Part shown: positions 1 to 64,000 of the stretch, piece after piece
How positions within the stretch are numbered: position 1 is the stretch's first letter
Layout of the letters: each line of letters starts with the position of its first letter
Sequence record: PZ445428.1
Strand: one strand, 5' to 3'
From: a phage
Length of the DNA: 64,000 nt
Translations under genes and position numbers: made by a program
The notes under the pieces: generated by a model
Database searches by the model: none
The model's input: the letters and a program-made list of their open reading frames with translations, nothing else
Told to the model about the DNA's origin: nothing

Positions 1-162
1 GTTTGTAAACTTGTATTCGGCATAATTTCGTAGACTTAAAATTCCTAGATATTCTGCCAGTTGTCTATTAGACAGTTTGCGTGGATTATCAACTATCGTT
101 GATTCATTCAAAATGAATGAGGAGCCGACCAGCAATTGGTGAGCATCAGGCTCTGCAAGCAT
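1..162 (-). CDS. hypothetical protein, partial (continues beyond window start); HTH-like segment LSNRQLAEYLGIL
   Basis: Minus-strand frame is stop-free from 258 down to 1; ATG at 162, or possible ATT start at 240 placed 9 nt after GAGGAG. Two tandem promoters lie upstream. Absent from ORF track because it is truncated. Confidence 0.4.
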   Translation of the reverse strand, partial: MLAEPDAHQLLVGSSFILNESTIVDNPRKLSNRQLAEYLGILSLRNYAEYKFTN

Positions 163-269
163 TCTATTAAATAACTTAACAATCAGGTCGGAATTTCCTC
201 TAGCTAGTAAGTATAGCTTTTCATAGTCGAAGAATTTAATTTTTGTTTTCTCCTCGAATTTATGTATAT

Positions 270-299
270 ATTATACTAGATTTCGAGAGAATTTAGCAA
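270..299 (-). promoter_or_regulatory. sigma70-type early promoter (TTGCTA-18-TATAAT)
   Basis: Reverse complement reads TTGCTAaattctctcgaaatctagTATAAT followed by ATAAATTCGAGGAG. Confidence 0.6.
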
Positions 300-370
300 G
301 TACAATTTTTATTTTTCTGCTTCGGACTTTCTTATCAATCCGAAACTTTCTCTCTCAAATTTATGTATAT

Positions 371-399
371 ATTATACAATAATTATGAACTGTTGCCAA
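371..399 (-). promoter_or_regulatory. sigma70-type promoter (TTGGCA-17-TATAAT), tandem with 270-299
   Basis: Reverse complement reads TTGGCAacagttcataattattgTATAAT; shares a 20-bp direct repeat (aatttatgtatatattatac) with the promoter at 241-260. Confidence 0.5.
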
Positions 400-1735
400 A
401 TGCAATTTTAGCTAACTGTACTGCTTTCTCCGGAGTCATAGTAATAGTTTTCCATGCATTATTGCGATACACGGCCATACGTCCGGAAGCCTGTCTTAAA
501 CCAGTGCCACCTTTCATAATTAGGTCTACTACTATCGGATCTAACTTCCCATCAACTATACGTTGTACACGACCTGCTAACTGTTCTATTAACGATTCGT
601 TATTAATGAGACTTCCCATTATTAAACAAGACAGCTCGTTAAGAGAAATACCTTCGGAGAAGATACTTTGTGCAGCAGCAAGACAACATGGACCACCTTC
701 TGCTACTTCCTTCTGGATTCGCAGACGATCATCGAGTGGAGTTGCACCAATAATCTCGTAGGTTGTAACACCTCGCTGAGACAGTGCTTCTAGTATCGTT
801 TGTATTAGTTCTGTCCTGTCACTCACAAACAGAACCTTATGTCCCATGTTCACATACAGATGCGCCAGATTAATAATAGTCTGACGATATTCAGGGTTAG
901 AATACACATCATTAGCACGTAAAGCCCACGGAACGTTCTGGTTTCCAGACAATTCAACCGGTACGGAGTACCTGTGGATTGTAGGAGCGACAGTATTATT
1001 AACCGGAGGGCTAAAGATCTTATATCCAAAGAAATCTTTGAACATAACCTGCAAACCATCCTTACGTTTTAACGTACCGGATAGCCCAATCTTGTAGCGG
1101 GCACAGGAAATTTCCAAGAAATTAGTAAATGTAGTTGCAACACAATGGTGAACTTCATCCACAATAACTGTTCCAAACACTTTGGACAGCTGATTAGCGT
1201 GTTTATTTACTGTTTGTATATTACTAACCACAATAGGTGGGTCAATATTATACTTTCCTGAACCAATAACTCCAGGTTCAAACCCAAACCATTTACGAAC
1301 TTCGGCCATCCACATTTCACGGATGGAAGTATTCGTACAGATTACCAGAGTTTTCTGTCCAAACTTATACGCAAGTGCTAATGCTAGGATAGTTTTACCA
1401 AATCCTGGCTTACCATTGATAATGCAGGTATCATCACACTCTTCATAAATAGGTAACTGATCTTCTTCACGCAGTTTAAAAGATGGTTCTGGAATATAAA
1501 CCGGAGCCAATGTGCGTTTATCAACCAGTTCGTACTTCACTCCCTTAGCATCTAGTAAATCCAGACGTGTAATGGGAATCCACTTAATCTCTTTAGCAAC
1601 AACACCGCTATTCTTATACATAATAGGGTATTTACTTGTCATTGTCTCGACATGGTAAGTGGTTTGCTTACTACAATAATCCCAAAGTTCATCATCGGGC
1701 TTGAAATAGGCTTTATTAGATATAACAACCTTCAT
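383..1735 (-). CDS. SF2 DNA helicase (T5 D10-like)
   Basis: Walker A GKPGFGKT and DEVH box VIVDEVHH in a 450-aa ORF adjacent to the DNA polymerase. Confidence 0.8.
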   Translation of the reverse strand: MKVVISNKAYFKPDDELWDYCSKQTTYHVETMTSKYPIMYKNSGVVAKEIKWIPITRLDLLDAKGVKYELVDKRTLAPVYIPEPSFKLREEDQLPIYEECDDTCIINGKPGFGKTILALALAYKFGQKTLVICTNTSIREMWMAEVRKWFGFEPGVIGSGKYNIDPPIVVSNIQTVNKHANQLSKVFGTVIVDEVHHCVATTFTNFLEISCARYKIGLSGTLKRKDGLQVMFKDFFGYKIFSPPVNNTVAPTIHRYSVPVELSGNQNVPWALRANDVYSNPEYRQTIINLAHLYVNMGHKVLFVSDRTELIQTILEALSQRGVTTYEIIGATPLDDRLRIQKEVAEGGPCCLAAAQSIFSEGISLNELSCLIMGSLINNESLIEQLAGRVQRIVDGKLDPIVVDLIMKGGTGLRQASGRMAVYRNNAWKTITMTPEKAVQLAKIAFGNSS

Positions 1736-2229
1736 AATTTTATTCTAAGTCTAGGAATTTCAGGCTCCTCTTGATGGACTTGATAAATAACAGGGCTATT
1801 ATTTACCAGAATATAGCTTATATAAGCTGGTACACTAGAAAGCACGAATGGATACGGAACCTTCGCTACGTAACATTGATACTTTCCATTATAAATTCTT
1901 GCAGAATGCAGAACTTTCGCAGTCACAACATCATAGAACGTAGTTTTCTTCCAGTTAATAAGATTTCCATCAGAATCTATAAACTGGGTACGTTTCGATC
2001 CCACTAACTGGGACAGCATTGATATTCTACCACGAATAGGATAGAGTTTGTAAGGTAATTCCTTTCGTTCCTCGTATAGAACAAGCCTACGTTGAGAAAA
2101 TGTGCCAGGCAACTTCCTGTTATCCAGCACATATTTGTTATATCTTGTAGTTATTACGGAATAATCACCTTCTTGCTCAATTCTTTCAAAAGCCCGCAGT
2201 GCGTATACGGGCAGTTTGAAATTAAGCAC
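1732..2229 (-). CDS. hypothetical protein
   Basis: 165-aa ORF between polymerase and helicase; stop/start overlaps with both neighbours. Confidence 0.55.
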   Translation of the reverse strand: MLNFKLPVYALRAFERIEQEGDYSVITTRYNKYVLDNRKLPGTFSQRRLVLYEERKELPYKLYPIRGRISMLSQLVGSKRTQFIDSDGNLINWKKTTFYDVVTAKVLHSARIYNGKYQCYVAKVPYPFVLSSVPAYISYILVNNSPVIYQVHQEEPEIPRLRIKL

Positions 2230-4789
2230 CGAGAATCCTTTTCACGTTATCCAGATCTTTACATACAGCGATAAACTTATCATCCTTGTACTTGCTGTGG
2301 TCTGGATGCTCTTTATCCATAGCTGCTAACTTCTTGTATTCGAAGTCTGCGTCTAATAATACACCCTTAACATAACGAGTATATTCATCATCATCGATAC
2401 ACGCAATAGACGGGTGCTGTTTCTTCATCTTACCGCAGGAGTAGTCACGAGAACCCCCAGCTTCGGAGTCAGAATCAATACCGATTGGGCAATCAGGAAT
2501 ACTGATACCACGGTCTTTCTGAATGTTACGAATCAGAATCTGGTTATACTGCTCAATCAGATCTTCACGTACAATGGCAACCACGGAGTCGTGAACCAAC
2601 ATGACGATCTTCATCTCCTTTCCTAGACCCAGGGACAGGATTTCTTCATCAGCATCAATAGCACCTAATAGGAGACTGTCAGAAGATGCAGACTGAATGA
2701 TTGCGTTAAATCCAGAACGGATTTCTTCACCCTGAACACCACGATCTTCGGAGTGGATGTTGTGAAGACGACGTTTACGACCAAAGTGACTATAGATGAA
2801 TCCAAAGTTCTTGATCTGATCGTGGCACTTATCAATCCAACGCTTAAGCTGAGGGAACTGACCGAAGTAAGTTTCGATGTAATCTTTCGCATCTGCAACA
2901 GTACATTCAGTGAACGGTTCACCAGTTTTAGCTGCTTGCTCAAGCAATGCTTCGTTAACAGAATGAGCTACCTTAGCTGGGCCAGAACCATACAGAATAC
3001 CGAAGGTAATTGCCTTAGCTGCCTGACGCAGGGCTGGGAACAGTTTCTTAACATCACGTGGTTCACAGGATAACTTAAATACCATGTGGGCGATGTTAGA
3101 GTGGAAGTCAGGATACTTATCCGGCTCATTTTTCATGTTGATGAATACTTGTTGCATGTTTCTGTCACCAGACAGTACAGCAGCATAGTAAACTTCAGCA
3201 GTTGTTAAGTCCCATGCGATTACACGATATCCAGGTGGTGCAACTACACAACCCTTGATAATAGATTCATCACGAGGTAACTGTTGCAAGTTCAGTTTAC
3301 CAGAAGAACTCAGACGACCAGAAGTAGTCATGTGTTCGTGGAAACCTGTACGGATGCAACCATCGGCATCGATACTCAGAAGAATCTTCTCAACATAAGT
3401 AGAGATCAGCTTAGTCAGCTTACGAATCTCTAGCAGAGTCTTAGCAATCGGATGTTGAGTTGCTAATTCATTCAGAGCTTCTGCGTTCGTAGAATCTGCA
3501 CCAGTATCCGTCAACTTACCAGTTGGAGCCAAACCAACATAATCGAACAGAAGAACACGGAGCTGCTTAACAGAGTTCGGGTTAAACGCTTCATTCTGAT
3601 CCTGTTCTAGTTGCTTAACTTCTGGATAAGTATACAGATGCTCACGAGCCTTATTCAGACGATGAGTCAATTGATACTGAGCTTCTTTCAGACGATCTAC
3701 GGAAATAGGTACACCACGATCTTCAACACGTTGCAGGAATACACAACCGGGCATCAGAACTTCGTAATACAGATCACGCAGTTTCTCGTTCTTCTCAATC
3801 TTCGGTAAGAAGAAATTGTGCAGACGCAGAGTCGCATCGGTATCCTTCGCAGCATATGGCCACATAATATCAAATGGAATCAGATCATAGCTGAAATCCT
3901 CTTTCTTGATCTTATGCGCTTTGCAATAATCGTCCTTGAACTTATCGAGTTCAAAGTCGTAGTCACCCATGTCAGTATACTTCATAGCCAAAGATTTCAG
4001 GCCGTGAGTACCACGACGTTCATCGAGAACATAGTGCTGTAACATGGTATCATGAAGTCTACGCTCTTTACTTGCTTTCTCGAAGGAAAGTCCTAGATGG
4101 TAGGAGTAAAAGTGCATATCGAACTTCAAGTTATGGAAAACAATGTCATGCTTCTCACTGTCCAGGATCTTCTGGAGATAATGGACTGTCACTTCCGTAA
4201 GCACATCGGCATCAATATAAACACCCTGATACTCTTGGTGAGAAATGGAAACACCAAGCAGATAACCATCACGGCAATACAGAGCCGAGGTTTCGGAGTC
4301 AAATGCGATCGGGCCGATAACCATGGTATACACCATCTTGATGTATTCTTCGGCTTCATCAGGATCTGTAATCGGGCGATAATCACCAGCTTTAGCAATT
4401 TTCTCCCGACCATTAATAATGTCATGAATGCTTTCAACAGTTGCTTCAAAGACTGGTTTCATTTCAGGTTTAAAGTGTAACTGGGCTGGACTAATACTTG
4501 CAATCCAGTTCGCATAGCCATTATGCTCTACACGTTTACCGGTATAATCACCAATACCTTTCTTGCCTGCAAAATACAGGAAAGGTTCAGCACCAACTAG
4601 TACAACAAAATCGTAATCATTCGGATCGAATGGATTCTCTGGAGTTCCAATGGTAATATGCTTTTTCAGCAAACGCCCAGATAACTTCTCGTTACACATA
4701 TGGAATACATCAACTTCCTCACCGTAAAGCTGGAAGTGTTTATCATAACGAGTATTATTTAGAGCTTTATCAACTACTGCAATTTTCAA
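2222..4789 (-). CDS. DNA polymerase, family A, with 3'-5' exonuclease domain
   Basis: 855 aa; exo motif FDSETSALY; Pol I-like motif B RQAAKAITFGILYGSG; motif C LVHDS. Confidence 0.95.
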   Translation of the reverse strand: MKIAVVDKALNNTRYDKHFQLYGEEVDVFHMCNEKLSGRLLKKHITIGTPENPFDPNDYDFVVLVGAEPFLYFAGKKGIGDYTGKRVEHNGYANWIASISPAQLHFKPEMKPVFEATVESIHDIINGREKIAKAGDYRPITDPDEAEEYIKMVYTMVIGPIAFDSETSALYCRDGYLLGVSISHQEYQGVYIDADVLTEVTVHYLQKILDSEKHDIVFHNLKFDMHFYSYHLGLSFEKASKERRLHDTMLQHYVLDERRGTHGLKSLAMKYTDMGDYDFELDKFKDDYCKAHKIKKEDFSYDLIPFDIMWPYAAKDTDATLRLHNFFLPKIEKNEKLRDLYYEVLMPGCVFLQRVEDRGVPISVDRLKEAQYQLTHRLNKAREHLYTYPEVKQLEQDQNEAFNPNSVKQLRVLLFDYVGLAPTGKLTDTGADSTNAEALNELATQHPIAKTLLEIRKLTKLISTYVEKILLSIDADGCIRTGFHEHMTTSGRLSSSGKLNLQQLPRDESIIKGCVVAPPGYRVIAWDLTTAEVYYAAVLSGDRNMQQVFINMKNEPDKYPDFHSNIAHMVFKLSCEPRDVKKLFPALRQAAKAITFGILYGSGPAKVAHSVNEALLEQAAKTGEPFTECTVADAKDYIETYFGQFPQLKRWIDKCHDQIKNFGFIYSHFGRKRRLHNIHSEDRGVQGEEIRSGFNAIIQSASSDSLLLGAIDADEEILSLGLGKEMKIVMLVHDSVVAIVREDLIEQYNQILIRNIQKDRGISIPDCPIGIDSDSEAGGSRDYSCGKMKKQHPSIACIDDDEYTRYVKGVLLDADFEYKKLAAMDKEHPDHSKYKDDKFIAVCKDLDNVKRILGA

Positions 4790-4851
4790 ATTTAGTCTCC
4801 TTTTGGTAAGTAAGTATAACTTCAGTGTTTCTTCTCTAACTTACCAATATA

Positions 4852-5742
4852 TTATACCAAATCTTTAAGCGATTCAGCAACTAAAATTTCAATACGTTGT
4901 GCTAACGTATCGATCTCTTCTTTATTAAGATCACCTGGGTCTTTTCCTTCAGGAAGAAGGAAGTTACCAACTACAGGTGTTAAACGTGTTTTTGTACGGA
5001 TTAATTTAGCCAATGCTTGGGCAGCTTTATTACCCGAAGCATCGTTATCTAGTAAGATAACTACTACTCTAACTCCAGCAATAATATATGGGCTGAACTT
5101 ATCTGCAATGTTATCAGAAGTAAACTGATGTGTACCAAAGCAACAAGAGGCATAGTTTATCCCATTATCTTCTAGGTTCAACATATCAAAGATGCCTTCA
5201 ACTAGAACGAGAACTGGAGTATTATATCGTACAGGAAAAATCGGGGGTGAAACTTGTTTAGGTTTTACTAAGTATTTAGGAGGGGCAGAACTGTTTATAG
5301 AACGACCCAGGAATAGGATATTACGTCCAACAGCATCTGTTATTGGGAACACGATTCTGCCTTCCCAGTCTGCTTGATGTTGGAAAGCAAAATATTTCTT
5401 CAAGGTCTTAGAACTGATACCTCGGAAATCACCTTCGAAAAGGTAAGCAGATTCAGGAATTGCAAGATTCGTAGATCCATTCCTGATCTCTGAAATCTTT
5501 TTACGTACTTGTGACAATCTTGGTGACTGTCTGTACTGAGTCTCATTAAAATAATGGTAAATGCTCGGTATACCTTTACCGAAGCCGCAACTCAAGCAAT
5601 GCATAACTCCTGATTCAGGATCAATACGTAAACTTGGGTGCTTATCATCATGATCTGGGTTGAGACAACAGATGAGGATGTCCCCACCTGTGTCTTTGTA
5701 TTCAATGCCTTTCAGATCAAGTAGTTCTGTTATCCTACTCAT
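4852..5742 (-). CDS. DNA primase (DnaG-like, zinc finger plus TOPRIM)
   Basis: Zinc-binding CLNPDHDDKHPS...HCLSCGFG; TOPRIM motifs VLVEGIFDMLN and ILLDNDASG. Confidence 0.85.
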   Translation of the reverse strand: MSRITELLDLKGIEYKDTGGDILICCLNPDHDDKHPSLRIDPESGVMHCLSCGFGKGIPSIYHYFNETQYRQSPRLSQVRKKISEIRNGSTNLAIPESAYLFEGDFRGISSKTLKKYFAFQHQADWEGRIVFPITDAVGRNILFLGRSINSSAPPKYLVKPKQVSPPIFPVRYNTPVLVLVEGIFDMLNLEDNGINYASCCFGTHQFTSDNIADKFSPYIIAGVRVVVILLDNDASGNKAAQALAKLIRTKTRLTPVVGNFLLPEGKDPGDLNKEEIDTLAQRIEILVAESLKDLV

Positions 5743-7211
5743 ATATCTTTGGCCTCTTCACCTGAGGAATTTTCTGGTTTTTCTTTCTTAGCACGTTTAG
5801 GTTGGGCTGGTTTATCCTTCTCGATCGGAATAACAAATTCAGCTTCCATTTGAGTGATATCTTCCATTGCCAAGTTAGTAGTGTTATCCATTCGTAGAGT
5901 TTCCCAGTTCATCTTAGGCATAAACTTCACACTATCAGAGGAACGAGTCTTAACGAAGTCAAACATAATAGCACCCTGACCATTATCAGCTTTAGCAGCA
6001 TTAAGGTTGGCAGCCATGTCTGCGGAATCAAGGATACCTTTAGACATACGAGTTCTACCGTCTTGATCAATCTGGTAAGGAGCTACACCAGCAACATTAT
6101 GTTTCTGGCATATAGATTTGAAAGATGAACTTACAACCATCTGCTCTTTCCAGTCATACATGTCAATGGTTTTGGAATCTGGAAGTCTAGTCTGGTTAAT
6201 GTAGTCCAGTAGAGCTACAGTAACTTTATCACCATACTTAGCAACTAGTTTGTTTAGTTCTACGTCTACTGTAGTAATGGAGAGTTCGGGATCATACACA
6301 ACGATCATTGGAGTATGTAACTCATGACTTTCTAACAGCTTACTTTCCATATCATAGAAGTCGCTCATTCTAGCCATTGTGTACTGCTTAACGAAGTTAT
6401 CGAAAAGTTCTTCACCACCATTAAACATTCTAGCCCTAGTTCTTGCTAATCTCAAAAGAGGAGCGCCATCAAGGGTGTTGTTACGCATTGCCAGTGCAGA
6501 TACACCAGCTAACATTGCTAAATTACGCCTAAACACTTCGTGCTCTTTCATCTCAATTGAGAAATATGGAGCAATGTCTCCATTCAAATATTGCTGAACC
6601 TGTATGTTTGAACAGATAATGGATTTACCAGTACCACGCCAACCACCAAGCAGTAACGTTTCTGTACGAGCTAAACCAATTTGCGCGTCGAACTCATTAC
6701 AAATACCAAGAGCAATCATGTTAAGTTTGGTATCTTCTTCTCTCTGGAAAATACGCATTGTGTCTGCGTTGAATACCTTTCCAGTATTCGTTACTTTCTC
6801 TTCTAATTTTAAGTGAAGGGAGGCAACCCTGTTGAGAATTTCTCCCTGATCCAGCATTGTTAAATCTTGAAGCACGTCTGTTTCTAGAAGTTTCAGGAAT
6901 AGATCCTGTGTATATTCAGCTTCTAGGACTTCAAGTGCCTGTTCCATGCTCACTTCTGGAATTTGAGTGTTAGCTAAGACGACTAGAGCTTGAGAAAGGC
7001 GGGCGTTCCTGTTGGCCTCAAGCATAAGTGCGTCAATGGACGGCATTGCGTTATATTTTTTATAATAATTCTGGACGGCTTGGTAAATTGAGGAGAAAGC
7101 GTCATTAAAATGATCTTTATGCAGTTTTGAGAATGTTTCCAATGCTATTTGTTTCTGTTCAGAAGCCAGAAGCATCTTCAACACTACAGCTTGCACGTTA
7201 AACAAGGTCAT
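5739..7211 (-). CDS. DnaB-like replicative helicase (RecA-fold ATPase)
   Basis: P-loop GGWRGTGKS; track start 7262 lies inside a terminator hairpin, so the start is moved to the Met at 7211 (AGGAG just upstream). Confidence 0.65.
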   Translation of the reverse strand: MTLFNVQAVVLKMLLASEQKQIALETFSKLHKDHFNDAFSSIYQAVQNYYKKYNAMPSIDALMLEANRNARLSQALVVLANTQIPEVSMEQALEVLEAEYTQDLFLKLLETDVLQDLTMLDQGEILNRVASLHLKLEEKVTNTGKVFNADTMRIFQREEDTKLNMIALGICNEFDAQIGLARTETLLLGGWRGTGKSIICSNIQVQQYLNGDIAPYFSIEMKEHEVFRRNLAMLAGVSALAMRNNTLDGAPLLRLARTRARMFNGGEELFDNFVKQYTMARMSDFYDMESKLLESHELHTPMIVVYDPELSITTVDVELNKLVAKYGDKVTVALLDYINQTRLPDSKTIDMYDWKEQMVVSSSFKSICQKHNVAGVAPYQIDQDGRTRMSKGILDSADMAANLNAAKADNGQGAIMFDFVKTRSSDSVKFMPKMNWETLRMDNTTNLAMEDITQMEAEFVIPIEKDKPAQPKRAKKEKPENSSGEEAKDI

Positions 7212-7244
7212 TCTCCTTTGCACGCTTTCGTGCCTTCTAAATGC

Positions 7245-7277
7245 AAAAAGGGGAAGGAGCATAGCCCCCTCCCCTTA
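7245..7277 (-). terminator. intrinsic terminator downstream of 7294-8061 gene
   Basis: Minus-strand RNA forms GGGGA...TCCCC stem followed by TTTTT. Confidence 0.5.
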
Positions 7278-7293
7278 GGTTTAATTTACCAGA

Positions 7294-8061
7294 TTATTCA
7301 GCAGCCGCAGCTTTTGCATCCAGTTTAGCACGCTTAGCAGCACCATCATAGTCCTTAGCAACCAGACCACGACGAGACAGCATAGATTTAACACCGCGCT
7401 CAGACTTACCAGTTTTCTCAGCGATATCAGCAACAGTCATGTTAGCCAGATCCAGACCTTCTAACAGATCTTCGCGAGTTTTAGCGCTTGAAGTTTCCTG
7501 TACCGGCATTGCAGCGATACGACCTTCACGAAGCAGGCTCAGAGCTTTACCACGGATCTGCTTGATATTGCGACCGAAGTGAGCAGCGATAGCTTCAATA
7601 GTTGCACCAGCAACAACCTGATTAACGAAATCAGTTTCTTCGTCAGGAGTGAAGGAACGAACGGCAGCAGCTTTTTCAGTTGGCTTAACAGCAGCAGTCA
7701 TTTCCAGACTCAGAATCTTACCCTGTACCTGCTTAGCACCGAACTGACCACCAGCTACAGCAGCAGCGATTTCAGCGTAGGTATACTGACCAGCATGAGA
7801 GTTCAGGAAATCAACCAGTTCAGCTTCCTGCTCAGGAGTCCACGGGGATTTCTGTACTTCGTTAGCTTTCTGTACTTCGAAGCCTTCTTTACGCAGCTTA
7901 GAACCAACAGAGCGGGCGGTTACGTCCTTGCCAGTTTCAGCAGCCAGTTCTACAGCGATAGCAGCAACTTGTTCTTGAGAGATTACAGCTACACCCAGAG
8001 CAACGGCTTTAGCTTTCAGAGACTCGGTTACACCTTCTACGTTCCAGTTCAGTTTAGACAT
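7294..8061 (-). CDS. DNA-binding protein with four tandem HTH-like repeats
   Basis: 255 aa, Ala-rich; four repeats of the form acidic-x-[TI]xxEIAxxxGxxxxxV[RK]xKxxSLxRxG. Confidence 0.6.
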   Translation of the reverse strand: MSKLNWNVEGVTESLKAKAVALGVAVISQEQVAAIAVELAAETGKDVTARSVGSKLRKEGFEVQKANEVQKSPWTPEQEAELVDFLNSHAGQYTYAEIAAAVAGGQFGAKQVQGKILSLEMTAAVKPTEKAAAVRSFTPDEETDFVNQVVAGATIEAIAAHFGRNIKQIRGKALSLLREGRIAAMPVQETSSAKTREDLLEGLDLANMTVADIAEKTGKSERGVKSMLSRRGLVAKDYDGAAKRAKLDAKAAAAE

Positions 8062-8063
8062 TA

Positions 8064-8837
8064 TTATTTTTTCTCCAATAGTTCTTTAATCGACAGGATT
8101 TCTATCCCATTCGTTTCGGCTTTCTTATAAGATGAGGAAGAACGCTTTGATTCATCCTCACAGATGAGGTAGTTTACGTCTTTGGTAACGGACTTCTTAA
8201 CCGTATATCCTAGACTTTCTAAGTAGTTTGTTGCATCCGTTCTATTTGCAAAATCTTGCAAAGAACCGGTAATACATACCACGATTCCGTTCGGTTGAGC
8301 AACTAAATCATCGATAAAGATGATATCAGCTTTTGTGCCCCGAATACCAGAACTAAATTTCCATGGTAGTTCGATAACATCCTTGCCTTGTGGGGAATTT
8401 AGCCAGGCTTTATAATTTTCTCCAGCTTTGCCGTCAGCCTTAACATCATTAAAACTAATGCAACCCTGGGATAGCTTTTTAGCAGCAACCTCTCCAATCA
8501 GAGGGATTCCTAAAGAACCGAGAACTGAACCAAAGTCAATGTCTCCGCGAACCTTAGTATTTAACTCGCTAATTAACTTAGCGGCAACCTTACTTCCCAC
8601 AGCTCCGACCAAATCTTCTTCGGTCAGGTAAAACAGTTCTGAGATCTTAGTCAGTTCCAGCTTTTCAATTGTTTTCGGGCCAAAGCCCTTTAACTTCATC
8701 TTTGTGCAGAAGTTCTCAATTAACTTACTTGACTGAGCTGGACAGTTGGACTTATTCCGACAGAATAATTGTCCGTTGACAAGATCTAGCTTAGAACCAC
8801 AAGAGGGACATTGTGTTGGAATTTCGATTTTCATCAA
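8064..8837 (-). CDS. ligB: NAD-dependent DNA ligase, C-terminal subunit (Zn finger, HhH, BRCT)
   Basis: CPSCGSKLDLVNGQLFCRNKSNCPAQ zinc finger followed by HhH-like and BRCT-like segments; located downstream of the adenylation subunit. Confidence 0.75.
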   Translation of the reverse strand: MMKIEIPTQCPSCGSKLDLVNGQLFCRNKSNCPAQSSKLIENFCTKMKLKGFGPKTIEKLELTKISELFYLTEEDLVGAVGSKVAAKLISELNTKVRGDIDFGSVLGSLGIPLIGEVAAKKLSQGCISFNDVKADGKAGENYKAWLNSPQGKDVIELPWKFSSGIRGTKADIIFIDDLVAQPNGIVVCITGSLQDFANRTDATNYLESLGYTVKKSVTKDVNYLICEDESKRSSSSYKKAETNGIEILSIKELLEKK

Positions 8838-8864
8838 ATTTCTTCCTTATCAATTTATATAACT

Positions 8865-8893
8865 ATTATAGCAAGTATTTAAGCATTTAGCAA
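8865..8893 (-). promoter_or_regulatory. sigma70 promoter between the two ligase genes
   Basis: Reverse complement reads TTGCTAaatgcttaaatacttgcTATAAT then ATAAATTGATAAGGAAG. Confidence 0.6.
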
Positions 8894-9040
8894 CTACAAT
8901 TTTAACTAACTTTGCTTACCCTCGCCATAACTTTCTATCCCTCAACTGAATGATAATAGTATATACCTAAGCGGCGAAAATGTCAATAACCACTTTATAA
9001 TTCCGACATGGGAAACGGGTAGCAAAGGGTTATGAATTAC

Positions 9041-10054
9041 TTAATCTACTCGCTCTACAATACATGGGATTACACCACCAGCACGAATCACTCGAATCTG
9101 GCAACCGATCTCTAAATCGAGAGCGTTAATGTAATCAACGTTATTGAGAGTTGCTTTAATAATCTTGGCATCGTCAATAATTACCGGTTCGAAATATCCA
9201 ACAGGAGTTACTTTACCAGAAGCCCCTACCTGCCACTCAACTTTGAGAAGAGTTGTAATTTCGCCTTCTTCATCTTGTTTAATTGCATAAGCACCACGAG
9301 GATGTTTATTTGTCCAACCTTCACGGAAGAATTTGTTGTTGTCATTAATACGAACAACTTTACCATCCATTGGATACCAGTTGAAGTAGTTTTTAATATT
9401 CAGTACAGTGATGAAATCTTCGTTAGCTAACCAAGACATATCATCTAAGTAAGAGCCTGTAATACCTACAGAATCTTCGGAACACTGAATACCATAAGCT
9501 ACAAAGATCAATCCACCTTCCGCAATACGTTCGATGAAGTCATCTTCTTCTTTTAAGTTAATAGCACCAGAAGCGTAGTTACGTTTGTTTTCTACTTCTT
9601 TAGTGATAAGAACTTCACCAGTGATTTGAGTTGGTACTTTCTGAGAAATCTTTTTCGGAATGTTCAGCAATCTAACGTTGCTTGTGACATCATTTCCTAG
9701 AATACCATTACCACGAGTTAACGCTTGAACAAACGTTCCGTCGATATACAACAGAGAAATTGCGCAACCGTCTAGCTTATCAGTTTCTACATCATCAAGA
9801 GTAGTGAATGGAGCTTTATCACCCCGATCGAAGTAAACTTTCTGCAAAGAATACATACGATACAGATGTGGGATATCACCTTTCGGACCGATGGCATCTT
9901 CCGCTGTTGGGAAACGTTTAAGCAGACGATCATACTCAGCATCAGAGATAATACTATAACCCTGATAATACGCTTCTTGACAACGTTGGATAAACTCTTT
10001 TACATTATTCATCGTCGGCGATTTCCATCTTGAGTTCTTTATTATACTGCGCAA
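9041..10054 (-). CDS. ligA: NAD-dependent DNA ligase, N-terminal adenylation/OB subunit
   Basis: KxDG adenylation motif in VETDKLDGCAISLLY; 337 aa. Confidence 0.8.
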   Translation of the reverse strand: MRSIIKNSRWKSPTMNNVKEFIQRCQEAYYQGYSIISDAEYDRLLKRFPTAEDAIGPKGDIPHLYRMYSLQKVYFDRGDKAPFTTLDDVETDKLDGCAISLLYIDGTFVQALTRGNGILGNDVTSNVRLLNIPKKISQKVPTQITGEVLITKEVENKRNYASGAINLKEEDDFIERIAEGGLIFVAYGIQCSEDSVGITGSYLDDMSWLANEDFITVLNIKNYFNWYPMDGKVVRINDNNKFFREGWTNKHPRGAYAIKQDEEGEITTLLKVEWQVGASGKVTPVGYFEPVIIDDAKIIKATLNNVDYINALDLEIGCQIRVIRAGGVIPCIVERVD

Positions 10055-10205
10055 CCATACCAGCTAAATCAGCAGATTCTTTCAGAAACGCATCTCTGTA
10101 CGCTTTTTGATTTACTGTGCCGATACTATCTTGATATTTAATGCGAGCCATTGAAAGCAAATTAAGTTTTGCTTGAATTTTGGGAAGTGTTACTGTCATT
10201 GCCAT
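10005..10205 (-). CDS. hypothetical small protein
   Basis: Start moved to ATG at 10205, 6 nt after GAGAGGA of the promoter module; overlaps the ligA start. Confidence 0.4.
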   Translation of the reverse strand: MAMTVTLPKIQAKLNLLSMARIKYQDSIGTVNQKAYRDAFLKESADLAGMVAQYNKELKMEIADDE

Positions 10206-10234
10206 AATTGATCCTCTCATCAATTTATATAAAT

Positions 10235-10263
10235 ATTATATATTAAAATTGAGCTGAAAGCAA
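10235..10263 (-). promoter_or_regulatory. sigma70 early promoter
   Basis: Reverse complement reads TTGCTTtcagctcaattttaataTATAAT then ATAAATTGATGAGAGGA. Confidence 0.6.
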
Positions 10264-10290
10264 GTACATTTATAAAGAAAAAGCCAAGAA

Positions 10291-10599
10291 CTATTCAGTC
10301 TTGGCTTTGAGTTCCTCAGCTCTTTTCTGAACTTCGGCAAGAACCTCAGATTCACTAAGGATTTGCGTAAAAGCATAGAATAGCTGTGAAGTAGTTTCTA
10401 GAGTGTACGGAAAAGAGAAGCCGGATTTCGTTGGAAACCATTCTCCAGTAATATCCTGGAGCCAATATCTAATTCCCATGTATAGATTCCCACGAAATTC
10501 AGATACTGTCAATCTTACTTGTTCACCTTCCTTTTCCCATAGAAGGATTGACTGATCATCAATGTGTCCTTCATAGTTTTGGTTTACCTGATCGCTCAT
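10291..10599 (-). CDS. hypothetical protein
   Basis: 102-aa ORF. Confidence 0.5.
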   Translation of the reverse strand: MSDQVNQNYEGHIDDQSILLWEKEGEQVRLTVSEFRGNLYMGIRYWLQDITGEWFPTKSGFSFPYTLETTSQLFYAFTQILSESEVLAEVQKRAEELKAKTE

Positions 10600-10649
10600 T
10601 TACGTTTCTCAAATAGACAAAAAGCCCCATATAGGGGCTAATTGCTTTC

Positions 10650-10946
10650 TTATCGGCCTACTGGAGAAGCACGATCTAACTCTGACTGAAGGCTCGTAAT
10701 GCGACGAACTTTCGCAACAGGAATGAAACGGAAGCTATCGTTAGTACGGGAGAAAACGAGGATCTCGTCGTCTTTATCCTTACGAATACGTTCACGTTTA
10801 ATGCGCTCTGCTAGGTATTTATCCTGAGCAGGATCAAACTCCATCGTACCCTGAAGATACGTGGTTCCTTTCTGACGCAGTTTCTCATAATGGAGATAAA
10901 ACTCACCAAATTTGTTGCATTGTGCAATGATTTCAGCTTTATTCAT
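10650..10946 (-). CDS. hypothetical protein
   Basis: 98-aa ORF. Confidence 0.5.
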   Translation of the reverse strand: MNKAEIIAQCNKFGEFYLHYEKLRQKGTTYLQGTMEFDPAQDKYLAERIKRERIRKDKDDEILVFSRTNDSFRFIPVAKVRRITSLQSELDRASPVGR

Positions 10947-10983
10947 AACTGTATTTCCTTGTGTGGTGGATTTATCTTGAGAA

Positions 10984-11394
10984 TTATTTAGTGATAGCTC
11001 GGACAGCTTCTGCCAGATGAGCAGCTGCTTTACCAGTCAGCTTGTCGATAATCGCTGAATCCAGGAAGTCTGGAGCCAGACCTGCATCAGAGAATGCAGA
11101 CAGAAGATCGGCATGAGCCTGAGCTTTAGAAGTACGAGAACCGCCAGAAGCTTTTTCTCCAGTAGATGCAGTTGATTTGGAAGCAGAGCCAGCAGCTTTC
11201 TTGATATACAGACCCGCTTTAGTCAACTTCATACGGAAGCCGTTCGGAGTTACACCGTTTTCCTGAGCGATTTCGCTAACAATTTCCATGCTAACGCCCG
11301 GACGCTCATCTTCTGGGAATTGCTCCATACGAGCAACGTAATCGGAAGACATTTTTTCGAACAGTTCATCAGTCCACTGAGTTGGAGTAGTCAT
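10984..11394 (-). CDS. hypothetical protein
   Basis: 136-aa ORF downstream of the promoter at 11453-11481. Confidence 0.5.
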   Translation of the reverse strand: MTTPTQWTDELFEKMSSDYVARMEQFPEDERPGVSMEIVSEIAQENGVTPNGFRMKLTKAGLYIKKAAGSASKSTASTGEKASGGSRTSKAQAHADLLSAFSDAGLAPDFLDSAIIDKLTGKAAAHLAEAVRAITK

Positions 11395-11452
11395 ATTTTT
11401 GAATTTCCTTAATTAAGAATTAAACAGAATAGTTCTTTCAAACTATGAGAAT

Positions 11453-11481
11453 ATTATATCAAGAATTACAGGATTAAGCAA
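11453..11481 (-). promoter_or_regulatory. sigma70 early promoter
   Basis: Reverse complement reads TTGCTTaatcctgtaattcttgaTATAAT. Confidence 0.55.
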
Positions 11482-11731
11482 CTGAAATTTTTCAGTAACT
11501 GCTACACATCAAGCTCAACGATCTCCCAATCATCGGCCAGTGCTTCTTCTAGGGTCAGCTCACACACTTCGTCACTAGGCATTAGTGACGTATCGGAGGG
11601 CATCCACACGTACTGGCGTACGGTGTTGCTATCTACGAAGAATTTCAGGATTACTGTGTAATCCTTGTTGTTTTCCCAACTAGTCCGCTGGAGATATTTT
11701 TACGTCTCTAGCTTTTAACAGATCAGTTAAT

Positions 11732-12436
11732 TTACTCGCTGCGTCTTCCTTTTTCTTTATCAAGTTTCAGGGCAGCCTTAACAGCTTCATTAACTAACGT
11801 GATTACTTCTTCACGAGTATATTTGAAACCTAAAGCCTTAACATCGACTCCCAGCTCTTGCAGATGTTTTACAGAAGCTAATTCGTAGTTCATATAATGA
11901 ACGTTCTGTTGTTTACCCTCGCTTAACAACCAAACACGATAAGCTCCTACCGGATTAGTCAATGCTTTCTTAACTTCACCGATACACTGATAGCCAGGAA
12001 CCCAAACAAGCTCACCAACTTCAAATTCTTCTGCCATTGCATCATCTGGAACCAGCGGTGGATTCAACGGATCAACGATATCATTGATACGAAGCAGAGC
12101 ACCATAACGTTCAAGGACAGATTTAACCATAGCTACAGAACGATAGTTACGATCGGCAATTTCTTCGAAAGAATCACCAGATAAATACTGTTCAATTACG
12201 TTTGCGAGCTCAACACCTTGAATTAGTGTGCCACGCTTCTTTTTCTTCATTTCCGCGACTTGAACTTGGCGATCCTGCCATTCTTCAATCATTCGTTCCA
12301 TCGTCGGGTTAGAAGAAACTCCCAGCATTTCACAAGCAGCTTTCTTCGTTCCACCGTTCTCTAGATGTTCAATAACCTTCTTGAATACATCATCGGAGAT
12401 TTCGTGGATTTGCTTTTTTCTACGAGAACCAGCCAT
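11732..12436 (-). CDS. hypothetical protein transcribed from N25-like promoter
   Basis: 234 aa beginning MAGSRRKKQ; start context matches the first gene downstream of T5 promoter N25. Confidence 0.6.
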   Translation of the reverse strand: MAGSRRKKQIHEISDDVFKKVIEHLENGGTKKAACEMLGVSSNPTMERMIEEWQDRQVQVAEMKKKKRGTLIQGVELANVIEQYLSGDSFEEIADRNYRSVAMVKSVLERYGALLRINDIVDPLNPPLVPDDAMAEEFEVGELVWVPGYQCIGEVKKALTNPVGAYRVWLLSEGKQQNVHYMNYELASVKHLQELGVDVKALGFKYTREEVITLVNEAVKAALKLDKEKGRRSE

Positions 12437-12467
12437 TTAAATACTCCTCTCTCAAATTTATGAATCT

Positions 12468-12496
12468 ATTATACAGAAAATTTTTGCAAGATGCAA
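12468..12496 (-). promoter_or_regulatory. T5 N25-like strong early promoter
   Basis: Reverse complement reads TTGCATcttgcaaaaattttctgTATAATAGATTCATAAATTTGAGAGAGAGGAG, nearly identical to the classical T5 PN25 sequence. Confidence 0.7.
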
Positions 12497-12504
12497 ATAA
12501 ATTT

Positions 12505-12738
12505 TTACGATTCCTTGAGCAAAGAAGCCAGCTCAGCATAAACTTTATCTAACTCAAATCCAACGCGAAGGGACACACGAGTCTTCCGTTGTTTCAGAAG
12601 CCATATAGATACGTTAGGGATACCAGCGAGACGAGGTGGTACAACCCTACATAACTTTTCCGCAGTGTCATATCCGGAACGTTTACTCTCTTTTACGGGG
12701 AACTTCCTTGTTTCCCATTTTTTATTCTTCGCTGTCAT
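12505..12738 (-). CDS. hypothetical basic protein
   Basis: Start moved to internal Met with GGGAG 6 nt upstream; the track start would overlap the upstream gene by 68 nt. Confidence 0.45.
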   Translation of the reverse strand: MTAKNKKWETRKFPVKESKRSGYDTAEKLCRVVPPRLAGIPNVSIWLLKQRKTRVSLRVGFELDKVYAELASLLKES

Positions 12739-15577
12739 TTCTAGCTCCCAGTTCTGCCAAAGCCTCTTCATGCATCTGACGTTCTTCATCAGTCATGAAC
12801 TTAACTGGAATCGGCATACACTCGATCTTACAGTAAGTTCTGTACCAGTCCACAATCTTTTCTGTATCCAAATCCTTTCCGATACCCATCATTCCCAAGT
12901 ACATACGAGCATACTTTGGGTTTGCACTCTGACCTGTTTTAAGGAAGAAATCTTTCTTCTTACCTTTCAGAGCTTCGATAAATGGTTTGATTGTGACATT
13001 TGAACACTTCTTAATATCTTCCCAGAACATCTCGTGCATCTTATGGAAGAATGCAGCCCGATCGTTTGGTTTATCCTTGATATACTGTTCAACATGTTCA
13101 ACTGTTACATCTTTAATAGAATCAAGATGATAGTAACGAACTAGCAGAAGTTTTGCTTCATAAGCATCAGCATGACGTGGTGCACAATAATCAGGAGTTG
13201 AGTGCAGGATAGCTTTAATTCGCTCTTCTGTGTACTCTTTGTTTGCACCTTCGATAGTCCCCCAGCTTTCACTGAAGATATCAATAGTCGCACCCTGATC
13301 AAGCAGATAATAGCGTAGAGTACTAGTATAATTCCTAGACTCCAGCTCACGACGACGTGCATAAAGTTGCTGTGCTAACTCAATCCAACCTTCGTCAATA
13401 TTATACTGCTCGGAACCCGCAGAAAATCCACTTGTAGACTTATCAATAAAGTAATAGATATTCTGAGCACCACGGTCGCGCCTGATTGCTTGAAAACGCA
13501 TGTTTGGCGCTTGGTTACTGGTTCGAGTAATAACGAATACGTTATCGAAATAGTTAAAGTCAACCCCACTCGTTACAGAGGGACTACATAATAAACAATC
13601 AATCTGCTGATCAATTAGCTCATTAGTTGTGTAATCCAGAATACGACGAATATCCACATCTGATGTGGAATTTGAGTGAATTTCTTTAACTAACGCACCA
13701 GTATTACGACGTAACGCCATACCTTTTTCGTTCAGTTCATCCGGACCACAGTCAGATACTAGGATAGATTTCTCACCCATCTCTAGAGATGTTTGTAAGG
13801 CAACCCAAATGCTGGATTCATCAGGGAACTCATAAGCATGAGCTTTTGCCAGCATTTTACGGTGATGATTATAGAACGCTACCGGTTTATCAAAGTCGAT
13901 CAGAGAGCCATAGGCTTCAATCGTTTCAGCACTAATATCACCATCAGACAGAATAACTGTTTTAGCTGTCATGAGAATATCACGAAGAACCTGAATACAT
14001 TCACGACGGTTCTTAACAACTGGAGCAAACAACAGGTCATTCATTACCGCGTCACATTCATCGATAAAGATTGTATCAATCTGACCAACAAAACTCTTGA
14101 ATTTATGGATTGAGTGAATCGTAGTTGACATACGATCAATCGCACCACGCTTGAAGTTCAGCATATCTACAGACTTATCATACTGACCAGCACTAAATTT
14201 CTTTGCGTTTGAAGATACCAGAGCACGAGTGTTTGTTACCGCGATGAAATTCCCAGGAAGAACGCCAGCATCCAGCCACTTCGTTACCGCCGTAGTTTTA
14301 CCTGTACCAAGACTTGCCTTAACAAATGTTAGGTGATCTTTTGGAGGTACAATGTTAATCTTCAGATATGGGACTTCCGCTGGAGAATCCGTATTTAACT
14401 GTTTTAGAGGAACACCTTTCAAGTTTTGTGGAATATCTCTACGACTATTGTTAACAAACGCTTTTAACGCCTGTTTACGACCGTTATTGAAGTAATCCTG
14501 AATATTACGACTATTATCTTTAGTTGCAATGTATTCAGACAAGGCAGGTTTAATCTCACGTTCTAACCACGCAAAATCAACACCATCCTCTAACGCTCGG
14601 TGATATAGTTTTGGAATAATACGCAGGTACACTCCATCCTCAGCTTCTTCTAATTCGCTGATGGTTTCCTCTACTTTTTCAGAAGCAGCCTTCTTACCTT
14701 TGATTTGATCGAGTAAAGAGTAGAACTCTTCTTTGAACTCACCCCTAGTTGTTTCATAGTCAACTAGGTTGTTTGGCAGATTTACTTTCGAACCCTTAAC
14801 ATACACAAGGCGTGGCTTATTCTCCGCTTTAAACGGATCAACTATACCATCGCTAAATAAAGGGTCGGCAAAATAGTGAAGCTGTACAGAAGAATAATAA
14901 GCTAAGTCAGCAATATCAAAACCATACTTTTGCTTACTACTATCGTTGATAGACGTAAATAAGAACTTTAACTGTCCCTGCGTCACCTTAACATTAGATT
15001 CCAGCATTAAGTGCATTCGGATACCTGATTTTAATCCAGCCGAAGACGATGCATGAGCAATAAACCCTGCATCAAGAGGAAACATATCCTCACTAATACT
15101 ATGTAACATCTTAATGATATGACGTGCCATGCCAACAAGATTAAACTTGTCGTAACCACCAGTATCCTGAATACCATCCACGTCCATTGCAATAATGTGA
15201 CTAGGATTAGAAACGTTAAAGTTTCCACGAGTACGACGGACATTATCCTTTGGAGCCAAACATTTACCACGAATAGCCACAATATGAGGATCTTGGGTTA
15301 GCCTACGCATAATAGGCAGCATTTCAGCAAGGCTTTGCGGGTCAAGCTCTTCAAGTACATCAAATTTGAAGGGCATGGAAGCTGGTTTACCTTCCGGATG
15401 CTCTTTCGAGAATCGCTTAGCAAAGGTGTAATCTTCCACTTTAATTTCTTTCCAGATGCCTGTTGCTTTATCTCTGGAAAATCCTGCATGACCTTGTAGG
15501 ATTGAGAACACAACAATACTCCTATGCTGGTTATTCGAATACTTTTCTTTAGGACTATTCAAAAAAGAATAGAACAA
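12722..15577 (-). CDS. large P-loop NTPase, helicase or replication-initiator-like
   Basis: 951 aa; Walker A LGTGKTTAV and Walker B FIDECDAV in the central region; N-terminal MDVDG segment may be primase-like. Confidence 0.65.
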   Translation of the reverse strand: MFYSFLNSPKEKYSNNQHRSIVVFSILQGHAGFSRDKATGIWKEIKVEDYTFAKRFSKEHPEGKPASMPFKFDVLEELDPQSLAEMLPIMRRLTQDPHIVAIRGKCLAPKDNVRRTRGNFNVSNPSHIIAMDVDGIQDTGGYDKFNLVGMARHIIKMLHSISEDMFPLDAGFIAHASSSAGLKSGIRMHLMLESNVKVTQGQLKFLFTSINDSSKQKYGFDIADLAYYSSVQLHYFADPLFSDGIVDPFKAENKPRLVYVKGSKVNLPNNLVDYETTRGEFKEEFYSLLDQIKGKKAASEKVEETISELEEAEDGVYLRIIPKLYHRALEDGVDFAWLEREIKPALSEYIATKDNSRNIQDYFNNGRKQALKAFVNNSRRDIPQNLKGVPLKQLNTDSPAEVPYLKINIVPPKDHLTFVKASLGTGKTTAVTKWLDAGVLPGNFIAVTNTRALVSSNAKKFSAGQYDKSVDMLNFKRGAIDRMSTTIHSIHKFKSFVGQIDTIFIDECDAVMNDLLFAPVVKNRRECIQVLRDILMTAKTVILSDGDISAETIEAYGSLIDFDKPVAFYNHHRKMLAKAHAYEFPDESSIWVALQTSLEMGEKSILVSDCGPDELNEKGMALRRNTGALVKEIHSNSTSDVDIRRILDYTTNELIDQQIDCLLCSPSVTSGVDFNYFDNVFVITRTSNQAPNMRFQAIRRDRGAQNIYYFIDKSTSGFSAGSEQYNIDEGWIELAQQLYARRRELESRNYTSTLRYYLLDQGATIDIFSESWGTIEGANKEYTEERIKAILHSTPDYCAPRHADAYEAKLLLVRYYHLDSIKDVTVEHVEQYIKDKPNDRAAFFHKMHEMFWEDIKKCSNVTIKPFIEALKGKKKDFFLKTGQSANPKYARMYLGMMGIGKDLDTEKIVDWYRTYCKIECMPIPVKFMTDEERQMHEEALAELGARNDSEE

Positions 15578-16010
15578 CTATTACTAACGTCAACACAAAT
15601 ATTAATCATCATCAAGCAGTATGGATAAGTTACCATACCTCAGTGCTGTGCTCTCTATACTCATATCCAGAATAGAAATTAGGTCTATCGGCCGCTAAGC
15701 CATTTCTATTTGTCCTCACTATCCTATTGGTAGGTGACTACTGGACGTGTTACCATTCGCAGCTCTTTTCGTTCGCACCCCCATAAAAGCCTCTCCCTAT
15801 CTAACGAAGCTAATATGCACGGTTTGGATTTACCTTTCCGAATTCAGGGTACACAGATCACTTAATTGACAACCAACTAATATCGTATAAACATTAGTAA
15901 TAGTTAAAACAACCTTTAATGGGGCAGCCGAACTGTTCCGTATTGCGGATTGTAAACAAGAAAAATTAGTAAAATCAATTTTTACTAATGTCTCTCAATT
16001 CAATATAAAT

Positions 16011-16040
16011 ATTATATCAACTTTTGGAGCATCCTGCAAG
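16011..16040 (-). promoter_or_regulatory. sigma70 promoter facing the ORF-free region 15578-16010
   Basis: Reverse complement reads TTGCAGgatgctccaaaagttgaTATAAT. Confidence 0.5.
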
Positions 16041-16130
16041 TAAAATTTTCCCGACGGTGCTATCAGTGGCCTTGAGTACGGAGAAAACCGAGCCAAAGTG
16101 ACTCGGTAATCAGGATTGTGCTAAGGAAAA

Positions 16131-16538
16131 TCAATCATCATTTAGACCTGGAACATAGATTCCAATACGGTTTAATTGATGTTTGGCTTCTTCGAGAATA
16201 TCTGGAGTGTACTCCCAAATATCATCTTCCACAAATAACAAATAAGGGGACTCACCTGTTTCGGGGTCACGTGTAATGGCGTAACCGCGTGGGTGGAACA
16301 GGGAGAAGTTTAGGGCAACAATAAGACCCATACGAGATAGCTCATTCCAGTGCATCTCAAAATCTACAGGAACATCATTTTGATCTCTACTGGTAACAAA
16401 GATTCCTAGACAAGGATCTGTCGGGTCAGTAAAGGGGAAAGTTACACTAACCTTTTCAACCCCCAACCAACGTGCAAGGAGCCCTTCAGCCCGCTCCACT
16501 AAACTAGGATCAATAAGACGCCAAGATACTTGTTCCAT
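16131..16538 (-). CDS. hypothetical protein, paralog of 16549-16977
   Basis: C-terminal half aligns with the neighbour: WNELSRMGLIVALNFSLF against WKELDYMGLVFALNYKLF, both ending IPGL/VPGL. Confidence 0.6.
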   Translation of the reverse strand: MEQVSWRLIDPSLVERAEGLLARWLGVEKVSVTFPFTDPTDPCLGIFVTSRDQNDVPVDFEMHWNELSRMGLIVALNFSLFHPRGYAITRDPETGESPYLLFVEDDIWEYTPDILEEAKHQLNRIGIYVPGLNDD

Positions 16539-16548
16539 TCTGCCTCCT

Positions 16549-16977
16549 TTAAGCAGTTAAACCAGGGATCTGATAGCCGAAATGACGCAGCTTCTGGATA
16601 CCCTCATTTATTTCTTCGGGCGAATAATGCCAGCCCTCACGTTCATTTACCTGGAAAGCCGGAGCCTCCCCATTACGATAGTTTACTATCAAACGATGTT
16701 TAATAGGCATGAACAGTTTGTAGTTCAATGCAAAAACCAATCCCATGTAGTCCAGTTCTTTCCAGTCTACAATCTCTTCTACCCCATCTTCCAACATTAC
16801 ACTGATACCAATGCAGCTAGCTTCATCAGAGTCTGAAGTAAACGCGAAAGCAATCTCATTATTCTCACACCAAATCTTGAGAGTATTAATGGCTTCCTCA
16901 AACAGATTATCCGGCAGAGAACGCCAGAAGTTGATAAGAAGTGGATTGATATTGGTTTCAAATAGGTTATTAAACAT
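16549..16977 (-). CDS. hypothetical protein, paralog of 16131-16538
   Basis: Tandem duplicate, 142 aa. Confidence 0.6.
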   Translation of the reverse strand: MFNNLFETNINPLLINFWRSLPDNLFEEAINTLKIWCENNEIAFAFTSDSDEASCIGISVMLEDGVEEIVDWKELDYMGLVFALNYKLFMPIKHRLIVNYRNGEAPAFQVNEREGWHYSPEEINEGIQKLRHFGYQIPGLTA

Positions 16978-16979
16978 AG

Positions 16980-17519
16980 CTATACCTTTAAGTTTTGAAG
17001 GGCTTTACACATTGCAAGATCAGGACTAAACTCCAGCATATAGCTGATAGCATTCAGATCCTGCATATTTATTCCAGTTCTACCATTGACAATAACTGTT
17101 GGATACTGGTACATCATAGCTCCAGCATCATCTAGGACACACCAGTGCTTGAGTTTGTACTTTTCCACAAACCGAAGAACAGAATTGCCTCTAGATAATC
17201 CACCACCAGTAAAATCAGTAGTACCAAGAAAACGATCAACCAGACCTAACGCGGTCATGATCTCAACATTCTCCACCTCGTTACGTACTGTAAACCATGA
17301 TGAAACCCCAACAATCATTATACCGGATGGTTTTAAGAAGTTCTGGAAAGCCTGTAGTAAAGGTTTGAAAACCCAGTCTCCACCAAAGAAGATCTTCTCT
17401 TCATCTGGAGCATGGTGGTGAGAGATGCTCGAATTGAGCACCCCATCAATATCCAGAAAAATAATTGGAGTATTACTTAGATCCACCGGATTTGTCCCAT
17501 TGCAGAGTTTTAGCTTCAT
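16980..17519 (-). CDS. HAD-superfamily phosphatase-like protein
   Basis: HAD motif I FLDIDGVL; motif II VGVSSW; later VLDDAG. Confidence 0.6.
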   Translation of the reverse strand: MKLKLCNGTNPVDLSNTPIIFLDIDGVLNSSISHHHAPDEEKIFFGGDWVFKPLLQAFQNFLKPSGIMIVGVSSWFTVRNEVENVEIMTALGLVDRFLGTTDFTGGGLSRGNSVLRFVEKYKLKHWCVLDDAGAMMYQYPTVIVNGRTGINMQDLNAISYMLEFSPDLAMCKALQNLKV

Positions 17520-17658
17520 CGGAGAAAGGAATATGGTAGTCTACCTTACCCTTACCAAACATAGCCGCCAAAAATACAGTATAGATAGTAATCATACCAA
17601 TCAGGTTTACAGTCCACACCAATACTTTCCAGATACCCTTAAAAATCTTCTTCACCAT
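17473..17658 (-). CDS. hypothetical small membrane protein
   Basis: 61 aa with one hydrophobic helix; overlaps the HAD gene start. Confidence 0.35.
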   Translation of the reverse strand: MVKKIFKGIWKVLVWTVNLIGMITIYTVFLAAMFGKGKVDYHIPFSDEAKTLQWDKSGGSK

Positions 17659-17821
17659 ATTCTTCCTCCTTAATCAGGAATTCTTTCCATTCTGCTGTAT
17701 CCTCATAGATAACGCAGAAATCATCACTCTTGCACGAGAAATCATCAGTAGCATATTCAAAACGGTAGCACCAACTACCATCTGGCCATACTAAAAGATC
17801 ACACATGCTTTTGCGGTGCAT
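17639..17821 (-). CDS. hypothetical small acidic protein
   Basis: 60-aa ORF overlapping neighbours by about 20 nt. Confidence 0.35.
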   Translation of the reverse strand: MHRKSMCDLLVWPDGSWCYRFEYATDDFSCKSDDFCVIYEDTAEWKEFLIKEEEYGEEDF

Positions 17822-18575
17822 AAATAGTTCCTTCCATAAAAGCCCCTACTTGGCCAATAAAGTGTTTGTTACCAAAAACTTCGGCAGCCCCAGCACGCCA
17901 TACAGTAACACCACGTTTCTCATACAAGGACTGTTCTAAGTAGTTGATAGTTGGGTTAACAACCATCATCTTAGTACCCCGTGCCACCGCAGGAAATAGT
18001 TCCCAGTTGAAGTTGATAACTTGGTTACTGCACCCAACCACGATAACCATATCATTAGCCGTAAGACTATCGAAAGTAGCGTTCATCAAAGCGTATTCAG
18101 GGGCTACTTCACCGAAGAATACAACGTTAGGCTTAGCCCAATAAAACTCATCAGGATCTATGGCAGTATAACCCACATCTAGGATATACTCTTTTCGATC
18201 TGGCAATTCCTTAATACGAACTTCTGGTAAATAACCATGAACGTGTAGAACTTCACTTTTTGGCACACCAGCCCTTTCCAGTAGATCATCCACGTTAGTA
18301 GTGATGTTCAGTACAGTCTCTGGATATCGTTGGAACCACTCCCCAATGCGGAGATGCGCAATGTTAGGTTCAACAGTCTGCAATTCCTGACGACGCTTGT
18401 TGTAGAACTCGTGGGTTTTCCAGTAGAACTGTCCACGGAAAGCATGAATATCACATACTTCTTCCAGATCGTATTCATCCCACATTGCCTTGCCACTAGC
18501 AGTATCTGTACGGAATGCACGGATACCACTATCAACACTTAAACCTGCACCACTAACAATAATTAGTCTACGCAT
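17799..18575 (-). CDS. SIR2-family (sirtuin-like) NAD-dependent protein
   Basis: N-terminal IVSGAGLSVDSGIRAFR matches the sirtuin GAGxSxxxGIPxFR NAD-binding motif. Confidence 0.65.
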   Translation of the reverse strand: MRRLIIVSGAGLSVDSGIRAFRTDTASGKAMWDEYDLEEVCDIHAFRGQFYWKTHEFYNKRRQELQTVEPNIAHLRIGEWFQRYPETVLNITTNVDDLLERAGVPKSEVLHVHGYLPEVRIKELPDRKEYILDVGYTAIDPDEFYWAKPNVVFFGEVAPEYALMNATFDSLTANDMVIVVGCSNQVINFNWELFPAVARGTKMMVVNPTINYLEQSLYEKRGVTVWRAGAAEVFGNKHFIGQVGAFMEGTIYAPQKHV

Positions 18576-18813
18576 TTTTCACCTGCTCTCGGAAATTTTG
18601 ACCAATACTATCTAATAGCTCAGCTAATTCTTTATTACCTTTTTCTACTAAGGTATTAGCAATAACTTCCAGCATAGTAGCACAAGATTCAACACCATCT
18701 TTGTAACCAGTTTCCCAGTGTTTCATTAAAACACCCTGAAACTCTTCATTGAGCTTGTTTAGGTCAATGAGGCTAACATTTTCACTTGGTAGCTTCTGAC
18801 TCGAGAATGCCAT
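18568..18813 (-). CDS. hypothetical protein
   Basis: Start moved to ATG at 18813, 9 nt after GGAGG; the upstream part of the track ORF looks non-coding. Confidence 0.45.
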   Translation of the reverse strand: MAFSSQKLPSENVSLIDLNKLNEEFQGVLMKHWETGYKDGVESCATMLEVIANTLVEKGNKELAELLDSIGQNFREQVKNA

Positions 18814-18985
18814 ACAGTTTGTCCTCCAGTTCCATAATACGATTTTCATAGGAAGCACGCAGCTTCTCGATGGATAAAGCACGAACCGTAACCTCATCTG
18901 AGTTAATCGCCAGTTGAGCGAGGTCTTCCGTTTCCATGCGGCCATTGTAAATTAAGCGATATTTAAGATGTTTTACGTTTTTCAT
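18782..18985 (-). CDS. hypothetical protein
   Basis: 67-aa ORF. Confidence 0.45.
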   Translation of the reverse strand: MKNVKHLKYRLIYNGRMETEDLAQLAINSDEVTVRALSIEKLRASYENRIMELEDKLYGILESEATK

Positions 18986-18994
18986 TCTTCTTCC

Positions 18995-19276
18995 TTAGTT
19001 CTGTACTGTAAATGCGTTTTTATCGGCATGAGCATTATAAGGATCATTCATGCGATAGATTTTCACAGCTTTAGTAGACCCTTTTGATTCTTCATAATCA
19101 ATCCAGAGCCACTTGTCTTTGCCTACATAATGTACCCGAAATTTCTTAACTTTCTTATCGTTCCACGTTGCTACAACTCTACGATAATCAAAGCCACCTA
19201 ACCAATCAAGAGCCTTACGTTCTTCACTAGGCTCTCCCAAATGTGAAACGTCCACTTTAGGAAGCAATTCGCTCAT
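18995..19276 (-). CDS. hypothetical protein
   Basis: 93 aa, downstream of the N25-like promoter at 19295-19323. Confidence 0.55.
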   Translation of the reverse strand: MSELLPKVDVSHLGEPSEERKALDWLGGFDYRRVVATWNDKKVKKFRVHYVGKDKWLWIDYEESKGSTKAVKIYRMNDPYNAHADKNAFTVQN

Positions 19277-19294
19277 AGCTTTCTCCTCTCAAAT

Positions 19295-19323
19295 TTATAA
19301 ATCTATTATACACAAATTTTTAG
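19295..19323 (-). promoter_or_regulatory. N25-like early promoter
   Basis: Reverse complement reads TTGCTTTCAGctaaaaatttgtgTATAATAGATTTATAAATTTGAGAGGAG. Confidence 0.65.
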
Positions 19324-19357
19324 CTGAAAGCAAATAAAATAAAAGCCAGGTCGACTA
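19322..19357 (-). terminator. intrinsic terminator after nrdD
   Basis: Minus-strand RNA forms AGCCAGGT...ACCTGGCT hairpin followed by TTTTATTTT. Confidence 0.6.
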
Positions 19358-19375
19358 GCAACCTGGCTGATTCAC

Positions 19376-21250
19376 TTATTTAGCGCGAACGTCTCTATGT
19401 TTCACTCGACCCATAACCTCATGTTGTTTACCAGGGTTAAAAGGACGTGCTCCTGGGTTCCCAAGATAACCACAAACTCGACGAGTTACCTCTAAAGTTT
19501 CAGGATCATGGTTTCCACAGATAGGACATTTGAATCCATCCTCAGAAGCGATAGTCTCACCCAAGAATCCACACTCACCACAGGAATCTACGGGGGTATT
19601 AATACCGAAGTAATGAACCTTACTTGCAGCATAATTAATAACCCATTCCAATGCATCAGGGAATTTCTTCATATCAGGTAATTCCACATAGGAAATGCAC
19701 CCACCAGAAGCAATTGGGGTAAAGTTAGACTCATAATCAAACTTCACGTTTGGAGCAACCTTACGTTCCACATCAAGGTGATGTGAGTTAGTATAGTATC
19801 CTTTACCAAGAATATCTTCATGCTCTGGGAAATATTCACGGTCTAGACGACAGAAGCGATCACATAGGGATTCAGAAGGCGTTGCATACAAACTGTACCC
19901 TAACTGAGTTTCTTCCTTCTTCTGATCTGCACGATCACGCATATATTGTAAAACACGCTGTACAAACTTAATGCAGGTGTCAGACATTGTATCTACATCC
20001 TTACCAAACATAAACTGTAACATTTCATGGCAGCCAATGTACCCTAGTGATACAGAAGCACGCTTGTAGAAATGATCAAACACATATTCATCGGGCCCCA
20101 GACGTAATCCAAAGGCTCCTGACATATAGAGGATGGGCGCAGCTTTAGCTTGAATGTATTTTAAGCGATCAACCCTCCACTCCAATGCTTTAAGTGCAGT
20201 ATCAACACGCAGCTCAAGCAGATCGAAAAACAGATCAATATCTCCATCGGCTTCGATAGCGATTCGAGGAAGGTTTACAGAAACGACACCTAAGTTATTA
20301 CGACCTGATGTTTCTCCATCTTCCGCAGCAGCTAAGAATGAGCGGCAGCCCATAGAAACTTTGTAGTCTCCAGTAACTTCAACTACCTTATCATAGCTGA
20401 TATAGTCAGGATACATACGTTCGGCAGTACACTTCATAGCTAACTTCTTGATATCGTAGTTTACATCACCAGGTTTCATATTAACGCCATCACGAAGTAC
20501 AAATACCAGTTTAGGGAAGATTGCAGTACGTTTATTGATACCCAGACCATCCATACGTACTTCTAGGATTGCTTTCTGTACAAGACGAGCTTCCCAAGAA
20601 GTTCCTAAACCAAAGCCAAAGGTGATAAAAGGACTCTGACCATTAGAGTTGAACATCGTATTGATCTCATACTCTAGACCCTGACAGGCGTCGTAAACTT
20701 CTTTCTCAGTCATTTCCGTAGCCATTACAGATGCTTTGGCTTCGTCCTTAGTCCAACGCTTAGCGAACGCATGGTTCTTATCATAAGATTTACGAACGTA
20801 AGGGGCTAATACTTCATCAAGACGGTCAACAGAAGTACCGCCATATTGATGGGAGCTAACCTGAGTAATAATCTGAGCTGTAATAGCAGCCGCAGTAGTG
20901 ATAGAATTTGGCGTACTGATTTCAGCATTACCAACCTTCATACCATTCTTCAACATATCTTCCAAAGCAACGAGGCAACAGTTAGTCATACCTAAAGCTG
21001 CATAGTCAGCATCGTGGAAGTGAATATCACCAATCATATGAGCATTTCGAATCTGAATCGGCATTTCTTCTAGAATCAGATACTTACTCAACTCACCTGC
21101 TAGCATATCCCTTTGAGTAGGGAAGCGTTCTGAAGGTTTATTGGCGTTATTAAACAGCAGCTCTTCATCTGCTGAACCTTCGATAATTTCCTTGCAGTTT
21201 GTAATTAAAGACTGCATTCTTTTAATCTTCATCTGATCATTGTGATTCAT
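19376..21250 (-). CDS. nrdD: anaerobic ribonucleoside-triphosphate reductase (class III)
   Basis: 624 aa; C-terminal Cys cluster and glycyl-radical motif RVCGYLG. Confidence 0.9.
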   Translation of the reverse strand: MNHNDQMKIKRMQSLITNCKEIIEGSADEELLFNNANKPSERFPTQRDMLAGELSKYLILEEMPIQIRNAHMIGDIHFHDADYAALGMTNCCLVALEDMLKNGMKVGNAEISTPNSITTAAAITAQIITQVSSHQYGGTSVDRLDEVLAPYVRKSYDKNHAFAKRWTKDEAKASVMATEMTEKEVYDACQGLEYEINTMFNSNGQSPFITFGFGLGTSWEARLVQKAILEVRMDGLGINKRTAIFPKLVFVLRDGVNMKPGDVNYDIKKLAMKCTAERMYPDYISYDKVVEVTGDYKVSMGCRSFLAAAEDGETSGRNNLGVVSVNLPRIAIEADGDIDLFFDLLELRVDTALKALEWRVDRLKYIQAKAAPILYMSGAFGLRLGPDEYVFDHFYKRASVSLGYIGCHEMLQFMFGKDVDTMSDTCIKFVQRVLQYMRDRADQKKEETQLGYSLYATPSESLCDRFCRLDREYFPEHEDILGKGYYTNSHHLDVERKVAPNVKFDYESNFTPIASGGCISYVELPDMKKFPDALEWVINYAASKVHYFGINTPVDSCGECGFLGETIASEDGFKCPICGNHDPETLEVTRRVCGYLGNPGARPFNPGKQHEVMGRVKHRDVRAK

Positions 21251-21279
21251 TATATTCTCCTTCTCTAACTAAGACTACT

Positions 21280-21308
21280 ATTATAGCTCATTTGAAGGCG
21301 TATGTCAA
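21280..21308 (-). promoter_or_regulatory. consensus sigma70 promoter for nrdD
   Basis: Reverse complement reads TTGACAtacgccttcaaatgagcTATAAT. Confidence 0.6.
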
Positions 21309-21366
21309 TATAAATTTTCTAAAGAGCTAAGTAACTTGATCTGGCTCAATTTTTGGAAAATTGTTG

Positions 21367-21396
21367 TTGACACCTTACCCTATTTTATACTATAAT
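21367..21396 (+). promoter_or_regulatory. consensus sigma70 promoter, divergent from the nrdD promoter
   Basis: TTGACAccttaccctattttatacTATAAT. Confidence 0.55.
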
Positions 21397-21508
21397 CCCG
21401 CGCCCATGTACGCGATATAAAATGATTATCTAGTATCATACATCTCCCTCTATAAGCAAGCAAATTTTTTATTTAACTGCAATGTCATAGGCTTATTTAA
21501 AATTGTAG

Positions 21509-21537
21509 TTGCTTTTTACTGTAGATATTGGTATAAT
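21509..21537 (+). promoter_or_regulatory. sigma70 promoter for phoH
   Basis: TTGCTTtttactgtagatattggTATAAT. Confidence 0.55.
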
Positions 21538-21610
21538 ATATTTGTAAGTTGATAAACAAGATCTTTTTGTTGATCCTCTGTTAGCGAAGTACACTATAGG
21601 AGTGTTATTT

Positions 21611-22360
21611 ATGGGAAAACTGCGTCAGAAAAGAGAAACCCGTAACGGGTCAAGAAAGCGTAACAGCAACTACGAAGATAACATTATTCAGGGAAACTTC
21701 TCTGATTTTGCTATTCCCGTTGCTAAGTCCCTAGAAGGTAAAAACAAAGAGCAAAAATCATATATCAATATGATCAAGAACAACACCATTACCGTTGGTA
21801 TTGGTGAACCAGGTACGGGTAAGACTTTTATCCCTTCCGTTCTTGCTGCTCAGGAACTTACTAATCCTCGCTCTAATATTGAGCAAGTGATTTTAGTGCG
21901 TCCTAACGAACCTCTAGGCAAATCTCTTGGGATGCTACCGGGTGACCTGGCTGAGAAGCTAGAACCTTGGCTGGAACCGATTGCAGATGGCATGAAATGG
22001 GCTATAGGTGATCAGGCATATAAAGGGTATGTAGAACGTCAGAAAGTTAAATTCCTGGCTATCGAGCATGCTCGTGGACGAACTTTCAACAACTCCTATG
22101 TGATTGTCGATGAAGCTCAGAATATCTCAGTCGAAGCAATGATCTGTCTCCTAACTCGTGTAGGACAAGATTGTCGCTTAGTCATTTGCGGAGATATCGC
22201 TCAGAAAGACATTAAGGGTGACTCAGGCTTAGCACTTCTAATGGAAGTGTATAAGAGGTATGATTACTCTCCATTCTCAATGATTGAACTTATTGAGAAC
22301 GTACGTTCCCGAGAATCTAAAGCATTCTATGACATCTTTAAAGAGATGGGGCTGGTGTAA
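21611..22360 (+). CDS. phoH: PhoH-like ATPase
   Basis: Walker A GIGEPGTGKTF and Walker B VIVDEAQN; start moved to ATG after TAGGAG. Confidence 0.85.
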   Translation: MGKLRQKRETRNGSRKRNSNYEDNIIQGNFSDFAIPVAKSLEGKNKEQKSYINMIKNNTITVGIGEPGTGKTFIPSVLAAQELTNPRSNIEQVILVRPNEPLGKSLGMLPGDLAEKLEPWLEPIADGMKWAIGDQAYKGYVERQKVKFLAIEHARGRTFNNSYVIVDEAQNISVEAMICLLTRVGQDCRLVICGDIAQKDIKGDSGLALLMEVYKRYDYSPFSMIELIENVRSRESKAFYDIFKEMGLV

Positions 22361-22361
22361 T

Positions 22362-22604
22362 ATGGGAAATGTCGTACATCTACATCGCAAAACTAAAATT
22401 CACCGCACTTCGCTGAGTGCTGCAAACATGATTACCCGTAAAGAGGGTGAAGAAAGTCCTAAGACTTCTCTAGCATGGAAAATTGTAGCCTCTAATCCAA
22501 ATCGACCGTTCAACTATAATGAATTGAATACTTCCGTAGATATTTTAATGGCTAAGGAAATACGAGAGAAATTAAGAGATATGGCCGATAAAATTAAACG
22601 GTAA
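22362..22604 (+). CDS. hypothetical protein
   Basis: 80 aa; ATG directly after phoH stop. Confidence 0.45.
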   Translation: MGNVVHLHRKTKIHRTSLSAANMITRKEGEESPKTSLAWKIVASNPNRPFNYNELNTSVDILMAKEIREKLRDMADKIKR

Positions 22605-22609
22605 GACAG

Positions 22610-22645
22610 ATGAGCCTGGGTATGAAAATATCCGGGCTCTTTTTA
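22610..22645 (+). terminator. intrinsic terminator
   Basis: GAGCCTGG...CCGGGCTC hairpin followed by TTTTTA. Confidence 0.5.
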
Positions 22646-22660
22646 TCTGTAAAATTGTAC

Positions 22661-22689
22661 TTGCATAATGACTCAAAACAAAGTAGAAT
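22661..22689 (+). promoter_or_regulatory. sigma70 promoter for nrdA
   Basis: TTGCATaatgactcaaaacaaagTAGAAT. Confidence 0.45.
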
Positions 22690-22727
22690 ATTTCCTAAAT
22701 CCTGAGAACTACAAAAAGGAAACTGCA

Positions 22728-25061
22728 ATGGACTTTCGAATCACAAAAGTAATTAAACGCGACGGTACGATCCAGGACTTTGCTCCTGAAAAACTCAACG
22801 ACTGGGCTGCGTGGGCATGTAAGAATGCTAACGTTAGCTGGTCTGCCGTAGTTATGGCTGCACTGAAAAATCTACCTAAAGGGGTTGTAGATTCCGATAC
22901 ACTTCAAGATGTATTAATCAAAGCAGCAGAAGGTTTGATCAAAGATAACCCTGCGTATGATGAAGTAGCGAAGGAATTACGTCTTGCACAGATGCGTAAA
23001 CGCCTGTATGATTCCTATGAACCACCTTCTTTACGTTTCTTCCATGACCACATGGTTAAAGTTGGGGCTTGGGAAGATATGAGTGCATGGATTTCCGATG
23101 AACAGTTTGACGCTTTGAATGGTGTTATTGATCATGAACGTGATCGTCTCTTCACTAGCGGTGGTCTGAAACAGTTCTTCGATAAGTATTCCCGTCGTAA
23201 TATCGCAACTGGCGAAATTTACGAAACCCCGCAATTTGCCTACATGGGTATGGCAATGGCGATGTTATCTCAACCTAACTGGACAATTCTGGATGCAATC
23301 GACCTCTACAATGCAATGTCGCTCCATAAAATCAACGTTCCTACTCCGCCACTGGTTGGTCTGCGCTCTAGTGACCGTGGATTTGCTAGTTGCTGCCTCG
23401 TGGATTCCACGGACACGCTGGATTCAATCGACACAGCCGAGCACATCGTTTTCAAAATGGTCGCAGCCAGAGCGGGAATCGGGTATCATCTTGAAAGCCG
23501 ATCAATTGCTGATCCGGTGCGAAATGGGGCGTTCCCGCATTCCGGAAAACTGCCATATTATAGACACATCGACCGTTCAGTAAAAGCGAACACTCAGCAA
23601 ACCCGTGGTGGTTCTGCTACTGTATCTTATCCGTACTTCGATCCTGAAATCATTCAGTTGATGCAGGTTAAACAGCAACGTGCTACAGACGAGAACAAAA
23701 TCGATAAGATGGACTACTCTCTGAGCTTTAACAACCTTCTATTGAAACGTTATCTGAAAAACGAAGATATTACGCTCATGTCTTACTTCTATGCACCAGA
23801 AGTCCACGAAGCGTTTTATGGGGAAGATGAGGCTAAGTTTGAAGAAATCTATGTGGCAGCGGAGAAACGTGTGGCATCTCTTACAAAGATCGACCACGAA
23901 GGAAAAACAATTCCAGCAGCTCCTAAAATCCCTGCAAAAGAAATCCTAGATACTTGGTTACGTATCCGTATGGAAACAGGTCGTATGTACGCTCATCACA
24001 TTGGGGAATCTAACCGTCATGGTAACTTCCTTGACCCGATTCGTATGACCAACCTTTGTGTAGAGATTACCCAGCCAACTCGTCCATTCCAGCACATTAC
24101 GGAACTGTACAAAACTCCAGATCAACTGGATGATATGCGTCCAGAAGATATTGGTGAAGTATCTCTGTGTAACCTGGGTGGTGTTGTTCTAGGCCGTATG
24201 AGTTCTCTGGCAGAATGGGAGAAAACTTGCTACATCCTTCTGAAATTCGTTGATACTATCATTGAAATTCAGGACTATCCGTTCCCAACTATGGAATACA
24301 CGGCTAAGAAGCGTCGTAACGTAGGTATTGGTCTGATGAATGCAGCAGGTGCAATGGCAGCAGAAGGTCTGGCTTACGAAGGTGAAGAAGCTCGTAACTG
24401 GATTCACCGTGAAGCTGAGAAGCTCTCTTACTTCCTGCATAAAGCCTCTGTACGTCTGGCAAAAGAACAAGGTGCATGTGATTGGTTTAACCGTACCAAA
24501 CCTTCTCAAGGAACTCTGGTAATCGACACCTATAAGAAAACTGTTGATGAACTGGTATCCGTAGGTCTAGAAATGGATTGGGAATCTCTGCGTGCAGATA
24601 TCCTGAAATACGGTATGCGTAACTCTGTTCTGACAGCTCAGATGCCTGGTGAAAGTTCTTCTGTACTGTTAGGTGTTACCAACTCAATTGAGCCACCTCG
24701 TAAGATTGTATCTATCAAGGGTAGTGCAGTGAACAAAGTAATTGCAATTGCTCCAGGTGCAACTGATTGGGATACTCTCATGAGCTATAAACTAGCCTAT
24801 GATGTAGATCGCATTGAGTGGATCAAGTGGGTAGCAACTATGCAGAAATTCTTCAGCCAGTCTATTAGTACGAACATGTACTATGACTACACCAAGTTTG
24901 AGAATGAAATCATTCCTGGCCCAGTAGTAGTTCGTGATTTCATGACTGCTGTTAAGTACGGATGGAAGACTTGGTACTACGCTAACTTCAACACTGAAAA
25001 CGGTGGTGGAGCAGGTGAAGAAGCCGCAGCTGGTTGTGCATCAGGTGGTTGCCAACTTTAA
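22728..25061 (+). CDS. nrdA: ribonucleoside-diphosphate reductase alpha subunit (class Ia)
   Basis: ATP-cone start MDFRITKVIKRDG; active-site TNLCVEI; C-terminal CASGGCQL. Confidence 0.9.
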   Translation: MDFRITKVIKRDGTIQDFAPEKLNDWAAWACKNANVSWSAVVMAALKNLPKGVVDSDTLQDVLIKAAEGLIKDNPAYDEVAKELRLAQMRKRLYDSYEPPSLRFFHDHMVKVGAWEDMSAWISDEQFDALNGVIDHERDRLFTSGGLKQFFDKYSRRNIATGEIYETPQFAYMGMAMAMLSQPNWTILDAIDLYNAMSLHKINVPTPPLVGLRSSDRGFASCCLVDSTDTLDSIDTAEHIVFKMVAARAGIGYHLESRSIADPVRNGAFPHSGKLPYYRHIDRSVKANTQQTRGGSATVSYPYFDPEIIQLMQVKQQRATDENKIDKMDYSLSFNNLLLKRYLKNEDITLMSYFYAPEVHEAFYGEDEAKFEEIYVAAEKRVASLTKIDHEGKTIPAAPKIPAKEILDTWLRIRMETGRMYAHHIGESNRHGNFLDPIRMTNLCVEITQPTRPFQHITELYKTPDQLDDMRPEDIGEVSLCNLGGVVLGRMSSLAEWEKTCYILLKFVDTIIEIQDYPFPTMEYTAKKRRNVGIGLMNAAGAMAAEGLAYEGEEARNWIHREAEKLSYFLHKASVRLAKEQGACDWFNRTKPSQGTLVIDTYKKTVDELVSVGLEMDWESLRADILKYGMRNSVLTAQMPGESSSVLLGVTNSIEPPRKIVSIKGSAVNKVIAIAPGATDWDTLMSYKLAYDVDRIEWIKWVATMQKFFSQSISTNMYYDYTKFENEIIPGPVVVRDFMTAVKYGWKTWYYANFNTENGGGAGEEAAAGCASGGCQL

Positions 25062-25069
25062 TAAAACTA

Positions 25070-25096
25070 AGGAGATCTTCGGGTCTCCTTTTTCTT
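25070..25096 (+). terminator. intrinsic terminator with UUCG tetraloop
   Basis: AGGAGATC-ttcg-GGTCTCCT followed by TTTTCTTT. Confidence 0.65.
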
Positions 25097-25107
25097 TGAA
25101 ATTTTAC

Positions 25108-25136
25108 TTGCTAATCGCGACCTGATTTGCTATAAT
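25108..25136 (+). promoter_or_regulatory. sigma70 promoter for the HNH endonuclease gene
   Basis: TTGCTAatcgcgacctgatttgcTATAAT. Confidence 0.6.
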
Positions 25137-25160
25137 ATCTCTATATTAAGGAGATATACT

Positions 25161-25679
25161 GTGAAACCTCAATTAACAAAAGAATTTCTAGAGAAATACC
25201 TAGAACTCAGAGAAGATACACTCTATTGGAAGCCAAGAGAAACTAACAAGGGTGGATTTAACACTAGATTTGCTGGAAAACCTGTAGGAGCCGTCAATGG
25301 AAATGGCTACCTATGCTTCCGACTTAATGTGGAAGGTTATAGATGGGAGTTAAGAAATCATGTAGTAATCTTCTGTCTCTATTATGGATATTACCCTACT
25401 AAGACAGTAGATCATAAAGATACAAATAAACTTAATAACCACCCTTTAAGTCTAAGGGAATCAACCGATGCTGGTAACGCCCAAAATAGAGGAGCTGGTA
25501 AAAACAATACTCATGGGCATAAAAACCTAGAGCCTCTTAGTTCAGGAAACTGGAGGGTTAGGATAACACACAACGGTACTGTTTATAGATCTTCCGCAAT
25601 GCCTTTAGAAAAAGCTCTAGAACATAGAGATATTAAACTTAAAGAATTTCATGGTGAATACGCTAATAATGGAGAATAA
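25161..25679 (+). CDS. HNH homing endonuclease, free-standing between nrdA and nrdB
   Basis: GTG start after AAGGAGA; NUMOD-like YWKPRE...GYLCFRL and HNH region TVDHKDTNKLNNHPLSLRE. Confidence 0.7.
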   Translation: MKPQLTKEFLEKYLELREDTLYWKPRETNKGGFNTRFAGKPVGAVNGNGYLCFRLNVEGYRWELRNHVVIFCLYYGYYPTKTVDHKDTNKLNNHPLSLRESTDAGNAQNRGAGKNNTHGHKNLEPLSSGNWRVRITHNGTVYRSSAMPLEKALEHRDIKLKEFHGEYANNGE

Positions 25680-25682
25680 TTA

Positions 25683-26828
25683 ATGACAACCTTACTAAAT
25701 CTGAACTGGAATCCTGATTCTGAAGAGCTATTTCTGGGTGATGCTTTGGGAGTAGCAGACTATGTTCGTGTTGCTCATCCAGAGCTAGAACGACTTGCAC
25801 TATTGCAGAGGAGCCAGTTTTGGACTGAAACAGAAATCAGTCTAGAAAGTGACAAAAAGCAATGGCCTAATCTCCCAAGAGAAATACAAGAAATCACTCT
25901 GCTGAATTTAGCTTGGCAGGTTCAAACAGATTCATTTATTAGTAGAGCACCAGAAGCCGCAGTACTTCCTTTGGTTAGTCGCCCTGAGTTAGAGGGAATG
26001 CTAAAGCAGTGGAGCTACTTCGAAGATCTGCACAGCCGTGCTTATAGCAACATTATCCGTAACGTTCTGACTGATCCAGCAGAATTTATCGATTCTGTTA
26101 CAAAAAACCAAGAAGCATTCGCACGTATCGCTGATTCCGTAGAACTGTTCGATGAACTGTATCAATTAGGTCAGTATTTCATCGCAGTACGTGACCATCG
26201 TGGTGACAATACTTATCCAGAAACCGAGTTTCCTGAAGTTAAACGTGAAACTCAGGCTAAACTGTTAGATGCCTATTTTGCAATCTATGGTCTGGAAGCA
26301 ATGCAGTTCTACGCATCTTTTGCTTGTACCTTTGCTCTAGCAGAAAACGATATTCTGCAAGGTATTGCTAAGAACCTGCAATTGATTGCTAAAGATGAAG
26401 CTCTGCATACTCAAATGTCCAAAGCAGTTATCCAGATCATGTTCCAGCAGTTCGACCAAGATCTGATTGATGAAGCTCTGGCTAAAGCACCAGCGCAGCT
26501 TTTGAAAACTCTGCAAACTGAAATCAACTGGGGCCACTTTATCTTTAAAGGCCGTAGTCTGATTGGTCTGAACGCAGAACTTCTGGAAGAATACCTTTAC
26601 TTTGTAGGACGTAACGCATTTATGCATATTGGCGTAGAATGGCCGAGCAATCTGCCAGTAATTACTAAGAACCCAATTCCGTGGATCATGAACTGGCTGG
26701 ATACTACCTCTTTACAACCTGCTCCACAGGAAATCCAGATTGGTGCAGCTTATCGTGTAGGTCAGGTAACTGAGACTTCAACTGATACCTTGAAAGACCT
26801 GGGTAATGAATTTGAGGGCATGTTCTAA
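25683..26828 (+). CDS. nrdB: ribonucleoside-diphosphate reductase beta subunit
   Basis: 381 aa; di-iron ligand motif KDEALHT. Confidence 0.9.
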   Translation: MTTLLNLNWNPDSEELFLGDALGVADYVRVAHPELERLALLQRSQFWTETEISLESDKKQWPNLPREIQEITLLNLAWQVQTDSFISRAPEAAVLPLVSRPELEGMLKQWSYFEDLHSRAYSNIIRNVLTDPAEFIDSVTKNQEAFARIADSVELFDELYQLGQYFIAVRDHRGDNTYPETEFPEVKRETQAKLLDAYFAIYGLEAMQFYASFACTFALAENDILQGIAKNLQLIAKDEALHTQMSKAVIQIMFQQFDQDLIDEALAKAPAQLLKTLQTEINWGHFIFKGRSLIGLNAELLEEYLYFVGRNAFMHIGVEWPSNLPVITKNPIPWIMNWLDTTSLQPAPQEIQIGAAYRVGQVTETSTDTLKDLGNEFEGMF

Positions 26829-27364
26829 TGATAGCAGCAATCTATGCAACTGGGCCGAAAGGGGAGTTCGGCCTCAATGGTAGACTCCCTTGGGGTTCCT
26901 TCAAAGAGGAACTAGATATATTTTATGCCACACTAGATTCTCTAGCACCTGATAACATCATCATTGGTGCAGGTACGTGGTTGGGCTTTCCTGAAACGCT
27001 TCAAAAGCGGATTTTAGGGGATTCTGATCTGTTTATTTATGCCAATGCCCACAAGCCTTTACCAGAAACTATTGGGTGCCCTACTCGAATTACTAGCATT
27101 GGGTATACTTTGCCTGAATTCTTTAAGGAAGAAGTAACAGTAGTATTGGGCGGAGCAGCTTTGCTCCTAGAGATGTATGCTAAAAATCACTTAGACATGG
27201 CATATGTTTCGACAATCGCATCAGCAACACCATTATCAGCTGATGTACACTTGCATCCACATATTACTATGACTAACTCGATGGCAACCAGAATGGAGTA
27301 TGCATCAGGGGAGAATGCGGATAAAACCCTTTCCTTCCTACAGGAGCTGGTAACGTTTAAATGA
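26828..27364 (+). CDS. folA: dihydrofolate reductase
   Basis: N-terminus [22 protein letters not shown] and VVLGGAALL resemble FolA; ATGA overlap with nrdB. Confidence 0.65.
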
Positions 27365-28215
27365 AACAATATATTGAAACAGGAAAACGTATTCTCGAAG
27401 AAGGTCAGTGGGTAACTAATCCTAGAACAGGTGTACGTTGCCTCACTATTATTGATGCAGATTTCACTTTTAATGTGGGGGCTAATGAATTTCCTCTTAT
27501 TACTACTCGTAAGGCATTTGCAAAACAAGCAATAATGGAAATGATTGGCTATCTACGTGGTTATGACTCCGCAGCACAATTCCGCGATATCGGGGTTAAT
27601 ACGTGGAACGCTAATGCAAATGAAAACCTTGCATGGTTGGATAATCCATATCGTAAAGGCGAGGATGATATGGGACGGGTCTATGGTGTTCAAGGACGTC
27701 ATTGGACAAACTCTGATGGTCTTATGTTTGACCAATTATCCAAGATCTATCGTAACCTGAAAAGAGGGATTGATGATCGTGGGGAAATTCTAACTTTCTG
27801 GAATCCGGGGGAGTTCTCAAAGGGCTGCTTGCGTCCTTGTATGCACACCCATCAGTTCTCTATTCTAGGTGATACCTTATATCTGAATTCATTTCAGAGG
27901 TCTAATGACTTCCTGCTAGGCCAGGTATTTAACATGGTTCAATGCTACGCTTTGCTTGCAATCATGGCTCAAATCACTGGATATAAACCTGGGATCGCTC
28001 GCCAAAAGATCGTGAATCTTCACATCTATGAGAATCAGTATGAAGTTCTAATGGAACACAAACAGTTTGATCGTGAACCTTTTGAGCCGCCTCATCTGAT
28101 TATTAATCCAGATATTCGAACTTTGGATGATGTATTAACTTGGGTAAGTAAGGATGATTTTACTGTTCGTGGCTATGAACATCATCCTGCTATTGCATAT
28201 CCATTTACGGTGTAA
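27361..28215 (+). CDS. thyA: thymidylate synthase
   Basis: [15 protein letters not shown] start, PLITTRK, and active-site Cys in [10 protein letters not shown] resemble ThyA. Confidence 0.85.
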
Positions 28216-28218
28216 CAT

Positions 28219-28572
28219 ATGTTAATTATACTATTATTTGTAATATTCTTTCTAAAACATTTTATGGCCGATTATCCTCTCCAAACACCATATATGCTAA
28301 GAAAGACTCATAAAATAGGGTGGAAACTTCCATTATTAACCCATTCTCTAGTACATGCTGTATTAACATTTGCAATTCTAATTCTATTCACATCACTAGG
28401 GATGGCTATAGCTTTAGCTATTATGGAATTAATTTTACACTTTATTATAGATTATTGGAAAGCACAACGCTGTAAGTACGCTATAAGCGATGCTAAGTTT
28501 TGGATAGCTTTAGGATTTGATCAGTTACTGCACTATCTGACATACGCCTTAATAATCTTGATTATAATCTAA
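28219..28572 (+). CDS. hypothetical integral membrane protein
   Basis: 117 aa, strongly hydrophobic. Confidence 0.5.
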   Translation: MLIILLFVIFFLKHFMADYPLQTPYMLRKTHKIGWKLPLLTHSLVHAVLTFAILILFTSLGMAIALAIMELILHFIIDYWKAQRCKYAISDAKFWIALGFDQLLHYLTYALIILIII

Positions 28573-28577
28573 CTCAA

Positions 28578-28601
28578 ATAGCCCTTCGGGGCTATTATAT
28601 T
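28578..28601 (+). terminator. intrinsic terminator with UUCG tetraloop
   Basis: ATAGCCC-ttcg-GGGCTAT followed by a T-rich run. Confidence 0.55.
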
Positions 28602-28611
28602 TAAATTTCAT

Positions 28612-28640
28612 TTGCTTACTGAGTGAAATTCAAATATAAT
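28612..28640 (+). promoter_or_regulatory. sigma70 early promoter
   Basis: TTGCTTactgagtgaaattcaaaTATAAT. Confidence 0.6.
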
Positions 28641-28664
28641 ATATTTTATAAATTGGAGACACCT

Positions 28665-28919
28665 ATGGGACTCTTTAAAAAGAAAGTTTATTTAACACAA
28701 AGTCAAGAACGCAGGTTCTTAACTCTGTCTCAGTATTATCACTTACCTTTCGATCATTTCGTAGAACGGGCGATAGAACAATTCCTAGAAAAGGAACTAA
28801 GGGCAATAAGACCCGAACCGCCAAGAGTACCCAATGATGCACAGAGAGGCCACCCACGTATTCCTCCTATGCCGCCAATTCCTCAGGCGACTAGGGTCAT
28901 TGTAGAGGGCGAAAAATAA
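28665..28919 (+). CDS. hypothetical protein
   Basis: Start moved to ATG after GGAGAC; the track start lies inside the promoter. Confidence 0.45.
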   Translation: MGLFKKKVYLTQSQERRFLTLSQYYHLPFDHFVERAIEQFLEKELRAIRPEPPRVPNDAQRGHPRIPPMPPIPQATRVIVEGEK

Positions 28920-29188
28920 TGTCTATTCTTTTATCTGCTTTAGAAGCAAAACAAAATACTATTGCTGTTATTAAACAGGAAGTAATTGACCTAGAATCAC
29001 TTATTGCCGTAGAGATTGATAAAGCAATCAAAGAAAAAGAATTTAACTGCCATATTCAGGGATTAACTGAATATTCAGAAAACGCCAGAAACAGCGTTAT
29101 GCAACGACTTACTAAACTAGGCTATATCGTAGAGGCTAAGTATGAGCAGCGTGAAGGTTTTTGGCTTGAAATTGACTGGAGCAAATAA
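28919..29188 (+). CDS. hypothetical protein
   Basis: 89-aa ORF with ATG overlapping the upstream stop. Confidence 0.5.
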   Translation: MSILLSALEAKQNTIAVIKQEVIDLESLIAVEIDKAIKEKEFNCHIQGLTEYSENARNSVMQRLTKLGYIVEAKYEQREGFWLEIDWSK

Positions 29189-29664
29189 TGTCGGTTTTCC
29201 ACATATATACAGATGGTGCATGTAAAGGTAATCCTGGGTTAGGCGCTTGGGGTTTTGTAGTATATGATCCTACTGATGAACGTTTAGGTTCTAAATCCGG
29301 TTTTAATCCAAAAACCACAAATAATGAGATGGAACTCACAGCTATTGTTGAAGTTCTACGTTGGGCTACTAAAAATGATAAGCGCCCAGCTATGATCTAC
29401 ACTGACTCTACATACTGTAAAAATGGCATGGAAAGCTGGGTTTTCTCCTGGCAGAAAAAAGGCTGGAAGAAAGCCGATGGAGAAGCCCCTCTTAACCTAG
29501 AGTTGTGGAAAGAAGCATTCTCATTACTACAAAAATACATAAACTTCCACGACACCACACCGACCTTCGTTAAAGTCAAGGGGCACTCAGGTGGTCCTAG
29601 AAATGACGAAGTAGACGCTCTATGTAATACAGTTATAACAGAGCAAGAGTTAGCTGAGATGTAA
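29188..29664 (+). CDS. rnhA: ribonuclease H
   Basis: FTDGACKGNPGLGAWG, TTNNEMEL, YTDSTY, KGHSG and DEVDALC align with E. coli RNase HI. Confidence 0.85.
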   Translation: MSVFHIYTDGACKGNPGLGAWGFVVYDPTDERLGSKSGFNPKTTNNEMELTAIVEVLRWATKNDKRPAMIYTDSTYCKNGMESWVFSWQKKGWKKADGEAPLNLELWKEAFSLLQKYINFHDTTPTFVKVKGHSGGPRNDEVDALCNTVITEQELAEM

Positions 29665-29684
29665 TAAATAAATTAAAAATTCAG

Positions 29685-29713
29685 TTGCTTAAAGCCCTCG
29701 ATTTTAGTATAAT
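29685..29713 (+). promoter_or_regulatory. sigma70 early promoter
   Basis: TTGCTTaaagccctcgattttagTATAAT; spacer GCCCTC is complementary to the downstream GAGGAGGGC. Confidence 0.6.
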
Positions 29714-29740
29714 ATTCATATTGAAAGTGAGGAGGGCTTT

Positions 29741-30019
29741 ATGCGAATTTATAACTCAAATTCATTAGGTTTCAAACCATTGAGAAAACGTGCACAATCT
29801 CCGCGTCAGATCAGAAAGGCTAATATCGGAGAACCAGAAACGCGTCTTCCGCCACCTCCTGAACAACGTTTAGTTTATCTAGACGAGGAATTGGCAGAAC
29901 GTGAACGTAAAGCTCAAGAAGAAATTGAGCGTAAGAAGATGTGTACTGCTCCGGCATATAATAAAGGTGCATATCAATACGTTTCTGATGAAGAACAAGC
30001 TAAGATGGTCGGCAGATAA
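29741..30019 (+). CDS. hypothetical protein
   Basis: 92-aa ORF. Confidence 0.5.
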   Translation: MRIYNSNSLGFKPLRKRAQSPRQIRKANIGEPETRLPPPPEQRLVYLDEELAERERKAQEEIERKKMCTAPAYNKGAYQYVSDEEQAKMVGR

Positions 30020-30035
30020 TTTTTAAAAAATTCAT

Positions 30036-30064
30036 TTGCTAAACGCTTCAAAATCTCGTATAAT
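30036..30064 (+). promoter_or_regulatory. sigma70 early promoter
   Basis: TTGCTAaacgcttcaaaatctcgTATAAT. Confidence 0.6.
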
Positions 30065-30102
30065 ATACTTCATAAATTGATCAACAAAAAGGAAAATAAA
30101 TA

Positions 30103-30618
30103 ATGGCTAAGCAGAAAAACGCAAAAACTCAGGCAGCTCCAGCAGTTAAGACTTTCCCGCAGACCGAAGCTAATCGTAAGGCTCGTCTGGAACGTCATCT
30201 GCGTAAGCATCCTGAAGATGTTCAGGCTGCACAAGCTCTGGGTCGTCCGGCTCCTGTTCGTCAGAAACCGAAGGCTAAAAACTCAACCCGAGCTGTAGCT
30301 AAACAGGTTGTGTTCATCAAAGGTGAAGGCCACAAGTCTGTACCTGTAACCCTGGGCTTCAACGGTGGAGCTGAAATGTTCTCCCGTAAGGACATGTCCC
30401 CGAAAGAGTACGAAAAAGCAGTTAATCAGAAACGTAAGCCAATGGCCGACGTATTCCGTGAAACTCGCGGCCAGTTCGGCTCTGTTAAACCGAATATCTT
30501 CGGTGTAGAGTATAGCCGTGACAACGTTCGCGCTCTGTGCTACGGCATTGGCATCAAGTTCACTGGTGCTTCTGATCGTAAATCCGCTAAACCGGCTCGT
30601 AAGCGTAAAGCGAAGTAA
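30103..30618 (+). CDS. hypothetical highly basic protein
   Basis: 171 aa, Lys/Arg-rich, possibly nucleic-acid binding. Confidence 0.55.
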   Translation: MAKQKNAKTQAAPAVKTFPQTEANRKARLERHLRKHPEDVQAAQALGRPAPVRQKPKAKNSTRAVAKQVVFIKGEGHKSVPVTLGFNGGAEMFSRKDMSPKEYEKAVNQKRKPMADVFRETRGQFGSVKPNIFGVEYSRDNVRALCYGIGIKFTGASDRKSAKPARKRKAK

Positions 30619-30676
30619 TGATTGATGGGGCGAAAGCCCCATATACTAACTCTCTTTCTAACTAAGGATATTTTTT

Positions 30677-30892
30677 ATGTTCTCTAAGAAACCACGTTCC
30701 GTTACTGAAATCGTTGCTTCCTTTACCACAATTACTGACGAACTTCAAGCTCGTATTGATGCTGATCAGAAAACCGCTGCTGAAATTCAGAAACAGCAGG
30801 AAGAACTTGCTCTGAAATTGGCTGAAACCAATAAGAGCGAAAAATCTGCTCAAACTATTAAGGAAAACATCCTTAAACTGCTGGGTAAGTAA
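30677..30892 (+). CDS. hypothetical protein
   Basis: 71-aa ORF, helical. Confidence 0.45.
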   Translation: MFSKKPRSVTEIVASFTTITDELQARIDADQKTAAEIQKQQEELALKLAETNKSEKSAQTIKENILKLLGK

Positions 30893-30893
30893 T

Positions 30894-31154
30894 ATGAGAC
30901 ATAATAACTCACGTATTATGTCTGGTATGCTTCAACGACTATTTAACGATGGAGCGGTGAGGGCTTATCGGACAGACATTACCAATATTTGGAAACTAGA
31001 GTTTAGGTTATCAGATGATTCCGAAGCCATAAACAACCGTACCTTTACTTGGTATGAATTTGAAGATGAAGTTCAGCAGTTTAGCGAGGGTTACTTTGTA
31101 ACACCTGGAGAAGCTCAGGCTGCCCTAGAGCACTACTGTAGGACTTATCTCTGA
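30894..31154 (+). CDS. hypothetical protein
   Basis: 86-aa ORF. Confidence 0.45.
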   Translation: MRHNNSRIMSGMLQRLFNDGAVRAYRTDITNIWKLEFRLSDDSEAINNRTFTWYEFEDEVQQFSEGYFVTPGEAQAALEHYCRTYL

Positions 31155-31193
31155 TATACTAGGGGGCGAAAGCCCCTCTCATTTGGAGAAACT

Positions 31194-31409
31194 ATGCGTA
31201 ACTTCGTTGCAAAGAATGATTTTAACCGTGCTAGCACTCATAAGTCTGCTAGAGATTATACTCGTCTTTCTAAACATGAGCTTCTAGAAGAAATCATGGA
31301 AGAAAACTGGGATGTTAATGAAAATGGAACAGACCTGTTTGAAGAAGAAGAAATTCCCTTGAAAGACCCCAAGCAGTGGGAGTCTAACAAAGAGACCACT
31401 CTTTGTTAG
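31194..31409 (+). CDS. hypothetical acidic protein
   Basis: 71-aa ORF. Confidence 0.45.
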   Translation: MRNFVAKNDFNRASTHKSARDYTRLSKHELLEEIMEENWDVNENGTDLFEEEEIPLKDPKQWESNKETTLC

Positions 31410-31433
31410 TTTTCTACACAATAAGGATAAGTT

Positions 31434-32135
31434 ATGAAAGTAAAACCATTTGGTATGCTGGACATTGAATCCCTAGGGACTCCAGATAACTGTGGAACAA
31501 CCCATATCGCAATGCCGTCTTTCGCTTTCGTAGCCATGCACGGAATTGATACAGACCCTGACCTGATCTTCGTAACCCTAGACGTTCAAGATCAACTTAA
31601 TGCAGGTGCTAAAGTTACTGCATCTACATTTGCTTTCTGGATGGATCAGGCTAAAAATAGCCCATCTGCCCTCCACATTATGGAAGCTTTACAAAGCAAA
31701 GGTGCAAAACTCATTGCATTCCGTGATGGTAAACACCAGTGCACTAATGAACTAGGTTCAAACTATGGAGCTTACCTCATGGCTAAGAACATGATGGAAA
31801 TCTTCCTAGACGAAAATGCACTGTACTACGGCAATGGCCCAGAATTTGATATGACTATCTACTCTGCTAATACGTTCCATGCTGGAACTAATGAAGCAGT
31901 CGTTCCATGGAAATTCTGGAATCTGGGTAACGTTCGTTCTTTCCGTAATCTGTGGATGCAAGCAGGTTATAATTACAAAGAACTGGAAGCCGAAGGTGCT
32001 AGCTGGGCTAAGGCTAAAATGGAGAAGATGGACACCATTCGTTATGGAATCTATCCAGTTAAGCATGATCCAGCATTCGATGCATTAGTTGAAAGTTACT
32101 GCGTTGCGCGCATGATCGAAAAAATCAAAATTTGA
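31434..32135 (+). CDS. putative DEDDh-type 3'-5' exonuclease
   Basis: N-terminal MLDIESLG (DxE) and C-terminal YPVKHDPAFDALVESY (H-x4-D). Confidence 0.5.
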   Translation: MKVKPFGMLDIESLGTPDNCGTTHIAMPSFAFVAMHGIDTDPDLIFVTLDVQDQLNAGAKVTASTFAFWMDQAKNSPSALHIMEALQSKGAKLIAFRDGKHQCTNELGSNYGAYLMAKNMMEIFLDENALYYGNGPEFDMTIYSANTFHAGTNEAVVPWKFWNLGNVRSFRNLWMQAGYNYKELEAEGASWAKAKMEKMDTIRYGIYPVKHDPAFDALVESYCVARMIEKIKI

Positions 32136-32136
32136 T

Positions 32137-32165
32137 TTGCTTTCAGCTCCAAAATTCTGTATAAT
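32137..32165 (+). promoter_or_regulatory. N25-like early promoter
   Basis: TTGCTTTCAGctccaaaattctgTATAAT then ATTCATAAATTTGAGA. Confidence 0.65.
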
Positions 32166-32205
32166 ATATTCATAAATTTGAGAAAACAAACAAAAGGAAA
32201 ACACA

Positions 32206-32388
32206 ATGCCAGTATCTAAAAACACTCGTAAAAATGGTAAGAAAGCTACTCGTAACCTGGGCCTGCGTCGTATGGCTGAACGTCAGTCCGGCATCCAGAA
32301 AATCTTTAACGTGCTGAATCGCGCTAATCCAAACATTGATAACAGTTCTGATACTGTTCTGCGCACTCTGCTGGCAATCGGTCTGTAA
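32206..32388 (+). CDS. hypothetical small basic protein
   Basis: 60-aa ORF downstream of promoter and SD. Confidence 0.4.
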   Translation: MPVSKNTRKNGKKATRNLGLRRMAERQSGIQKIFNVLNRANPNIDNSSDTVLRTLLAIGL

Positions 32389-32441
32389 TAGACCGCTTTT
32401 AAAACAAATTCAAATCTCAAACTTCATATAAGGAAGAAATA

Positions 32442-33080
32442 ATGACTACTCGTATGTCTAAAACTCGTGCTCTGGCAACCATCAAGTCTCTGGAAGCTAA
32501 AATCCGTAAAGCCACTGAACAACAGCTTCTGGTTGCAGTTGGTGAAGGTAAAGACCACAACCAAGTTGTTGTTGGTGCTGCAATCGAAGTAGATGCTCTG
32601 TCTACTCGTATTGCGAATGACTTCCAGTCTCTGCTGGATATGATGTCTCAGCGCGATCGCATCAAAGCTGCCCTGATTCAGAGCAACGCAGAAACGATTG
32701 TTGAAATCGGTTCTCGCAAAATGACCGTAGCGGAAGCTATCGAAGCCAAGCGTTCTATGGAACTCAAGGCACAGCTGTTGGCTAACATGCGTAAGCAGTT
32801 CCATGCTGCAACTGTTAAGTTCAACACTCAGAAAGCTCAATTTGATGCTAAGTACGAACGTCTTCAGGATAATATGTCCACCCGTGACAAGAAGACTTCC
32901 GAAGATGAAATCAAAATGCAGATCAACCTGCTGGAACTGAAGCACACTCCGTTCCTGATCGATCCTCTGGGTCTGGAAGCGTTGATCAAGCAGCATGACG
33001 AAGACTATCAGGACTTTGCAACTAACGTTGACTTTGTTCTGTCTGAGTCCAACGCCTCTACTTTCATCGAAGTAGAGTAA
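32442..33080 (+). CDS. hypothetical protein
   Basis: 212 aa; the opposite-strand ORF 32424-32996 is judged a shadow. Confidence 0.55.
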   Translation: MTTRMSKTRALATIKSLEAKIRKATEQQLLVAVGEGKDHNQVVVGAAIEVDALSTRIANDFQSLLDMMSQRDRIKAALIQSNAETIVEIGSRKMTVAEAIEAKRSMELKAQLLANMRKQFHAATVKFNTQKAQFDAKYERLQDNMSTRDKKTSEDEIKMQINLLELKHTPFLIDPLGLEALIKQHDEDYQDFATNVDFVLSESNASTFIEVE

Positions 33081-33463
33081 TGAATTAAAAGTCTAGCAAA
33101 TCGGTAGACGAAAGCCCAAGCATCTTACCTCGCAGCAGCGGTTGAAATACGAGGTTAAATAAGACCGCTGACCATACTATAAAGTATAATCTATTGGAGA
33201 TTATGTTTATTACATCAGACTCTTAATCTGACACGTAAAAACAAAGGTCGTTGGTAGTACCAACACAACTTCAAAGATCAACGCTCAAGTATGAAAGCTG
33301 AAAAGTTAAAAGCACTCAAACTTCTAACCTTCTAAAGCTAAAAGATGCAAAGTATTCGTTGATGATTCAAACCCTAGGTCAAAGGTACATGGCTCATAAG
33401 ATATGGCCTGTGGCGCCTCTAGGCTGTTTATCGGTTTGCTAGTCTCTCAATCTAAAAATGTAT

Positions 33464-33492
33464 TTGCGAAAACACTTTCACTTCTGTATAAT
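33464..33492 (+). promoter_or_regulatory. sigma70 early promoter
   Basis: TTGCGAaaacactttcacttctgTATAAT. Confidence 0.55.
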
Positions 33493-33522
33493 ATATTTTT
33501 AAATTGATGAGACGAGGCTATT

Positions 33523-33840
33523 ATGACTTTCCATATTCTGATTGATGATGTTCGTAACTTAAATGGAATGGATATTATCATTCGAACCCCCGAAGCCGCT
33601 GTTGAGTTTCTGAATACAACCGATACCACTGGTCATTTCGTTTATATGGACAACGATCTGGCTGTAGATGGTATGGAAGGTTATCAAATTCTTCGTTTAC
33701 TCTTAGAATTTGGCCAGAGACCCAAGAAAGTGGTACTAGTAACCTCTAACCCGGTAGCTAAAGAGACCATGCGTAATGATCTCCTAGACGAAGGGTATCA
33801 AGAAAGCCCTAATCGTATTGAGTACGATTGGCCGGAGTAA
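33523..33840 (+). CDS. hypothetical protein with receiver-domain-like acidic pocket
   Basis: ILIDDVR...VYMDNDL...VVLVTSNP arrangement is CheY-like; 105 aa. Confidence 0.45.
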   Translation: MTFHILIDDVRNLNGMDIIIRTPEAAVEFLNTTDTTGHFVYMDNDLAVDGMEGYQILRLLLEFGQRPKKVVLVTSNPVAKETMRNDLLDEGYQESPNRIEYDWPE

Positions 33841-33847
33841 ACAAAAG

Positions 33848-34297
33848 ATGAAGGCAGCACTGCTACTAACTGCTGCCCTAGCCTTTAGCTTTAATAGTCA
33901 TGCCACACATGATGCAAAAGAAATAGAATGTATTGCTAAAAACATCTATTTTGAGAGCCGAGGTGAGGGCACGAAGGGAATGCTCGCAGTTGCACAGGTT
34001 ACTAAAAACCGTGTTAACTCTGGTAAGTTCCCTGATACTTACTGTAAAGTAGTATATCAGTCTAACCAGTTTTCTTGGGTATCCAAGAACCCAAAAGTTG
34101 ATAAAACCGATGAGGCTTGGCAAGTTGCTAAGAATTTAGCTAGAGTGATATACTACGTTGATTTACCACAAGATCCAACACATGGAGCGTTATACTTCCA
34201 TAGTGGTAAAGACAAACCTTATTGGACTAAAGTATTTAAGAAAACAACTAAGATCAAAGGACACACGTTCTATAAACCTGTCTCCCAAGAAACTTAA
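33848..34297 (+). CDS. secreted cell-wall hydrolase (SleB/Hydrolase_2-like)
   Basis: Signal peptide MKAALLLTAALAFSFNSHA; NIYFESRGEGTKGMLAVAQVTKNR motif. Confidence 0.6.
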   Translation: MKAALLLTAALAFSFNSHATHDAKEIECIAKNIYFESRGEGTKGMLAVAQVTKNRVNSGKFPDTYCKVVYQSNQFSWVSKNPKVDKTDEAWQVAKNLARVIYYVDLPQDPTHGALYFHSGKDKPYWTKVFKKTTKIKGHTFYKPVSQET

Positions 34298-34305
34298 AAA
34301 TTCGG

Positions 34306-34334
34306 TTGCTTAATGCTTTAAAAACCTGTATAAT
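34306..34334 (+). promoter_or_regulatory. sigma70 early promoter
   Basis: TTGCTTaatgctttaaaaacctgTATAAT. Confidence 0.6.
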
Positions 34335-34365
34335 ACTTTCATAAATTAATGAGAGGAAGCGAAAC

Positions 34366-34536
34366 ATGAAATCAGTTGTAATTATTGGTGTTAATACTCG
34401 TGGTATTCGTACTACTAAAACTGTTAAAACTGCTAAGATTTCTGATGTTACATCAAACCCTAGCAAGTTTGATTTCGCTAAAGTCTCGGCAGTTATGACT
34501 GAAAAATCTTTTAATCAAACACTGGAAGCAAAATAA
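34366..34536 (+). CDS. hypothetical small protein (56 aa, not in ORF track)
   Basis: ATG after GAGAGGAAG; reads MKSVVIIGVNTRGIRTTK...; stop overlaps next ATG. Confidence 0.4.
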   Translation: MKSVVIIGVNTRGIRTTKTVKTAKISDVTSNPSKFDFAKVSAVMTEKSFNQTLEAK

Positions 34537-34979
34537 TGGAAGAGAATATCCTAGACGTTCTGCGTAGAGCTTTACAAGCATCTAAAGTAAATGGTTCTGA
34601 TAAAGAAGTAGTGAAGAGCTACCAGACTATAATTGGCGATCTTCAGCGGGTAGATAAAGACTTTATCACTTCTGAACAATTTGTAAATTATCTGAAAGCT
34701 CAGTTAAAGAGCATTGAAGCAACTAAAGCAAAACTGCAGGGTGCTGATCTGCAAAACTATAGTCTGCAATCTGCTCAGTATGAATATGTACTTAACAGTT
34801 ATTTAGAGAAGTATCTGCCTCCGCAGATGTCCTCTACTGAAATACGCAATTACTTTGCAGAATTAGTTAAACTGAATCCAGGTATTACCAAAGGTACCCT
34901 GATGAAAGCGATTAAGGAAGAATTTTCTGGTCGTTATGATGGTAAACTTGCAGCTCAAGTTGCTGGCGAATTTAATTAA
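34536..34979 (+). CDS. GatB/YqeY-domain protein
   Basis: C-terminal YLEKYLPPQMSSTEIRNYFAELV...GTLMKAIKEEFSGRYDGKLAAQVAGE resembles the YqeY family. Confidence 0.55.
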   Translation: MEENILDVLRRALQASKVNGSDKEVVKSYQTIIGDLQRVDKDFITSEQFVNYLKAQLKSIEATKAKLQGADLQNYSLQSAQYEYVLNSYLEKYLPPQMSSTEIRNYFAELVKLNPGITKGTLMKAIKEEFSGRYDGKLAAQVAGEFN

Positions 34980-34987
34980 AAATTGAT

Positions 34988-35016
34988 TTGCTAAATGCTT
35001 CAAAAGTTGATATAAT
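34988..35016 (+). promoter_or_regulatory. sigma70 early promoter driving the ORF-free structured region
   Basis: TTGCTAaatgcttcaaaagttgaTATAAT. Confidence 0.6.
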
Positions 35017-35021
35017 AGTTA

Positions 35022-36144
35022 CATAAATTAGAGAGAACAGCGAGCCGATTACGCTGAGTGCAGAATCCCAACCGGAGCGCATTGAATAGAGTCGGTGAGT
35101 TGTACTAGGATTCCTGATTAGAGAGGTTCCAGGCACCGCAGGGTTTACTCTGTACCGCTTCCAGCTATCGATATCAGGAATGAATAGTGCGCAAAACTCG
35201 GGAGCTGTCCCGAAACCTCGTAAACTCTTCTCTCTAATTTAATTAAACGATGGATCTCAGCACGAGCCAGTCACAGTGTGAAACATGGTGCGTGACCCAG
35301 GGGTAGAAGACTAGGAGTTGGCTTGAGAAACCCATGTAACTCCTAACGCTGACCCGTCTAGGTTGCAAATCGAGACATGTGTATATCACAATGAGGTAAG
35401 TGACCATCAAATAGTGGGTAGCGTAATTTTTAGGTGAATGATGGAGGTCTAACGACTGAGGGCATCATCTCGGGATTACCAGCCACGAAATAGTGGGGTG
35501 TCGAACTGACTTATGTAATAACACTGCCGTCCTAGTATAAACGGTAATATCAAGCCGTAACTGGTGGAAGATGTAGGTTCGAATCCTACGGTCGGTAAGA
35601 ATTAGATAACTCGGGCTTATACCGGATAAGCATTCGCTGCGGAAGTACATACTATGACGGTTCAGGAGGTACGCCGCCTGATCAGTATGAGGTTAGAATC
35701 GAAACCGCTAAACCACGAGGAAACCTGACGGCCTCAGCCAAACTCGGAAACTCAGGATCGCTGCTTAGTGCGTGCCCTGTTTTAACCTAGAGACTAAGCA
35801 CTCCAGCTTCGCATCGAAAATCGGAGGTGCGATTCTACTAGACCGCGTAACTATGAGAGGGGGAAATGCTCACATGAAACATGTGACTAATGGTGCACAA
35901 TAGAACAGGTAAACGCGATAAGTCCTGTTGAGTAGCAGCAGAAGGCTGGGAGTCATGACCTGAGCCTAACCGAGTTCTCCACATAGGGAGGACATAACCA
36001 CGAAGTCACCTTGACTTAAACTGGAAGATATTGTCTGACGGCAGGGCTGAAGAGCTTAATCTGAGGGGGCTGACCCTACCTACCGCCGGGTATCTTTAAG
36101 AGCTTTTGAGAGAGTTCTTAAAAATACCTAACAAAATCTATTTT
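35022..36144 (+). ncRNA. candidate structured stable RNA(s) or tRNA-like elements, about 1.1 kb ORF-free
   Basis: No ORF on either strand apart from one spurious minus ORF; higher GC; many hairpins (TAGGAGTT...AACTCCTA; AGAGAGAA...TTCTCTCT about 200 nt apart); T-arm-like GTAGGTTCGAATCCTAC at 35573-35589. Confidence 0.4.
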
Positions 36145-36219
36145 CGGGGTGTAGTCTAAGGGATAGGCAGGAGTCTTCTAAATTCCTTTATGCAGGTTCG
36201 AATCCTGTCACCTCGGCCA
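36145..36219 (+). tRNA. tRNA-Arg (anticodon TCT)
   Basis: Hand-folded cloverleaf: acceptor CGGGGTG/CACCTCG, anticodon loop CTTCTAA, T-arm GCAGG-TTCGAAT-CCTGT, encoded CCA. Confidence 0.8.
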
Positions 36220-36245
36220 ATTTTATTAACTAGTAGGAAAATAAA

Positions 36246-36446
36246 ATGAAAACACGATATATAGTAAAAGCAGTAGGTGAACATTCTCAAGTAAATACCA
36301 CTGATGTTACAGCACTAGCGTTTGAAGTAGTCTCCGGTATAGTTATATTTCATAATGGAGATATTAAAGCACCTGAATTTGCTGTGGATTCTGGCCTGTT
36401 TATTTCTGCCACTAAAGTAACTGTAGTATCTAACTCTTCTAAATAA
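36246..36446 (+). CDS. hypothetical protein
   Basis: 66-aa ORF. Confidence 0.4.
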   Translation: MKTRYIVKAVGEHSQVNTTDVTALAFEVVSGIVIFHNGDIKAPEFAVDSGLFISATKVTVVSNSSK

Positions 36447-36457
36447 TAAGGAAATAT

Positions 36458-37402
36458 ATGTTTACTAAAAACACTAAAGAACTAACTTCTGAACAAAAAG
36501 TAATTCGTACTATTAAACGTTGGGGTGTTGGTGCTGTAGTTGGTCTTGGTGCTCTTATTCTGGCTCTCAATTCCTATACAGTTGTTCAGGACGGTACTGT
36601 AAAGACTCAGACATTCTTGGGTAAAGTTAACCCGAACCCTGTACTGCCAGGGTTTCACATTGTCAACCCATTCGCTTCTTTTGATACTTTTAGTACGAAA
36701 GATATTTCCATGAAACTGGATAAGCTTCAGGTTCCTAGCCAGGATAAGTTTAAGTCCACTGTTGATATTACTGTTATGTTGCAGTTCGATGGTGCTAAAG
36801 CTCCGATGAACCGTGTTAACGCAGGTACTCAGGATCAGGCGCTGAACAAGTATGTTGAAGAGAAGATGCTGTCTACTATCCGTGAATTTGGTAAGTCTGT
36901 ACCGAAAGCACAGGATCTGTTCGACGCTAAGATTCAGGCACAGCTGCAAACTGCAATTCAGCAGGAAGTTGAAGAATATGCTCGTCCTTATGGTTACACC
37001 GTGAAGCAAGTATTCCTTCAGGATATTACACTTCCGCCAGTAATCATGGAACAGGTTCAGAACACAAAAGTTCGTGAAGAACAAGTTAACGCCGCTAAAG
37101 CTGAACTAGCTCGTGTTGAACAAGAAGCACAGCAGAAAGTTAAGCAAGCTGAAGCAGATCGTTCTGCTCGTGAAAACATGGCAGTAGCTAACGAACGTGA
37201 CGCAGATGCTAAACTGTACGCAGCTAAGAAAGAAGCTGAAGCTAACGCCGCACTGCAACGTACCATTACCCCTGAAATGATTCGTTGGAAACAGCTGGAA
37301 GTTGAAATGCTTCGTGCTGAGAAATATCAGGGTGGTGTACCGCAGACTGTAGTTGGTACTGGTTATGATGGCCAGATGATCATGGATATGCGTAACAAGT
37401 AA
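36458..37402 (+). CDS. SPFH/band-7 (stomatin/prohibitin-like) membrane protein
   Basis: N-terminal TM segment, SPFH-like core, long C-terminal coiled coil (EQEAQQKVKQAEADR). Confidence 0.6.
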   Translation: MFTKNTKELTSEQKVIRTIKRWGVGAVVGLGALILALNSYTVVQDGTVKTQTFLGKVNPNPVLPGFHIVNPFASFDTFSTKDISMKLDKLQVPSQDKFKSTVDITVMLQFDGAKAPMNRVNAGTQDQALNKYVEEKMLSTIREFGKSVPKAQDLFDAKIQAQLQTAIQQEVEEYARPYGYTVKQVFLQDITLPPVIMEQVQNTKVREEQVNAAKAELARVEQEAQQKVKQAEADRSARENMAVANERDADAKLYAAKKEAEANAALQRTITPEMIRWKQLEVEMLRAEKYQGGVPQTVVGTGYDGQMIMDMRNK

Positions 37403-37427
37403 TAGACATACGTAACATCTGAAGTAA

Positions 37428-37460
37428 GCCCGCGTTTCCTCCGAGAGCGCGGGCTTTTCT
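37428..37460 (+). terminator. intrinsic terminator after the SPFH gene
   Basis: GCCCGCG...CGCGGGC hairpin followed by TTTTCT. Confidence 0.65.
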
Positions 37461-37474
37461 GTATTTAAGGCAAA

Positions 37475-37510
37475 AGAAAAGCCCCTTACCTTTCGGCAGG
37501 GGCTTTGTTT
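37475..37510. terminator. bidirectional terminator at convergent junction
   Basis: GCCCCT...AGGGGC hairpin flanked by T-runs on both strands. Confidence 0.55.
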
Positions 37511-37720
37511 TTGGTTTAGAACCATACTCTCTTGTTACAGCAACCACCCATACGGGAGACCAATCTTGACTGAAAATCTACTCTAGGGGGCAGGATAAGA
37601 GTAGGCTTAAAGGCAAACGGATTGAACACCGGTATTTGCGTAAACATTGCTGGAGAGCAACAACGTGCTACAGGCATTGGGCAGCATGATGTAGGCTTTC
37701 TACAACACATTTAAACCTCC

Positions 37721-38149
37721 TTAGGAGTTATTCCCATTGTTTTGAGCTTTTGCAATCTGACTCTGGCAGTAGCTGTTAAACTTCCCCATGTAAGAGACAA
37801 GAAGCTTTCCATCCTCTGTTTTAGCGAATTCTTCGAAAAGGGACAATACGGCCTGTCCCTCAGCAGAAACTTGCTGTTGTTGAGGTTGTTGAACCTGCTG
37901 CTGTTGAGGCATTTGCATCTGCTGCTGAGGCTGCATTTGTTGAGGCATTTGCGGCTGCCCGCTCATTTGCTGCATCATCTGCATAGGGTTTACACTTCCA
38001 GGATTCTGCTGGAATTGCTGTTGCATATTCTGAGCTTCTGCCAAACGCTGTTGCAACTGCTGTAGGTAAGGGTTATCCAGACCCGGAACGGGCTGCTGGG
38101 AGCCCATTGGTTGATTAAATCCGTTGTTTACAAAACCATATTTACTCAT
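37721..38149 (-). CDS. Gln/Pro/Met-rich low-complexity protein
   Basis: 142 aa with a long QQMQPQQQMQMPQQQQVQQPQQQQ tract; on the opposite strand to all surrounding genes. Confidence 0.55.
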   Translation of the reverse strand: MSKYGFVNNGFNQPMGSQQPVPGLDNPYLQQLQQRLAEAQNMQQQFQQNPGSVNPMQMMQQMSGQPQMPQQMQPQQQMQMPQQQQVQQPQQQQVSAEGQAVLSLFEEFAKTEDGKLLVSYMGKFNSYCQSQIAKAQNNGNNS

Positions 38150-38170
38150 AATGGGCTCCTCCCCTTAATA

Positions 38171-39166
38171 TTAAGCTGGCAGCTTAGCTTGTAGGCCAGC
38201 CAGCGTCTGAGTGATAGCACCTAGGCTAACAGCGATCTGGTTGATTACCTGACCGTTTGCACCACTACCCTGAGCGATTGCTTCGCGTAGACGACATTCG
38301 TTCAGTTCGTCCTGGATACGCGCAGTAGTTACACCAGCGATCGCAGACTGAAGTTCACAGCAGCACTCAGCAATCTGACGTTCCAGAGAGTTCTGGTTAG
38401 CACACATCTGAGCCTGAACAGCGGCGAACTGGTTGTTTGTCTGGATAGACTGAGCAAAAGAGATCTGTGCAGCATCAAACTTGTCCTGTGCACGAGCGAT
38501 CTGGTTAGCAGCGAAAGCTTGATCCATCTGACGAGAAAGATCGAACTGACCCTGAATAACGTTACGAGTTTCCTGACAGATCTGGTTGGACAGGTTAGCA
38601 CCAGTACCATACACAGTAGTCAGAATCTGTTGAGTGCTAGAAGCTTGAGCAGCACCTACACCATTAACAGCGTTTAGAACAGCACCAGTACCTTGATTTG
38701 CTTCAGTACGAGTAGTGTTGATTGCAGCTAGAATACTTGCAGTATCCTGGTTGGAAAGGATAGCGTCCACAGCAGTTCCCTCAGTGGCAACACCAGCACC
38801 ACGACCTAAACCACCGAAACCACCGAATCCGCCTGTTAATAGAGCACCAATCAGGATAGCTCCGAATAGACCCATACCTTCACCACCGAAAGCACCCTGT
38901 GCAGCAGCTGGGTAACCACCCATCAGACCTGGGAAGCCGCTAGTGAATACGTTTACTGGTTCTTGCATTTTATGTTTCCTATGTTTATGACAGCCCTCAT
39001 GGTCGTCATCTTCTTCATCGTCATCATCGTGATCACGATGTTTCTTTTCGTAGGCTTTGACCTTCTCCCACTTATGTTTGTCTGATTCCTCATGACGTCT
39101 CAGTTCTGCTGCGACTTCACTTACGGTCTCAGGTTTCTTAGTTACTTCATCTGTCATTTTTGACAC
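38171..39166 (-). CDS. hypothetical protein: His/Asp-rich N-terminus, glycine-zipper hydrophobic segment, Ala/Gln-rich C-terminus
   Basis: 331 aa; HRDHDDDDEEDDDHEGCHKHRKHK, then GLFGAILIGALLTGGFGGFGGLG, then a Q/A-rich helical region with CCC cluster. Confidence 0.55.
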   Translation of the reverse strand: MSKMTDEVTKKPETVSEVAAELRRHEESDKHKWEKVKAYEKKHRDHDDDDEEDDDHEGCHKHRKHKMQEPVNVFTSGFPGLMGGYPAAAQGAFGGEGMGLFGAILIGALLTGGFGGFGGLGRGAGVATEGTAVDAILSNQDTASILAAINTTRTEANQGTGAVLNAVNGVGAAQASSTQQILTTVYGTGANLSNQICQETRNVIQGQFDLSRQMDQAFAANQIARAQDKFDAAQISFAQSIQTNNQFAAVQAQMCANQNSLERQIAECCCELQSAIAGVTTARIQDELNECRLREAIAQGSGANGQVINQIAVSLGAITQTLAGLQAKLPA

Positions 39167-39218
39167 CTCCTAGTATATAGAAAATGTGTGTCTCTTTGAT
39201 CACTCATCCATAACATAT

Positions 39219-39248
39219 ACTTTACACTACCCCAGCGAAAATGTCAAG
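39219..39248 (-). promoter_or_regulatory. atypical promoter for the minus-strand island (TTGACA-18-TAAAGT)
   Basis: Reverse complement reads TTGACAttttcgctggggtagtgTAAAGT; lacks the conserved early-promoter downstream box. Confidence 0.35.
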
Positions 39249-39364
39249 GGGTCTTTAAAAATTGCCCCCGGATTTTTATTGGGGTAATAATTTTGGGGTC
39301 TGCCCACTCACCTGCTACCCTTAAGTGCCCTACTATTTTCCTACAAAAAGTTTAAAAATTCGAT

Positions 39365-39392
39365 TGCTTGAACGCTAAATTCTCTGTATAAT
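39365..39392 (+). promoter_or_regulatory. sigma70 early promoter
   Basis: TTGCTTgaacgctaaattctctgTATAAT. Confidence 0.6.
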
Positions 39393-39423
39393 ATATTTAT
39401 AAATTAATGAGAAGGAAGTAAAT

Positions 39424-39888
39424 ATGAACAAGTTCAAAGGCATTCGAGTTATTCCTTGTCTTATTCCTAAAACCTTCAAAAGATTCGCTGAATGGCGTGG
39501 TGATGAAGAAGAACTTAGTCATTGCTTCCATAAATATAAAGAAATAGAGTGTGAACCACGTTTCAATCGTCCAGGTCTTTACATGGATCGTATTAACAAA
39601 GAAGCATGGTACGAACTAGAAATGCTTGATGGTACTATTCGAGCTTTCAGCACAGAATATGAGCATCAAGAATGGGTCTGGAAGTATAAGTACTCTCACG
39701 GTGATCGTATTCTGAACAAAGGCGAATATGAAGAAATGCGCCGTATGTTCCAACTATATAACGTGCCTCTAGAGCAGCAGCCAGATGTATACAGAGCTAG
39801 CCGTGAATACTGGCATGATAAAGCAATAGGACGAGATATGGAGTTGTGTTTACTTCGTTCTTCTAAACGAAAAGCTGAGAAGGAATAA
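39424..39888 (+). CDS. hypothetical protein
   Basis: 154-aa ORF. Confidence 0.5.
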   Translation: MNKFKGIRVIPCLIPKTFKRFAEWRGDEEELSHCFHKYKEIECEPRFNRPGLYMDRINKEAWYELEMLDGTIRAFSTEYEHQEWVWKYKYSHGDRILNKGEYEEMRRMFQLYNVPLEQQPDVYRASREYWHDKAIGRDMELCLLRSSKRKAEKE

Positions 39889-39893
39889 AAATA

Positions 39894-40184
39894 ATGAAAC
39901 ACTACGCAGAACGTGAAATTGATGAATTAGACTTTGCTGGCGGGTTTTATTCCACCCATGTTAGTGCTATGACCGCAGAAGGACTTAATTCTAAGTCGGC
40001 TATTGCGGCAGAATTAGCATTTCGTGATTTTACTATTGCTGAAATGCAAGAGCATATTATGCGACTAGAGAATCAGGTGGATGAACTCCTGAAGCACAAT
40101 GAGGAACTAGGTGAAGATCTCCATGAACTCACAGAAGAACGTGATACTCTTTACATGAAGTTAGCCGGTCATGAATCTTTTTAA
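39894..40184 (+). CDS. hypothetical protein
   Basis: 96-aa ORF. Confidence 0.5.
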   Translation: MKHYAEREIDELDFAGGFYSTHVSAMTAEGLNSKSAIAAELAFRDFTIAEMQEHIMRLENQVDELLKHNEELGEDLHELTEERDTLYMKLAGHESF

Positions 40185-40190
40185 ATTTAT

Positions 40191-40219
40191 TTGCTAAATA
40201 ACTTGAATTTCTATATAAT
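40191..40219 (+). promoter_or_regulatory. sigma70 early promoter
   Basis: TTGCTAaataacttgaatttctaTATAAT then ATAAATTTGAGAGAGGAAG. Confidence 0.6.
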
Positions 40220-40249
40220 ATACTTATAAATTTGAGAGAGGAAGCAAAT

Positions 40250-41314
40250 ATGATTAAGACTGGTCTAGTAATTGGTAAATTCGCACCATTAACTCGTGGT
40301 CATATCAACCTTATTAATACTGCGGCGACAATGTGTGAGCGCGTTATCGTTGTAGTTAGCCACGACAATCGTTGGCTGGATAAGCAAAACTCTAGGGATC
40401 AAGAAGTCCTACAGTTGAAGAATCGTTTACGATGGCTTGAGCAGACTTATGCAGATATTGAGCATGTGGAAATCCACGATCTTATCGAAGATGATATTCC
40501 TGAGTACCCTAATGGATGGGAAGCATATACCAAGATACTCCAGGAGTGTTATGGTATGTATCCTGAAATCACTATCTTTTCTAGTGAAATTGGGTATGAT
40601 GCGGAGTACAAAAAGTATCTGCCAAACTTCGGCCATTATATTGTAGACTCGGAACGCACTCGTGTACCAATCTCTGCTACTATGATTCGTGAGAATCTGA
40701 TGAAGTATTGGGAGTTCCTGCCTAGCATAGTTCGTAAAGACTATGTTCGCAAGGTAGTTGTTATCGGTACTGAAAGCTCTGGCAAGACAACTTTAACAAA
40801 GTATCTTGCGAAGTTATATAATACTTCATGGGTTGAAGAGTATGGTCGTACATACTGTGAAGTTGACTTAGTAGGCAACGAAAGCCTACTGACTAGCGAC
40901 GACTACACGAAGATTGCATTTAGGCACAAAGAGCTAGAGTTTGAAGCAGAATGTACTGCAAATAAGATCATGTTTGTGGATACCAATGCTTTCATTACTG
41001 AGTTCTACCATAGACTCTACGAACATCGTAAGAATCCTGTGGTTACGGCTATTGCGAAAGAAGAACATTACGATTTAGTTATTGTTCTAGCACCTACTGT
41101 GAAGTGGGTAGATGATGGTTTACGTATTAACTCAGATCGTTCTATTACTTCAGAACTATTCGAGCAGATGAAGGAGGAGTTCCCTAACCAATTCCCAGAG
41201 GGACGCACTGTTTATATCGACTCACCGGACTACAAAGTTCGTATGGACGAAGCTGTAAATGCTGTAGACTGGTTAATTCATTATGTTGACGCGGGAGCTA
41301 TCCAATATGACTAA
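40250..41314 (+). CDS. nadR: bifunctional NMN adenylyltransferase / ribosylnicotinamide kinase (NadR-like, no HTH)
   Basis: GKFAPLTRGHINLI, NRLRWL, YPNGWEAY, ISATMIRENLMKYWEFLP and kinase P-loop VVVIGTESSGKTTL align along E. coli NadR. Confidence 0.85.
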   Translation: MIKTGLVIGKFAPLTRGHINLINTAATMCERVIVVVSHDNRWLDKQNSRDQEVLQLKNRLRWLEQTYADIEHVEIHDLIEDDIPEYPNGWEAYTKILQECYGMYPEITIFSSEIGYDAEYKKYLPNFGHYIVDSERTRVPISATMIRENLMKYWEFLPSIVRKDYVRKVVVIGTESSGKTTLTKYLAKLYNTSWVEEYGRTYCEVDLVGNESLLTSDDYTKIAFRHKELEFEAECTANKIMFVDTNAFITEFYHRLYEHRKNPVVTAIAKEEHYDLVIVLAPTVKWVDDGLRINSDRSITSELFEQMKEEFPNQFPEGRTVYIDSPDYKVRMDEAVNAVDWLIHYVDAGAIQYD

Positions 41315-41984
41315 TTATCTTGTAAATGACTTTAAAAACTGGAAACCTCTGGAATATCTGTGGCTGTTCATTGCAGTGGCCTTCATTAGTTTGGCTAACT
41401 ATAATGGTACAGCACTAGATTGGGCAACAGCAATCACCAACGTTGTTTGTGTTATTCTGGTTGCAAAGGGGCGTGTTTCTAACTATGTCTGGGGTTTGGT
41501 AGGTGTTCTGACCTACGGAATTACAGCTCTAAATGCTGATCTTTATGGTAACGCAGCGCTAAACCTGTTGTACTACGTCCCTATGCAGTTCTACGGAATG
41601 TACTTGTGGCATAAAAATAAGCCAAGTAATCTGCCGGATGTTCCAACTAAAGTTCTGACAAAAGCTCAAGCTTTGCTGACTCTAGGGATTTTAGCAGTAG
41701 CAACATTAGGTTATGGTAGTTTCCTTGCTACTACGGCTGATCCATTCCCAATGTTAGACGCATTTACCGCGGTTGGCAGTGTGATTGCTATGTGGCTTAT
41801 GGTTAAGCAGTATGCTGAACAGTGGCTGATCTGGATTGCCATTAACTTTGGTACTGTGTACATCTGGCTTGTAACTGCCCAATCTACGGGTGCATCTTAC
41901 GCAATCCTGGCAATGTGGCTGGTATTCTTAGGTAACTCTATTATGGGAGCCTATAAAGGCTACTTTGTAAGAGTTAACAAGTAA
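41307..41984 (+). CDS. pnuC: nicotinamide riboside transporter PnuC
   Basis: Multi-TM protein; DAFTAVGSVIAMWLMVKQYAEQWLIWIAINFGTVYIWL matches the PnuC conserved core. Confidence 0.8.
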   Translation: MTNYLVNDFKNWKPLEYLWLFIAVAFISLANYNGTALDWATAITNVVCVILVAKGRVSNYVWGLVGVLTYGITALNADLYGNAALNLLYYVPMQFYGMYLWHKNKPSNLPDVPTKVLTKAQALLTLGILAVATLGYGSFLATTADPFPMLDAFTAVGSVIAMWLMVKQYAEQWLIWIAINFGTVYIWLVTAQSTGASYAILAMWLVFLGNSIMGAYKGYFVRVNK

Positions 41985-41993
41985 TTGAATTTA

Positions 41994-42014
41994 TAGCCCT
42001 CTACCTGAGGGCTA
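41994..42014 (+). terminator. hairpin after pnuC
   Basis: AGCCCTC-tacct-GAGGGCT with a weak T-run. Confidence 0.4.
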
Positions 42015-42033
42015 TTATACAGAAAATTTCACT

Positions 42034-42061
42034 TGCTAATTGCCGAAATTTTCTGTATAAT
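42034..42061 (+). promoter_or_regulatory. sigma70 promoter driving tRNAs
   Basis: TTGCTAattgccgaaattttctgTATAAT; tRNA-Ser starts about 15 nt downstream. Confidence 0.6.
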
Positions 42062-42075
42062 ATATTCATAAATTC

Positions 42076-42169
42076 GGAAGATTAACCCTAAAGGTAAGGG
42101 AGTTGTTTGCTAAACAACCAGTAGCTGTGGAGACACGGTGTATCAGTTCGAGTCTGGTATCTTCCTCCA
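42076..42169 (+). tRNA. tRNA-Ser (GCT)
   Basis: Acceptor GGAAGAT/ATCTTCC, anticodon loop TTGCTAA, long variable arm, T-arm ATCAG-TTCGAGT-CTGGT, CCA. Confidence 0.8.
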
Positions 42170-42176
42170 AATTCAT

Positions 42177-42254
42177 GGTTCCTTAGCTCAATCAGGTTAG
42201 AGCATTCCCCTCATAAGGGACAGGTTCTCGGATCATACCCGAGAGGAGCCACCA
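42177..42254 (+). tRNA. tRNA with CAT anticodon (Met or Ile2)
   Basis: Acceptor GGTTCCT/AGGAGCC, D-arm GCTC...GAGC, loop CTCATAA, atypical T-loop ATCATAC, CCA. Confidence 0.65.
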
Positions 42255-42271
42255 ATTAACTAGGAGACTTT

Positions 42272-42460
42272 ATGTCTAAATTCCAAGAACTAATGAGAGA
42301 GTTGGGTGAGCATCGCTGCAAGGATTGTTATGGGTCTGGAGAGCAAAACGATGCAGAGCCTGGAGATACTCGATTCAATAAGTGGACTTGTCCTACCTGC
42401 GAAGGTACAGGTATCAACCCTCTTTACACTATTTCTATCTACGTGGGAATTGCTAAATAA
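42272..42460 (+). CDS. zinc-ribbon small protein
   Basis: CKDCYGSG...CPTCEGTG; 62 aa. Confidence 0.45.
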   Translation: MSKFQELMRELGEHRCKDCYGSGEQNDAEPGDTRFNKWTCPTCEGTGINPLYTISIYVGIAK

Positions 42461-42798
42461 TGGATATTTTTACTACTCCAGCAGTCAACCTTTTAGGTGT
42501 AGGTCTGTTCCAAGCTACCATCTATCGTACTGATGATTCTACTGATGTGGTAATGTTCATCGTACCTGAATTCTTCCTAGAAAAGTTCTTTGAAGAGTTT
42601 GAGCAGTTCCGTGAAGAACATAATGCTCACTCCGATATGGAAGATCTAGCAGCTATGTTCCCTGCAGTTTACGGCTATATCTTTGAAAGTAATGGTCTGG
42701 ATCTTAATAAATCTGAGCTGGTCGAACTTAATTGGGGAATTAGTTTTGAAGTTGGCTCTCCATTCCCCCGATACTTCCAGGGTTTAGAGATCCGCTAA
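42460..42798 (+). CDS. hypothetical protein
   Basis: 112-aa ORF. Confidence 0.5.
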   Translation: MDIFTTPAVNLLGVGLFQATIYRTDDSTDVVMFIVPEFFLEKFFEEFEQFREEHNAHSDMEDLAAMFPAVYGYIFESNGLDLNKSELVELNWGISFEVGSPFPRYFQGLEIR

Positions 42799-42806
42799 GA
42801 TTACAT

Positions 42807-42883
42807 GGGGGTGTAATCGAATTGGCATAGGTACTGGACTTAAAATTCAGGTTTTGTGGGTTCGAATCCCACCACCCCTACCA
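42807..42883 (+). tRNA. tRNA with TAA anticodon (Leu by anticodon, short variable arm)
   Basis: Acceptor GGGGGTG/CACCCCT, loop CTTAAAA, T-arm GTGGG-TTCGAAT-CCCAC, CCA. Confidence 0.6.
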
Positions 42884-42900
42884 AATAAAAGGAAACTGAT

Positions 42901-43068
42901 ATGTATCAGAGACCGTCACCACCAGCTCGAAGATCAAGAGAAACTCTTTTGATGGAGTTGGCGAAAAACTTCAAGGCTAAACTTGAAGACGATAATTTTA
43001 CTACAGATGAAGATATTGACTTCATTTGCAAACTATTAAAAATGAAATTGGAGAAAAAACATGGCTAA
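42901..43068 (+). CDS. hypothetical small protein (55 aa, not in ORF track)
   Basis: ATG after AAAGGAAA; MYQRPSPPARRSRETLL... Confidence 0.35.
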   Translation: MYQRPSPPARRSRETLLMELAKNFKAKLEDDNFTTDEDIDFICKLLKMKLEKKHG

Positions 43069-43267
43069 TCCAGAAGTAGTTACACAGCGTTTGCTGATTA
43101 AAGGTGTAGTAGCTGAAGCAGGTCTTACCGAAGCTGTTGCAGATTTTCAGGCACAGTTCACAGCTATTCTCACCCAAGCTAAAGAAACTGGTGCGGAGGA
43201 GTATGCTGCTGCAACTCTAGCGCTCACGTTAGCTGGACTTGATCTGGCAGAAGAAGCCGGAGTTTAA
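43061..43267 (+). CDS. hypothetical protein
   Basis: 68-aa ORF. Confidence 0.4.
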   Translation: MANPEVVTQRLLIKGVVAEAGLTEAVADFQAQFTAILTQAKETGAEEYAAATLALTLAGLDLAEEAGV

Positions 43268-43297
43268 CTCCTCCAAGCAGAAATTTTAAAAATGTAC

Positions 43298-43327
43298 TTG
43301 CTTTTTACTTAAGATTTCTGCTATAAT
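43298..43327 (+). promoter_or_regulatory. sigma70 early promoter
   Basis: TTGCTT-18 nt-TATAAT. Confidence 0.55.
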
Positions 43328-43356
43328 AGTTATATAAATTGATGAGAGGAATCAGA

Positions 43357-43632
43357 ATGTCAAAACGTGTTACAGCAACTGGTATTGAAAGCTCAGTATG
43401 TAAATCCTGGGGTGGTTGGGAAGGTGAGATTGAATGGCTTTATTTCTACAATGTAGAACTTCTGCCTGAAATTAAAGCCCACTGTATCGAAGCTGGTATG
43501 TCTCCTGATGCTAAAGCAGATATCGAAATTACTATGACTAAACTAGAAGGTCGTGTAATTACTGTTAGTGATGAAGGTGAAGAGGTCTTCGAACTTCCAT
43601 TCACCTTGAAAGTCACTCCTTCGTTTGATTAA
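43357..43632 (+). CDS. hypothetical protein
   Basis: Start moved to ATG after GAGAGGAATCAGA. Confidence 0.5.
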   Translation: MSKRVTATGIESSVCKSWGGWEGEIEWLYFYNVELLPEIKAHCIEAGMSPDAKADIEITMTKLEGRVITVSDEGEEVFELPFTLKVTPSFD

Positions 43633-43640
43633 CTGATACA

Positions 43641-43679
43641 GCACTGAGCAAGTTCTTTAAAATTTGACTTGCTCAGTGC
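43641..43679 (+). terminator. 12-bp perfect inverted repeat overlapping the next promoter -35
   Basis: GCACTGAGCAAG...CTTGCTCAGTGC; the 3' arm contains the TTGCTC -35 element. Confidence 0.45.
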
Positions 43680-43698
43680 CTTAAAACTTGATATAATA
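43669..43698 (+). promoter_or_regulatory. sigma70 promoter driving a small RNA and tRNAs
   Basis: TTGCTCagtgccttaaaacttgaTATAAT. Confidence 0.55.
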
Positions 43699-43721
43699 GT
43701 TATCTAATTTGGAAAACATAT

Positions 43722-43820
43722 CTGAATGAGAAGTAACTAAGCGAGTTGCTTTGAGGGGTAAGGTCAGGATAGCCTGAAATATTCCACCTTGAGTTTAACC
43801 GACTTACTTTTCATTCAAAT
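43722..43820 (+). ncRNA. candidate about 100-nt structured RNA upstream of tRNA-Tyr
   Basis: Terminal stem GAATGAGAAGTAA...TTACTTTTCATTC enclosing about 75 nt; no ORF. Confidence 0.3.
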
Positions 43821-43902
43821 ATGTTGGATTAGTATCGTAGAGGTAGCGAAGCAGACTGTAAATCTGCCGACTCGGAAGGGTCTCGGGTGGTTCGACTCCA
43901 TC
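43812..43902 (+). tRNA. tRNA-Tyr (GTA)
   Basis: Acceptor GTTGGAT/ATCCAAC, anticodon arm GCAGA-CTGTAAA-TCTGC, long variable arm, CCA. Confidence 0.75.
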
Positions 43903-43921
43903 ATCCAACACCAAATTTAAT

Positions 43922-43996
43922 GCACCTATCGTCTATCGGTTAGGACATCAGGTTTTCAACCTGAGAAGCTCGGTTCGATTCCGTGTGGGTGTACCA
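43922..43996 (+). tRNA. tRNA-Glu (TTC)
   Basis: Acceptor GCACCTA/TGGGTGT, anticodon arm TCAGG-TTTTCAA-CCTGA, CCA. Confidence 0.7.
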
Positions 43997-44003
43997 AATT
44001 AAT

Positions 44004-44080
44004 GTTCTGCTAGACAAACAGGTAAAGTCCCTACCCTTTCAAGGTAGGGTTTGCGGGTTCGATCCCCGCACAGAACGCCA
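44004..44080 (+). tRNA. tRNA with TTC anticodon (second Glu-type)
   Basis: Anticodon arm CTACC-CTTTCAA-GGTAG, T-arm GCGGG-TTCGATC-CCCGC, CCA. Confidence 0.6.
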
Positions 44081-44088
44081 TATTCTGC

Positions 44089-44165
44089 ATTCCTAGAGTG
44101 TTACTGGACAGCATGTCGGTCTCCAAAACCGTACGGTCTAGGTTCGAGTCCTAGTAGGTTTGCCA
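44089..44165 (+). tRNA. tRNA-Trp (CCA), acceptor stem with U-U mismatches
   Basis: Anticodon loop CTCCAAA, T-arm CTAGG-TTCGAGT-CCTAG, CCA. Confidence 0.55.
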
Positions 44166-44171
44166 ATATTT

Positions 44172-44246
44172 GCACCTTTAGCTGAGATGGATTAGCGCTT
44201 GCCTGAAGAGCTTGAGAGGTTGGATCGTTACCAACGGGGTGCACCA
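44172..44246 (+). tRNA. tRNA-Phe (GAA)
   Basis: Acceptor GCACCTT/GGGGTGC, D-arm GCTG...TAGC, loop CTGAAGA, CCA. Confidence 0.6.
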
Positions 44247-44263
44247 ATTTGAAGGAGATGCTG

Positions 44264-44536
44264 ATGCATCCTGAAAACTTCTTTATATACTGTACTAGTC
44301 CTTTGCTTAAACGCCGGATTAATAAAGTATATCACTACAGAGCTAGTCAACAGCCTTATATTTATGATTCTAGTGGAGATCACATTCCACTTGAGCAACT
44401 AGGGACTGATTATATGGTTTTGAAGCACTTTAATGAGGCAAAGATCTCAAGCGTTCATAACCGACAAAACTCTAAAACGTGGTGGTATAAGAAGCGTAAG
44501 AAAGGCATCAAATTTCTGAAAAATGTAGTTGCTTAA
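44264..44536 (+). CDS. hypothetical protein
   Basis: Start moved to ATG 6 nt after AAGGAG; the track start is TTG. Confidence 0.45.
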   Translation: MHPENFFIYCTSPLLKRRINKVYHYRASQQPYIYDSSGDHIPLEQLGTDYMVLKHFNEAKISSVHNRQNSKTWWYKKRKKGIKFLKNVVA

Positions 44537-44585
44537 ATCCTTAAAGTTCTGTATAATTATTACATAAATTGAACTGGAGAACTAG

Positions 44586-44774
44586 ATGAAAGCACCTAAA
44601 CCGAAATTAGTTAAGTTCGACTGCTGTGACACTGAAATCTTATTTACTAAGTTTGGTGAATTTAAGATGTGTGAATGTGGAACATGTGGTTACGATCATG
44701 GTGATGGATATTATTGCAGAACCCTCGGGCCTTCTGAACTAATCCACTTCTCATGGCCGGAAAGTAAAGAATAA
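44586..44774 (+). CDS. Cys-rich small protein
   Basis: FDCCDTE...CECGTCGYDHGDGYYC; 62 aa. Confidence 0.45.
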   Translation: MKAPKPKLVKFDCCDTEILFTKFGEFKMCECGTCGYDHGDGYYCRTLGPSELIHFSWPESKE

Positions 44775-44776
44775 TA

Positions 44777-44852
44777 CGACCGTTGGCTGAATGGCTTAGG
44801 CGGGGGCCTGCAAAACCTCCTTATGTGAGTTCGAATCTCATGCGGTCGTCCA
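44777..44852 (+). tRNA. tRNA-Cys (GCA)
   Basis: Acceptor CGACCGT/GCGGTCG, loop CTGCAAA, T-arm GTGAG-TTCGAAT-CTCAT, CCA. Confidence 0.65.
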
Positions 44853-44859
44853 AATTTAT

Positions 44860-44942
44860 GGGTCGTTAGCCAAGCGGTTTGGCGGTGGACTGTTAATCCA
44901 TGTCGAAAGACAACGTAGGTTCGAATCCTGCACGGCCCGCCA
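44860..44942 (+). tRNA. tRNA with GTT anticodon (Asn) and extended variable arm
   Basis: Anticodon arm GTGGA-CTGTTAA-TCCAT, extra arm GTCGAAAGAC, T-arm GTAGG-TTCGAAT-CCTGC, CCA. Confidence 0.6.
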
Positions 44943-44970
44943 TTTTTCACTAAAAACTGAGGAAATAGAT

Positions 44971-45156
44971 ATGACAACTCATGCAATTGCTCGACTAGAA
45001 GCTGATCGCGATAGTATTAAGAACAATATTAAAGTTCGTGATCAAATCATTAAGGTTTTAAAGGCAGAACTGCTTGAAGAACTTCAACATCAAGTAGATC
45101 GTCGTGAGTCTTTAAAAGAAGTCGAGGAAGCTCTGTCTAAACTCAAAGCTGAATAA
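44971..45156 (+). CDS. hypothetical coiled-coil protein
   Basis: 61-aa ORF. Confidence 0.4.
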   Translation: MTTHAIARLEADRDSIKNNIKVRDQIIKVLKAELLEELQHQVDRRESLKEVEEALSKLKAE

Positions 45157-45165
45157 ACAAATTAT

Positions 45166-45242
45166 GCGATCGGGGCTGGCTTGGTAATGGTACTCCCCTG
45201 TCACGGGAGAGAATGTGGGTTCGAATCCCATCGGTCGCGCCA
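45166..45242 (+). tRNA. tRNA-Asp (GTC)
   Basis: Acceptor GCGATCG/CGGTCGC, anticodon arm CTCCC-CTGTCAC-GGGAG, CCA. Confidence 0.8.
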
Positions 45243-45248
45243 AATTAT

Positions 45249-45324
45249 ACATCCATAGCTCAATGGTTAGAGCTACCGCCTCTTAAGCGGAGGGTTCTAG
45301 GTTCAAGTCCTAGTGGGTGTACCA
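45249..45324 (+). tRNA. tRNA-Lys (CTT)
   Basis: Acceptor ACATCCA/TGGGTGT, D-arm GCTC...GAGC, loop CTCTTAA, T-arm CTAGG-TTCAAGT-CCTAG, CCA. Confidence 0.65.
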
Positions 45325-45329
45325 AATAC

Positions 45330-45668
45330 TGGGGTCTTAGCTAATCGGTTAAGCGTCATGGATAGCGGTGAATTCCGGCCTATGAAGGGAGTAACACGTA
45401 GTCTCCCAGACTCCACCAAATTTCAGTGCAGAACACGGAGCTAGCAATTCGGAAGTGCTGACGCGCGATAAGCTGCCTATGTACTTGCAAAGCGGACGTG
45501 TCCTAGACTCGGACTCTTGCACTGAAACCAATTAAACATTCTAGCGTGGTGGAGAGGGGACACCAGCTTGCCGAGGGTAGAAGCTCGTTCGATTCGAGTG
45601 AAAGAATGGTTCTCGTAAATCCGCACAAGTGATAGTAGGTTCAAGTCCTGCCTAGATTGACTTATTAT
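45330..45668 (+). ncRNA. cluster of tRNA-like / structured RNA elements, non-canonical
   Basis: Acceptor-like stems with encoded CCA (GGGGTCT...AGACTCCACCA; TTCAGTG...CACTGAAACCA) and T-arm-like motifs, but no canonical cloverleaf by hand folding. Confidence 0.35.
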
Positions 45669-45742
45669 GCGTCCATAGTTAAAAGGTATAATTTCTGGTT
45701 GCCAACCAGATGTTGAGAGTTCGATTCTCTCTGGCCGCACCA
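45669..45742 (+). tRNA. tRNA-Gly (GCC)
   Basis: Anticodon arm TCTGG-TTGCCAA-CCAGA, T-arm GAGAG-TTCGATT-CTCTC, CCA. Confidence 0.75.
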
Positions 45743-46050
45743 AATTTAGGTTTATGCTTCCTAGAGAACGTACTCCTAAATAAACAAGGCGATGAGTTTC
45801 CGGCCGGTTCTAGTCGCTGAAAATCCTCCCGACCAGGTAGGTGTAGGTAAACGAAAGTTTACTTATTAAGTAAGTCCGACACATCGGCGGGTGTGTTCTA
45901 GTATTTAAAGAAGGTCTCGCAAACTTTCTCGCTAGCATGAGTTCATAGCTCGGTGACTTACCTAATAAGTAAATTTATTAAAAATGTAATTGCTATTTAG
46001 CTTAATTCTCTGTATAATATATTTTATAAAGTGATGAGAAGGAAAGCAAA

Positions 46051-46209
46051 GTGAAATTAAAAATTGCAGATGTACTTATGTGTACTTGGGTAATTCCAAT
46101 CATAATTGTTGGTTTTAACGCAGATATACTTTCCACAGCGTGGAAGATTGTAGGGCTAAGTACAGGGTTCACAATGCTAGGGTTAAGCATGTTGTGGACG
46201 AAAAACTAA
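46051..46209 (+). CDS. hypothetical small hydrophobic peptide (GTG start)
   Basis: 52 codons after promoter and GAGAAGGAAAG; not in ORF track. Confidence 0.3.
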   Translation: MKLKIADVLMCTWVIPIIIVGFNADILSTAWKIVGLSTGFTMLGLSMLWTKN

Positions 46210-46213
46210 TATT

Positions 46214-46290
46214 CTCCGATTAGCTCAATTGGCTAGAGTACACCGTTTGGGGTGGTGGGGTTGAAGGTTCGAGTCCTTCATTGGAGACCA
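46214..46290 (+). tRNA. tRNA-Pro (TGG)
   Basis: Acceptor CTCCGAT/ATTGGAG, anticodon arm CACCG-TTTGGGG-TGGTG, T-arm GAAGG-TTCGAGT-CCTTC, CCA. Confidence 0.8.
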
Positions 46291-46305
46291 AATAAGAGGT
46301 TAATA

Positions 46306-46458
46306 ATGCGTCATTTAAATAGGCAAAAAACAAAAGCACCTAAAAGGTTTAAGACTTGGTGCGGTTGTGATAGAGAACTCGTTTCTCTAGGAGAGAAATG
46401 TTCTGTTTGTGGTGTACGCTTTGTTAAGTTCAAACAAAGATTTAAATTTGCGAGTTAG
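46306..46458 (+). CDS. zinc-ribbon small protein
   Basis: 50 aa, CGCDRE...CSVCG; its 3' end overlaps the 5' end of the next tRNA. Confidence 0.35.
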   Translation: MRHLNRQKTKAPKRFKTWCGCDRELVSLGEKCSVCGVRFVKFKQRFKFAS

Positions 46459-46526
46459 ATCTCTGGTAGAGATCACTAGTCTCATAAGCTAGTAAGAGGT
46501 CGGTTCGATTCCGACACTCGCATCCA
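46449..46526 (+). tRNA. tRNA with CAT anticodon (Met or Ile2)
   Basis: Acceptor TGCGAGT/ACTCGCA, D-arm GATC...GATC, anticodon arm CTAGT-CTCATAA-GCTAG, CCA. Confidence 0.75.
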
Positions 46527-46537
46527 AAAAGTATTAA

Positions 46538-46615
46538 GGGTTGCTAGCTCAACTGGTTTAGAGCACTGGTCTTTTAAACCATAGGTTACAGGTTCGAGTC
46601 CTGTGCAACCCACCA
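46538..46615 (+). tRNA. tRNA-Lys (TTT)
   Basis: Acceptor GGGTTGC/GCAACCC, loop CTTTTAA, T-arm ACAGG-TTCGAGT-CCTGT, CCA. Confidence 0.75.
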
Positions 46616-46619
46616 AATT

Positions 46620-46693
46620 GCTCGGTTAGTTTAATGGGAGAACCCCGTCTTTACACGGCGGTTGCGATAGTTCGATTCTATCACCGAGTACCA
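46620..46693 (+). tRNA. tRNA-Val (TAC)
   Basis: Anticodon arm CCGTC-TTTACAC-GGCGG, T-arm GATAG-TTCGATT-CTATC, CCA. Confidence 0.7.
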
Positions 46694-46717
46694 CTTAACT
46701 AAAATAAGGAATTGCAA

Positions 46718-47077
46718 ATGCAATTATCATCTAAAGTTCAAGGTTTCTTCACACATGCAACAGCAGAATTTGCTATTAGCAAGGGTTGGGACTTTGAGCA
46801 AGAACTTTCTGAGTTCTATAAAGATATAGATATGAATACACCATACATGGCCTTAGCTTCTGGACAAGAGTTCTCAGAAGGTGATCTTTTCAAGGCAAGT
46901 CAAGGCGAGGTAACGCCTGGTTTTGCCGCTTTTTGGAGTGGCTTCACAATTAAAGAAGAAGCTCCAGATGATGATGTATTTATGCAAAGCATGCACTCTG
47001 GGAGTTCTGATATGTTATTCGTTAAAGATGTACGACATATCCAAGAAGTGGTAAAAACGTATTTGCAAAATGCTTAA
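46718..47077 (+). CDS. hypothetical protein
   Basis: Start moved to ATG 7 nt after TAAGGA. Confidence 0.5.
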   Translation: MQLSSKVQGFFTHATAEFAISKGWDFEQELSEFYKDIDMNTPYMALASGQEFSEGDLFKASQGEVTPGFAAFWSGFTIKEEAPDDDVFMQSMHSGSSDMLFVKDVRHIQEVVKTYLQNA

Positions 47078-47331
47078 TTTCTTGTTATAATATTTATATA
47101 AATTGATGGGGAGAAATCCTCATCAAAGTTCACTAAGGTATTAGCTCGACCTAGGACTGGCTGCCACCAAGCACGATCCCTACGACTCGGGAGAAGTTCT
47201 AGATTAGTCCACTAGATTCAGCGGCAACTGAATAGTGTATCGGGTTTGTGAAGAGCGGGTATCCAAGCCTGGCTAATGGCACTGGGTATTACGCACACCG
47301 AGCTAATAGCCTTAGTAAACTTGAAGAATTT

Positions 47332-47406
47332 GGGCGAATAGTGTCAGCGGGAGCACACCAGACTTGCAATCTGGTAGGGAGGGTTCGAGTCCCTCTTTGT
47401 CCACCA
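47332..47406 (+). tRNA. tRNA-Ala (TGC)
   Basis: Acceptor GGGCGAA/TTTGTCC, anticodon arm CCAGA-CTTGCAA-TCTGG, T-arm GAGGG-TTCGAGT-CCCTC, CCA. Confidence 0.75.
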
Positions 47407-47412
47407 AATTTT

Positions 47413-47488
47413 GGGGTCATAGGTTATTTGGTTAAACTTACTGCCTTGCAAGCAGTAGAACTCAGTTCAATTCTGAGTGACTCCACCA
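47413..47488 (+). tRNA. tRNA with TGC anticodon (second Ala-type)
   Basis: Acceptor GGGGTCA/TGACTCC, anticodon arm ACTGC-CTTGCAA-GCAGT, T-arm CTCAG-TTCAATT-CTGAG, CCA. Confidence 0.6.
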
Positions 47489-47507
47489 AACAAATTAAGG
47501 AAATAAT

Positions 47508-47726
47508 ATGGTATTCTTAGCAGCCTCTGTAGTTCTTGCATCTTTAGCGTTAGCTATCTATTTTAGAACTGCTAAAGATTTATCTAAAGAAAAGAAAACT
47601 TTCTTTACTGATTACTCTTGGGGTGCTCCATACGCTATCAATTCTATCAGTCTAGAAGCTATGTTGATAATGGTATTCAGTGGTATAGGTTCTATCGTTG
47701 CTGGATTACTTTTTATTTCTAACTAA
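47508..47726 (+). CDS. hypothetical small membrane protein
   Basis: 72 aa, two hydrophobic segments; AAGGAAA upstream. Confidence 0.45.
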   Translation: MVFLAASVVLASLALAIYFRTAKDLSKEKKTFFTDYSWGAPYAINSISLEAMLIMVFSGIGSIVAGLLFISN

Positions 47727-47733
47727 ACAAAAT

Positions 47734-47814
47734 GGGGATGTGGCGAAATTGGCAGACGCGCTAGATTTAGGTTCTAGTCTTCGGGTGTGGGTTCGAGTCC
47801 CTCCATCCCTACCA
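47734..47814 (+). tRNA. tRNA-Leu (TAG)
   Basis: Acceptor GGGGATG/CATCCCT, anticodon arm CTAGA-TTTAGGT-TCTAG, extended variable arm, CCA. Confidence 0.7.
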
Positions 47815-47834
47815 TTTTAAAATAGGATTAATTA

Positions 47835-47999
47835 ATGTTAAAGATGCCAGTAAAACATATTTGGTTAGCTAGAAATAGGGCTACTAATGAATTTGTCTTT
47901 ATTGATACAGGAATGACATATGATCAACGAATATATGATCTTCTGTATTCCGTGTCTGCTGAAGAAGTACACAAATTAATTCTAAAAGATGCAACATAA
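47835..47999 (+). CDS. hypothetical small protein (54 aa, not in ORF track)
   Basis: ATG after TAGGA; the minus-strand track ORFs here overlap tRNAs and are rejected. Confidence 0.3.
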   Translation: MLKMPVKHIWLARNRATNEFVFIDTGMTYDQRIYDLLYSVSAEEVHKLILKDAT

Positions 48000-48001
48000 T
48001 T

Positions 48002-48094
48002 GGAAGAGCAAATCGACTTGGTGACGAAAACCGCTTGGAAAGTGGCTGACTTGTGAAAGCAGGCTTGAGAGTTCGAATCTCTCTTCTTCCGCCA
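48002..48094 (+). tRNA. class II tRNA, probably Ser (GGA)
   Basis: Acceptor GGAAGAG/TTCTTCC, candidate loop TTGGAAA, long variable arm, T-arm GAGAG-TTCGAAT-CTCTC, CCA; anticodon arm is imperfect. Confidence 0.5.
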
Positions 48095-48101
48095 AACAAT
48101 T

Positions 48102-48191
48102 GGAAGTACGGGCGTAGTGGTATGCAACTAGTCTTGAAAACTAGCCCGCTGTAGCGATATGGTGATGGTTCGACTCCATGTGCTTCCGCCA
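48102..48191 (+). tRNA. tRNA-Ser (TGA)
   Basis: Acceptor GGAAGTA/TGCTTCC, anticodon arm CTAGT-CTTGAAA-ACTAG, long variable arm, CCA. Confidence 0.7.
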
Positions 48192-48196
48192 AATCT

Positions 48197-48327
48197 TGGA
48201 ATATGCCGGAATTGGTAGACGGGACTGCCGAATAGGTTTACTAGGAACATCCACTCCTAGAAATATACCTTAAAAGCGGTTGAGTTAAATGGTCTAACTC
48301 GTGAAGGTTCAAGTCCTTCTATTCCTT
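48197..48327 (+). ncRNA. tRNA-like element, about 131 nt, non-canonical
   Basis: Perfect T-arm GAAGG-TTCAAGT-CCTTC and acceptor-like TGGAATA/TATTCCT, but no CCA and no canonical anticodon arm. Confidence 0.35.
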
Positions 48328-48434
48328 GATACATCAATGGCTCAAAGAGTAACGGTGCACCTTTCTAGAGAATTTCCTGGGCGAGAATCCAGGTGTAATC
48401 AACTAGTCGTTAGTGTGATGAGTTTCGGAGAGCC

Positions 48435-48581
48435 GCCACAATTGAAGATCATTGTCTGTTTGAGTCTACCATTTAGGGTCGTTACTTGTAGCGCCTATCT
48501 GCTAGGTCTAATCACTAGGTAAAGGCATGCAAGCTTCTAGTGTAGAGAGTTCGCTACTCCTCGATGGTTTTCAATTGTGGC
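48435..48581 (+). ncRNA. candidate structured RNA closed by a 12-bp long-range stem
   Basis: GCCACAATTGAA (48435-48446) pairs perfectly with TTCAATTGTGGC (48570-48581); the 3' arm overlaps the tRNA-His 5' end. Confidence 0.3.
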
Positions 48582-48653
48582 TATATCATAATTGGTTAAT
48601 GATCCTGATTGTGAATCAGGCCTATGTGGATTCGAGTTCCACTAGCCACCCCA
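48577..48653 (+). tRNA. tRNA-His (GTG)
   Basis: Acceptor GTGGCTA/TAGCCAC, D-arm TCAT...ATGA, anticodon arm CCTGA-TTGTGAA-TCAGG, CCA. Confidence 0.8.
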
Positions 48654-48659
48654 AATATT

Positions 48660-48734
48660 GCGTCCTTATTTCAACGGAAAGAATGTAAAGCTACGAACTT
48701 TACGATCGGGGTTCGATTCCCTGAGGATGCACCA
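48660..48734 (+). tRNA. tRNA-Arg (ACG)
   Basis: Acceptor GCGTCCT/AGGATGC, anticodon arm TAAAG-CTACGAA-CTTTA, T-arm CGGGG-TTCGATT-CCCTG, CCA. Confidence 0.8.
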
Positions 48735-48758
48735 ATTAACTTAAACAGGAAAATAATA

Positions 48759-48959
48759 ATGGCTGATTTCTGTAAAGAATGCTCTATCGATATGTGGGGC
48801 AAAGATACACAAGATCTTTCTGGTCTTATCACTGAAGCTGAAGTTAAAGAAGGCTATGGTGCTGTAGTAATCTGCGAAGGTTGTGGTATTATCCGTGTTG
48901 ATCATGAAGGCAAACGCCTTGAAGAACCTGAGCCAATCGCAACGGTTCCTGTAGAGTAA
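48759..48959 (+). CDS. zinc-ribbon small protein
   Basis: MADFCKECSID...CEGCG; start moved to ATG after AGGAAA. Confidence 0.45.
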   Translation: MADFCKECSIDMWGKDTQDLSGLITEAEVKEGYGAVVICEGCGIIRVDHEGKRLEEPEPIATVPVE

Positions 48960-48967
48960 CAAATTAT

Positions 48968-49043
48968 TGGGATGTAGATCAATTGGCAGATCGTCGGCCT
49001 CTGACTCCGAAGGTTCCTGGTTCGATCCCAGGCATCCCAGCCA
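48968..49043 (+). tRNA. tRNA-Gln (CTG)
   Basis: Acceptor TGGGATG/CATCCCA, D-arm GATC...GATC, loop CTCTGAC, T-arm CCTGG-TTCGATC-CCAGG, CCA. Confidence 0.7.
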
Positions 49044-49050
49044 AACAATT

Positions 49051-49125
49051 GGAGAATAGTGTAGTGGTTCGCACAACGGCCTTTGACTCCGTTAGTGGTA
49101 GGTTCAATTCCTCCTTCTCCTGCCA
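49051..49125 (+). tRNA. tRNA-Gln (TTG)
   Basis: Acceptor GGAGAAT/TTCTCCT, loop CTTTGAC, T-loop TTCAATT, CCA. Confidence 0.65.
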
Positions 49126-49131
49126 ATTTAT

Positions 49132-49206
49132 GCGTGATTAGTTCAGTGGCTAGAATAACTGGCTTCCAACCAGTAGACACGAGTTCGACTCTCGTATCCC
49201 GCACCA
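49132..49206 (+). tRNA. tRNA-Gly (TCC)
   Basis: Anticodon arm ACTGG-CTTCCAA-CCAGT, T-arm ACGAG-TTCGACT-CTCGT, CCA. Confidence 0.75.
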
Positions 49207-49220
49207 AATAAGGAAACGTT

Positions 49221-49442
49221 ATGCACGTTTTTGAGTTTCGTAATAAAAGCCCCAATAGACGCGTTTTGATTATTGGTGAAACATATCGAGCTTACGAGCA
49301 AGAAGATGGTTCAGTTTTACTAAACGATGAAAAGCAAGGTTATAGCTTTCATCCAGAAGAAACGTATGAAGAGTTTCGTACTAAGTTTCTTTTACCAGAC
49401 TGGCTAGCAGTAGCCGAGCAACGAGAATCCGAAGATGGCTGA
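49221..49442 (+). CDS. hypothetical protein
   Basis: 73-aa ORF after AAGGAAA. Confidence 0.45.
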   Translation: MHVFEFRNKSPNRRVLIIGETYRAYEQEDGSVLLNDEKQGYSFHPEETYEEFRTKFLLPDWLAVAEQRESEDG

Positions 49443-49599
49443 TAACCTGAAACTAAAGGTTGACAAACAGAAGAAACGTGTAGAGATTGAGCTTGGTGAC
49501 GAACGCCTAGCACTATCCTTCGAGTTTCTTCAGCAGTTGGCGATGACAGTAATGTCTGATAAGTCTCCTGTATTTGAAAAAGAAATCCCGTTGAAATGA
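49435..49599 (+). CDS. hypothetical small protein (54 aa, not in ORF track)
   Basis: ATG overlapping the upstream stop; MADNLKLKVDKQKK... Confidence 0.35.
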   Translation: MADNLKLKVDKQKKRVEIELGDERLALSFEFLQQLAMTVMSDKSPVFEKEIPLK

Positions 49600-49609
49600 C
49601 GGGTTTATT

Positions 49610-49684
49610 GCTCCTAAAGCATTGCTGGCGATGCAGTTGCCTTGTAAGCATCTGAACCGGGTTCGATTCCTGGTGGGAGCACCA
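49610..49684 (+). tRNA. tRNA-Thr (TGT)
   Basis: Acceptor GCTCCTA/TGGGAGC, D-arm GCAT...ATGC, loop CTTGTAA, T-arm CCGGG-TTCGATT-CCTGG, CCA. Confidence 0.75.
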
Positions 49685-49758
49685 AATTTAAAAATTCATT
49701 TGCCTTCTCTCTTATTTCTTGTTATAATATTTATATAAATTAATGAGAGGGAAACCAA

Positions 49759-50052
49759 ATGAAACGTTATCTTTCTGTCGTGTTCCAAACTGGTGGTCAG
49801 CGTTATACCTACGAATTTCCAGAGTCTTGGAAAATCAAAGAAGGTGATCAGGTTGTTGTACTGACACCGCGTGAAGGCTTCAAAGTGGTTACGGTTAAAC
49901 AAGTATTTCCTAAAGATCACGAACCATCTAAATCTATTAATTATAAGATGATTCATGGTCTGGTACGAAAAGTACCACGGACGGAAGTTGAAGTAGATAA
50001 AGATGGTGAAGCTAAATACCAGTATACTTCTTACCTAGACGAGATGCGATAA
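49759..50052 (+). CDS. hypothetical protein
   Basis: 97-aa ORF after promoter and GAGAGGGAAACC. Confidence 0.5.
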   Translation: MKRYLSVVFQTGGQRYTYEFPESWKIKEGDQVVVLTPREGFKVVTVKQVFPKDHEPSKSINYKMIHGLVRKVPRTEVEVDKDGEAKYQYTSYLDEMR

Positions 50053-50276
50053 TGAGAATTACCTTTACTGAGAAGATAATATGTAATGGGATTATGATCA
50101 TTACAGCGTGGGAAGGTAAACAATGGTGCAGTATAACGGGTCTTAAAGCAGAAGATCAAACACCAGAAAACATTCTCAAAATAAAACAAAACATGGCAAA
50201 ACATGCTAAACGTCCTGGTGCTCCTAGGAATGGCATACGTTTTGCAGCAAAATGCTCCGATAGTTCAAACGGTTAG
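50052..50276 (+). CDS. hypothetical protein; 3' end overlaps tRNA-Ile
   Basis: 74-aa ORF; last 7 codons overlap the tRNA 5' half. Confidence 0.4.
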   Translation: MRITFTEKIICNGIMIITAWEGKQWCSITGLKAEDQTPENILKIKQNMAKHAKRPGAPRNGIRFAAKCSDSSNG

Positions 50277-50329
50277 AACAGGCGACCGATAATCGTCAAA
50301 TCTTGGTTCGATCCCAAGTTGGAGTACCA
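50254..50329 (+). tRNA. tRNA-Ile (GAT)
   Basis: Acceptor GCTCCGA/TTGGAGT, D-arm GTTC...GAAC, anticodon arm GGCGA-CCGATAA-TCGTC, T-arm CTTGG-TTCGATC-CCAAG, CCA. Confidence 0.75.
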
Positions 50330-50373
50330 AAACAACGGAGAGTCACTACCGTAAGTGTGAAGTTGAAAAATAT

Positions 50374-50449
50374 AGTTAGTTGGCAGATCGGTTATGCACC
50401 TCCTTCATACGGAGCGATCAGAGTGGTTCGATTCCACTACTAACTACCA
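50374..50449 (+). tRNA. tRNA with CAT anticodon (third CAT tRNA)
   Basis: Acceptor AGTTAGT/ACTAACT, loop TTCATAC, T-arm AGTGG-TTCGATT-CCACT, CCA. Confidence 0.7.
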
Positions 50450-50818
50450 AACAGAAGATCAGGCCATAGTGCCAGATCCTGCTGAGAAGAGAGTCCACAT
50501 TCTATAAATGGACGGGCGTGACAGCAGGAAGTAGACTGCAACTCGATGCTATCTAAGAGTATAAATGTAGAAGCTAAGACTTTAGATAGTCATTGTCTTA
50601 GCGTGAGTAATCACGTAGTTGCAACAGACCAGGAAGATCGCAACGTTAAAATCAAAGCTCCTGTGCTTTTCTTCTTAATCGAGACCATCAATCTCACCGG
50701 AATGCTAGCACCCCAACAGTAGCTAGTGATTAAGAGAAAAGCAAACCTGCCTTCCAGTTTTTATCTTGCTTCTGGGTTATCAAAAAGCTGAGCCAATTTC
50801 TAACATCAGGGAGATCTA

Positions 50819-51187
50819 ATGAAAGCATATCAAAGTCTTAAATCCGGCGTAATTAACCTTGTTCATGACAATCAGATCATTCAGCTATACTCTAAAGACG
50901 GCGAACTTAAACAGAAAGTTCTAGTTGAAGATCTAGAAGGTATCACACCTCACTTTGATCCTGAAGCCTTCCGCATCGTGGATGTTAAAGTAGTTCCTCA
51001 AGTCGAGGGTGGTCAACACCTAAATGTCAACGTATTAAGTCGTGATCAGCTTTTGGATGCTCAGAAACATCCTGAAAAATATCCTCAGTTGACCATTCGT
51101 GTCTCTGGTTATGCTGTTCGATTTAATGCACTGACGCGTGAACAACAGAACGACGTTATTAGTCGTACATTTACTCAGGCGATCTAA
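50819..51187 (+). CDS. grcA: autonomous glycyl-radical cofactor (GrcA/YfiD-like)
   Basis: [12 protein letters not shown]...[37 protein letters not shown] is near-identical in pattern to E. coli GrcA, including the RVSGY glycyl-radical motif. Confidence 0.8.
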
Positions 51188-51268
51188 TGGGGTTTGGATA
51201 CGATTTCTCCCAGCTACGCAAGGTAGTCGAGCAAACTCCATTTATCTCCGAAGTTTTAGGAGAACTTA

Positions 51269-51568
51269 GTGGACAGAGCATTAAGACGTCACCACCGTCA
51301 ACGTGTCAAGAACAATCGCAAGAAGTATTGGACAGTCTTCCCTCATGAAGAAAGTCCTAAACGGTTAGGTATTATTACTACCACTCCTTGTATTTGCTCT
51401 TGCTGGATGTGTGGCAACCCACGCAAATACTATAAAAATAGTAAAGCAGCAATGAAAATCTCGGAGATTAAAAAGATGGATTCAGGATATAATGAAATCA
51501 CGTTTACAGGTGGTATCTCTGATGAGTTCGATGGTTTTGTATCACAAGACGTTATCGAAATTATCTAA
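51269..51568 (+). CDS. minimal radical-SAM activase, NrdG-like
   Basis: GTG start; FPHEESPKRLGIITTTPCICSCWMCGNP carries a CxxxCxxC cluster and aligns with the NrdG N-terminus; TFTGGISDEF resembles the SGGDP region. Confidence 0.5.
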   Translation: MDRALRRHHRQRVKNNRKKYWTVFPHEESPKRLGIITTTPCICSCWMCGNPRKYYKNSKAAMKISEIKKMDSGYNEITFTGGISDEFDGFVSQDVIEII

Positions 51569-51634
51569 TTAAATAACAAACCCCGGCTATTGAATAAGTA
51601 GTTGGGGTTTTCTTATATACACAGGATTTTCAAA

Positions 51635-51820
51635 ATGAAAATTTTTAAAGTGAACTACCGTGGACTATGGTTAGGTGGTACAGCTATTGTTGTTGCGGAA
51701 ACTGCGGAAAAAGCAATCGAACTGGCTAGAAACCATAGATCTTCTATAGAGTTTGAAGGTGTGACAGTAGAAGAACTCCCTAGCAGTGGGGTAGTATACA
51801 ACGATAACGGGAATTACTGA
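51635..51820 (+). CDS. hypothetical protein
   Basis: 61 aa from an internal Met. Confidence 0.4.
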   Translation: MKIFKVNYRGLWLGGTAIVVAETAEKAIELARNHRSSIEFEGVTVEELPSSGVVYNDNGNY

Positions 51821-51877
51821 TGTTATATTTTAAAGTTCGACCACATTAAGTTAATTCACAGACTTAATGGAGAAAAT

Positions 51878-52273
51878 ATGAGCCGTACTTATCGCAAACA
51901 ATCTGGAAATCATTACTGGCGTGACAAACATCGTTGCACTTATAACTTCCACAGCACTAATGTGCGTATTCCCTATGTTTACACAGATCGTGAAGGTAAA
52001 CAGTGGAAATACTACAAAGTTCGCTCTAATGAAGCATGGGCTATGTCTTGGGATGAAGTTGATGCAGAAATTCAGGAAGGCATCCTGAATAACGAAAAGA
52101 AAGATGGTCACTGGTGGGATTCTATCAACCAGAGTGTTAAATGGCACTCTAACAAAATGGTTCGACAGGGAAATCGCCGTGAGTTACATCGTGTAATGAA
52201 AGATCCAGAAAATTACGACTACAATCGAGATCACGACCTTCGTAAGAAAGGCATCTGGTGGATCTACGACTAA
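51878..52273 (+). CDS. hypothetical protein
   Basis: 131-aa ORF, Trp/His-rich. Confidence 0.5.
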   Translation: MSRTYRKQSGNHYWRDKHRCTYNFHSTNVRIPYVYTDREGKQWKYYKVRSNEAWAMSWDEVDAEIQEGILNNEKKDGHWWDSINQSVKWHSNKMVRQGNRRELHRVMKDPENYDYNRDHDLRKKGIWWIYD

Positions 52274-52349
52274 TTTCGTAAATAATTCATTTGCTAAAAC
52301 CCTCTCCTTTTGATATAATATTTATATAAATTGATGAGAGGGCTTTGAA

Positions 52350-52622
52350 ATGAAAGAAGCAGAAATTAATGAAATGGCTAGGGTTTTCGTAGTTTCCTAT
52401 ATGCAAGGTAGCTGCAATAGTCTTTTCGATTCAGCAGTAGTATTTCAGGAAGAATTAGCTGAGAAAGGTATACATATGGAAGATACTGAAATTGAGGATC
52501 TTCTGATGGAAGCTGCAAGTAGTGCAGAAGTATTCTTGTGTGATAATTGTGGTTGGTGGTGTCCTGAGCATGACCGTTCTGAAGAAGGCTCTTACTGTTC
52601 TGACTGTGAGGGAGAAGAATAA
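52350..52622 (+). CDS. acidic protein with C-terminal zinc ribbon
   Basis: CDNCGWWCPEH...CSDCEG; 90 aa. Confidence 0.5.
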   Translation: MKEAEINEMARVFVVSYMQGSCNSLFDSAVVFQEELAEKGIHMEDTEIEDLLMEAASSAEVFLCDNCGWWCPEHDRSEEGSYCSDCEGEE

Positions 52623-52918
52623 TGAATAAGTTTACTATTGCACTGATGATTTCCGCAGTTAGTTTCAGTTCTCTGGCATCCACCAAAGTTTCTATGAAAA
52701 ATGGTAATGTTAAAGTTCAGCAGAACGGCATTACCACTGAGTATGGTAAAGTCAGATTAGTAAAGGAGCGTAATGGTAATATAGAAATTATGACCAATAA
52801 AAACTTCTCTACTCCAGCTATTACCATTCAGCGTAACGGTAATATTACTACCCAACGTTCCAACAATTCTGACTCGTTTACTTGTCGTTATGATTGTGGT
52901 GTGGAAGTAGAAGAATGA
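52622..52918 (+). CDS. secreted small protein
   Basis: Signal peptide MNKFTIALMISAVSFSSLA; NGN repeats. Confidence 0.5.
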   Translation: MNKFTIALMISAVSFSSLASTKVSMKNGNVKVQQNGITTEYGKVRLVKERNGNIEIMTNKNFSTPAITIQRNGNITTQRSNNSDSFTCRYDCGVEVEE

Positions 52919-53442
52919 TTACTCAAGAAAGGTTAAAAGAACTGCTAGAGTATAATCCTGAGACAGGACAATTTACTAATAAAATCCTAAGAGGTAGACT
53001 AAAGGTAGGTGCATTTGCAGGCACGTTAAGGTCTGATGGGTATATCCAAATAAGGCTTGATAAAAAAGCATATTATGCACAACAACTAGCTTTCCTATAT
53101 ATGACAGGTATACTTCCAGAGGAAGTTGATCACATTAATAGGATTAGGTCGGATAACAGATGGGTTAATCTTAGAGAATCTAACAGACAAGAAAATAGTA
53201 GAAATCGTAAATCCACTAGTAACTCTGGATACTTAGGTGTGTCTTGGAATACAAAGGCACAGAAATGGCAAGTAATGGTGCGAAATTCCACGGGAAATAA
53301 TATATTTGGTGGTTATTTTAACTATGAAGATTTAGATTATGCCGTTGCTAAAGCTAATGGATTACGACTAGAATTGCATGGAACTCTAGCAGTTATCGAA
53401 GAGTTTAGCGGTTTTCCACAAGAAAGAGAGAGAAGAACGTGA
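52915..53442 (+). CDS. HNH homing endonuclease with AP2-like DNA-binding domain
   Basis: EVDHINRIRSDNRWVNLRESNRQEN (HNH) and YLGVSWNTKAQKWQVMV (AP2-like); start moved to ATG overlapping the upstream stop. Confidence 0.7.
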   Translation: MITQERLKELLEYNPETGQFTNKILRGRLKVGAFAGTLRSDGYIQIRLDKKAYYAQQLAFLYMTGILPEEVDHINRIRSDNRWVNLRESNRQENSRNRKSTSNSGYLGVSWNTKAQKWQVMVRNSTGNNIFGGYFNYEDLDYAVAKANGLRLELHGTLAVIEEFSGFPQERERRT

Positions 53443-53732
53443 AAGAAATAAACTTAAACAGTTACGCGAGGATTCTAGCGACGGAACCAGTTCTGGAGTT
53501 CCTTCGTAAAGAACATACTGAATTCTGGCAAGAGTACAGCTTTGAGCATGGTTCAGAAGCAGCCGCAGCCTTTGCTAGAAAAAGAATTGACGAGTATGTT
53601 GACCCAGTAATTACTGATGGATTTATCAAGATGCCCCTTTGGGATCTGATGCAAAAATTCGGTGACACAATGGTAATGGGACGAGTTCCTTACTTCACTG
53701 AAATCTACTTTGACGAAAAGGATATTAAATGA
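53439..53732 (+). CDS. hypothetical protein
   Basis: 97-aa ORF. Confidence 0.5.
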   Translation: MKEINLNSYARILATEPVLEFLRKEHTEFWQEYSFEHGSEAAAAFARKRIDEYVDPVITDGFIKMPLWDLMQKFGDTMVMGRVPYFTEIYFDEKDIK

Positions 53733-54013
53733 TTGTTTCTCCGTTTGCTCTTTGGTTTATTATTGGTGCAGTCGTTGCGATTTACAGCTGTGTTGACGAT
53801 GTGTTCTTCTCGAAAAACAAGGCTGTATTGTTAGAGCATATGCGGCGAACTTCCTCAGATATCTTAACCTTCTTTGGTGAGGAAAAGGCATACAAGATCG
53901 CTCTAGCAATATTTATTATATTTGACACATTATTCGGGCCGGTAGCTCTCTACGGATTCTATCGTAAAACCCGCAAGATGAAACAACTCAAAGCTGAATA
54001 CTTTGGGAAGTAA
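53729..54013 (+). CDS. hypothetical membrane protein
   Basis: 94 aa, two hydrophobic helices. Confidence 0.5.
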   Translation: MIVSPFALWFIIGAVVAIYSCVDDVFFSKNKAVLLEHMRRTSSDILTFFGEEKAYKIALAIFIIFDTLFGPVALYGFYRKTRKMKQLKAEYFGK

Positions 54014-54130
54014 AGAACTCGCGTAGGACCGAGTTAGTGTCACCTACTAACGTTACGGAGGGGAGTCGTGCCCCCGACAGGCAAAAGTGGTGAGTTGGTC
54101 GCTGACCTCAATTTTAACTTAGGAGCTAAC

Positions 54131-54475
54131 ATGACTTTTCTTTTAATTATTCTTGTTGCATGGCTGTTGATCGGAGCTGGTTATGCAATTGCACTTACTC
54201 GTCATCTTGATGAATACTCCGCTGAGTGGTTTGTAAAGTATCTACGACTAGACGATAAAGCTGAATCTTTTTCTAGTGAAGATGAACGAAAAGCTGTTAT
54301 GGAAATGACCCCGAAGCAATGTTTACGTTACATGCGTGTTGTTGGCTTCTTTGGTCTATTATTCCTTGGGCCGATTGGTACTACAATCGCCCCGTACAAA
54401 GAAACAGTTGCCGACATCAAACTATGGAGAACTGCTGGATCGCTACGTCGTGCTAGAGAATTGAGTACCAAATAA
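54131..54475 (+). CDS. hypothetical membrane protein
   Basis: Start moved to ATG after TTAGGAGCTAAC; N-terminal TM helix. Confidence 0.45.
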   Translation: MTFLLIILVAWLLIGAGYAIALTRHLDEYSAEWFVKYLRLDDKAESFSSEDERKAVMEMTPKQCLRYMRVVGFFGLLFLGPIGTTIAPYKETVADIKLWRTAGSLRRARELSTK

Positions 54476-54509
54476 GATTGATCTCAAATCAACTTACTAG
54501 CAAAACAAT

Positions 54510-54545
54510 AATGACAAAGCCCAGCCTGCACTTTTGCGACTGGGC
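54510..54545 (+). terminator. intrinsic terminator
   Basis: GCCCAG...CTGGGC hairpin followed by TATTTTT. Confidence 0.45.
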
Positions 54546-54627
54546 TATTTTTGTAATAAAATTTCAGTTGCGTAGATGCCCAAAGTCTTGTATAATATGT
54601 TTATAGATTGAGGCAAAAGGATAATTT

Positions 54628-55326
54628 ATGAGAATCATTTCAAAGTTTAATGATGTTTATGATTTACAGAACAGTTTATTTGACCCCGACCGTGTTTGGG
54701 AACGTAAATCAGACGAGATTCTGGTAAAAGTAACTGAAGATGTAGAAAAGAACATCGTTCATGATCGCCAAGTATTTCAAGAAGGCTCTATGTCCTTCCG
54801 CGGTGACTTCGAGTATCATGTAAATCCACTATTCGTTGCAGGTGAAGTGTACTGGTTACATGGGTTATACTGCTGGCATCCAAAATTCAGCTTCAAAACG
54901 TTTAATCTCGATGCAGTGTTCGACAAAATGGAAGAAATGGGATTACACGCTCGCTCTTACTTACTAGACAAAAGTCGTGGTGATGTTCGAGAATCCATGC
55001 GAGATATGCTGATTGAGGCAAAACCAAAAGCAGAACGTATCTTATCTGAGCTGAGAGTACCGATTGCGTATGTGAAGGGTATTAAGAAGAACGACAACGA
55101 TGATATTCGTAACTTCGTTATTCAGACCAACATTCGTTTCCATCAGTCAGGTATTCCGTGGCAGGAAATTGAAAGTAACTTATATCGTTTACACCAAGTT
55201 CTCGAACAGTATATCTTCGGAGTGCTAGGAACTGGTGAGCCTGATATGATCACCGTATCAGATAAAGACAGGTTAGCAGCTCATGGTTTCGATACAAAAA
55301 CTTCTTTCAGGAATATGGCAAGGTAA
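54628..55326 (+). CDS. hypothetical protein
   Basis: 232-aa ORF after promoter TTGCGT-17-TATAAT. Confidence 0.55.
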   Translation: MRIISKFNDVYDLQNSLFDPDRVWERKSDEILVKVTEDVEKNIVHDRQVFQEGSMSFRGDFEYHVNPLFVAGEVYWLHGLYCWHPKFSFKTFNLDAVFDKMEEMGLHARSYLLDKSRGDVRESMRDMLIEAKPKAERILSELRVPIAYVKGIKKNDNDDIRNFVIQTNIRFHQSGIPWQEIESNLYRLHQVLEQYIFGVLGTGEPDMITVSDKDRLAAHGFDTKTSFRNMAR

Positions 55327-55732
55327 GTGGTATATTCTGGGAGCTGGACTAGCGATAGGCATCGGATTTGGTGCTTATCATCTAGTAAATAAGGTAGAGA
55401 CTTTAGCAGGAGATCTAGCGGTAGCTACTAAAAAGATCTCAACTCTAGAAACTTCCTTAAACAAGGTGAAAGCAGAGAGTGAACAGCGTGAAACACGCAT
55501 GAATCAATACTTCACTTTCCACAACATTTCACAACAAGATCTTGATAAAAAGATCGCCCAGCTTGATAAAGCTCTTAGTCGTCAAGACATTATAGCTGCA
55601 AAGCCTGGACTGGTAACATTAATAGCTAAAAAGCAGAGTAAAGAGTTCGAGGAAAGATTAGCATGTTTAACTGGAAACTTGGAATACTGCTCGCAGCCGC
55701 AATCACCGTCACAGGCTGCGCAGAAACGGTAG
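55283..55732 (+). CDS. candidate i-spanin-like protein (N-terminal TM plus coiled coil)
   Basis: TM segment WYILGAGLAIGIGFGAYHLV followed by heptad-rich region; 3' end overlapped out-of-frame by the lipoprotein gene. Confidence 0.4.
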   Translation: MVSIQKLLSGIWQGKWYILGAGLAIGIGFGAYHLVNKVETLAGDLAVATKKISTLETSLNKVKAESEQRETRMNQYFTFHNISQQDLDKKIAQLDKALSRQDIIAAKPGLVTLIAKKQSKEFEERLACLTGNLEYCSQPQSPSQAAQKR

Positions 55733-56016
55733 TACCAGAGCCGTCACATGAGTTAAAGCAAGCCCATGTGGATTGGCCTAAAGGACTTCAGCCTTGTAGC
55801 TTTGATTTCAAATTCGAAAAGAAACTAGCTACAAATGGTGAAGATGGCGTAGTAGTTGTTGTACCGTATAAAGATTGGAATATGTTAGCGAAATGTCGTG
55901 AGGCAGAATTTTCGTATATTTCAAGACTGACTAGTATGGTTTGCTTCTACCGCCAAGATTTACAAGAACAACGTTGCTTAGTTTACTATCCACCCATTAC
56001 AAATAGGAAAGATTAA
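55663..56016 (+). CDS. lipoprotein, candidate o-spanin-like
   Basis: Signal peptide with lipobox LAAAITVTGC; five further Cys; overlaps the upstream gene by about 70 nt in another frame. Confidence 0.4.
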   Translation: MFNWKLGILLAAAITVTGCAETVVPEPSHELKQAHVDWPKGLQPCSFDFKFEKKLATNGEDGVVVVVPYKDWNMLAKCREAEFSYISRLTSMVCFYRQDLQEQRCLVYYPPITNRKD

Positions 56017-56762
56017 TGTCAGTATTAGTCGGTTTACATGGTGAGGCTGGTGCGGGGAAAGATACCGTAGCAAAATTGATGTTAGAATGGTGCAATGATA
56101 CGTTCCCAACGTATTTAGCCCGCCAATACAGTTTTGCTAAACCCGTTTACGAACTTGCATCCGTAATCCTCGGGGTAACTCCAGAGTTTCTGGGAGAGCG
56201 CAGGGGAAAAGAGGTTAGTCAATGGTTTAATGTGACTCAATCTCAATTGGAGCGAGCTAGGGATGTGTGGTTTAAATACGGAATCGACAAATATGAAGAC
56301 TTCTCGTACGTTTGGCCGATTTTTGAAGGAAAATACCTTGATCCTCAGCAGCTTATCAGTCAGGAGGAAGCACTATATAGTGTATTTATCTCCCCAAGAA
56401 AGATGCTACAGCTTGTAGGTACTGAGTTAGGAAGGCAGCTGGTGCATGAACGCATTTGGCTCATAATTCTGGAGCAATCCATCGCTAAAGACGACCCAGA
56501 CGTCGCCGTAGTAACAGATGTGAGATTCCCTAATGAAGGAGAGTTGATCAGAGAAACAAATCGTCTAGATATGGATTCTCTGTTAGTAAATGTCGTACCC
56601 GCGGAACGTGAATATACTATAAAGACAAACCATCCGTCAGAAAATGGTATTCCCGTTAAATACATTACTCACGAATTTGTTAATACATTCGAGGGTATGC
56701 ACAACCTTAAACTAGAAGTAAATAACTTCTGTGACTTAGAGCTAGAACCACTAGTTGGATAA
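56016..56762 (+). CDS. deoxynucleoside monophosphate kinase
   Basis: P-loop GLHGEAGAGKDT of the T4 gp1 type. Confidence 0.6.
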   Translation: MSVLVGLHGEAGAGKDTVAKLMLEWCNDTFPTYLARQYSFAKPVYELASVILGVTPEFLGERRGKEVSQWFNVTQSQLERARDVWFKYGIDKYEDFSYVWPIFEGKYLDPQQLISQEEALYSVFISPRKMLQLVGTELGRQLVHERIWLIILEQSIAKDDPDVAVVTDVRFPNEGELIRETNRLDMDSLLVNVVPAEREYTIKTNHPSENGIPVKYITHEFVNTFEGMHNLKLEVNNFCDLELEPLVG

Positions 56763-56775
56763 TTAAAGGATCACT

Positions 56776-57375
56776 ATGACTAATAAGAAAGAAGAGAAGA
56801 CTAACCTGTTTCACACTGTTCGCCAATCTAACGAATATACCTTTTTCTTTGACGAAGAATTAGGTTCACCAGATGAGTATCGTGATCTTTCAATGATACT
56901 GATGCAGGCTGGTGAAGAAGATGAAATTAATCTGATGATTAATGGGCCTGGTGGTTATGTTGATACTGCTGCACAGCTATCTAACCTGATTGCCAACTGT
57001 CGTGGAACGGTTATTGGACACCTGCTCGGTCCTAGTGCCTCTGCTTACTGCACAATCTTCCTGTCTTGCCACGGTTGGGTTGTACATCCACATGCTACGC
57101 TTATGGGACATACGTTCTCTGGCGGATTCTGTGAGAAAGGTCAAGAAATCAAGAAAGCCTATGAATCTTACAACCAGTTCGTAGAAGATATGATGCTCGA
57201 TGTTTACTTCCCGTTCTTCTCCATCGATGAAATCGAGGATATGGTAAAAGAGAATAAAAATATCTATCTCGACAGCAAAGAAATCAATAAGCGTATTGAA
57301 GTATTGGCGAACTATCGCAAAGAGCAGTACAGTAAAGCTCAATGCCCTCATCCAGAAGAACATGGAGAAGTGTAA
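56776..57375 (+). CDS. ClpP/S14-family peptidase-like protein
   Basis: INGPGGYVDTAAQLSNLI, GPSASAYCTIFL and MGHTFSGGF align with ClpP catalytic-core segments. Confidence 0.6.
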   Translation: MTNKKEEKTNLFHTVRQSNEYTFFFDEELGSPDEYRDLSMILMQAGEEDEINLMINGPGGYVDTAAQLSNLIANCRGTVIGHLLGPSASAYCTIFLSCHGWVVHPHATLMGHTFSGGFCEKGQEIKKAYESYNQFVEDMMLDVYFPFFSIDEIEDMVKENKNIYLDSKEINKRIEVLANYRKEQYSKAQCPHPEEHGEV

Positions 57376-57385
57376 GTAATTTTAA

Positions 57386-57416
57386 GCCAGAGTTTAACGA
57401 CTCTGGCTTTTCTTTT
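57386..57416 (+). terminator. intrinsic terminator
   Basis: GCCAGAG...CTCTGGC hairpin followed by TTTTCTTTT. Confidence 0.7.
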
Positions 57417-57531
57417 GCCTAAAATTCTTCTTGACAACGATAAAAAATTGTGCTCCAGAAGTGAACTTTAAAAACACGTTGTAATTTTCCTCTAGACTTA
57501 GTATAATGGTAATGGTTAGAGGAGGTTACAA

Positions 57532-58188
57532 GTGGAAAAGTTTCTACAACTATTAACGGTACTGCTCCAAGAAGCGAAAGATCCAGCTTCGCTTCTAAAA
57601 CGTCTGCTAACTATCTTAGTTGCTGTCATTATTTTCTTATTTGTTAGTAATACTAGCGAGGTGATGTCATTTTTAAAGACTTTCTCCACGTCTGCGGTTT
57701 TACAGGATGTTCAAACCCAAAGGATCGATAACTTTCCTAATATAGCTCGAGAAAAGAGTATGGTGCTTTTCTCGCAAACGGGTGCGGATGCTGTTTTTGT
57801 AGTCAAGTATAAACCCGATGCTATTAATGATTATTCCAACATTATCGCATGGGAGAGCAATGCGCAATTAGATAGGGCTGACTTGGCCGATAAAGCAGTA
57901 AATAAGACGTCTGAAATGTATAGACGTCACCTGGAAGGCTTTAACTACGCTTCGGACTTAACTGTAAAGATTAATAAATATATGGGGGCAAATATCCCTA
58001 CGTTTAAGAACGTTACATTTAATTATATTTACACGTGTCCGTATTTCAACCTGAATAATATCTACGCTGGATATGTAGGTATTGCATGGAAGGATAAACC
58101 CGTAGATACAGCTGACTCGGAACAATTTAACGAGTACTTAACAAAGCTTTGCTCACCGCAGCAAAGATCATTAGGTAGATCTATATGA
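57532..58188 (+). CDS. holin-like membrane protein
   Basis: GTG start; N-terminal TM LLTILVAVIIFLFV; immediately upstream of and overlapping the endolysin gene. Confidence 0.5.
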   Translation: MEKFLQLLTVLLQEAKDPASLLKRLLTILVAVIIFLFVSNTSEVMSFLKTFSTSAVLQDVQTQRIDNFPNIAREKSMVLFSQTGADAVFVVKYKPDAINDYSNIIAWESNAQLDRADLADKAVNKTSEMYRRHLEGFNYASDLTVKINKYMGANIPTFKNVTFNYIYTCPYFNLNNIYAGYVGIAWKDKPVDTADSEQFNEYLTKLCSPQQRSLGRSI

Positions 58189-58598
58189 GTTTTAAATTTG
58201 GTAAAAATAGCGAAAAACAACTTGCTACTGTAAAACCCGAGCTACAAAAGGTAGCTCGGAGAGCATTAGAACTGTCTCCTTACGATTTTACTATCGTTCA
58301 AGGGATTCGTACTGTTGCTCAAAGTGCCCAAAACATTGCTAATGGCACATCATTCCTCAAAGATCCTAGTAAGAGTAAACACGTTACTGGAGATGCAATC
58401 GATTTTGCACCATATATTAATGGTAAGATTGATTGGAACGATCTTGAGGCATTTTGGGCTGTTAAGAAGGCTTTCGAACAAGCTGGAAAAGAATTGGGCG
58501 TGAAACTTCGTTTCGGGGCTGACTGGAATGCATCTAACGATTATCGTGATGAAATTCAACGTGGTACCTACGACGGTGGTCATGTAGAATTGGTTTAA
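58185..58598 (+). CDS. endolysin, M15-family L-alanyl-D-glutamate peptidase
   Basis: 137 aa; zinc-ligand motifs SKHVTGDAIDF and DGGHVEL; matches the size and family of the T5 endolysin. Confidence 0.8.
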   Translation: MSFKFGKNSEKQLATVKPELQKVARRALELSPYDFTIVQGIRTVAQSAQNIANGTSFLKDPSKSKHVTGDAIDFAPYINGKIDWNDLEAFWAVKKAFEQAGKELGVKLRFGADWNASNDYRDEIQRGTYDGGHVELV

Positions 58599-58610
58599 AT
58601 AGTAAGGTAA

Positions 58611-58631
58611 GGCGGGGTTCTCCCGCCTTTT
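58611..58631 (+). terminator. intrinsic terminator after endolysin
   Basis: GGCGGG-gttct-CCCGCC followed by TTTT. Confidence 0.65.
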
Positions 58632-58673
58632 AAAGCAAAGGGGGCTTTAATAACTTAATGATAGGAGAAAGCC

Positions 58674-59090
58674 ATGTTTGCAGAACTATTCACAATGACG
58701 CTATTAGGTATCTGGAAAATAAGTCTGATAGTGTTCGTCTTAATGATAATTTTAACTATAGTCGCACTAGTCACCCAAAATGACCTACTAAAAAGAGTCA
58801 TCCAAGGGCTAGAGTATATAATTATGGGCACATTCGGTGTTTGCAAATGTAAATGCCAGAGGAATACGAAATATTGTTGGTTATGGATGGAATTAGAAAG
58901 CTGTCTATCTGTCGCCTTGGCTGTCTCATTCGGTATGATTCTTATGGCCCTTACTCTAGCACTGATACCATTAATGCTGGCTGGGGGAGTCACGGCTTAT
59001 TTCACTCTTTTCTCCCCTATACTTATGTATTCAATCTACCCAATCACTATGTTCTTAGTGAGGAAGAGATTCCCGCATATTGCACATTAA
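58674..59090 (+). CDS. hypothetical multi-pass membrane protein
   Basis: 138 aa, three or four TM segments; AGGAGAAAGCC upstream. Confidence 0.5.
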   Translation: MFAELFTMTLLGIWKISLIVFVLMIILTIVALVTQNDLLKRVIQGLEYIIMGTFGVCKCKCQRNTKYCWLWMELESCLSVALAVSFGMILMALTLALIPLMLAGGVTAYFTLFSPILMYSIYPITMFLVRKRFPHIAH

Positions 59091-59163
59091 GATAAAAAAG
59101 TAATTGACTTCCTGCTTAAATTTTTATATAATATATGTATAAATTGAATCAGAGGAGTTCACT

Positions 59164-59574
59164 ATGTCAGATCGTTTCTATACTCAGATGGCCAACCATT
59201 ACAATATGGCTCCGTATGAATTGAACATCGCATTACGTGACCTCGATTCACCAGAGCGTCAGAAACTTGAGAAAAAGGCGGGAATTCGTATGTCTAGCAA
59301 GGGCAAAAAACTTACTCGTATTGACTTAAATACTATGCTAATGGAAGAGCTTGGCAGAAACATTGAAGGTCAAAAACTGCCTCTCAATGTGTTAGAATTG
59401 ATGCTGGATAAAGTCAAGAAGAAAACTTATAAGAAAGTAGAAGTACCAGAAGGCAGGCTAAAAGCCCCTTATCAGGCTGCTGTATCCGAGTGCTTGGGAG
59501 CTACTTTAGATATGAGCACTGCGACTGTTAAAGTAATGAAGGCATTTTTGGAGGCCATTAATAAACATGAGTAA
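59164..59574 (+). CDS. hypothetical protein
   Basis: 136-aa ORF after promoter TTGACT...TATAAT. Confidence 0.5.
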   Translation: MSDRFYTQMANHYNMAPYELNIALRDLDSPERQKLEKKAGIRMSSKGKKLTRIDLNTMLMEELGRNIEGQKLPLNVLELMLDKVKKKTYKKVEVPEGRLKAPYQAAVSECLGATLDMSTATVKVMKAFLEAINKHE

Positions 59575-59857
59575 ATTAGTATATCTGTTAAAGGGATCTA
59601 CCTGCAATCCGTGCAAACTTTTCGAGCCTGTGTTCGATAAAGTAGTGGATGAATACAGTTTGGAAGTCCATAAGGAAACTGATAATACTGAGCTAATGCA
59701 GAAGTTTGGTGTACGCCAAGTTCCTGTTGTGGTTCTAGCAGATCGTCTCCCGAACGGTCGTATTGAGGCTAATCATATTATGGTTGGTCGTCAGCTTCGT
59801 AAAGAAACTATGCACGAGGCTATCAAAACATTCCTGGAAGATAATCCAGAAGATTAA
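59567..59857 (+). CDS. thioredoxin/glutaredoxin-like protein
   Basis: CNPC dithiol motif near N-terminus and later VPVVVL element; 96 aa. Confidence 0.5.
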   Translation: MSKLVYLLKGSTCNPCKLFEPVFDKVVDEYSLEVHKETDNTELMQKFGVRQVPVVVLADRLPNGRIEANHIMVGRQLRKETMHEAIKTFLEDNPED

Positions 59858-59864
59858 TAATTCA

Positions 59865-59896
59865 ACCCAGATCTTAGCTGATCTGGGTTTTTTATT
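59865..59896 (+). terminator. intrinsic terminator
   Basis: ACCCAGATC...GATCTGGGT hairpin followed by TTTTTTATT. Confidence 0.75.
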
Positions 59897-59961
59897 AGTT
59901 GCTAAACGCTAAAATTTTTGATATAATATACATATAAATTGATGAGAGGAGTATCAAATAA

Positions 59962-60342
59962 ATGAATTACGCTTACTTAATAATCCATAATAACGTAGTT
60001 TGTGGTACTCGCGCTGTCGAAATGGGTATCACAGAAGAAAAGTATAACTCTTTGTCTGAATCGGAGCAAGAATACTATGTCGAACAAGCTGCTTGGGAAT
60101 ATGCTGAAGCTTATCCCGAAGAACGTGAAGGCCGCGTTACTATTGTTGTGTCTTTGGGCTTGGTTGGCTGTGATACCGAAGTTGATACAGATTTAGAAAC
60201 GCTTGAAGAATGGGAAGAGCTAGATATTGGCGAACAAAACGCTATTATCAAAACATCTTTCTGGGAAGCAGTAGACTGCCATGTAGTCTTTGAGCCTAAC
60301 GATAACGAAGCTGAAAAGCACACTAATTGGATGACTCGATAA
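59962..60342 (+). CDS. hypothetical acidic protein
   Basis: 126-aa ORF after promoter TTGCTA-17-TATAAT. Confidence 0.5.
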   Translation: MNYAYLIIHNNVVCGTRAVEMGITEEKYNSLSESEQEYYVEQAAWEYAEAYPEEREGRVTIVVSLGLVGCDTEVDTDLETLEEWEELDIGEQNAIIKTSFWEAVDCHVVFEPNDNEAEKHTNWMTR

Positions 60343-61205
60343 TGAAAAAAGAATTTAATGTACATGAAACGCTGGTAGTTCCTGATACCGCTAACCTGTT
60401 CTTCGTAGGTGATATTCATGGTTGCCATGATATGCTGGAAGATGCACTCAAACTAGCAGGATACAAGGATCGTCGTGACTATGTTGTTTGCGTTGGTGAT
60501 CTAATCGACCGTGGTAAGCAGAATTTACAGGTTCTAGCGAAGTTCCTTTACAACCCACGTTTCCGCAGCGTTCGTGGCAATCATGATCAGTTTATGATTG
60601 GTGGCGACTATGCCAACTGGATGTACAACGGTGGTAGTTGGGCAATGAATGATATGGATACTGATACCATTAAGGGTATTGCAGCAGATATGGCTGAAAA
60701 ACTTCCAGTATTCATGACTATTCTGCATCGTGGCAAGAAGTATGGCGTAGTTCATGGTGGTGTCCCATTCCAATATAAGGATAATGGGAATGATGTACAT
60801 AAACCTAACTGGGATACTATCATTCAGACTATCGAAGCCAGCAAACTCGATAAGAATGATCATCCAGCATATTACATCGAGCCTTATCTGTGGGATCGTG
60901 ATGTAATTCAGGAAATTGGGTTCAATCTGGCACGTCAAGGTGCTACAGATGAGTATTTCCAGCGGTACGCTAGCTTTAAGGCAGAATTAGTAATGGAAGT
61001 ACCTCCGGTGGATGGTGTGGATTTCGTATTCCATGGTCATACTGGTGTTCCATATCCAATTCTGTACCAGAACCGTGTTTACCTCGATACTGGCGGTGTT
61101 TTCAACGGCAAGTTGACGGTTGCGCAAGTTAGTGATGATGCTAACAAAATTATAACGTTTACCACAGATCGTGATGATAGCTGTGGTGTGCAGAGGGTTC
61201 TCTAA
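60342..61205 (+). CDS. Ser/Thr protein phosphatase (calcineurin-like)
   Basis: GDIHGCHD, GDLIDRG and GNHD motifs. Confidence 0.75.
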   Translation: MKKEFNVHETLVVPDTANLFFVGDIHGCHDMLEDALKLAGYKDRRDYVVCVGDLIDRGKQNLQVLAKFLYNPRFRSVRGNHDQFMIGGDYANWMYNGGSWAMNDMDTDTIKGIAADMAEKLPVFMTILHRGKKYGVVHGGVPFQYKDNGNDVHKPNWDTIIQTIEASKLDKNDHPAYYIEPYLWDRDVIQEIGFNLARQGATDEYFQRYASFKAELVMEVPPVDGVDFVFHGHTGVPYPILYQNRVYLDTGGVFNGKLTVAQVSDDANKIITFTTDRDDSCGVQRVL

Positions 61206-61579
61206 TGGAACGCGAAGAACGTTACATAGTTATAAAGCTAGCCGATATTGAGAAAGCCCTAGAATTAGGGCATATCAATCAAAGCAACATTACTACGCTA
61301 GAGCATATCGTTACTAAGATATGGTATAGTCGTAATCAGCGTGGTAAAGAGGATCTCAAAACTGTCGTGGTAGAACAAGATTGGCCTGAATATGAAAAAG
61401 TTTGGGAAATGCTTGAAGAACGGGATGAAAAAGAAGACTATGCCAACTCTGAGTATAATAGTGGGTGGGATAATGCATTAATGCATATAGGTAGTGGCGA
61501 GAAACCTTACCTAATAAGAGGTATTAGCCCTTACGCTACAGGTTGGAATACTTATATGAAATCCTTGAGGAATGAATAA
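61205..61579 (+). CDS. hypothetical protein
   Basis: 124-aa ORF. Confidence 0.5.
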   Translation: MEREERYIVIKLADIEKALELGHINQSNITTLEHIVTKIWYSRNQRGKEDLKTVVVEQDWPEYEKVWEMLEERDEKEDYANSEYNSGWDNALMHIGSGEKPYLIRGISPYATGWNTYMKSLRNE

Positions 61580-62202
61580 TGAAAGTTAAATTCTGGTCGG
61601 ATTTGCACTTAGACCACCCAGGGACATTACGTTTCCGTCCATGGTTTAAGAACATGAAAGAGCACGATGAATATATTCTGGATACCCTATCCAAGCACAT
61701 CGGCAAGCGTACTAAGCTCGTCCTGCTAGGAGACATTGCAGTAGGTCGTGAAGGTCTGGCAAAATTAAAATCGGTTATCTACAACGTGCCGAACCAACTT
61801 ATCCTGGGCAACCATGATGCTGAACGTCAGGGTCTGCGTATTAAAGATCTTGTAGACGTTTACGATGATATTCAGGCTCTAGGTAAGCAGACTGGTGGTG
61901 GCAAGAAGTTCTGGCTGTCACACTGCCCATTGCACGAAGCTGAACTTCGGGGTAAGGTAAACATCCACGGACACGTTCACACCAATTCTGTACGTGACCA
62001 ACGTTATATCAACGTTTCATTTGAAATGAGCAAGACACCGATTACTCTAGAAGATATCGTGTCTGGTAAGTATCAGACGTGGAACAAGATTGTTGACCCA
62101 ATTACTGGTGTTGTATCTGAAATTAGCCAAGATATGGTTGATATCCTTAGTAAGGGGTTTACTTTCGCTGATGGACACCCTGTGAGGACTAACAATGTTT
62201 GA
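61579..62202 (+). CDS. calcineurin-like metallophosphoesterase
   Basis: DLHLDH, LGDIAVG, GNHD and GHVH motifs. Confidence 0.65.
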   Translation: MKVKFWSDLHLDHPGTLRFRPWFKNMKEHDEYILDTLSKHIGKRTKLVLLGDIAVGREGLAKLKSVIYNVPNQLILGNHDAERQGLRIKDLVDVYDDIQALGKQTGGGKKFWLSHCPLHEAELRGKVNIHGHVHTNSVRDQRYINVSFEMSKTPITLEDIVSGKYQTWNKIVDPITGVVSEISQDMVDILSKGFTFADGHPVRTNNV

Positions 62203-62296
62203 TTTTGATGGAATGGCTCGTGAAATATTTATTGCGATAGCAATAGTAGTTCTTATTTCTTTCTTCACTGGCCTAGGAATAGGCCTTTTATTTTAA
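62195..62296 (+). CDS. hypothetical 33-aa hydrophobic peptide
   Basis: MFDFDGMAREIFIAIAIVVLISFFTGLGIGLLF; below the ORF-track size cut-off. Confidence 0.25.
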   Translation: MFDFDGMAREIFIAIAIVVLISFFTGLGIGLLF

Positions 62297-62363
62297 AACT
62301 TCAGTTGCTAAAATGCTTTAATTTCTGTATAATTACTTTATAAATTGATGAGAAGGAATCAAA

Positions 62364-62795
62364 ATGCAAAAGGTTGATAAAGCACTCTTAATCGCAGCAG
62401 CAGATAAGTTTGAACAAGTTAAAGCTACTTTTAGAGCAGTCTTCCAGACCTATGTTCAAGACAAATCAAACCCTATTTCTGAACGTTTGATGATGTGGGA
62501 ATGTTTTGCTTGTAATGCTCTGCTAATTTCCGATTATAAGGGAGAAGTATCTGAGGAGTTACACGAGATCTTTATTAATGAAGATACTCCACGCTATCAG
62601 TTAGTGAACTTCCAAGATCTGGCTGAGCAAGTTATTCCTGATGATCTTTGGGACAAGTATTACGGTGATCCTGAAGAAGATGGTATGGAACCTGAGAAGT
62701 GCATCGAACTGATCTGTAAAGATCATCCGCATATTGCGGAAAAGTTTGAAGCGGTATTTGCTTCTGAGTTCTCCGGTTTTGTGAATGACTGGTAA
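62364..62795 (+). CDS. hypothetical protein
   Basis: 143-aa ORF after promoter TTGCTA...TATAAT. Confidence 0.5.
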   Translation: MQKVDKALLIAAADKFEQVKATFRAVFQTYVQDKSNPISERLMMWECFACNALLISDYKGEVSEELHEIFINEDTPRYQLVNFQDLAEQVIPDDLWDKYYGDPEEDGMEPEKCIELICKDHPHIAEKFEAVFASEFSGFVNDW

Positions 62796-62873
62796 TTAAT
62801 TTAAAAATTCACTTGCTTGATGCTTCAAAATGCTGTATAATAGCTTCATAAATTAATGAGAGAGGATTCAAAC

Positions 62874-63125
62874 ATGGAAAACATGACTAAAAACGAAATG
62901 GCAAACGTATTGGCTATCCTGCTGGATATGCAGGGTCTGGAAGGTCAGCTGATGAAGATGTCCATTCCGGCAATGAAGAAGATGTATGATTCTCTGAACA
63001 AGAACGCTATGGCATTCAACCTCGCTAAACAAGAAGCACGTTTTGCGAAAGAGCATCAGGCAACTGCCGAACGTCGTGCAGCTTCCTTTGAGCGTGAAGT
63101 TAAACAACTGAAAGGTAAGAAATAA
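62874..63125 (+). CDS. hypothetical protein
   Basis: Start moved to ATG after GAGAGGATTCAAAC. Confidence 0.45.
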   Translation: MENMTKNEMANVLAILLDMQGLEGQLMKMSIPAMKKMYDSLNKNAMAFNLAKQEARFAKEHQATAERRAASFEREVKQLKGKK

Positions 63126-63523
63126 TGACTAATGGAAAATTCTTACTTGTACTAGGGCTGAATGCTCTAGTTTCTATAGCTATCACACTCGGTGTTACTG
63201 ATTTTATGCTCAACCAACATGAGAAGAAGGAAGCACTTGAGCAAGTATATATTAGCCCTGAAATTAAAGCACAGGCAGAACGTAATAAAATGCTCGCAGA
63301 AGCAAACCTTGTGCTTAATCAAGCAGAGTTTGATAAAGCTCTCTCGATATATTCAGGTGCTAAAATAAAAGATGCGCATGTGCTAAAGGATTTAGAAGAA
63401 ATAAAGCATCAAATTGAAGAGGCCAAAAGATTTTGTAAATCAATTGACCAATCTTTAGAAAAAATCACGTTCTATAGAACTATAAGCCCATATATTGAGT
63501 GTGGTCATGGAGTAGTTAAATGA
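63125..63523 (+). CDS. hypothetical membrane-anchored protein
   Basis: 132 aa, N-terminal hydrophobic segment. Confidence 0.5.
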   Translation: MTNGKFLLVLGLNALVSIAITLGVTDFMLNQHEKKEALEQVYISPEIKAQAERNKMLAEANLVLNQAEFDKALSIYSGAKIKDAHVLKDLEEIKHQIEEAKRFCKSIDQSLEKITFYRTISPYIECGHGVVK

Positions 63524-63801
63524 TAACAGAAATTCTAATTGGATTGCTAGTAATTACAACGATAGCAGCAATCGGTGGTATAATTGGCATCATTAATGCC
63601 AGTAAAAATATGGAAGCTATGAAGCTTACTAATGAAGGGTTACACAAACGTCTGGTCGAACAAGAAGAAGCTATTGAAATGGCTCAGCGAAGATCAGATA
63701 TTCTTAAAGATAAACTAACAACTGTCGAGTCTCTGGCCGGAAACGTTAAACTGCCTGTTAAAATATTACGTGCACAGATTATTACGGAGATTAAGAAATG
63801 A
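63520..63801 (+). CDS. hypothetical membrane-anchored protein
   Basis: 93 aa, N-terminal TM helix. Confidence 0.5.
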   Translation: MITEILIGLLVITTIAAIGGIIGIINASKNMEAMKLTNEGLHKRLVEQEEAIEMAQRRSDILKDKLTTVESLAGNVKLPVKILRAQIITEIKK

Positions 63802-64000
63802 TTATGTTCCTCCTAGCGATGTATCTTGTTGTTATTGCGGTTCTGGTTCAAAAGTACCACACCTGGACTATTAAGAACGTTGCAAAAGTAGCACTGTTTA
63901 TTATTCCAGTTCCGGTTCTTATCGTTGCCTTAGTTCTCACGATGATTGCGGGTAAGATCACCAAGACTAACGTTAAACGTATTATCGACGAAATACAGCA
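63798..64000 (+). CDS. hypothetical membrane protein, partial (runs off window end)
   Basis: ATG overlapping upstream stop; MIMFLLAMYLVVIAVLV... Confidence 0.4.
   Translation, partial: MIMFLLAMYLVVIAVLVQKYHTWTIKNVAKVALFIIPVPVLIVALVLTMIAGKITKTNVKRIIDEIQ

What the first reader, a model, noticed from the sequence alone, without database searches (positions are those of the whole stretch)
55283..56016. Candidate overlapping i-spanin / o-spanin pair upstream of the holin-endolysin genes
A 149-aa protein with an N-terminal TM helix and coiled-coil region is overlapped out-of-frame at its 3' end by a 117-aa lipoprotein (lipobox VTGC, several Cys). This is the Rz/Rz1-type overlapped architecture, located about 2 kb upstream of the holin-like and endolysin genes.
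Basis: inference. Interest (0 to 1): 0.55.

Follow-up and report, generated by a model that had tools for sequence, protein, structure and literature searches.

The report
Known T5-family overlapping spanin gene pair
The two overlapping genes are the already annotated inner- and outer-membrane spanin genes of a T5-like coliphage, which break the host's outer membrane in the last step of lysis; this is an ordinary, published feature.

Summary
The window is 100% identical to Escherichia phage TrudiGerster (Bas27, MZ501108, Demerecviridae, Epseptimavirus). Its GenBank record already calls 55283-55732 'i-spanin' and 55663-56016 'o-spanin', at exactly these coordinates. Kongari et al. 2018 (PMC6139136) define a 'T5 family' of overlapped two-component spanins. 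It includes EPS7, the name-giving phage of this genus, and has the same 70-bp overlap.

I confirmed:
- a 149-aa protein with a Gly-rich N-terminal membrane helix and a heptad-repeat helix;
- a 117-aa lipoprotein precursor, lipobox ITVTG|C with Ala at +2, read in the +2 frame;
- PHROG hits to 'Rz-like spanin' families (E 3.5e-37 and 8.4e-29);
- conservation of both reading frames and of gene order across four Demerecviridae genera;
- homology of both proteins to the experimentally validated T4 spanins PseT.3 and PseT.2, including the two o-spanin cysteines that are essential in T4.

The pair is not a sequence relative of lambda Rz/Rz1, and its architecture is 'overlapped' (the P2 lysB/lysC class), not 'embedded' as in lambda. 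I found no direct experiments on T5-family spanins, so their function rests on homology and topology. Interest is low.

The parts
55283..55732 (+). i-spanin gene (149 aa). Short cytoplasmic N-terminus with K6 and K15, a Gly-rich membrane helix at about residues 16-35, a periplasmic heptad-repeat helix at about 36-79, a second helix at 84-98, the conserved AAKPGLV motif at 105-111, and the conserved Cys pair C128/C136. The tail 137-149 is variable.
   Evidence: ORF. Annotated i-spanin QXV85191.1. phrog_739, E 3.5e-37. Hydropathy. AlphaFold helices. Alignment with T5, phiR2-01, My1, GlastoCabaret and the T4-like PseT.3 proteins. BLASTP against T4 PseT.3, E 1e-4.
55663..56016 (+). o-spanin gene (117-aa precursor). 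Signal peptide 1-18, lipobox ITVTG|C with Cys19, then Ala at +2 and Glu at +3, so no Asp inner-membrane retention signal. The mature protein is 99 aa with Cys45, Cys78, Cys94 and Cys105. The C-terminal motif MVCFYRQDLQEQRC is shared with T4 PseT.2.
   Evidence: ORF. Annotated o-spanin QXV85192.1. phrog_812, E 8.4e-29. Lipobox match. tblastn reaches the pseT.2 gene of T4-like phages. BLASTP against T4 PseT.2, E 5e-7. Invariant columns G18 C19 H35 W38 P39 C94 Y96 R97 C105.
55663..55732 (+). 70-nt dual-coding overlap. It encodes i-spanin residues 127-149 (ACLTGNLEYCSQPQSPSQAAQKR) and o-spanin residues 1-23 (the signal peptide, the lipobox and the first four mature residues). The o-spanin ATG is nested in the i-spanin Ala127-Cys128 codons (GCATGT).
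   Evidence: The same nested junction is present in LVR16A, T5, My1 and GlastoCabaret, with overlaps of 70, 70, 34 and 88 nt. The first roughly 45 nt are almost invariant between TrudiGerster, LVR16A and T5. The 70-bp overlap in T5 is published.
55646..55651 (+). Shine-Dalgarno-like GAGGAA for the o-spanin, 11 nt upstream of its ATG, lying inside the i-spanin 'EFEERL' codons.
   Evidence: Sequence. The GAGG/AGGAG element is conserved in the five phages compared.
54534..54562 (+). Weak sigma-70-like promoter match upstream of the 232-aa ORF. This is the probable start of the transcription unit that carries the spanin genes. Inferred.
   Evidence: Consensus scan, 9 of 12 matches, and the number of such sites in the region does not exceed the shuffled expectation. 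T5 has an annotated promoter at the equivalent place, upstream of T5.047.
54628..55326 (+). Conserved 232-aa protein of unknown function (T5.047 homologue). It is the first gene of the unit and overlaps the i-spanin start by 44 nt. It is a neighbour, not shown to take part in lysis.
   Evidence: phrog_4243, E 8.9e-112, function unknown. No membrane segment. Syntenic in all Demerecviridae examined.
56016..57375 (+). dNMP kinase (56016-56762) and Clp-like protease (56776-57375), co-oriented between the spanin genes and the holin gene. The kinase ATG shares one base with the o-spanin stop (TAATG).
   Evidence: PF21448 at 4.8e-10 and PF00574 at 4.4e-7. PHROGs. Annotation.
57384..57409 (+). Intrinsic-terminator-like hairpin (11-bp stem followed by a T-rich tail) that ends the spanin-containing unit.
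   Evidence: T5 has an annotated rho-independent terminator at the equivalent position, after T5.042.
57532..58598 (+). Holin of the T4 gpt type (57532-58188) and M15 L-alanyl-D-glutamate peptidase endolysin (58185-58598). They are the functional partners of the spanins and have their own promoter-like site at 57479-57507.
   Evidence: PF11031, E 5e-114, and PF13539. phrog_860 and phrog_465. Promoter scan.

Best explanation
These are the two-component spanin genes of a T5-like phage, Escherichia phage TrudiGerster.

The 149-aa protein is a type II inner-membrane protein (N-terminus in, C-terminus out). Its periplasmic part is mostly helical and partly coiled coil. The 117-aa protein is exported through Sec, lipidated at Cys19, cleaved by signal peptidase II and sorted by Lol to the inner leaflet of the outer membrane, because it has no Asp at +2.

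The two periplasmic domains bind each other through the peptidoglycan mesh and so form a bridge across the periplasm. The complex is stabilised by homotypic disulfide bonds. In T4 these involve the counterparts of Cys94 and Cys105 of the o-spanin. The i-spanin Cys128/Cys136 pair and the o-spanin Cys45/Cys78 pair are specific to the T5 family.

Once the T-type holin has permeabilised the inner membrane and the M15 endolysin has removed the peptidoglycan, the complexes are free to cluster and collapse. That brings the inner and outer membranes together and fuses them, which removes the last barrier to phage release.

Shown here: the gene structure, the targeting signals, conservation of both frames, synteny, and homology to T4 PseT.3/PseT.2. 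Inferred from the lambda and T4 literature: localisation, complex formation, the disulfide pattern, membrane fusion and the lysis phenotype.
For: - Identity of the window with MZ501108 (100%) and its annotation of i-spanin and o-spanin at these coordinates.
- phrog_739 at 3.5e-37 and phrog_812 at 8.4e-29, both 'Rz-like spanin'.
- Lipobox and membrane-segment signals and a helical model of the i-spanin.
- The o-spanin finds pseT.2 of T4-like phages in a database-wide tblastn: Pm5461 at 1e-5, PEi26 pseT.2 at 7e-4. In those phages the gene is preceded by pseT.3.
- Pairwise BLASTP against T4 PseT.2 gives 5e-7 and against PseT.3 gives 1e-4.
- C94 and C105 are invariant and align with T4 C87 and C98. 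Those two cysteines are essential for lysis in T4, and T4 pseT.3/pseT.2 complement lambda RzamRz1am (PMC6139136).
- The T5 RefSeq record notes similarity of T5.044 and T5.045 to T4 PseT.2 (Swiss-Prot P39503, P39504).
- The T5 spanin family, which includes EPS7 and My1, is published with a 70-bp overlap. The BASEL authors annotated spanins with the SpaninDataBase tool.
- The gene order hyp232, i-spanin, o-spanin, dnk, Clp protease, holin, endolysin is conserved in Epseptimavirus, Tequintavirus, Sugarlandvirus and Myunavirus.
- The nested start codon is conserved in all five phages compared.
Against: - I found no experiment on any T5-family spanin in the searchable literature. Function therefore rests on homology to T4 (21-30% identity) and on topology signals.
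- The i-spanin membrane segment is Gly-rich and falls just under the classical hydropathy cut-off (1.55 against 1.6). Dedicated predictors such as TMHMM, SignalP and LipoP could not be run.
- The genes are not adjacent to the holin and endolysin genes. They sit in a unit with a nucleotide kinase, so context alone would not point to lysis, although T4 pseT.3/pseT.2 are likewise unlinked from t and e.
- The single-sequence structure model of the o-spanin was uninformative (pLDDT 42).
Confidence: 0.93

Rival explanations
1. The 117-aa lipoprotein is not a lysis protein. Instead it is a receptor-blocking or superinfection-exclusion lipoprotein, like T5 Llp or the Cor proteins, and the 149-aa membrane protein is an unrelated early protein.
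For: T5-like phages are known to encode such a lipoprotein, Llp (mentioned in PMC4342426). The genes lie in a unit with an early-type nucleotide-metabolism gene, ahead of the terminator at 57384. The mature protein is Cys-rich and larger than lambda Rz1.
Against: The o-spanin is homologous along its whole periplasmic domain to T4 PseT.2, including the two functionally essential Cys. It is always paired with a PseT.3 homologue, in T5-like and in T4-like phages alike. A profile of the family matches the only 'phage lipoprotein' in the PDB (9rps_D) over the signal peptide alone, at a non-significant E of 0.82.
Confidence: 0.03
2. The out-of-frame 117-aa ORF is a chance open frame or an annotation artefact, and only the 149-aa gene is real.
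For: Overlapping ORFs are often spurious. Many records leave one or both genes as 'hypothetical protein' or miss them altogether.
Against: The protein is conserved at 85-93% identity across hundreds of Epseptimavirus and Tequintavirus genomes. It is conserved at 42-49% identity in Sugarlandvirus and Myunavirus, with the lipobox and all Cys kept. Substitutions in the o-only part are mostly synonymous: 20 against 13, and 30 against 9. It has its own SD sequence. In phiR2-01 it persists as a free-standing gene after a homing endonuclease gene separated the pair (PMC6139136).
Confidence: 0.01
3. The pair is a real periplasm-spanning complex, but its main role is something other than outer-membrane disruption at lysis, for example envelope remodelling early in infection.
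For: It appears to be co-transcribed with dNMP kinase, ahead of a terminator that separates it from the holin and endolysin unit. No lysis phenotype has been reported for T5-family spanins.
Against: T4 pseT.3/pseT.2 sit in a comparable non-lysis context, yet they are functionally equivalent to Rz/Rz1 in lambda complementation (PMC6139136). Spanins in lambda accumulate harmlessly before holin triggering, which is established knowledge, so early synthesis is compatible with a lysis role.
Confidence: 0.03

Closest known systems
T5 family of two-component spanins (T5.045/T5.044; EPS7, DT57C, AKFV33, SPC35, Stitch, FFH1, My1, and the separated versions in phiR2-01 and Shivani) as defined by Kongari et al. 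2018, PMC6139136
   Same: Direct membership. The proteins are 84% (i-spanin) and 91% (o-spanin) identical to those of T5. They have the same 70-nt overlap, the same nested start codon, the same Cys pattern and the same neighbours. EPS7, the name-giving phage of the Epseptimavirus genus to which this phage belongs, is a listed member.
   Different: Only details differ. The first 15 or so residues of the i-spanin differ from T5, because T5 has an HNH endonuclease gene (hegF) inserted just upstream, whereas here the 232-aa ORF overlaps the i-spanin start. The i-spanin tail 137-149 is variable.
[quoted passage not shown]
   Same: Distant homologues. They share the TMD plus helix plus KPGLV motif in the i-spanin. 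In the o-spanin they share the HxxWP motif and the C-terminal M-x-C-Y/F-Y-R-x-x-L-x-E-x-K/R-C motif, which carries the two cysteines essential in T4 (PMC6139136). Both pairs are unlinked from the holin and endolysin genes. Both phage groups use the T-type holin (PMC12894885).
   Different: The T4 genes count as 'separated' in spanin nomenclature (abutting ORFs; 4-nt stop/start overlap in NC_000866); here 70 nt are shared. T4 PseT.3 has no periplasmic Cys, while the T5-family i-spanin carries a C-terminal extension with two conserved Cys. The T5-family o-spanin has two extra Cys, at 45 and 78, and a C-terminal tail. Identity is only 21-30%.
Lambda Rz/Rz1
   Same: The same functional logic: a type II inner-membrane protein with a coiled-coil periplasmic domain, an outer-membrane lipoprotein encoded in the +1 register (called the +2 frame elsewhere in this report), and periplasmic Cys available for intermolecular disulfides.
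   Different: No detectable sequence similarity: no match to any lambda Rz or Rz1 family appeared among the Pfam hits. Rz1 is completely embedded within Rz, and mature Rz1 is a 40-aa proline-rich, unstructured peptide. Here only the signal peptide is shared, and the mature o-spanin is 99 aa with predicted secondary structure. In lambda the spanin genes are part of the late lysis cassette.
P2 LysB/LysC
   Same: The same architectural class ('overlapped'): the o-spanin gene starts inside the 3' end of the i-spanin gene and extends beyond it.
   Different: P2 LysB/LysC belong to a different sequence family in the published classification. I did not compare the sequences directly.

Membership tests
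Two-component spanin (functional class) | The i-spanin is a type II integral inner-membrane protein with a single N-terminal TMD, positive charge on the N-terminal side and a periplasmic C-terminal domain. | tested here: met
   There is one hydrophobic segment, residues 16-35, with K6 and K15 before it. Its Kyte-Doolittle score of 1.55 is borderline because it contains 6 Gly. The segment is conserved in T5 and related phages, and an equivalent segment is present in T4 PseT.3. No dedicated predictor was available.
Two-component spanin (functional class) | The periplasmic domain of the i-spanin is helical with coiled-coil propensity. | tested here: met
   AlphaFold single-sequence model: helix at 23-79 with pLDDT 84-93 over 41-70, and a second helix at 84-98. 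Uninterrupted a/d heptad V38 L41 L45 A48 I52 L55 L59 V62, read from the sequence. Weak Pfam hits only to coiled-coil families.
Two-component spanin (functional class) | The o-spanin has a signal peptidase II signal with a lipobox and an outer-membrane sorting signal (no Asp at +2). | tested here: met
   LLAAAITVTG|C matches the lipobox core. Cys19 is followed by Ala at +2 and Glu at +3. G18 and C19 are invariant in all seven homologues.
Two-component spanin (functional class) | The o-spanin gene is embedded in, overlapping with, or immediately downstream of the i-spanin gene. | tested here: met
   70-nt overlap in the +2 frame.
Two-component spanin (functional class) | Periplasmic cysteines are available for homotypic intermolecular disulfides. 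| tested here: met
   The i-spanin has C128 and C136. The mature o-spanin has C45, C78, C94 and C105. All are conserved within Demerecviridae. Which disulfides actually form was not tested.
Two-component spanin (functional class) | The pair is required for outer-membrane disruption: a lysis block with spherical cells, or complementation of lambda RzamRz1am. | not testable with these tools
   No experiment on T5-family spanins was found. It has been shown only for the distant homologues T4 PseT.3/PseT.2 (PMC6139136).
T5 spanin family (Kongari et al. 2018) | Sequence similarity of both proteins to T5.045 and T5.044. | tested here: met
   84% and 91% identity to T5. phrog_739 and phrog_812.
T5 spanin family (Kongari et al. 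2018) | Overlapped architecture with a 70-bp shared region that encodes the o-spanin signal sequence. | tested here: met
   The overlap is 70 nt here and in T5. The published value is 70 bp.
T4 PseT.3/PseT.2 superfamily | The C-terminal Cys pair of the o-spanin (T4 C87 and C98), essential for function in T4. | tested here: met
   C94 and C105 align with T4 C87 and C98 and are invariant columns. BLASTP E 5e-7.
T4 PseT.3/PseT.2 superfamily | Significant similarity of the i-spanin to PseT.3. | tested here: inconclusive
The pairwise BLASTP E value of 1e-4 may be inflated by coiled-coil composition. K107, P108 and L110 (within the KPGLV motif) and L94 are invariant across eight sequences. The database-wide tblastn listing showed no T4-like hit among the rows printed, although five Aeromonas phage records are counted.
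Lambda Rz/Rz1 sequence families | A match to the Pfam families for lambda Rz or Rz1. | tested here: not met
   No such family appeared among the Pfam hits at E up to 0.1. The pair is a functional analogue, not a sequence-family member.

The most novel reading that the evidence does not exclude
The most novel reading still open is that T5-family spanins work through a hybrid disulfide scheme. They keep the T4-type essential Cys pair in the o-spanin (C94, C105). They also have a conserved Cys pair at the i-spanin C-terminus (C128, C136; lambda Rz also has periplasmic Cys) and a further o-spanin pair (C45, C78). The first i-spanin Cys codon is physically fused to the o-spanin start codon (GCATGT) in every genus examined. 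That would lock the two genes together and could explain why the overlap has survived across Demerecviridae. This would be a variant within a known mechanism, not a new kind of system.
Probability: 0.3. Interest if true: 0.2.

Novelty: already known. Interest (0 to 1): 0.07.

Why it matters
It matters little beyond correct annotation. Spanins are the third, outer-membrane step of lysis in Gram-negative hosts, and this pair belongs to a published family. It is already labelled as such in the database record of this exact phage.

Two points have some practical value:
- Many related records still call one or both genes 'hypothetical protein' or give the wrong start, so the family could be propagated more consistently.
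- T5-family spanins have apparently never been tested experimentally. Their six conserved periplasmic cysteines make them a reasonable system for comparing the lambda-type and T4-type disulfide requirements.

Tried and rejected
- Pfam and NCBIfam scans of both proteins gave nothing specific, only sub-threshold coiled-coil or FtsL-like noise for the i-spanin and nothing at all for the o-spanin.
- A PDB sequence-profile search with the o-spanin alignment found no solved relative. The best hit, at E 0.82, covers only the signal peptide of a phage lipoprotein.
- The single-sequence AlphaFold model of the o-spanin had pLDDT 42 and was not used. I ran no fold search, because a low-confidence model gives meaningless matches.
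- I deliberately did not spend the large protein-database searches (search for homologous proteins, the search of protein representatives). The identity and the family were already settled by cheaper evidence.
- The promoter scan is no better than shuffled expectation (10 sites found against 12.8 expected). Only the terminator at 57384 and the promoter-like sites that coincide with features annotated in T5 were used.
- The repeat scan of 54400-58700 found only short matches at chance level.
- The whole-window Rfam scan found only tRNAs.
- A literature search for experiments on T5 spanins returned only the 2018 bioinformatic paper.
- The chance-ORF reading and the Llp-like exclusion-lipoprotein reading were considered and rejected (see the rival explanations).
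Full report
**What is there.** The ORF listing and the raw sequence show an ATG ORF at 55283-55732 (149 aa). A second ATG ORF at 55663-56016 (117 aa) lies on the same strand in the +2 frame and shares 70 nt with the first. The minus strand carries only short ORFs of 46 aa or less in this stretch.

The 117-aa product begins MFNWKLGILLAAAITVTGC. It has one Lys in the n-region, a hydrophobic core with a Kyte-Doolittle score of 1.91, and a lipobox that fits the PROSITE-type core pattern. Cys19 is followed by Ala and Glu, so there is no Asp at +2 to retain the protein in the inner membrane. Four further Cys lie at 45, 78, 94 and 105.

The 149-aa product has a single Gly-rich hydrophobic segment at about residues 16-35. 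Its score of 1.55 is slightly below the customary 1.6. K6 and K15 precede it. A long helix follows, with a regular a/d heptad pattern (V38 L41 L45 A48 I52 L55 L59 V62). A single-sequence AlphaFold model places a helix at 23-79 with pLDDT 84-93 over residues 41-70, and a second helix at 84-98.

**Where the window comes from.** Megablast of 54600-58700 gives a 100% match over its full length to Escherichia phage TrudiGerster (Bas27, MZ501108; Demerecviridae, Markadamsvirinae, Epseptimavirus). About 450 T5-like phage records match at 80-90% identity. In MZ501108 the two ORFs are annotated at exactly these coordinates as 'i-spanin' (bas27_0152) and 'o-spanin' (bas27_0153). The paper describing the BASEL collection, whose Bas numbering this phage carries, states that spanins were annotated with the SpaninDataBase tool (PMC8594841). 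RefSeq records of relatives such as LVR16A, Sepoy, Eps7 and T5 call both genes 'Rz-like spanin'. The genome announcement for Sepoy mentions 'an overlapping spanin pair' (PMC6658699).

**Published family.** Kongari et al. 2018 (PMC6139136) list a 'T5' family among the overlapped i-spanin and o-spanin families. Its members are T5, EPS7, Stitch, SPC35, AKFV33, FFH1, DT57C and My1, plus the separated versions in phiR2-01 and Shivani. They state that the T5 spanins overlap by 70 bp. In phiR2-01 and Shivani a homing endonuclease gene of about 700 bp separates the pair. I saw the same arrangement in phiR2-01.

**Family assignment by my own tests.** PHROGs gives phrog_739 (E 3.5e-37) for the first protein and phrog_812 (E 8.4e-29) for the second. 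Both are 'Rz-like spanin' in the lysis category. Pfam and NCBIfam have nothing specific, and no match to a lambda Rz or Rz1 family appeared.

A tblastn of the o-spanin finds 554 phage records. These include Sugarlandvirus and Myunavirus phages at 42-46% identity. At the weak end it finds the pseT.2 gene of T4-like phages: Proteus phage Pm5461 at 1e-5 and Edwardsiella phage PEi26 at 7e-4. In those phages the hit is preceded by pseT.3 and flanked by alc and pseT, as in T4 itself.

Direct BLASTP against T4 PseT.2 gives E 5e-7 at 29% identity over the whole mature domain. Against PseT.3 it gives E 1e-4. That second value should be read with care, because both proteins are coiled coils.

In the multiple alignments the invariant o-spanin columns are G18, C19, H35, W38, P39, C94, Y96, R97, L100, E102 and C105. 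C94 and C105 correspond to T4 C87 and C98. Kongari et al. showed that both are essential for lysis, and that pseT.3/pseT.2 complement lambda RzamRz1am. The i-spanins share an invariant K-P-x-L core, which reads AAKPGLV in this phage. The T5 RefSeq record already notes the similarity of T5.044 and T5.045 to T4 PseT.2 (Swiss-Prot P39503, P39504), so this link is not new either.

**Both frames are real.** The o-only part evolves mostly by synonymous change: 20 synonymous against 13 non-synonymous changes versus LVR16A, and 30 against 9 versus T5. The i-only part behaves likewise, at 40 against 16 and 46 against 35.

In the overlap, the first 45 nt or so are almost invariant among TrudiGerster, LVR16A and T5. 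This stretch encodes the i-spanin ACLTGNLEYCSQPQS and the o-spanin MFNWKLGILLAAAI. Differences cluster in the last 25 nt, which encode the variable i-spanin tail. tblastn alignments of the i-spanin typically stop at residue 136, the second Cys.

The o-spanin ATG is nested in the i-spanin Ala/Ser-Cys codons (GCATGT or TCATGC). Its SD (GAGG or AGGAG) lies in the preceding i-spanin codons. Both features hold in all five phages compared, from four genera, although the overlap length varies: 70, 70, 70, 34 and 88 nt.

**Context.** The gene order is a 232-aa unknown protein, i-spanin, o-spanin, dNMP kinase, Clp-like protease, T-type holin and M15 endolysin. It is conserved in Epseptimavirus, Tequintavirus, Sugarlandvirus and Myunavirus.

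A strong terminator-like hairpin lies at 57384-57409, just after the protease gene. A promoter-like site at 57479-57507 precedes the holin gene. Both coincide with features annotated in T5. The spanin genes therefore appear to be transcribed with the kinase and protease from a promoter upstream of the 232-aa ORF, separately from the holin and endolysin genes. This transcription unit is an inference. The promoter scan as a whole does not exceed chance. T4 pseT.3/pseT.2 are likewise unlinked from t and e.

**Mechanism.** The following is inferred from the lambda and T4 systems. The i-spanin is anchored in the inner membrane. The lipidated o-spanin sits in the inner leaflet of the outer membrane. 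Their periplasmic domains form a disulfide-stabilised complex threaded through the peptidoglycan. After holin triggering and degradation of the peptidoglycan by the endolysin, the complexes oligomerise, collapse and fuse the two membranes.

The T5 family differs from T4 in three ways. The i-spanin has a C-terminal extension with two conserved Cys (C128, C136), the o-spanin has two additional Cys (C45, C78), and the genes overlap.

**Rivals.** A chance ORF is excluded by conservation. An Llp-like exclusion lipoprotein is unlikely, given full-length homology to PseT.2, the obligatory pairing with a PseT.3 homologue, and no similarity to the PDB 'phage lipoprotein' beyond the signal peptide (E 0.82). 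A role outside lysis cannot be formally excluded, because I found no experiment on T5-family spanins.

**Verdict.** The feature is already known and already annotated in this exact genome. Interest is low.

Noticed in passing
L003:3001-3330 (Klebsiella phage GlastoCabaret OR896840, 83536-83865): The annotated o-spanin CDS (83710-83865, 51 aa) starts too far downstream and lacks the signal peptide. The ORF starting at L003:3001 (MRNWKYGLLLSAAIIASGC...) carries the lipobox and overlaps the i-spanin by 88 nt. Many other T5-like records leave one or both spanin genes as 'hypothetical protein' or unannotated.
   Followed up: partly
L007:1457-1834 (Yersinia phage phiR2-01 g039): The annotated i-spanin starts inside the membrane segment (MGAGLAVGVGF...), so its start codon is probably miscalled. 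In this phage an endonuclease gene (g038) separates the two spanin genes, as described by Kongari et al. 2018.
   Followed up: partly
window 55283-55326: The i-spanin start overlaps the end of the conserved 232-aa ORF (54628-55326; phrog_4243, function unknown) by 44 nt. In T5 an HNH endonuclease gene (hegF) sits between the two homologues, and the T5 i-spanin has a different N-terminal cytoplasmic tail.
   Followed up: partly
window 58674-59090: A 138-aa protein with two to three strongly hydrophobic segments (Kyte-Doolittle scores up to 3.09) is encoded directly downstream of the endolysin gene. It matches phrog_5944 (function unknown) and is conserved in T5-like phages. Its position next to the holin and endolysin genes raises the question of a role in lysis regulation, for example as an antiholin or in lysis inhibition. 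This was not tested.
   Followed up: no
window 52894-53442: An HNH homing endonuclease (phrog_99, E 4e-60; annotated 'putative homing endonuclease' from 52915) lies among small genes of unknown function. Homing endonuclease insertions differ between T5, phiR2-01 and this phage in the neighbourhood of the spanin genes.
   Followed up: no
window 35525-50449: A large tRNA block typical of T5-like phages. ARAGORN finds 29 genes, including one with a Ser-type ACT anticodon call at 35525-35598. Rfam also finds 29, including one at 44172-44243 that ARAGORN missed, but it does not report ARAGORN's tRNA-His at 48577-48653.
   Followed up: no
window 52622-52918; 53729-54013; 54068-54475: Small conserved proteins of unknown function upstream of the spanin unit: one with a signal-peptide-like N-terminus (98 aa, phrog_4821) and two with two membrane segments each (94 aa, phrog_5265; 135 aa, phrog_5468). 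The two-membrane-segment homologues in T5 (T5.049, T5.048) are annotated only by their transmembrane content; the 98-aa protein's T5 counterpart was not established.
   Followed up: no

What the first reader, a model, noticed from the sequence alone, without database searches (positions are those of the whole stretch)
56016..58598. Lysis-region organisation with nucleotide kinase and ClpP-like protein before holin and endolysin
The endolysin and the overlapping holin-like gene are preceded by a dNMP kinase and a ClpP-like peptidase with apparently intact catalytic-core segments. A phage ClpP-like protein outside a head-morphogenesis context is unusual and could act on host or phage proteins early in infection.
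Basis: partly seen in the sequence, partly recalled or inferred. Interest (0 to 1): 0.4.

Follow-up and report, generated by a model that had tools for sequence, protein, structure and literature searches.

The report
T5-type early block with Clp-like peptidase
This is the already annotated spanin, nucleotide kinase, Clp-like peptidase, holin and endolysin block found in every T5-like phage; the only open point is what the widespread, never-tested Clp-like peptidase does.

Summary
The window is 100% identical to Escherichia phage TrudiGerster (Bas27), a T5-like phage. The same order occurs in about 450 T5-like genomes and is annotated in the T5 reference.

- The two spanin genes lie directly upstream.
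- A strong terminator and a promoter separate the Clp-like gene from the holin, so there are two transcription units.
- The phage has its own S78 prohead protease in the head module.

The Clp-like protein (199 aa) has a ClpP fold. Ser89 and His112 align with the ClpP nucleophile and base and are invariant in 167 relatives. The third triad residue is Asn162 in the T5 clade and Asp or Glu in most other relatives. The docking pocket for ClpX/ClpA and the N-terminal axial loops are not conserved, so the "ATP-dependent" label is unsupported.

The family (phrog_1827) occurs in about ten unrelated lineages of large virulent phages, always among replication or nucleotide-metabolism genes. A non-head location is therefore normal for it. 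Its function is unknown, and a T5 knock-down screen scored it "Not Fit".

Verdict: already known, low interest.

The parts
54568..54596 (+). Promoter-like site of unit 1: TTGCGT, 17 nt spacer, TATAAT. It lies 31 nt upstream of the first gene.
   Evidence: Read directly from the sequence. The T5 reference annotates a promoter at the equivalent place, upstream of T5.047. It is not in the scan output because the first hexamer matches only 3 of 6.
54628..55326 (+). 232-aa protein of unknown function, orthologue of T5.047 and first gene of unit 1. It overlaps the i-spanin start by 44 nt.
   Evidence: phrog_4243, no Pfam hit. T5.047 is scored 'Fit' in the CRISPRi-ART screen. AF2 model pLDDT 80.1 with no significant PDB fold match.
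55283..55732 (+). i-spanin (inner-membrane spanin subunit)
   Evidence: phrog_739, E 3.5e-37. Annotated as i-spanin in MZ501108. T5.045 is annotated as similar to T4 PseT.3/PseT.2-region proteins.
55663..56016 (+). o-spanin (outer-membrane lipoprotein subunit). It overlaps the i-spanin gene by 70 nt. Lipobox VTG|C.
   Evidence: phrog_812, E 8.4e-29. N-terminus MFNWKLGILLAAAITVTGC read. Its stop codon overlaps the kinase start, TAATG.
56016..56762 (+). Deoxynucleoside monophosphate kinase (dnk, orthologue of T5.043)
   Evidence: phrog_139, E 3.3e-48; Pfam DNMK 39.9 bits against a cutoff of 27.1. P-loop GEAGAGKD at residues 9-16. The T5 nick-site sequence is conserved at 56177-56218.
56776..57375 (+). 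ClpP-fold serine peptidase (ClpL; orthologue of T5.042; phrog_1827). Ser89, His112, Asn162, oxyanion Gly60.
   Evidence: dN/dS 0.04-0.07.
57384..57409 (+). Intrinsic terminator that ends unit 1: 11-bp stem, 4-nt loop, then TTCTTTT.
   Evidence: dG -18.4 kcal/mol, z -5.5, 0 of 200 shuffles fold as well. T5 annotates a terminator at the same place.
57479..57507 (+). Promoter-like site of unit 2: TTGTAA, 17 nt spacer, TATAAT. The RBS AGGAGG follows.
   Evidence: T5 annotates a promoter at the same place.
57532..58188 (+). Holin of the T4 gpT type (GTG start), with a single N-terminal transmembrane segment
   Evidence: Pfam Phage_holin_T, E 5e-114. phrog_860. PDB T4 holin chains 6PXE/6PX4, E 3e-16.
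58185..58598 (+). Endolysin: L-alanyl-D-glutamate peptidase (M15C), the EndoT5 orthologue
   Evidence: PDB 2MXZ, E 4.1e-88 over residues 1-137. phrog_465. ATGA overlap with the holin.
58609..58629 (+). Terminator-like hairpin after the endolysin: 8-bp GC-rich stem, then UUUU.
   Evidence: dG -15.2 kcal/mol, z -2.75. T5 annotates a terminator at the same place.

Best explanation
The region is the conserved early-region block of T5-like phages (Demerecviridae). It consists of two sigma-70-type transcription units.

Unit 1 encodes a 232-aa protein of unknown function, the i-spanin, the o-spanin, the dNMP kinase and the Clp-like peptidase. The genes are tightly packed or overlapping, and the unit ends at a strong intrinsic terminator. 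Unit 2 has its own promoter and encodes a T4-type holin and the EndoT5-type endolysin, joined by an ATGA overlap.

The Clp-like protein belongs to a large phage-specific family (phrog_1827; T5.042 is the prototype). By sequence it is closer to ClpP-related prohead proteases than to cellular ClpP.

Shown here:
- It has the ClpP fold.
- The nucleophile Ser89, the base His112 and the oxyanion Gly60 are invariant across the family.
- The third triad residue is Asn162 in the T5 clade and Asp or Glu in most other relatives.
- The gene is under strong purifying selection.
- The N-terminal axial-loop segment and the hydrophobic pocket that binds the ClpX/ClpA IGF/IGL loop are not conserved.

Inferred:
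- It is an active serine peptidase that assembles on its own and does not use host ClpX or ClpA.
- It is made in the early or middle phase and works in the cytoplasm alongside the replication and nucleotide-metabolism machinery.
- It is neither the head protease nor part of the lysis mechanism.
- Its position next to lysis genes reflects the T4-like scattering of lysis genes among early genes, not a functional cassette.

The substrate is unknown.
For: Identity and conservation of the block:
- 100% match to TrudiGerster, and the same block in 450 phage records.
- The order is kept in Demerecviridae down to 31-45% amino-acid identity.
- The T5 reference annotates the same genes, terminator and promoter.
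- Terminator dG -18.4 kcal/mol, z -5.5.

The Clp-like protein:
- AF2 model with pLDDT 81.6; every listed top PDB hit is ClpP.
- hhalign probability 97.8% to E. coli ClpP, pairing Ser89 with Ser111 and His112 with His136.
- Ser and His are present in 167 of 167 family members. Position 162 is D 136, E 17, N 8, T 5, Y 1.
- Asn is fixed in the Markadamsvirinae loci examined apart from one apparently frameshifted locus (L026); the other Demerecviridae loci have Asp.
- dN/dS is 0.04-0.07.
- The IGL pocket residues listed in bioRxiv 10.1101/820209 map to N52, M54, N74, H82, H104 and Q44.
- NCBIfam canonical ClpP models score 16-19 bits against cutoffs of 228-347. The best hit is the ClpP-related head maturation protease model.

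Context:
- A separate S78 prohead protease sits in the head module.
- Family members lie among PhoH, RNR, thymidylate synthase/DHFR, ligase, primase, helicase and methylase genes in about ten lineages.
- There is only one copy in the 97.7 kb of the genome that was scanned.
Against: - No biochemical or genetic result exists for any member. The BF23 paper states that the function is unknown.
- Asn in place of Asp may mean low or conditional activity, as in Listeria ClpP1.
- The pocket mapping rests on a 16-18% identity alignment and on a monomer model. Oligomeric state could not be tested.
- The protein was detected in purified BF23 virions. That does not fit a purely cytoplasmic role.
- A lysis gene lies within about 2.5 kb in Demerecviridae, in Acinetobacter phage BS46 and in Mydo; ICP1 (gp5-type tail lysozyme) and RudolfGeigy (putative glycosidase) have possible lysis genes at that distance. 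A lysis link is therefore not excluded.
- The CRISPRi-ART screen scored T5.042 'Not Fit'. Any role may be conditional.
Confidence: 0.55

Rival explanations
1. The protein is a true ClpP-type proteolytic subunit with an intact triad. It docks onto host ClpX or ClpA and degrades host or phage proteins early in infection in an ATP-dependent way.
For: - ClpP fold.
- Pfam CLP_protease score above the gathering cutoff.
- Ser and His aligned with the ClpP catalytic residues.
- Location in the early region.
- Annotated as 'ATP-dependent protease' in many records.
Against: - Asp is replaced by Asn162.
- IGF/IGL pocket residues Y60, Y62, F82, I90 and L114 map to N, M, N, H and H, and are polar across the family.
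- The N-terminal axial-loop segment is missing or unaligned.
- Canonical ClpP NCBIfam models score more than ten-fold below their cutoffs.
- No phage-encoded AAA+ partner was seen next to the gene in any lineage.
Confidence: 0.13
2. The protein is a virion-associated or morphogenetic protease. It would process a tail or capsid protein, or be packaged and delivered into the next host.
For: - It was detected in purified BF23 virions at an MS intensity (2.8e7) similar to low-copy tail proteins.
- The closest curated and PHROG families after its own are ClpP-related head maturation proteases.
Against: - The same virion preparation also held dihydrofolate reductase, an early enzyme. Carry-over of soluble phage proteins is therefore plausible.
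- The gene lies in an early unit far from the structural module, which has its own S78 protease.
- None of the lineages examined places the gene next to portal, scaffold or capsid genes.
- It scores 40 bits against a cutoff of 120 for NF045542.
Confidence: 0.1
3. The gene is linked to lysis. The peptidase would tune lysis timing by processing or degrading the holin, a spanin or a regulator. That would explain why it sits between the spanins and the holin.
For: - It is in the same unit as both spanins and directly upstream of the holin and endolysin.
- Lysis genes also lie within about 2.5 kb in Vibrio phage D258, where the endolysin overlaps it, in Acinetobacter phage BS46 (Rz-like gene adjacent) and in Mydo. 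ICP1 has a gp5-type tail lysozyme and RudolfGeigy a putative glycosidase at that distance.
Against: - A terminator and a promoter separate it from the holin.
- It has no signal peptide or membrane segment, whereas most of the holin and spanin mass is periplasmic.
- Six lineages have no lysis gene nearby: L036, L037, the metagenomic large-phage lineage, Xoo-sp13, KoPa-4/Pakpunavirus and Barbavirus.
- From my own knowledge, T4 uses the same holin and spanin types without such a gene.
Confidence: 0.08
4. The protein is an attenuated or regulatory subunit. With Asn in the triad it would be active only in a mixed complex, as Listeria ClpP1 is with ClpP2, or it would act as a decoy that perturbs the host Clp system.
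For: - The Ser-His-Asn configuration matches Listeria ClpP1, which forms an aligned, active triad only in the ClpP1/P2 complex.
- Asn is present in every Markadamsvirinae locus examined except the apparently frameshifted L026.
Against: - Identity to E. coli ClpP is only 16%.
- No second Clp-like gene was found in the 97.7 kb of the genome scanned.
- Sister Demerecviridae keep Asp in the same gene context, so the family's basic role does not need Asn.
- Ser and His are under strict conservation.
Confidence: 0.07

Closest known systems
Phage T5 genes T5.047 to T5.040 (NC_005859), and the identical annotated record Escherichia phage TrudiGerster MZ501108.1 (bas27_0151 to bas27_0157)
   Same: The genes, order, overlaps, and the terminator and promoter between the protease and the holin are the same. 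The window is 100% identical to TrudiGerster.
   Different: T5 carries an extra HNH homing endonuclease (hegF) between T5.047 and the spanins, which is absent here.
Cellular ClpP (E. coli ClpP, MEROPS S14)
   Same: Same fold, with TM 0.58-0.66 among the listed ClpP matches. The nucleophile Ser, base His and oxyanion Gly are at aligned positions. The size is similar.
   Different: - Identity is only 16%.
- Asn replaces the triad Asp.
- The N-terminal axial loop is not conserved, and the IGF/IGL pocket residues are polar.
- It fails the curated ClpP family cutoffs.
Listeria monocytogenes ClpP1
   Same: It has the rare Ser-His-Asn triad.
   Different: ClpP1 is a close paralogue of a partner, ClpP2, in the same cell and works in a heterocomplex with ClpX. 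No partner paralogue was found here, and the docking features are missing.
ClpP-related phage head maturation proteases (NCBIfam NF045542; phrog_1684, phrog_94)
   Same: These are the nearest families by profile score after its own: phrog_1684 E 4.5e-20 and NF045542 E 2.9e-10. As a rule they are ATP-independent (my own knowledge).
   Different: - The score is well below the family cutoff, 40 against 120 bits.
- The gene is not next to portal, scaffold or capsid genes.
- The phage has a separate S78 prohead protease.
T4 lysis genes t (holin), pseT.3/pseT.2 (spanins) and their scattered layout
   Same: The holin is of the T4 gpT type. The T5 spanins are annotated as similar to T4 PseT.2-region proteins. 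As in T4, the lysis genes lie among early and nucleotide-metabolism genes rather than in a lambda-style cassette (my own knowledge for T4).
   Different: The endolysin is an M15 peptidase, not a T4 lysozyme. From my own knowledge, T4 has no Clp-like gene.

Membership tests
Canonical ClpP (ATP-dependent Clp protease proteolytic subunit, MEROPS S14) | ClpP/crotonase-type fold | tested here: met
   AF2 model pLDDT 81.6. Every listed top Foldseek PDB hit is ClpP, TM 0.58-0.66, E about 1e-8.
Canonical ClpP (ATP-dependent Clp protease proteolytic subunit, MEROPS S14) | Ser-His-Asp catalytic triad | tested here: not met
   Ser89 and His112 align to Ser111 and His136 of the E. coli precursor. The Asp185 position is Asn162.
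Canonical ClpP (ATP-dependent Clp protease proteolytic subunit, MEROPS S14) | Hydrophobic pocket for the IGF/IGL loops of ClpX/ClpA, and N-terminal axial loops | tested here: not met
   The residue list comes from bioRxiv 10.1101/820209. The mapping is Y60 to N, Y62 to M, F82 to N, I90 to H, L114 to H and A52 to Q, and these positions are polar in the family. The N-terminal segment is unaligned. This is alignment-based at low identity.
Canonical ClpP (ATP-dependent Clp protease proteolytic subunit, MEROPS S14) | Score above curated family thresholds | tested here: not met
   NCBIfam ClpP models score 16-19 bits against cutoffs of 228-347. Only the broad Pfam CLP_protease domain model is passed, 30.4 against 20.2 bits.
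Canonical ClpP (ATP-dependent Clp protease proteolytic subunit, MEROPS S14) | Double-heptamer barrel and ATP-dependent degradation with an AAA+ partner | not testable with these tools
   Only monomer prediction was available.
Phage T5.042-type Clp-like peptidase (phrog_1827) | Full-length profile match | tested here: met
   E 3.7e-88 over residues 1-198 of 199. 526 cluster representatives reach E<=1e-30 with the family profile.
Phage T5.042-type Clp-like peptidase (phrog_1827) | Invariant Ser, His and GG oxyanion motif, with an acidic or Asn third residue | tested here: met
   Ser89, His112, Gly59 and Gly60 are present in 167 of 167 members. Position 162 is D/E in 153, N in 8.
Phage T5.042-type Clp-like peptidase (phrog_1827) | Located in a replication or nucleotide-metabolism module, not in the head module | tested here: met
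   In this phage it is next to the dNMP kinase.
ClpP-related head maturation protease (NF045542) | Score above the cutoff, and adjacency to portal, scaffold or capsid genes | tested here: not met
   40.3 bits against a cutoff of 120. The head module lies elsewhere and has an S78 protease.
T4-type holin (Pfam PF11031 Phage_holin_T) | Full-length profile match, and a single N-terminal membrane segment with a large C-terminal domain | tested here: met
   E 5e-114 over residues 3-217. T4 holin PDB chains match at E 3e-16. The hydrophobic stretch LLTILVAVIIFLFV was read.
EndoT5-type L-alanyl-D-glutamate peptidase (M15C) | Near-identity to the solved enzyme, and zinc ligands His66, Asp73 and His133 | tested here: met
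   2MXZ, E 4.1e-88 over residues 1-137. H66, D73 and H133 are present in the translation. Their role as ligands is from my own knowledge.
Two-component spanin, overlapped architecture | An i-spanin with an N-terminal membrane segment, plus an o-spanin lipoprotein gene that starts inside it in another frame | tested here: met
   phrog_739 and phrog_812. 70-nt overlap and lipobox VTGC.
T5-type dNMP kinase | Family profile match and a P-loop | tested here: met
   phrog_139, E 3.3e-48; Pfam DNMK above its cutoff. GEAGAGKD motif. No solved relative was found by sequence.

The most novel reading that the evidence does not exclude
The T5.042/phrog_1827 proteins may be an unrecognised class of phage proteolytic machine. 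They would be ClpP-fold peptidases that work without ClpX or ClpA. They are kept in the replication and nucleotide-metabolism modules of about ten lineages of large virulent phages, often a few genes from a PhoH-like ATPase. They may have their own partner or their own activation mechanism. In the T5 clade the Ser-His-Asn triad could make activity conditional on such a partner, by analogy with Listeria ClpP1. They would then act on defined host or phage targets during takeover.
Probability: 0.1. Interest if true: 0.55.

Novelty: already known. Interest (0 to 1): 0.18.

Why it matters
As posed, the finding adds nothing new. The gene order is annotated in the source record and in the T5 reference, and it is shared by hundreds of T5-like genomes.

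Two points have some value:
- The "ATP-dependent Clp protease" label carried by many phage records is not supported by the docking features. The T5 clade also carries an Asn in the triad.
- This peptidase family is widespread, strongly conserved and never characterised. It is a reasonable target for a simple biochemical and genetic study, but nothing here points to a specific surprising function.

Tried and rejected
- **Literature.** Searches for any functional study of a T5-type or phage-encoded ClpP found none. The only statements found are "function currently unknown", with detection in BF23 virions, and "Not Fit" in the CRISPRi-ART T5 screen. That screen called only 17 genes Fit and missed the endolysin and structural genes, so I treat "Not Fit" as weak evidence.
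- **Defence-system models.** PADLOC gave no hits for ClpL or its neighbours.
- **dNMP kinase.** A sequence search of the PDB found nothing.
- **Triad geometry.** I wanted to measure it in the model, but the coordinates are not exposed.
- **Metagenomic contexts.** The seven metagenomic large-phage contexts all share one layout, so I count them as one lineage, not seven.
- **PhoH-like ATPase as partner.** It recurs nearby in several lineages, but in this phage it is 35 kb away. This is left as an idea only.
- **232-aa first gene of the unit.** The model was confident, but there was no significant fold match, so it gave no lead.
- **Head-protease role.** Rejected, because the phage has an S78 prohead protease in the head module.
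Full report
**What the window is.** A 4.2-kb query around the finding is 100% identical to Escherichia phage TrudiGerster (Bas27, MZ501108.1; Demerecviridae, Markadamsvirinae, Epseptimavirus). It matches 450 phage records at 80% identity or more, and 424 of them cover at least 80% of the query. Window position equals record position minus 32,480. The record already annotates i-spanin, o-spanin, dNMP kinase, Clp-like protease, holin and endolysin at these places. The window as a whole is the early region, holding replication genes, nucleotide metabolism genes, tRNA genes and the lysis genes.

**Check of the observation.**
- dNMP kinase, 56016-56762: phrog_139 E 3.3e-48; Pfam DNMK above its cutoff.
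- Clp-like protein, 56776-57375: Pfam CLP_protease 30.4 bits against a cutoff of 20.2; phrog_1827 E 3.7e-88.
- Holin, 57532-58188: Pfam Phage_holin_T E 5e-114.
- Endolysin, 58185-58598: phrog_465.

The endolysin is essentially EndoT5 (PDB 2MXZ, E 4e-88). The holin matches the solved T4 holin. The holin and endolysin overlap by ATGA.

1. Directly upstream lie an overlapped i-spanin/o-spanin pair (55283-55732 and 55663-56016; phrog_739 and phrog_812). The o-spanin stop overlaps the kinase start as TAATG. A 13-nt spacer separates the kinase from the Clp-like gene. A 232-aa gene (54628-55326) opens the unit and overlaps the i-spanin start.
2. Between the Clp-like gene and the holin there is a strong intrinsic terminator at 57384-57409: an 11-bp stem, dG -18.4 kcal/mol, z -5.5, with no shuffle folding as well. 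A promoter-like site follows at 57479-57507, and then an AGGAGG ribosome-binding site. Another hairpin follows the endolysin.

The T5 reference annotates the same layout: T5.047, a homing endonuclease, spanins T5.045/044, dnk T5.043, "ATP-dependent protease" T5.042, terminator, promoter, holin C1, lys, terminator. The "lysis region" is therefore two transcription units. The kinase and the Clp-like gene belong with the spanins, not with the holin and endolysin. The order holds across Demerecviridae even where the proteins share only 31-45% identity.

**The catalytic residues.**
- An AlphaFold model built on 15 homologues is confident (pLDDT 81.6, pTM 0.77). Every listed top PDB match is ClpP, with TM 0.58-0.66.
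- A profile comparison of 61 family members with E. coli ClpP gives 97.8% probability. It pairs Ser89 with the nucleophile Ser111 (precursor numbering) and His112 with His136.
- MAFFT and phmmer alignments place Asn162 at the position of the catalytic Asp185.
- An exhaustive profile search found 526 cluster representatives at E<=1e-30. Among 167 aligned members, Ser89, His112 and the oxyanion Gly59-Gly60 are invariant. Position 162 is Asp in 136, Glu in 17, Asn in 8, Thr in 5 and Tyr in 1.
- The Asn is present in all but one of the 27 Markadamsvirinae loci examined (the exception, L026, looks frameshifted); the other Demerecviridae loci have Asp.
- The gene is under strong purifying selection, with dN/dS 0.04-0.07, similar to the holin and endolysin.

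Two of the three triad residues are thus strictly kept, and the third is a clade-specific Asn. The same Ser-His-Asn arrangement is known from Listeria ClpP1, where the triad only aligns in the ClpP1/P2 heterocomplex (PMC9765437, PMC12900304).

**Is it a ClpP in the functional sense?** Probably not.
- The residues of E. coli ClpP that form the IGL/IGF loop pocket are L48, F49, A52, F82, L23, Y60, Y62, I90, M92, F112, L114 and L189 (bioRxiv 10.1101/820209). Here they map to M, I, Q, N, unaligned, N, M, H, L, V, H and unaligned, and most of these positions are polar across the family.
- The N-terminal segment that forms the axial loops has no counterpart and is not conserved.
- Curated NCBIfam ClpP models score 16-19 bits against cutoffs of 228-347.
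- The best curated hit is the ClpP-related head maturation protease model, itself far below its cutoff. PHROG head-protease families follow phrog_1827 in score.

The "ATP-dependent" label in many records is therefore unsupported. This rests on a low-identity alignment and a monomer model, and assembly could not be tested.

**Is a non-head location unusual?** No.
- The phage has its own Peptidase_S78 prohead protease between the decoration and major capsid genes (record 4051-4680). It is unrelated to the Clp-like protein.
- A family member from a metagenomic phage matches 1639 phage records by tblastn. These include T5-like phages, ICP1, Vequintavirinae, Pakpunavirus, Barbavirus, Acinetobacter BS46 and the jumbo phage Xoo-sp13. 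BFVD fold matches agree.
- In every lineage inspected the neighbours are replication or nucleotide-metabolism genes:
  - PhoH, an exonuclease and a helicase (L036); DNA polymerase, a methylase, PhoH and RNR (L037).
  - Thymidylate synthase, DHFR, ligase, primase and topoisomerase II in one metagenomic large-phage lineage.
  - RNR, PhoH and ligase in ICP1.
  - NTP reductase, PhoH and a methylase in Vequintavirinae.
  - dCMP deaminase and ligase in KoPa-4 and Pakpunavirus.
  - Ligase and primase in Xoo-sp13.
  - A methylase and a phosphatase in Barbavirus.
- None has portal, scaffold or capsid genes next to it.
- A lysis gene lies within about 2.5 kb in Demerecviridae, BS46 and Mydo, and ICP1 and RudolfGeigy have a lysozyme or glycosidase gene at that distance. 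None was seen in the other six lineages. I treat this as a weak, unexplained tendency.

**What is known experimentally.** No functional study was found.
[quoted passage not shown] The same preparation held dihydrofolate reductase, an early enzyme, so carry-over is plausible (PMC10644984).
- In the CRISPRi-ART screen of T5, T5.042 was "Not Fit" (-4.47, p 0.90). So were dnk, both spanins and lys. The holin C1 and T5.047 were "Fit" (PMC11879866 supplements). Only 17 genes were called Fit, so this is weak evidence of dispensability on a laboratory host.

**Best explanation and rivals.**
- *Most likely (0.55):* a conserved early-region block of two units. Within it, the Clp-like gene encodes an active ClpP-fold serine peptidase that works without ClpX or ClpA. 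It acts in the cytoplasm during the early or middle phase, on an unknown substrate. Its position beside lysis genes reflects the T4-like scattering of lysis genes among early genes.
- *Rivals:* a true ClpX/ClpA-dependent ClpP (0.13); a virion or morphogenetic protease (0.10); a lysis-timing role (0.08); an attenuated or hetero-oligomeric subunit like Listeria ClpP1 (0.07).
- Only one Clp-like gene was found in the 97.7 kb of the genome scanned.

**Verdict.** It is partly wrong: the triad is not intact Ser-His-Asp, and the location is not unusual. Novelty: already known. Interest: low.

Noticed in passing
window 54628-55326 (+): The 232-aa first gene of the spanin, kinase and Clp-like unit (phrog_4243, no Pfam hit) is the orthologue of T5.047, one of only 17 'Fit' genes in the CRISPRi-ART T5 screen, and its function is unknown. 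A confident AF2 model (pLDDT 80.1) has no significant PDB fold match (best E 0.055). The C-terminal motif SDKDRLxAHGFDxxTSFRNMxR is nearly invariant.
   Followed up: partly
window 56177-56218, inside the dNMP kinase gene: The sequence around the 'major DNA single-chain interruption' annotated in the T5 dnk gene (NC_005859 22336-22337; GCGC-containing nick consensus) is conserved here with 5 mismatches in 42 nt. This phage may carry the same genomic nick.
   Followed up: partly
Loci L036, L037, L092 (ICP1), L093 (RudolfGeigy), L094 (Mydo), L084-L089: A PhoH-like ATPase gene lies 1-5 genes upstream of the Clp-like gene in five lineages. It lies about 5-6 kb upstream in four of the seven contigs of the metagenomic large-phage lineage. 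In TrudiGerster the PhoH-like gene is 35 kb away, at window 21611-22360.
   Followed up: partly
Loci L084-L090 and L096 (Xoo-sp13): In one metagenomic large-phage lineage and in the jumbo phage Xoo-sp13, a 337-362 aa primase-like gene (phrog_47; no Pfam hit on record) sits immediately downstream of the Clp-like gene. Acb1 and DHFR genes lie upstream in most of the metagenomic contigs.
   Followed up: partly
Locus L026 (IMGVR_UViG_2974601769_000001), around 7945-8539: The Clp-like ORF reads ...KDNKK-YLSR around residue 162, which looks like a frameshift or sequencing error in an otherwise 96% identical gene.
   Followed up: no
window 58674-59090 (+): A 138-aa gene lies directly after the endolysin terminator (phrog_5944, unknown function). 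It matches the T5.039 family (phrog_5944), and T5.039, annotated with four transmembrane segments, follows the endolysin in T5. It may be a lysis-associated membrane protein.
   Followed up: no
window 56776-57375 compared with locus L004: Synonymous divergence of the Clp-like gene from L004 is 0.20, while the flanking genes range from 0.35 to 1.13. This suggests recent recombinational exchange of this gene within the block.
   Followed up: no
Protein P0001: A 91% identical Clp-like protein is filed in NCBI under Brucella melitensis on a 115-kb contig. This is most likely a T5-like phage contig mislabelled as bacterial.
   Followed up: no
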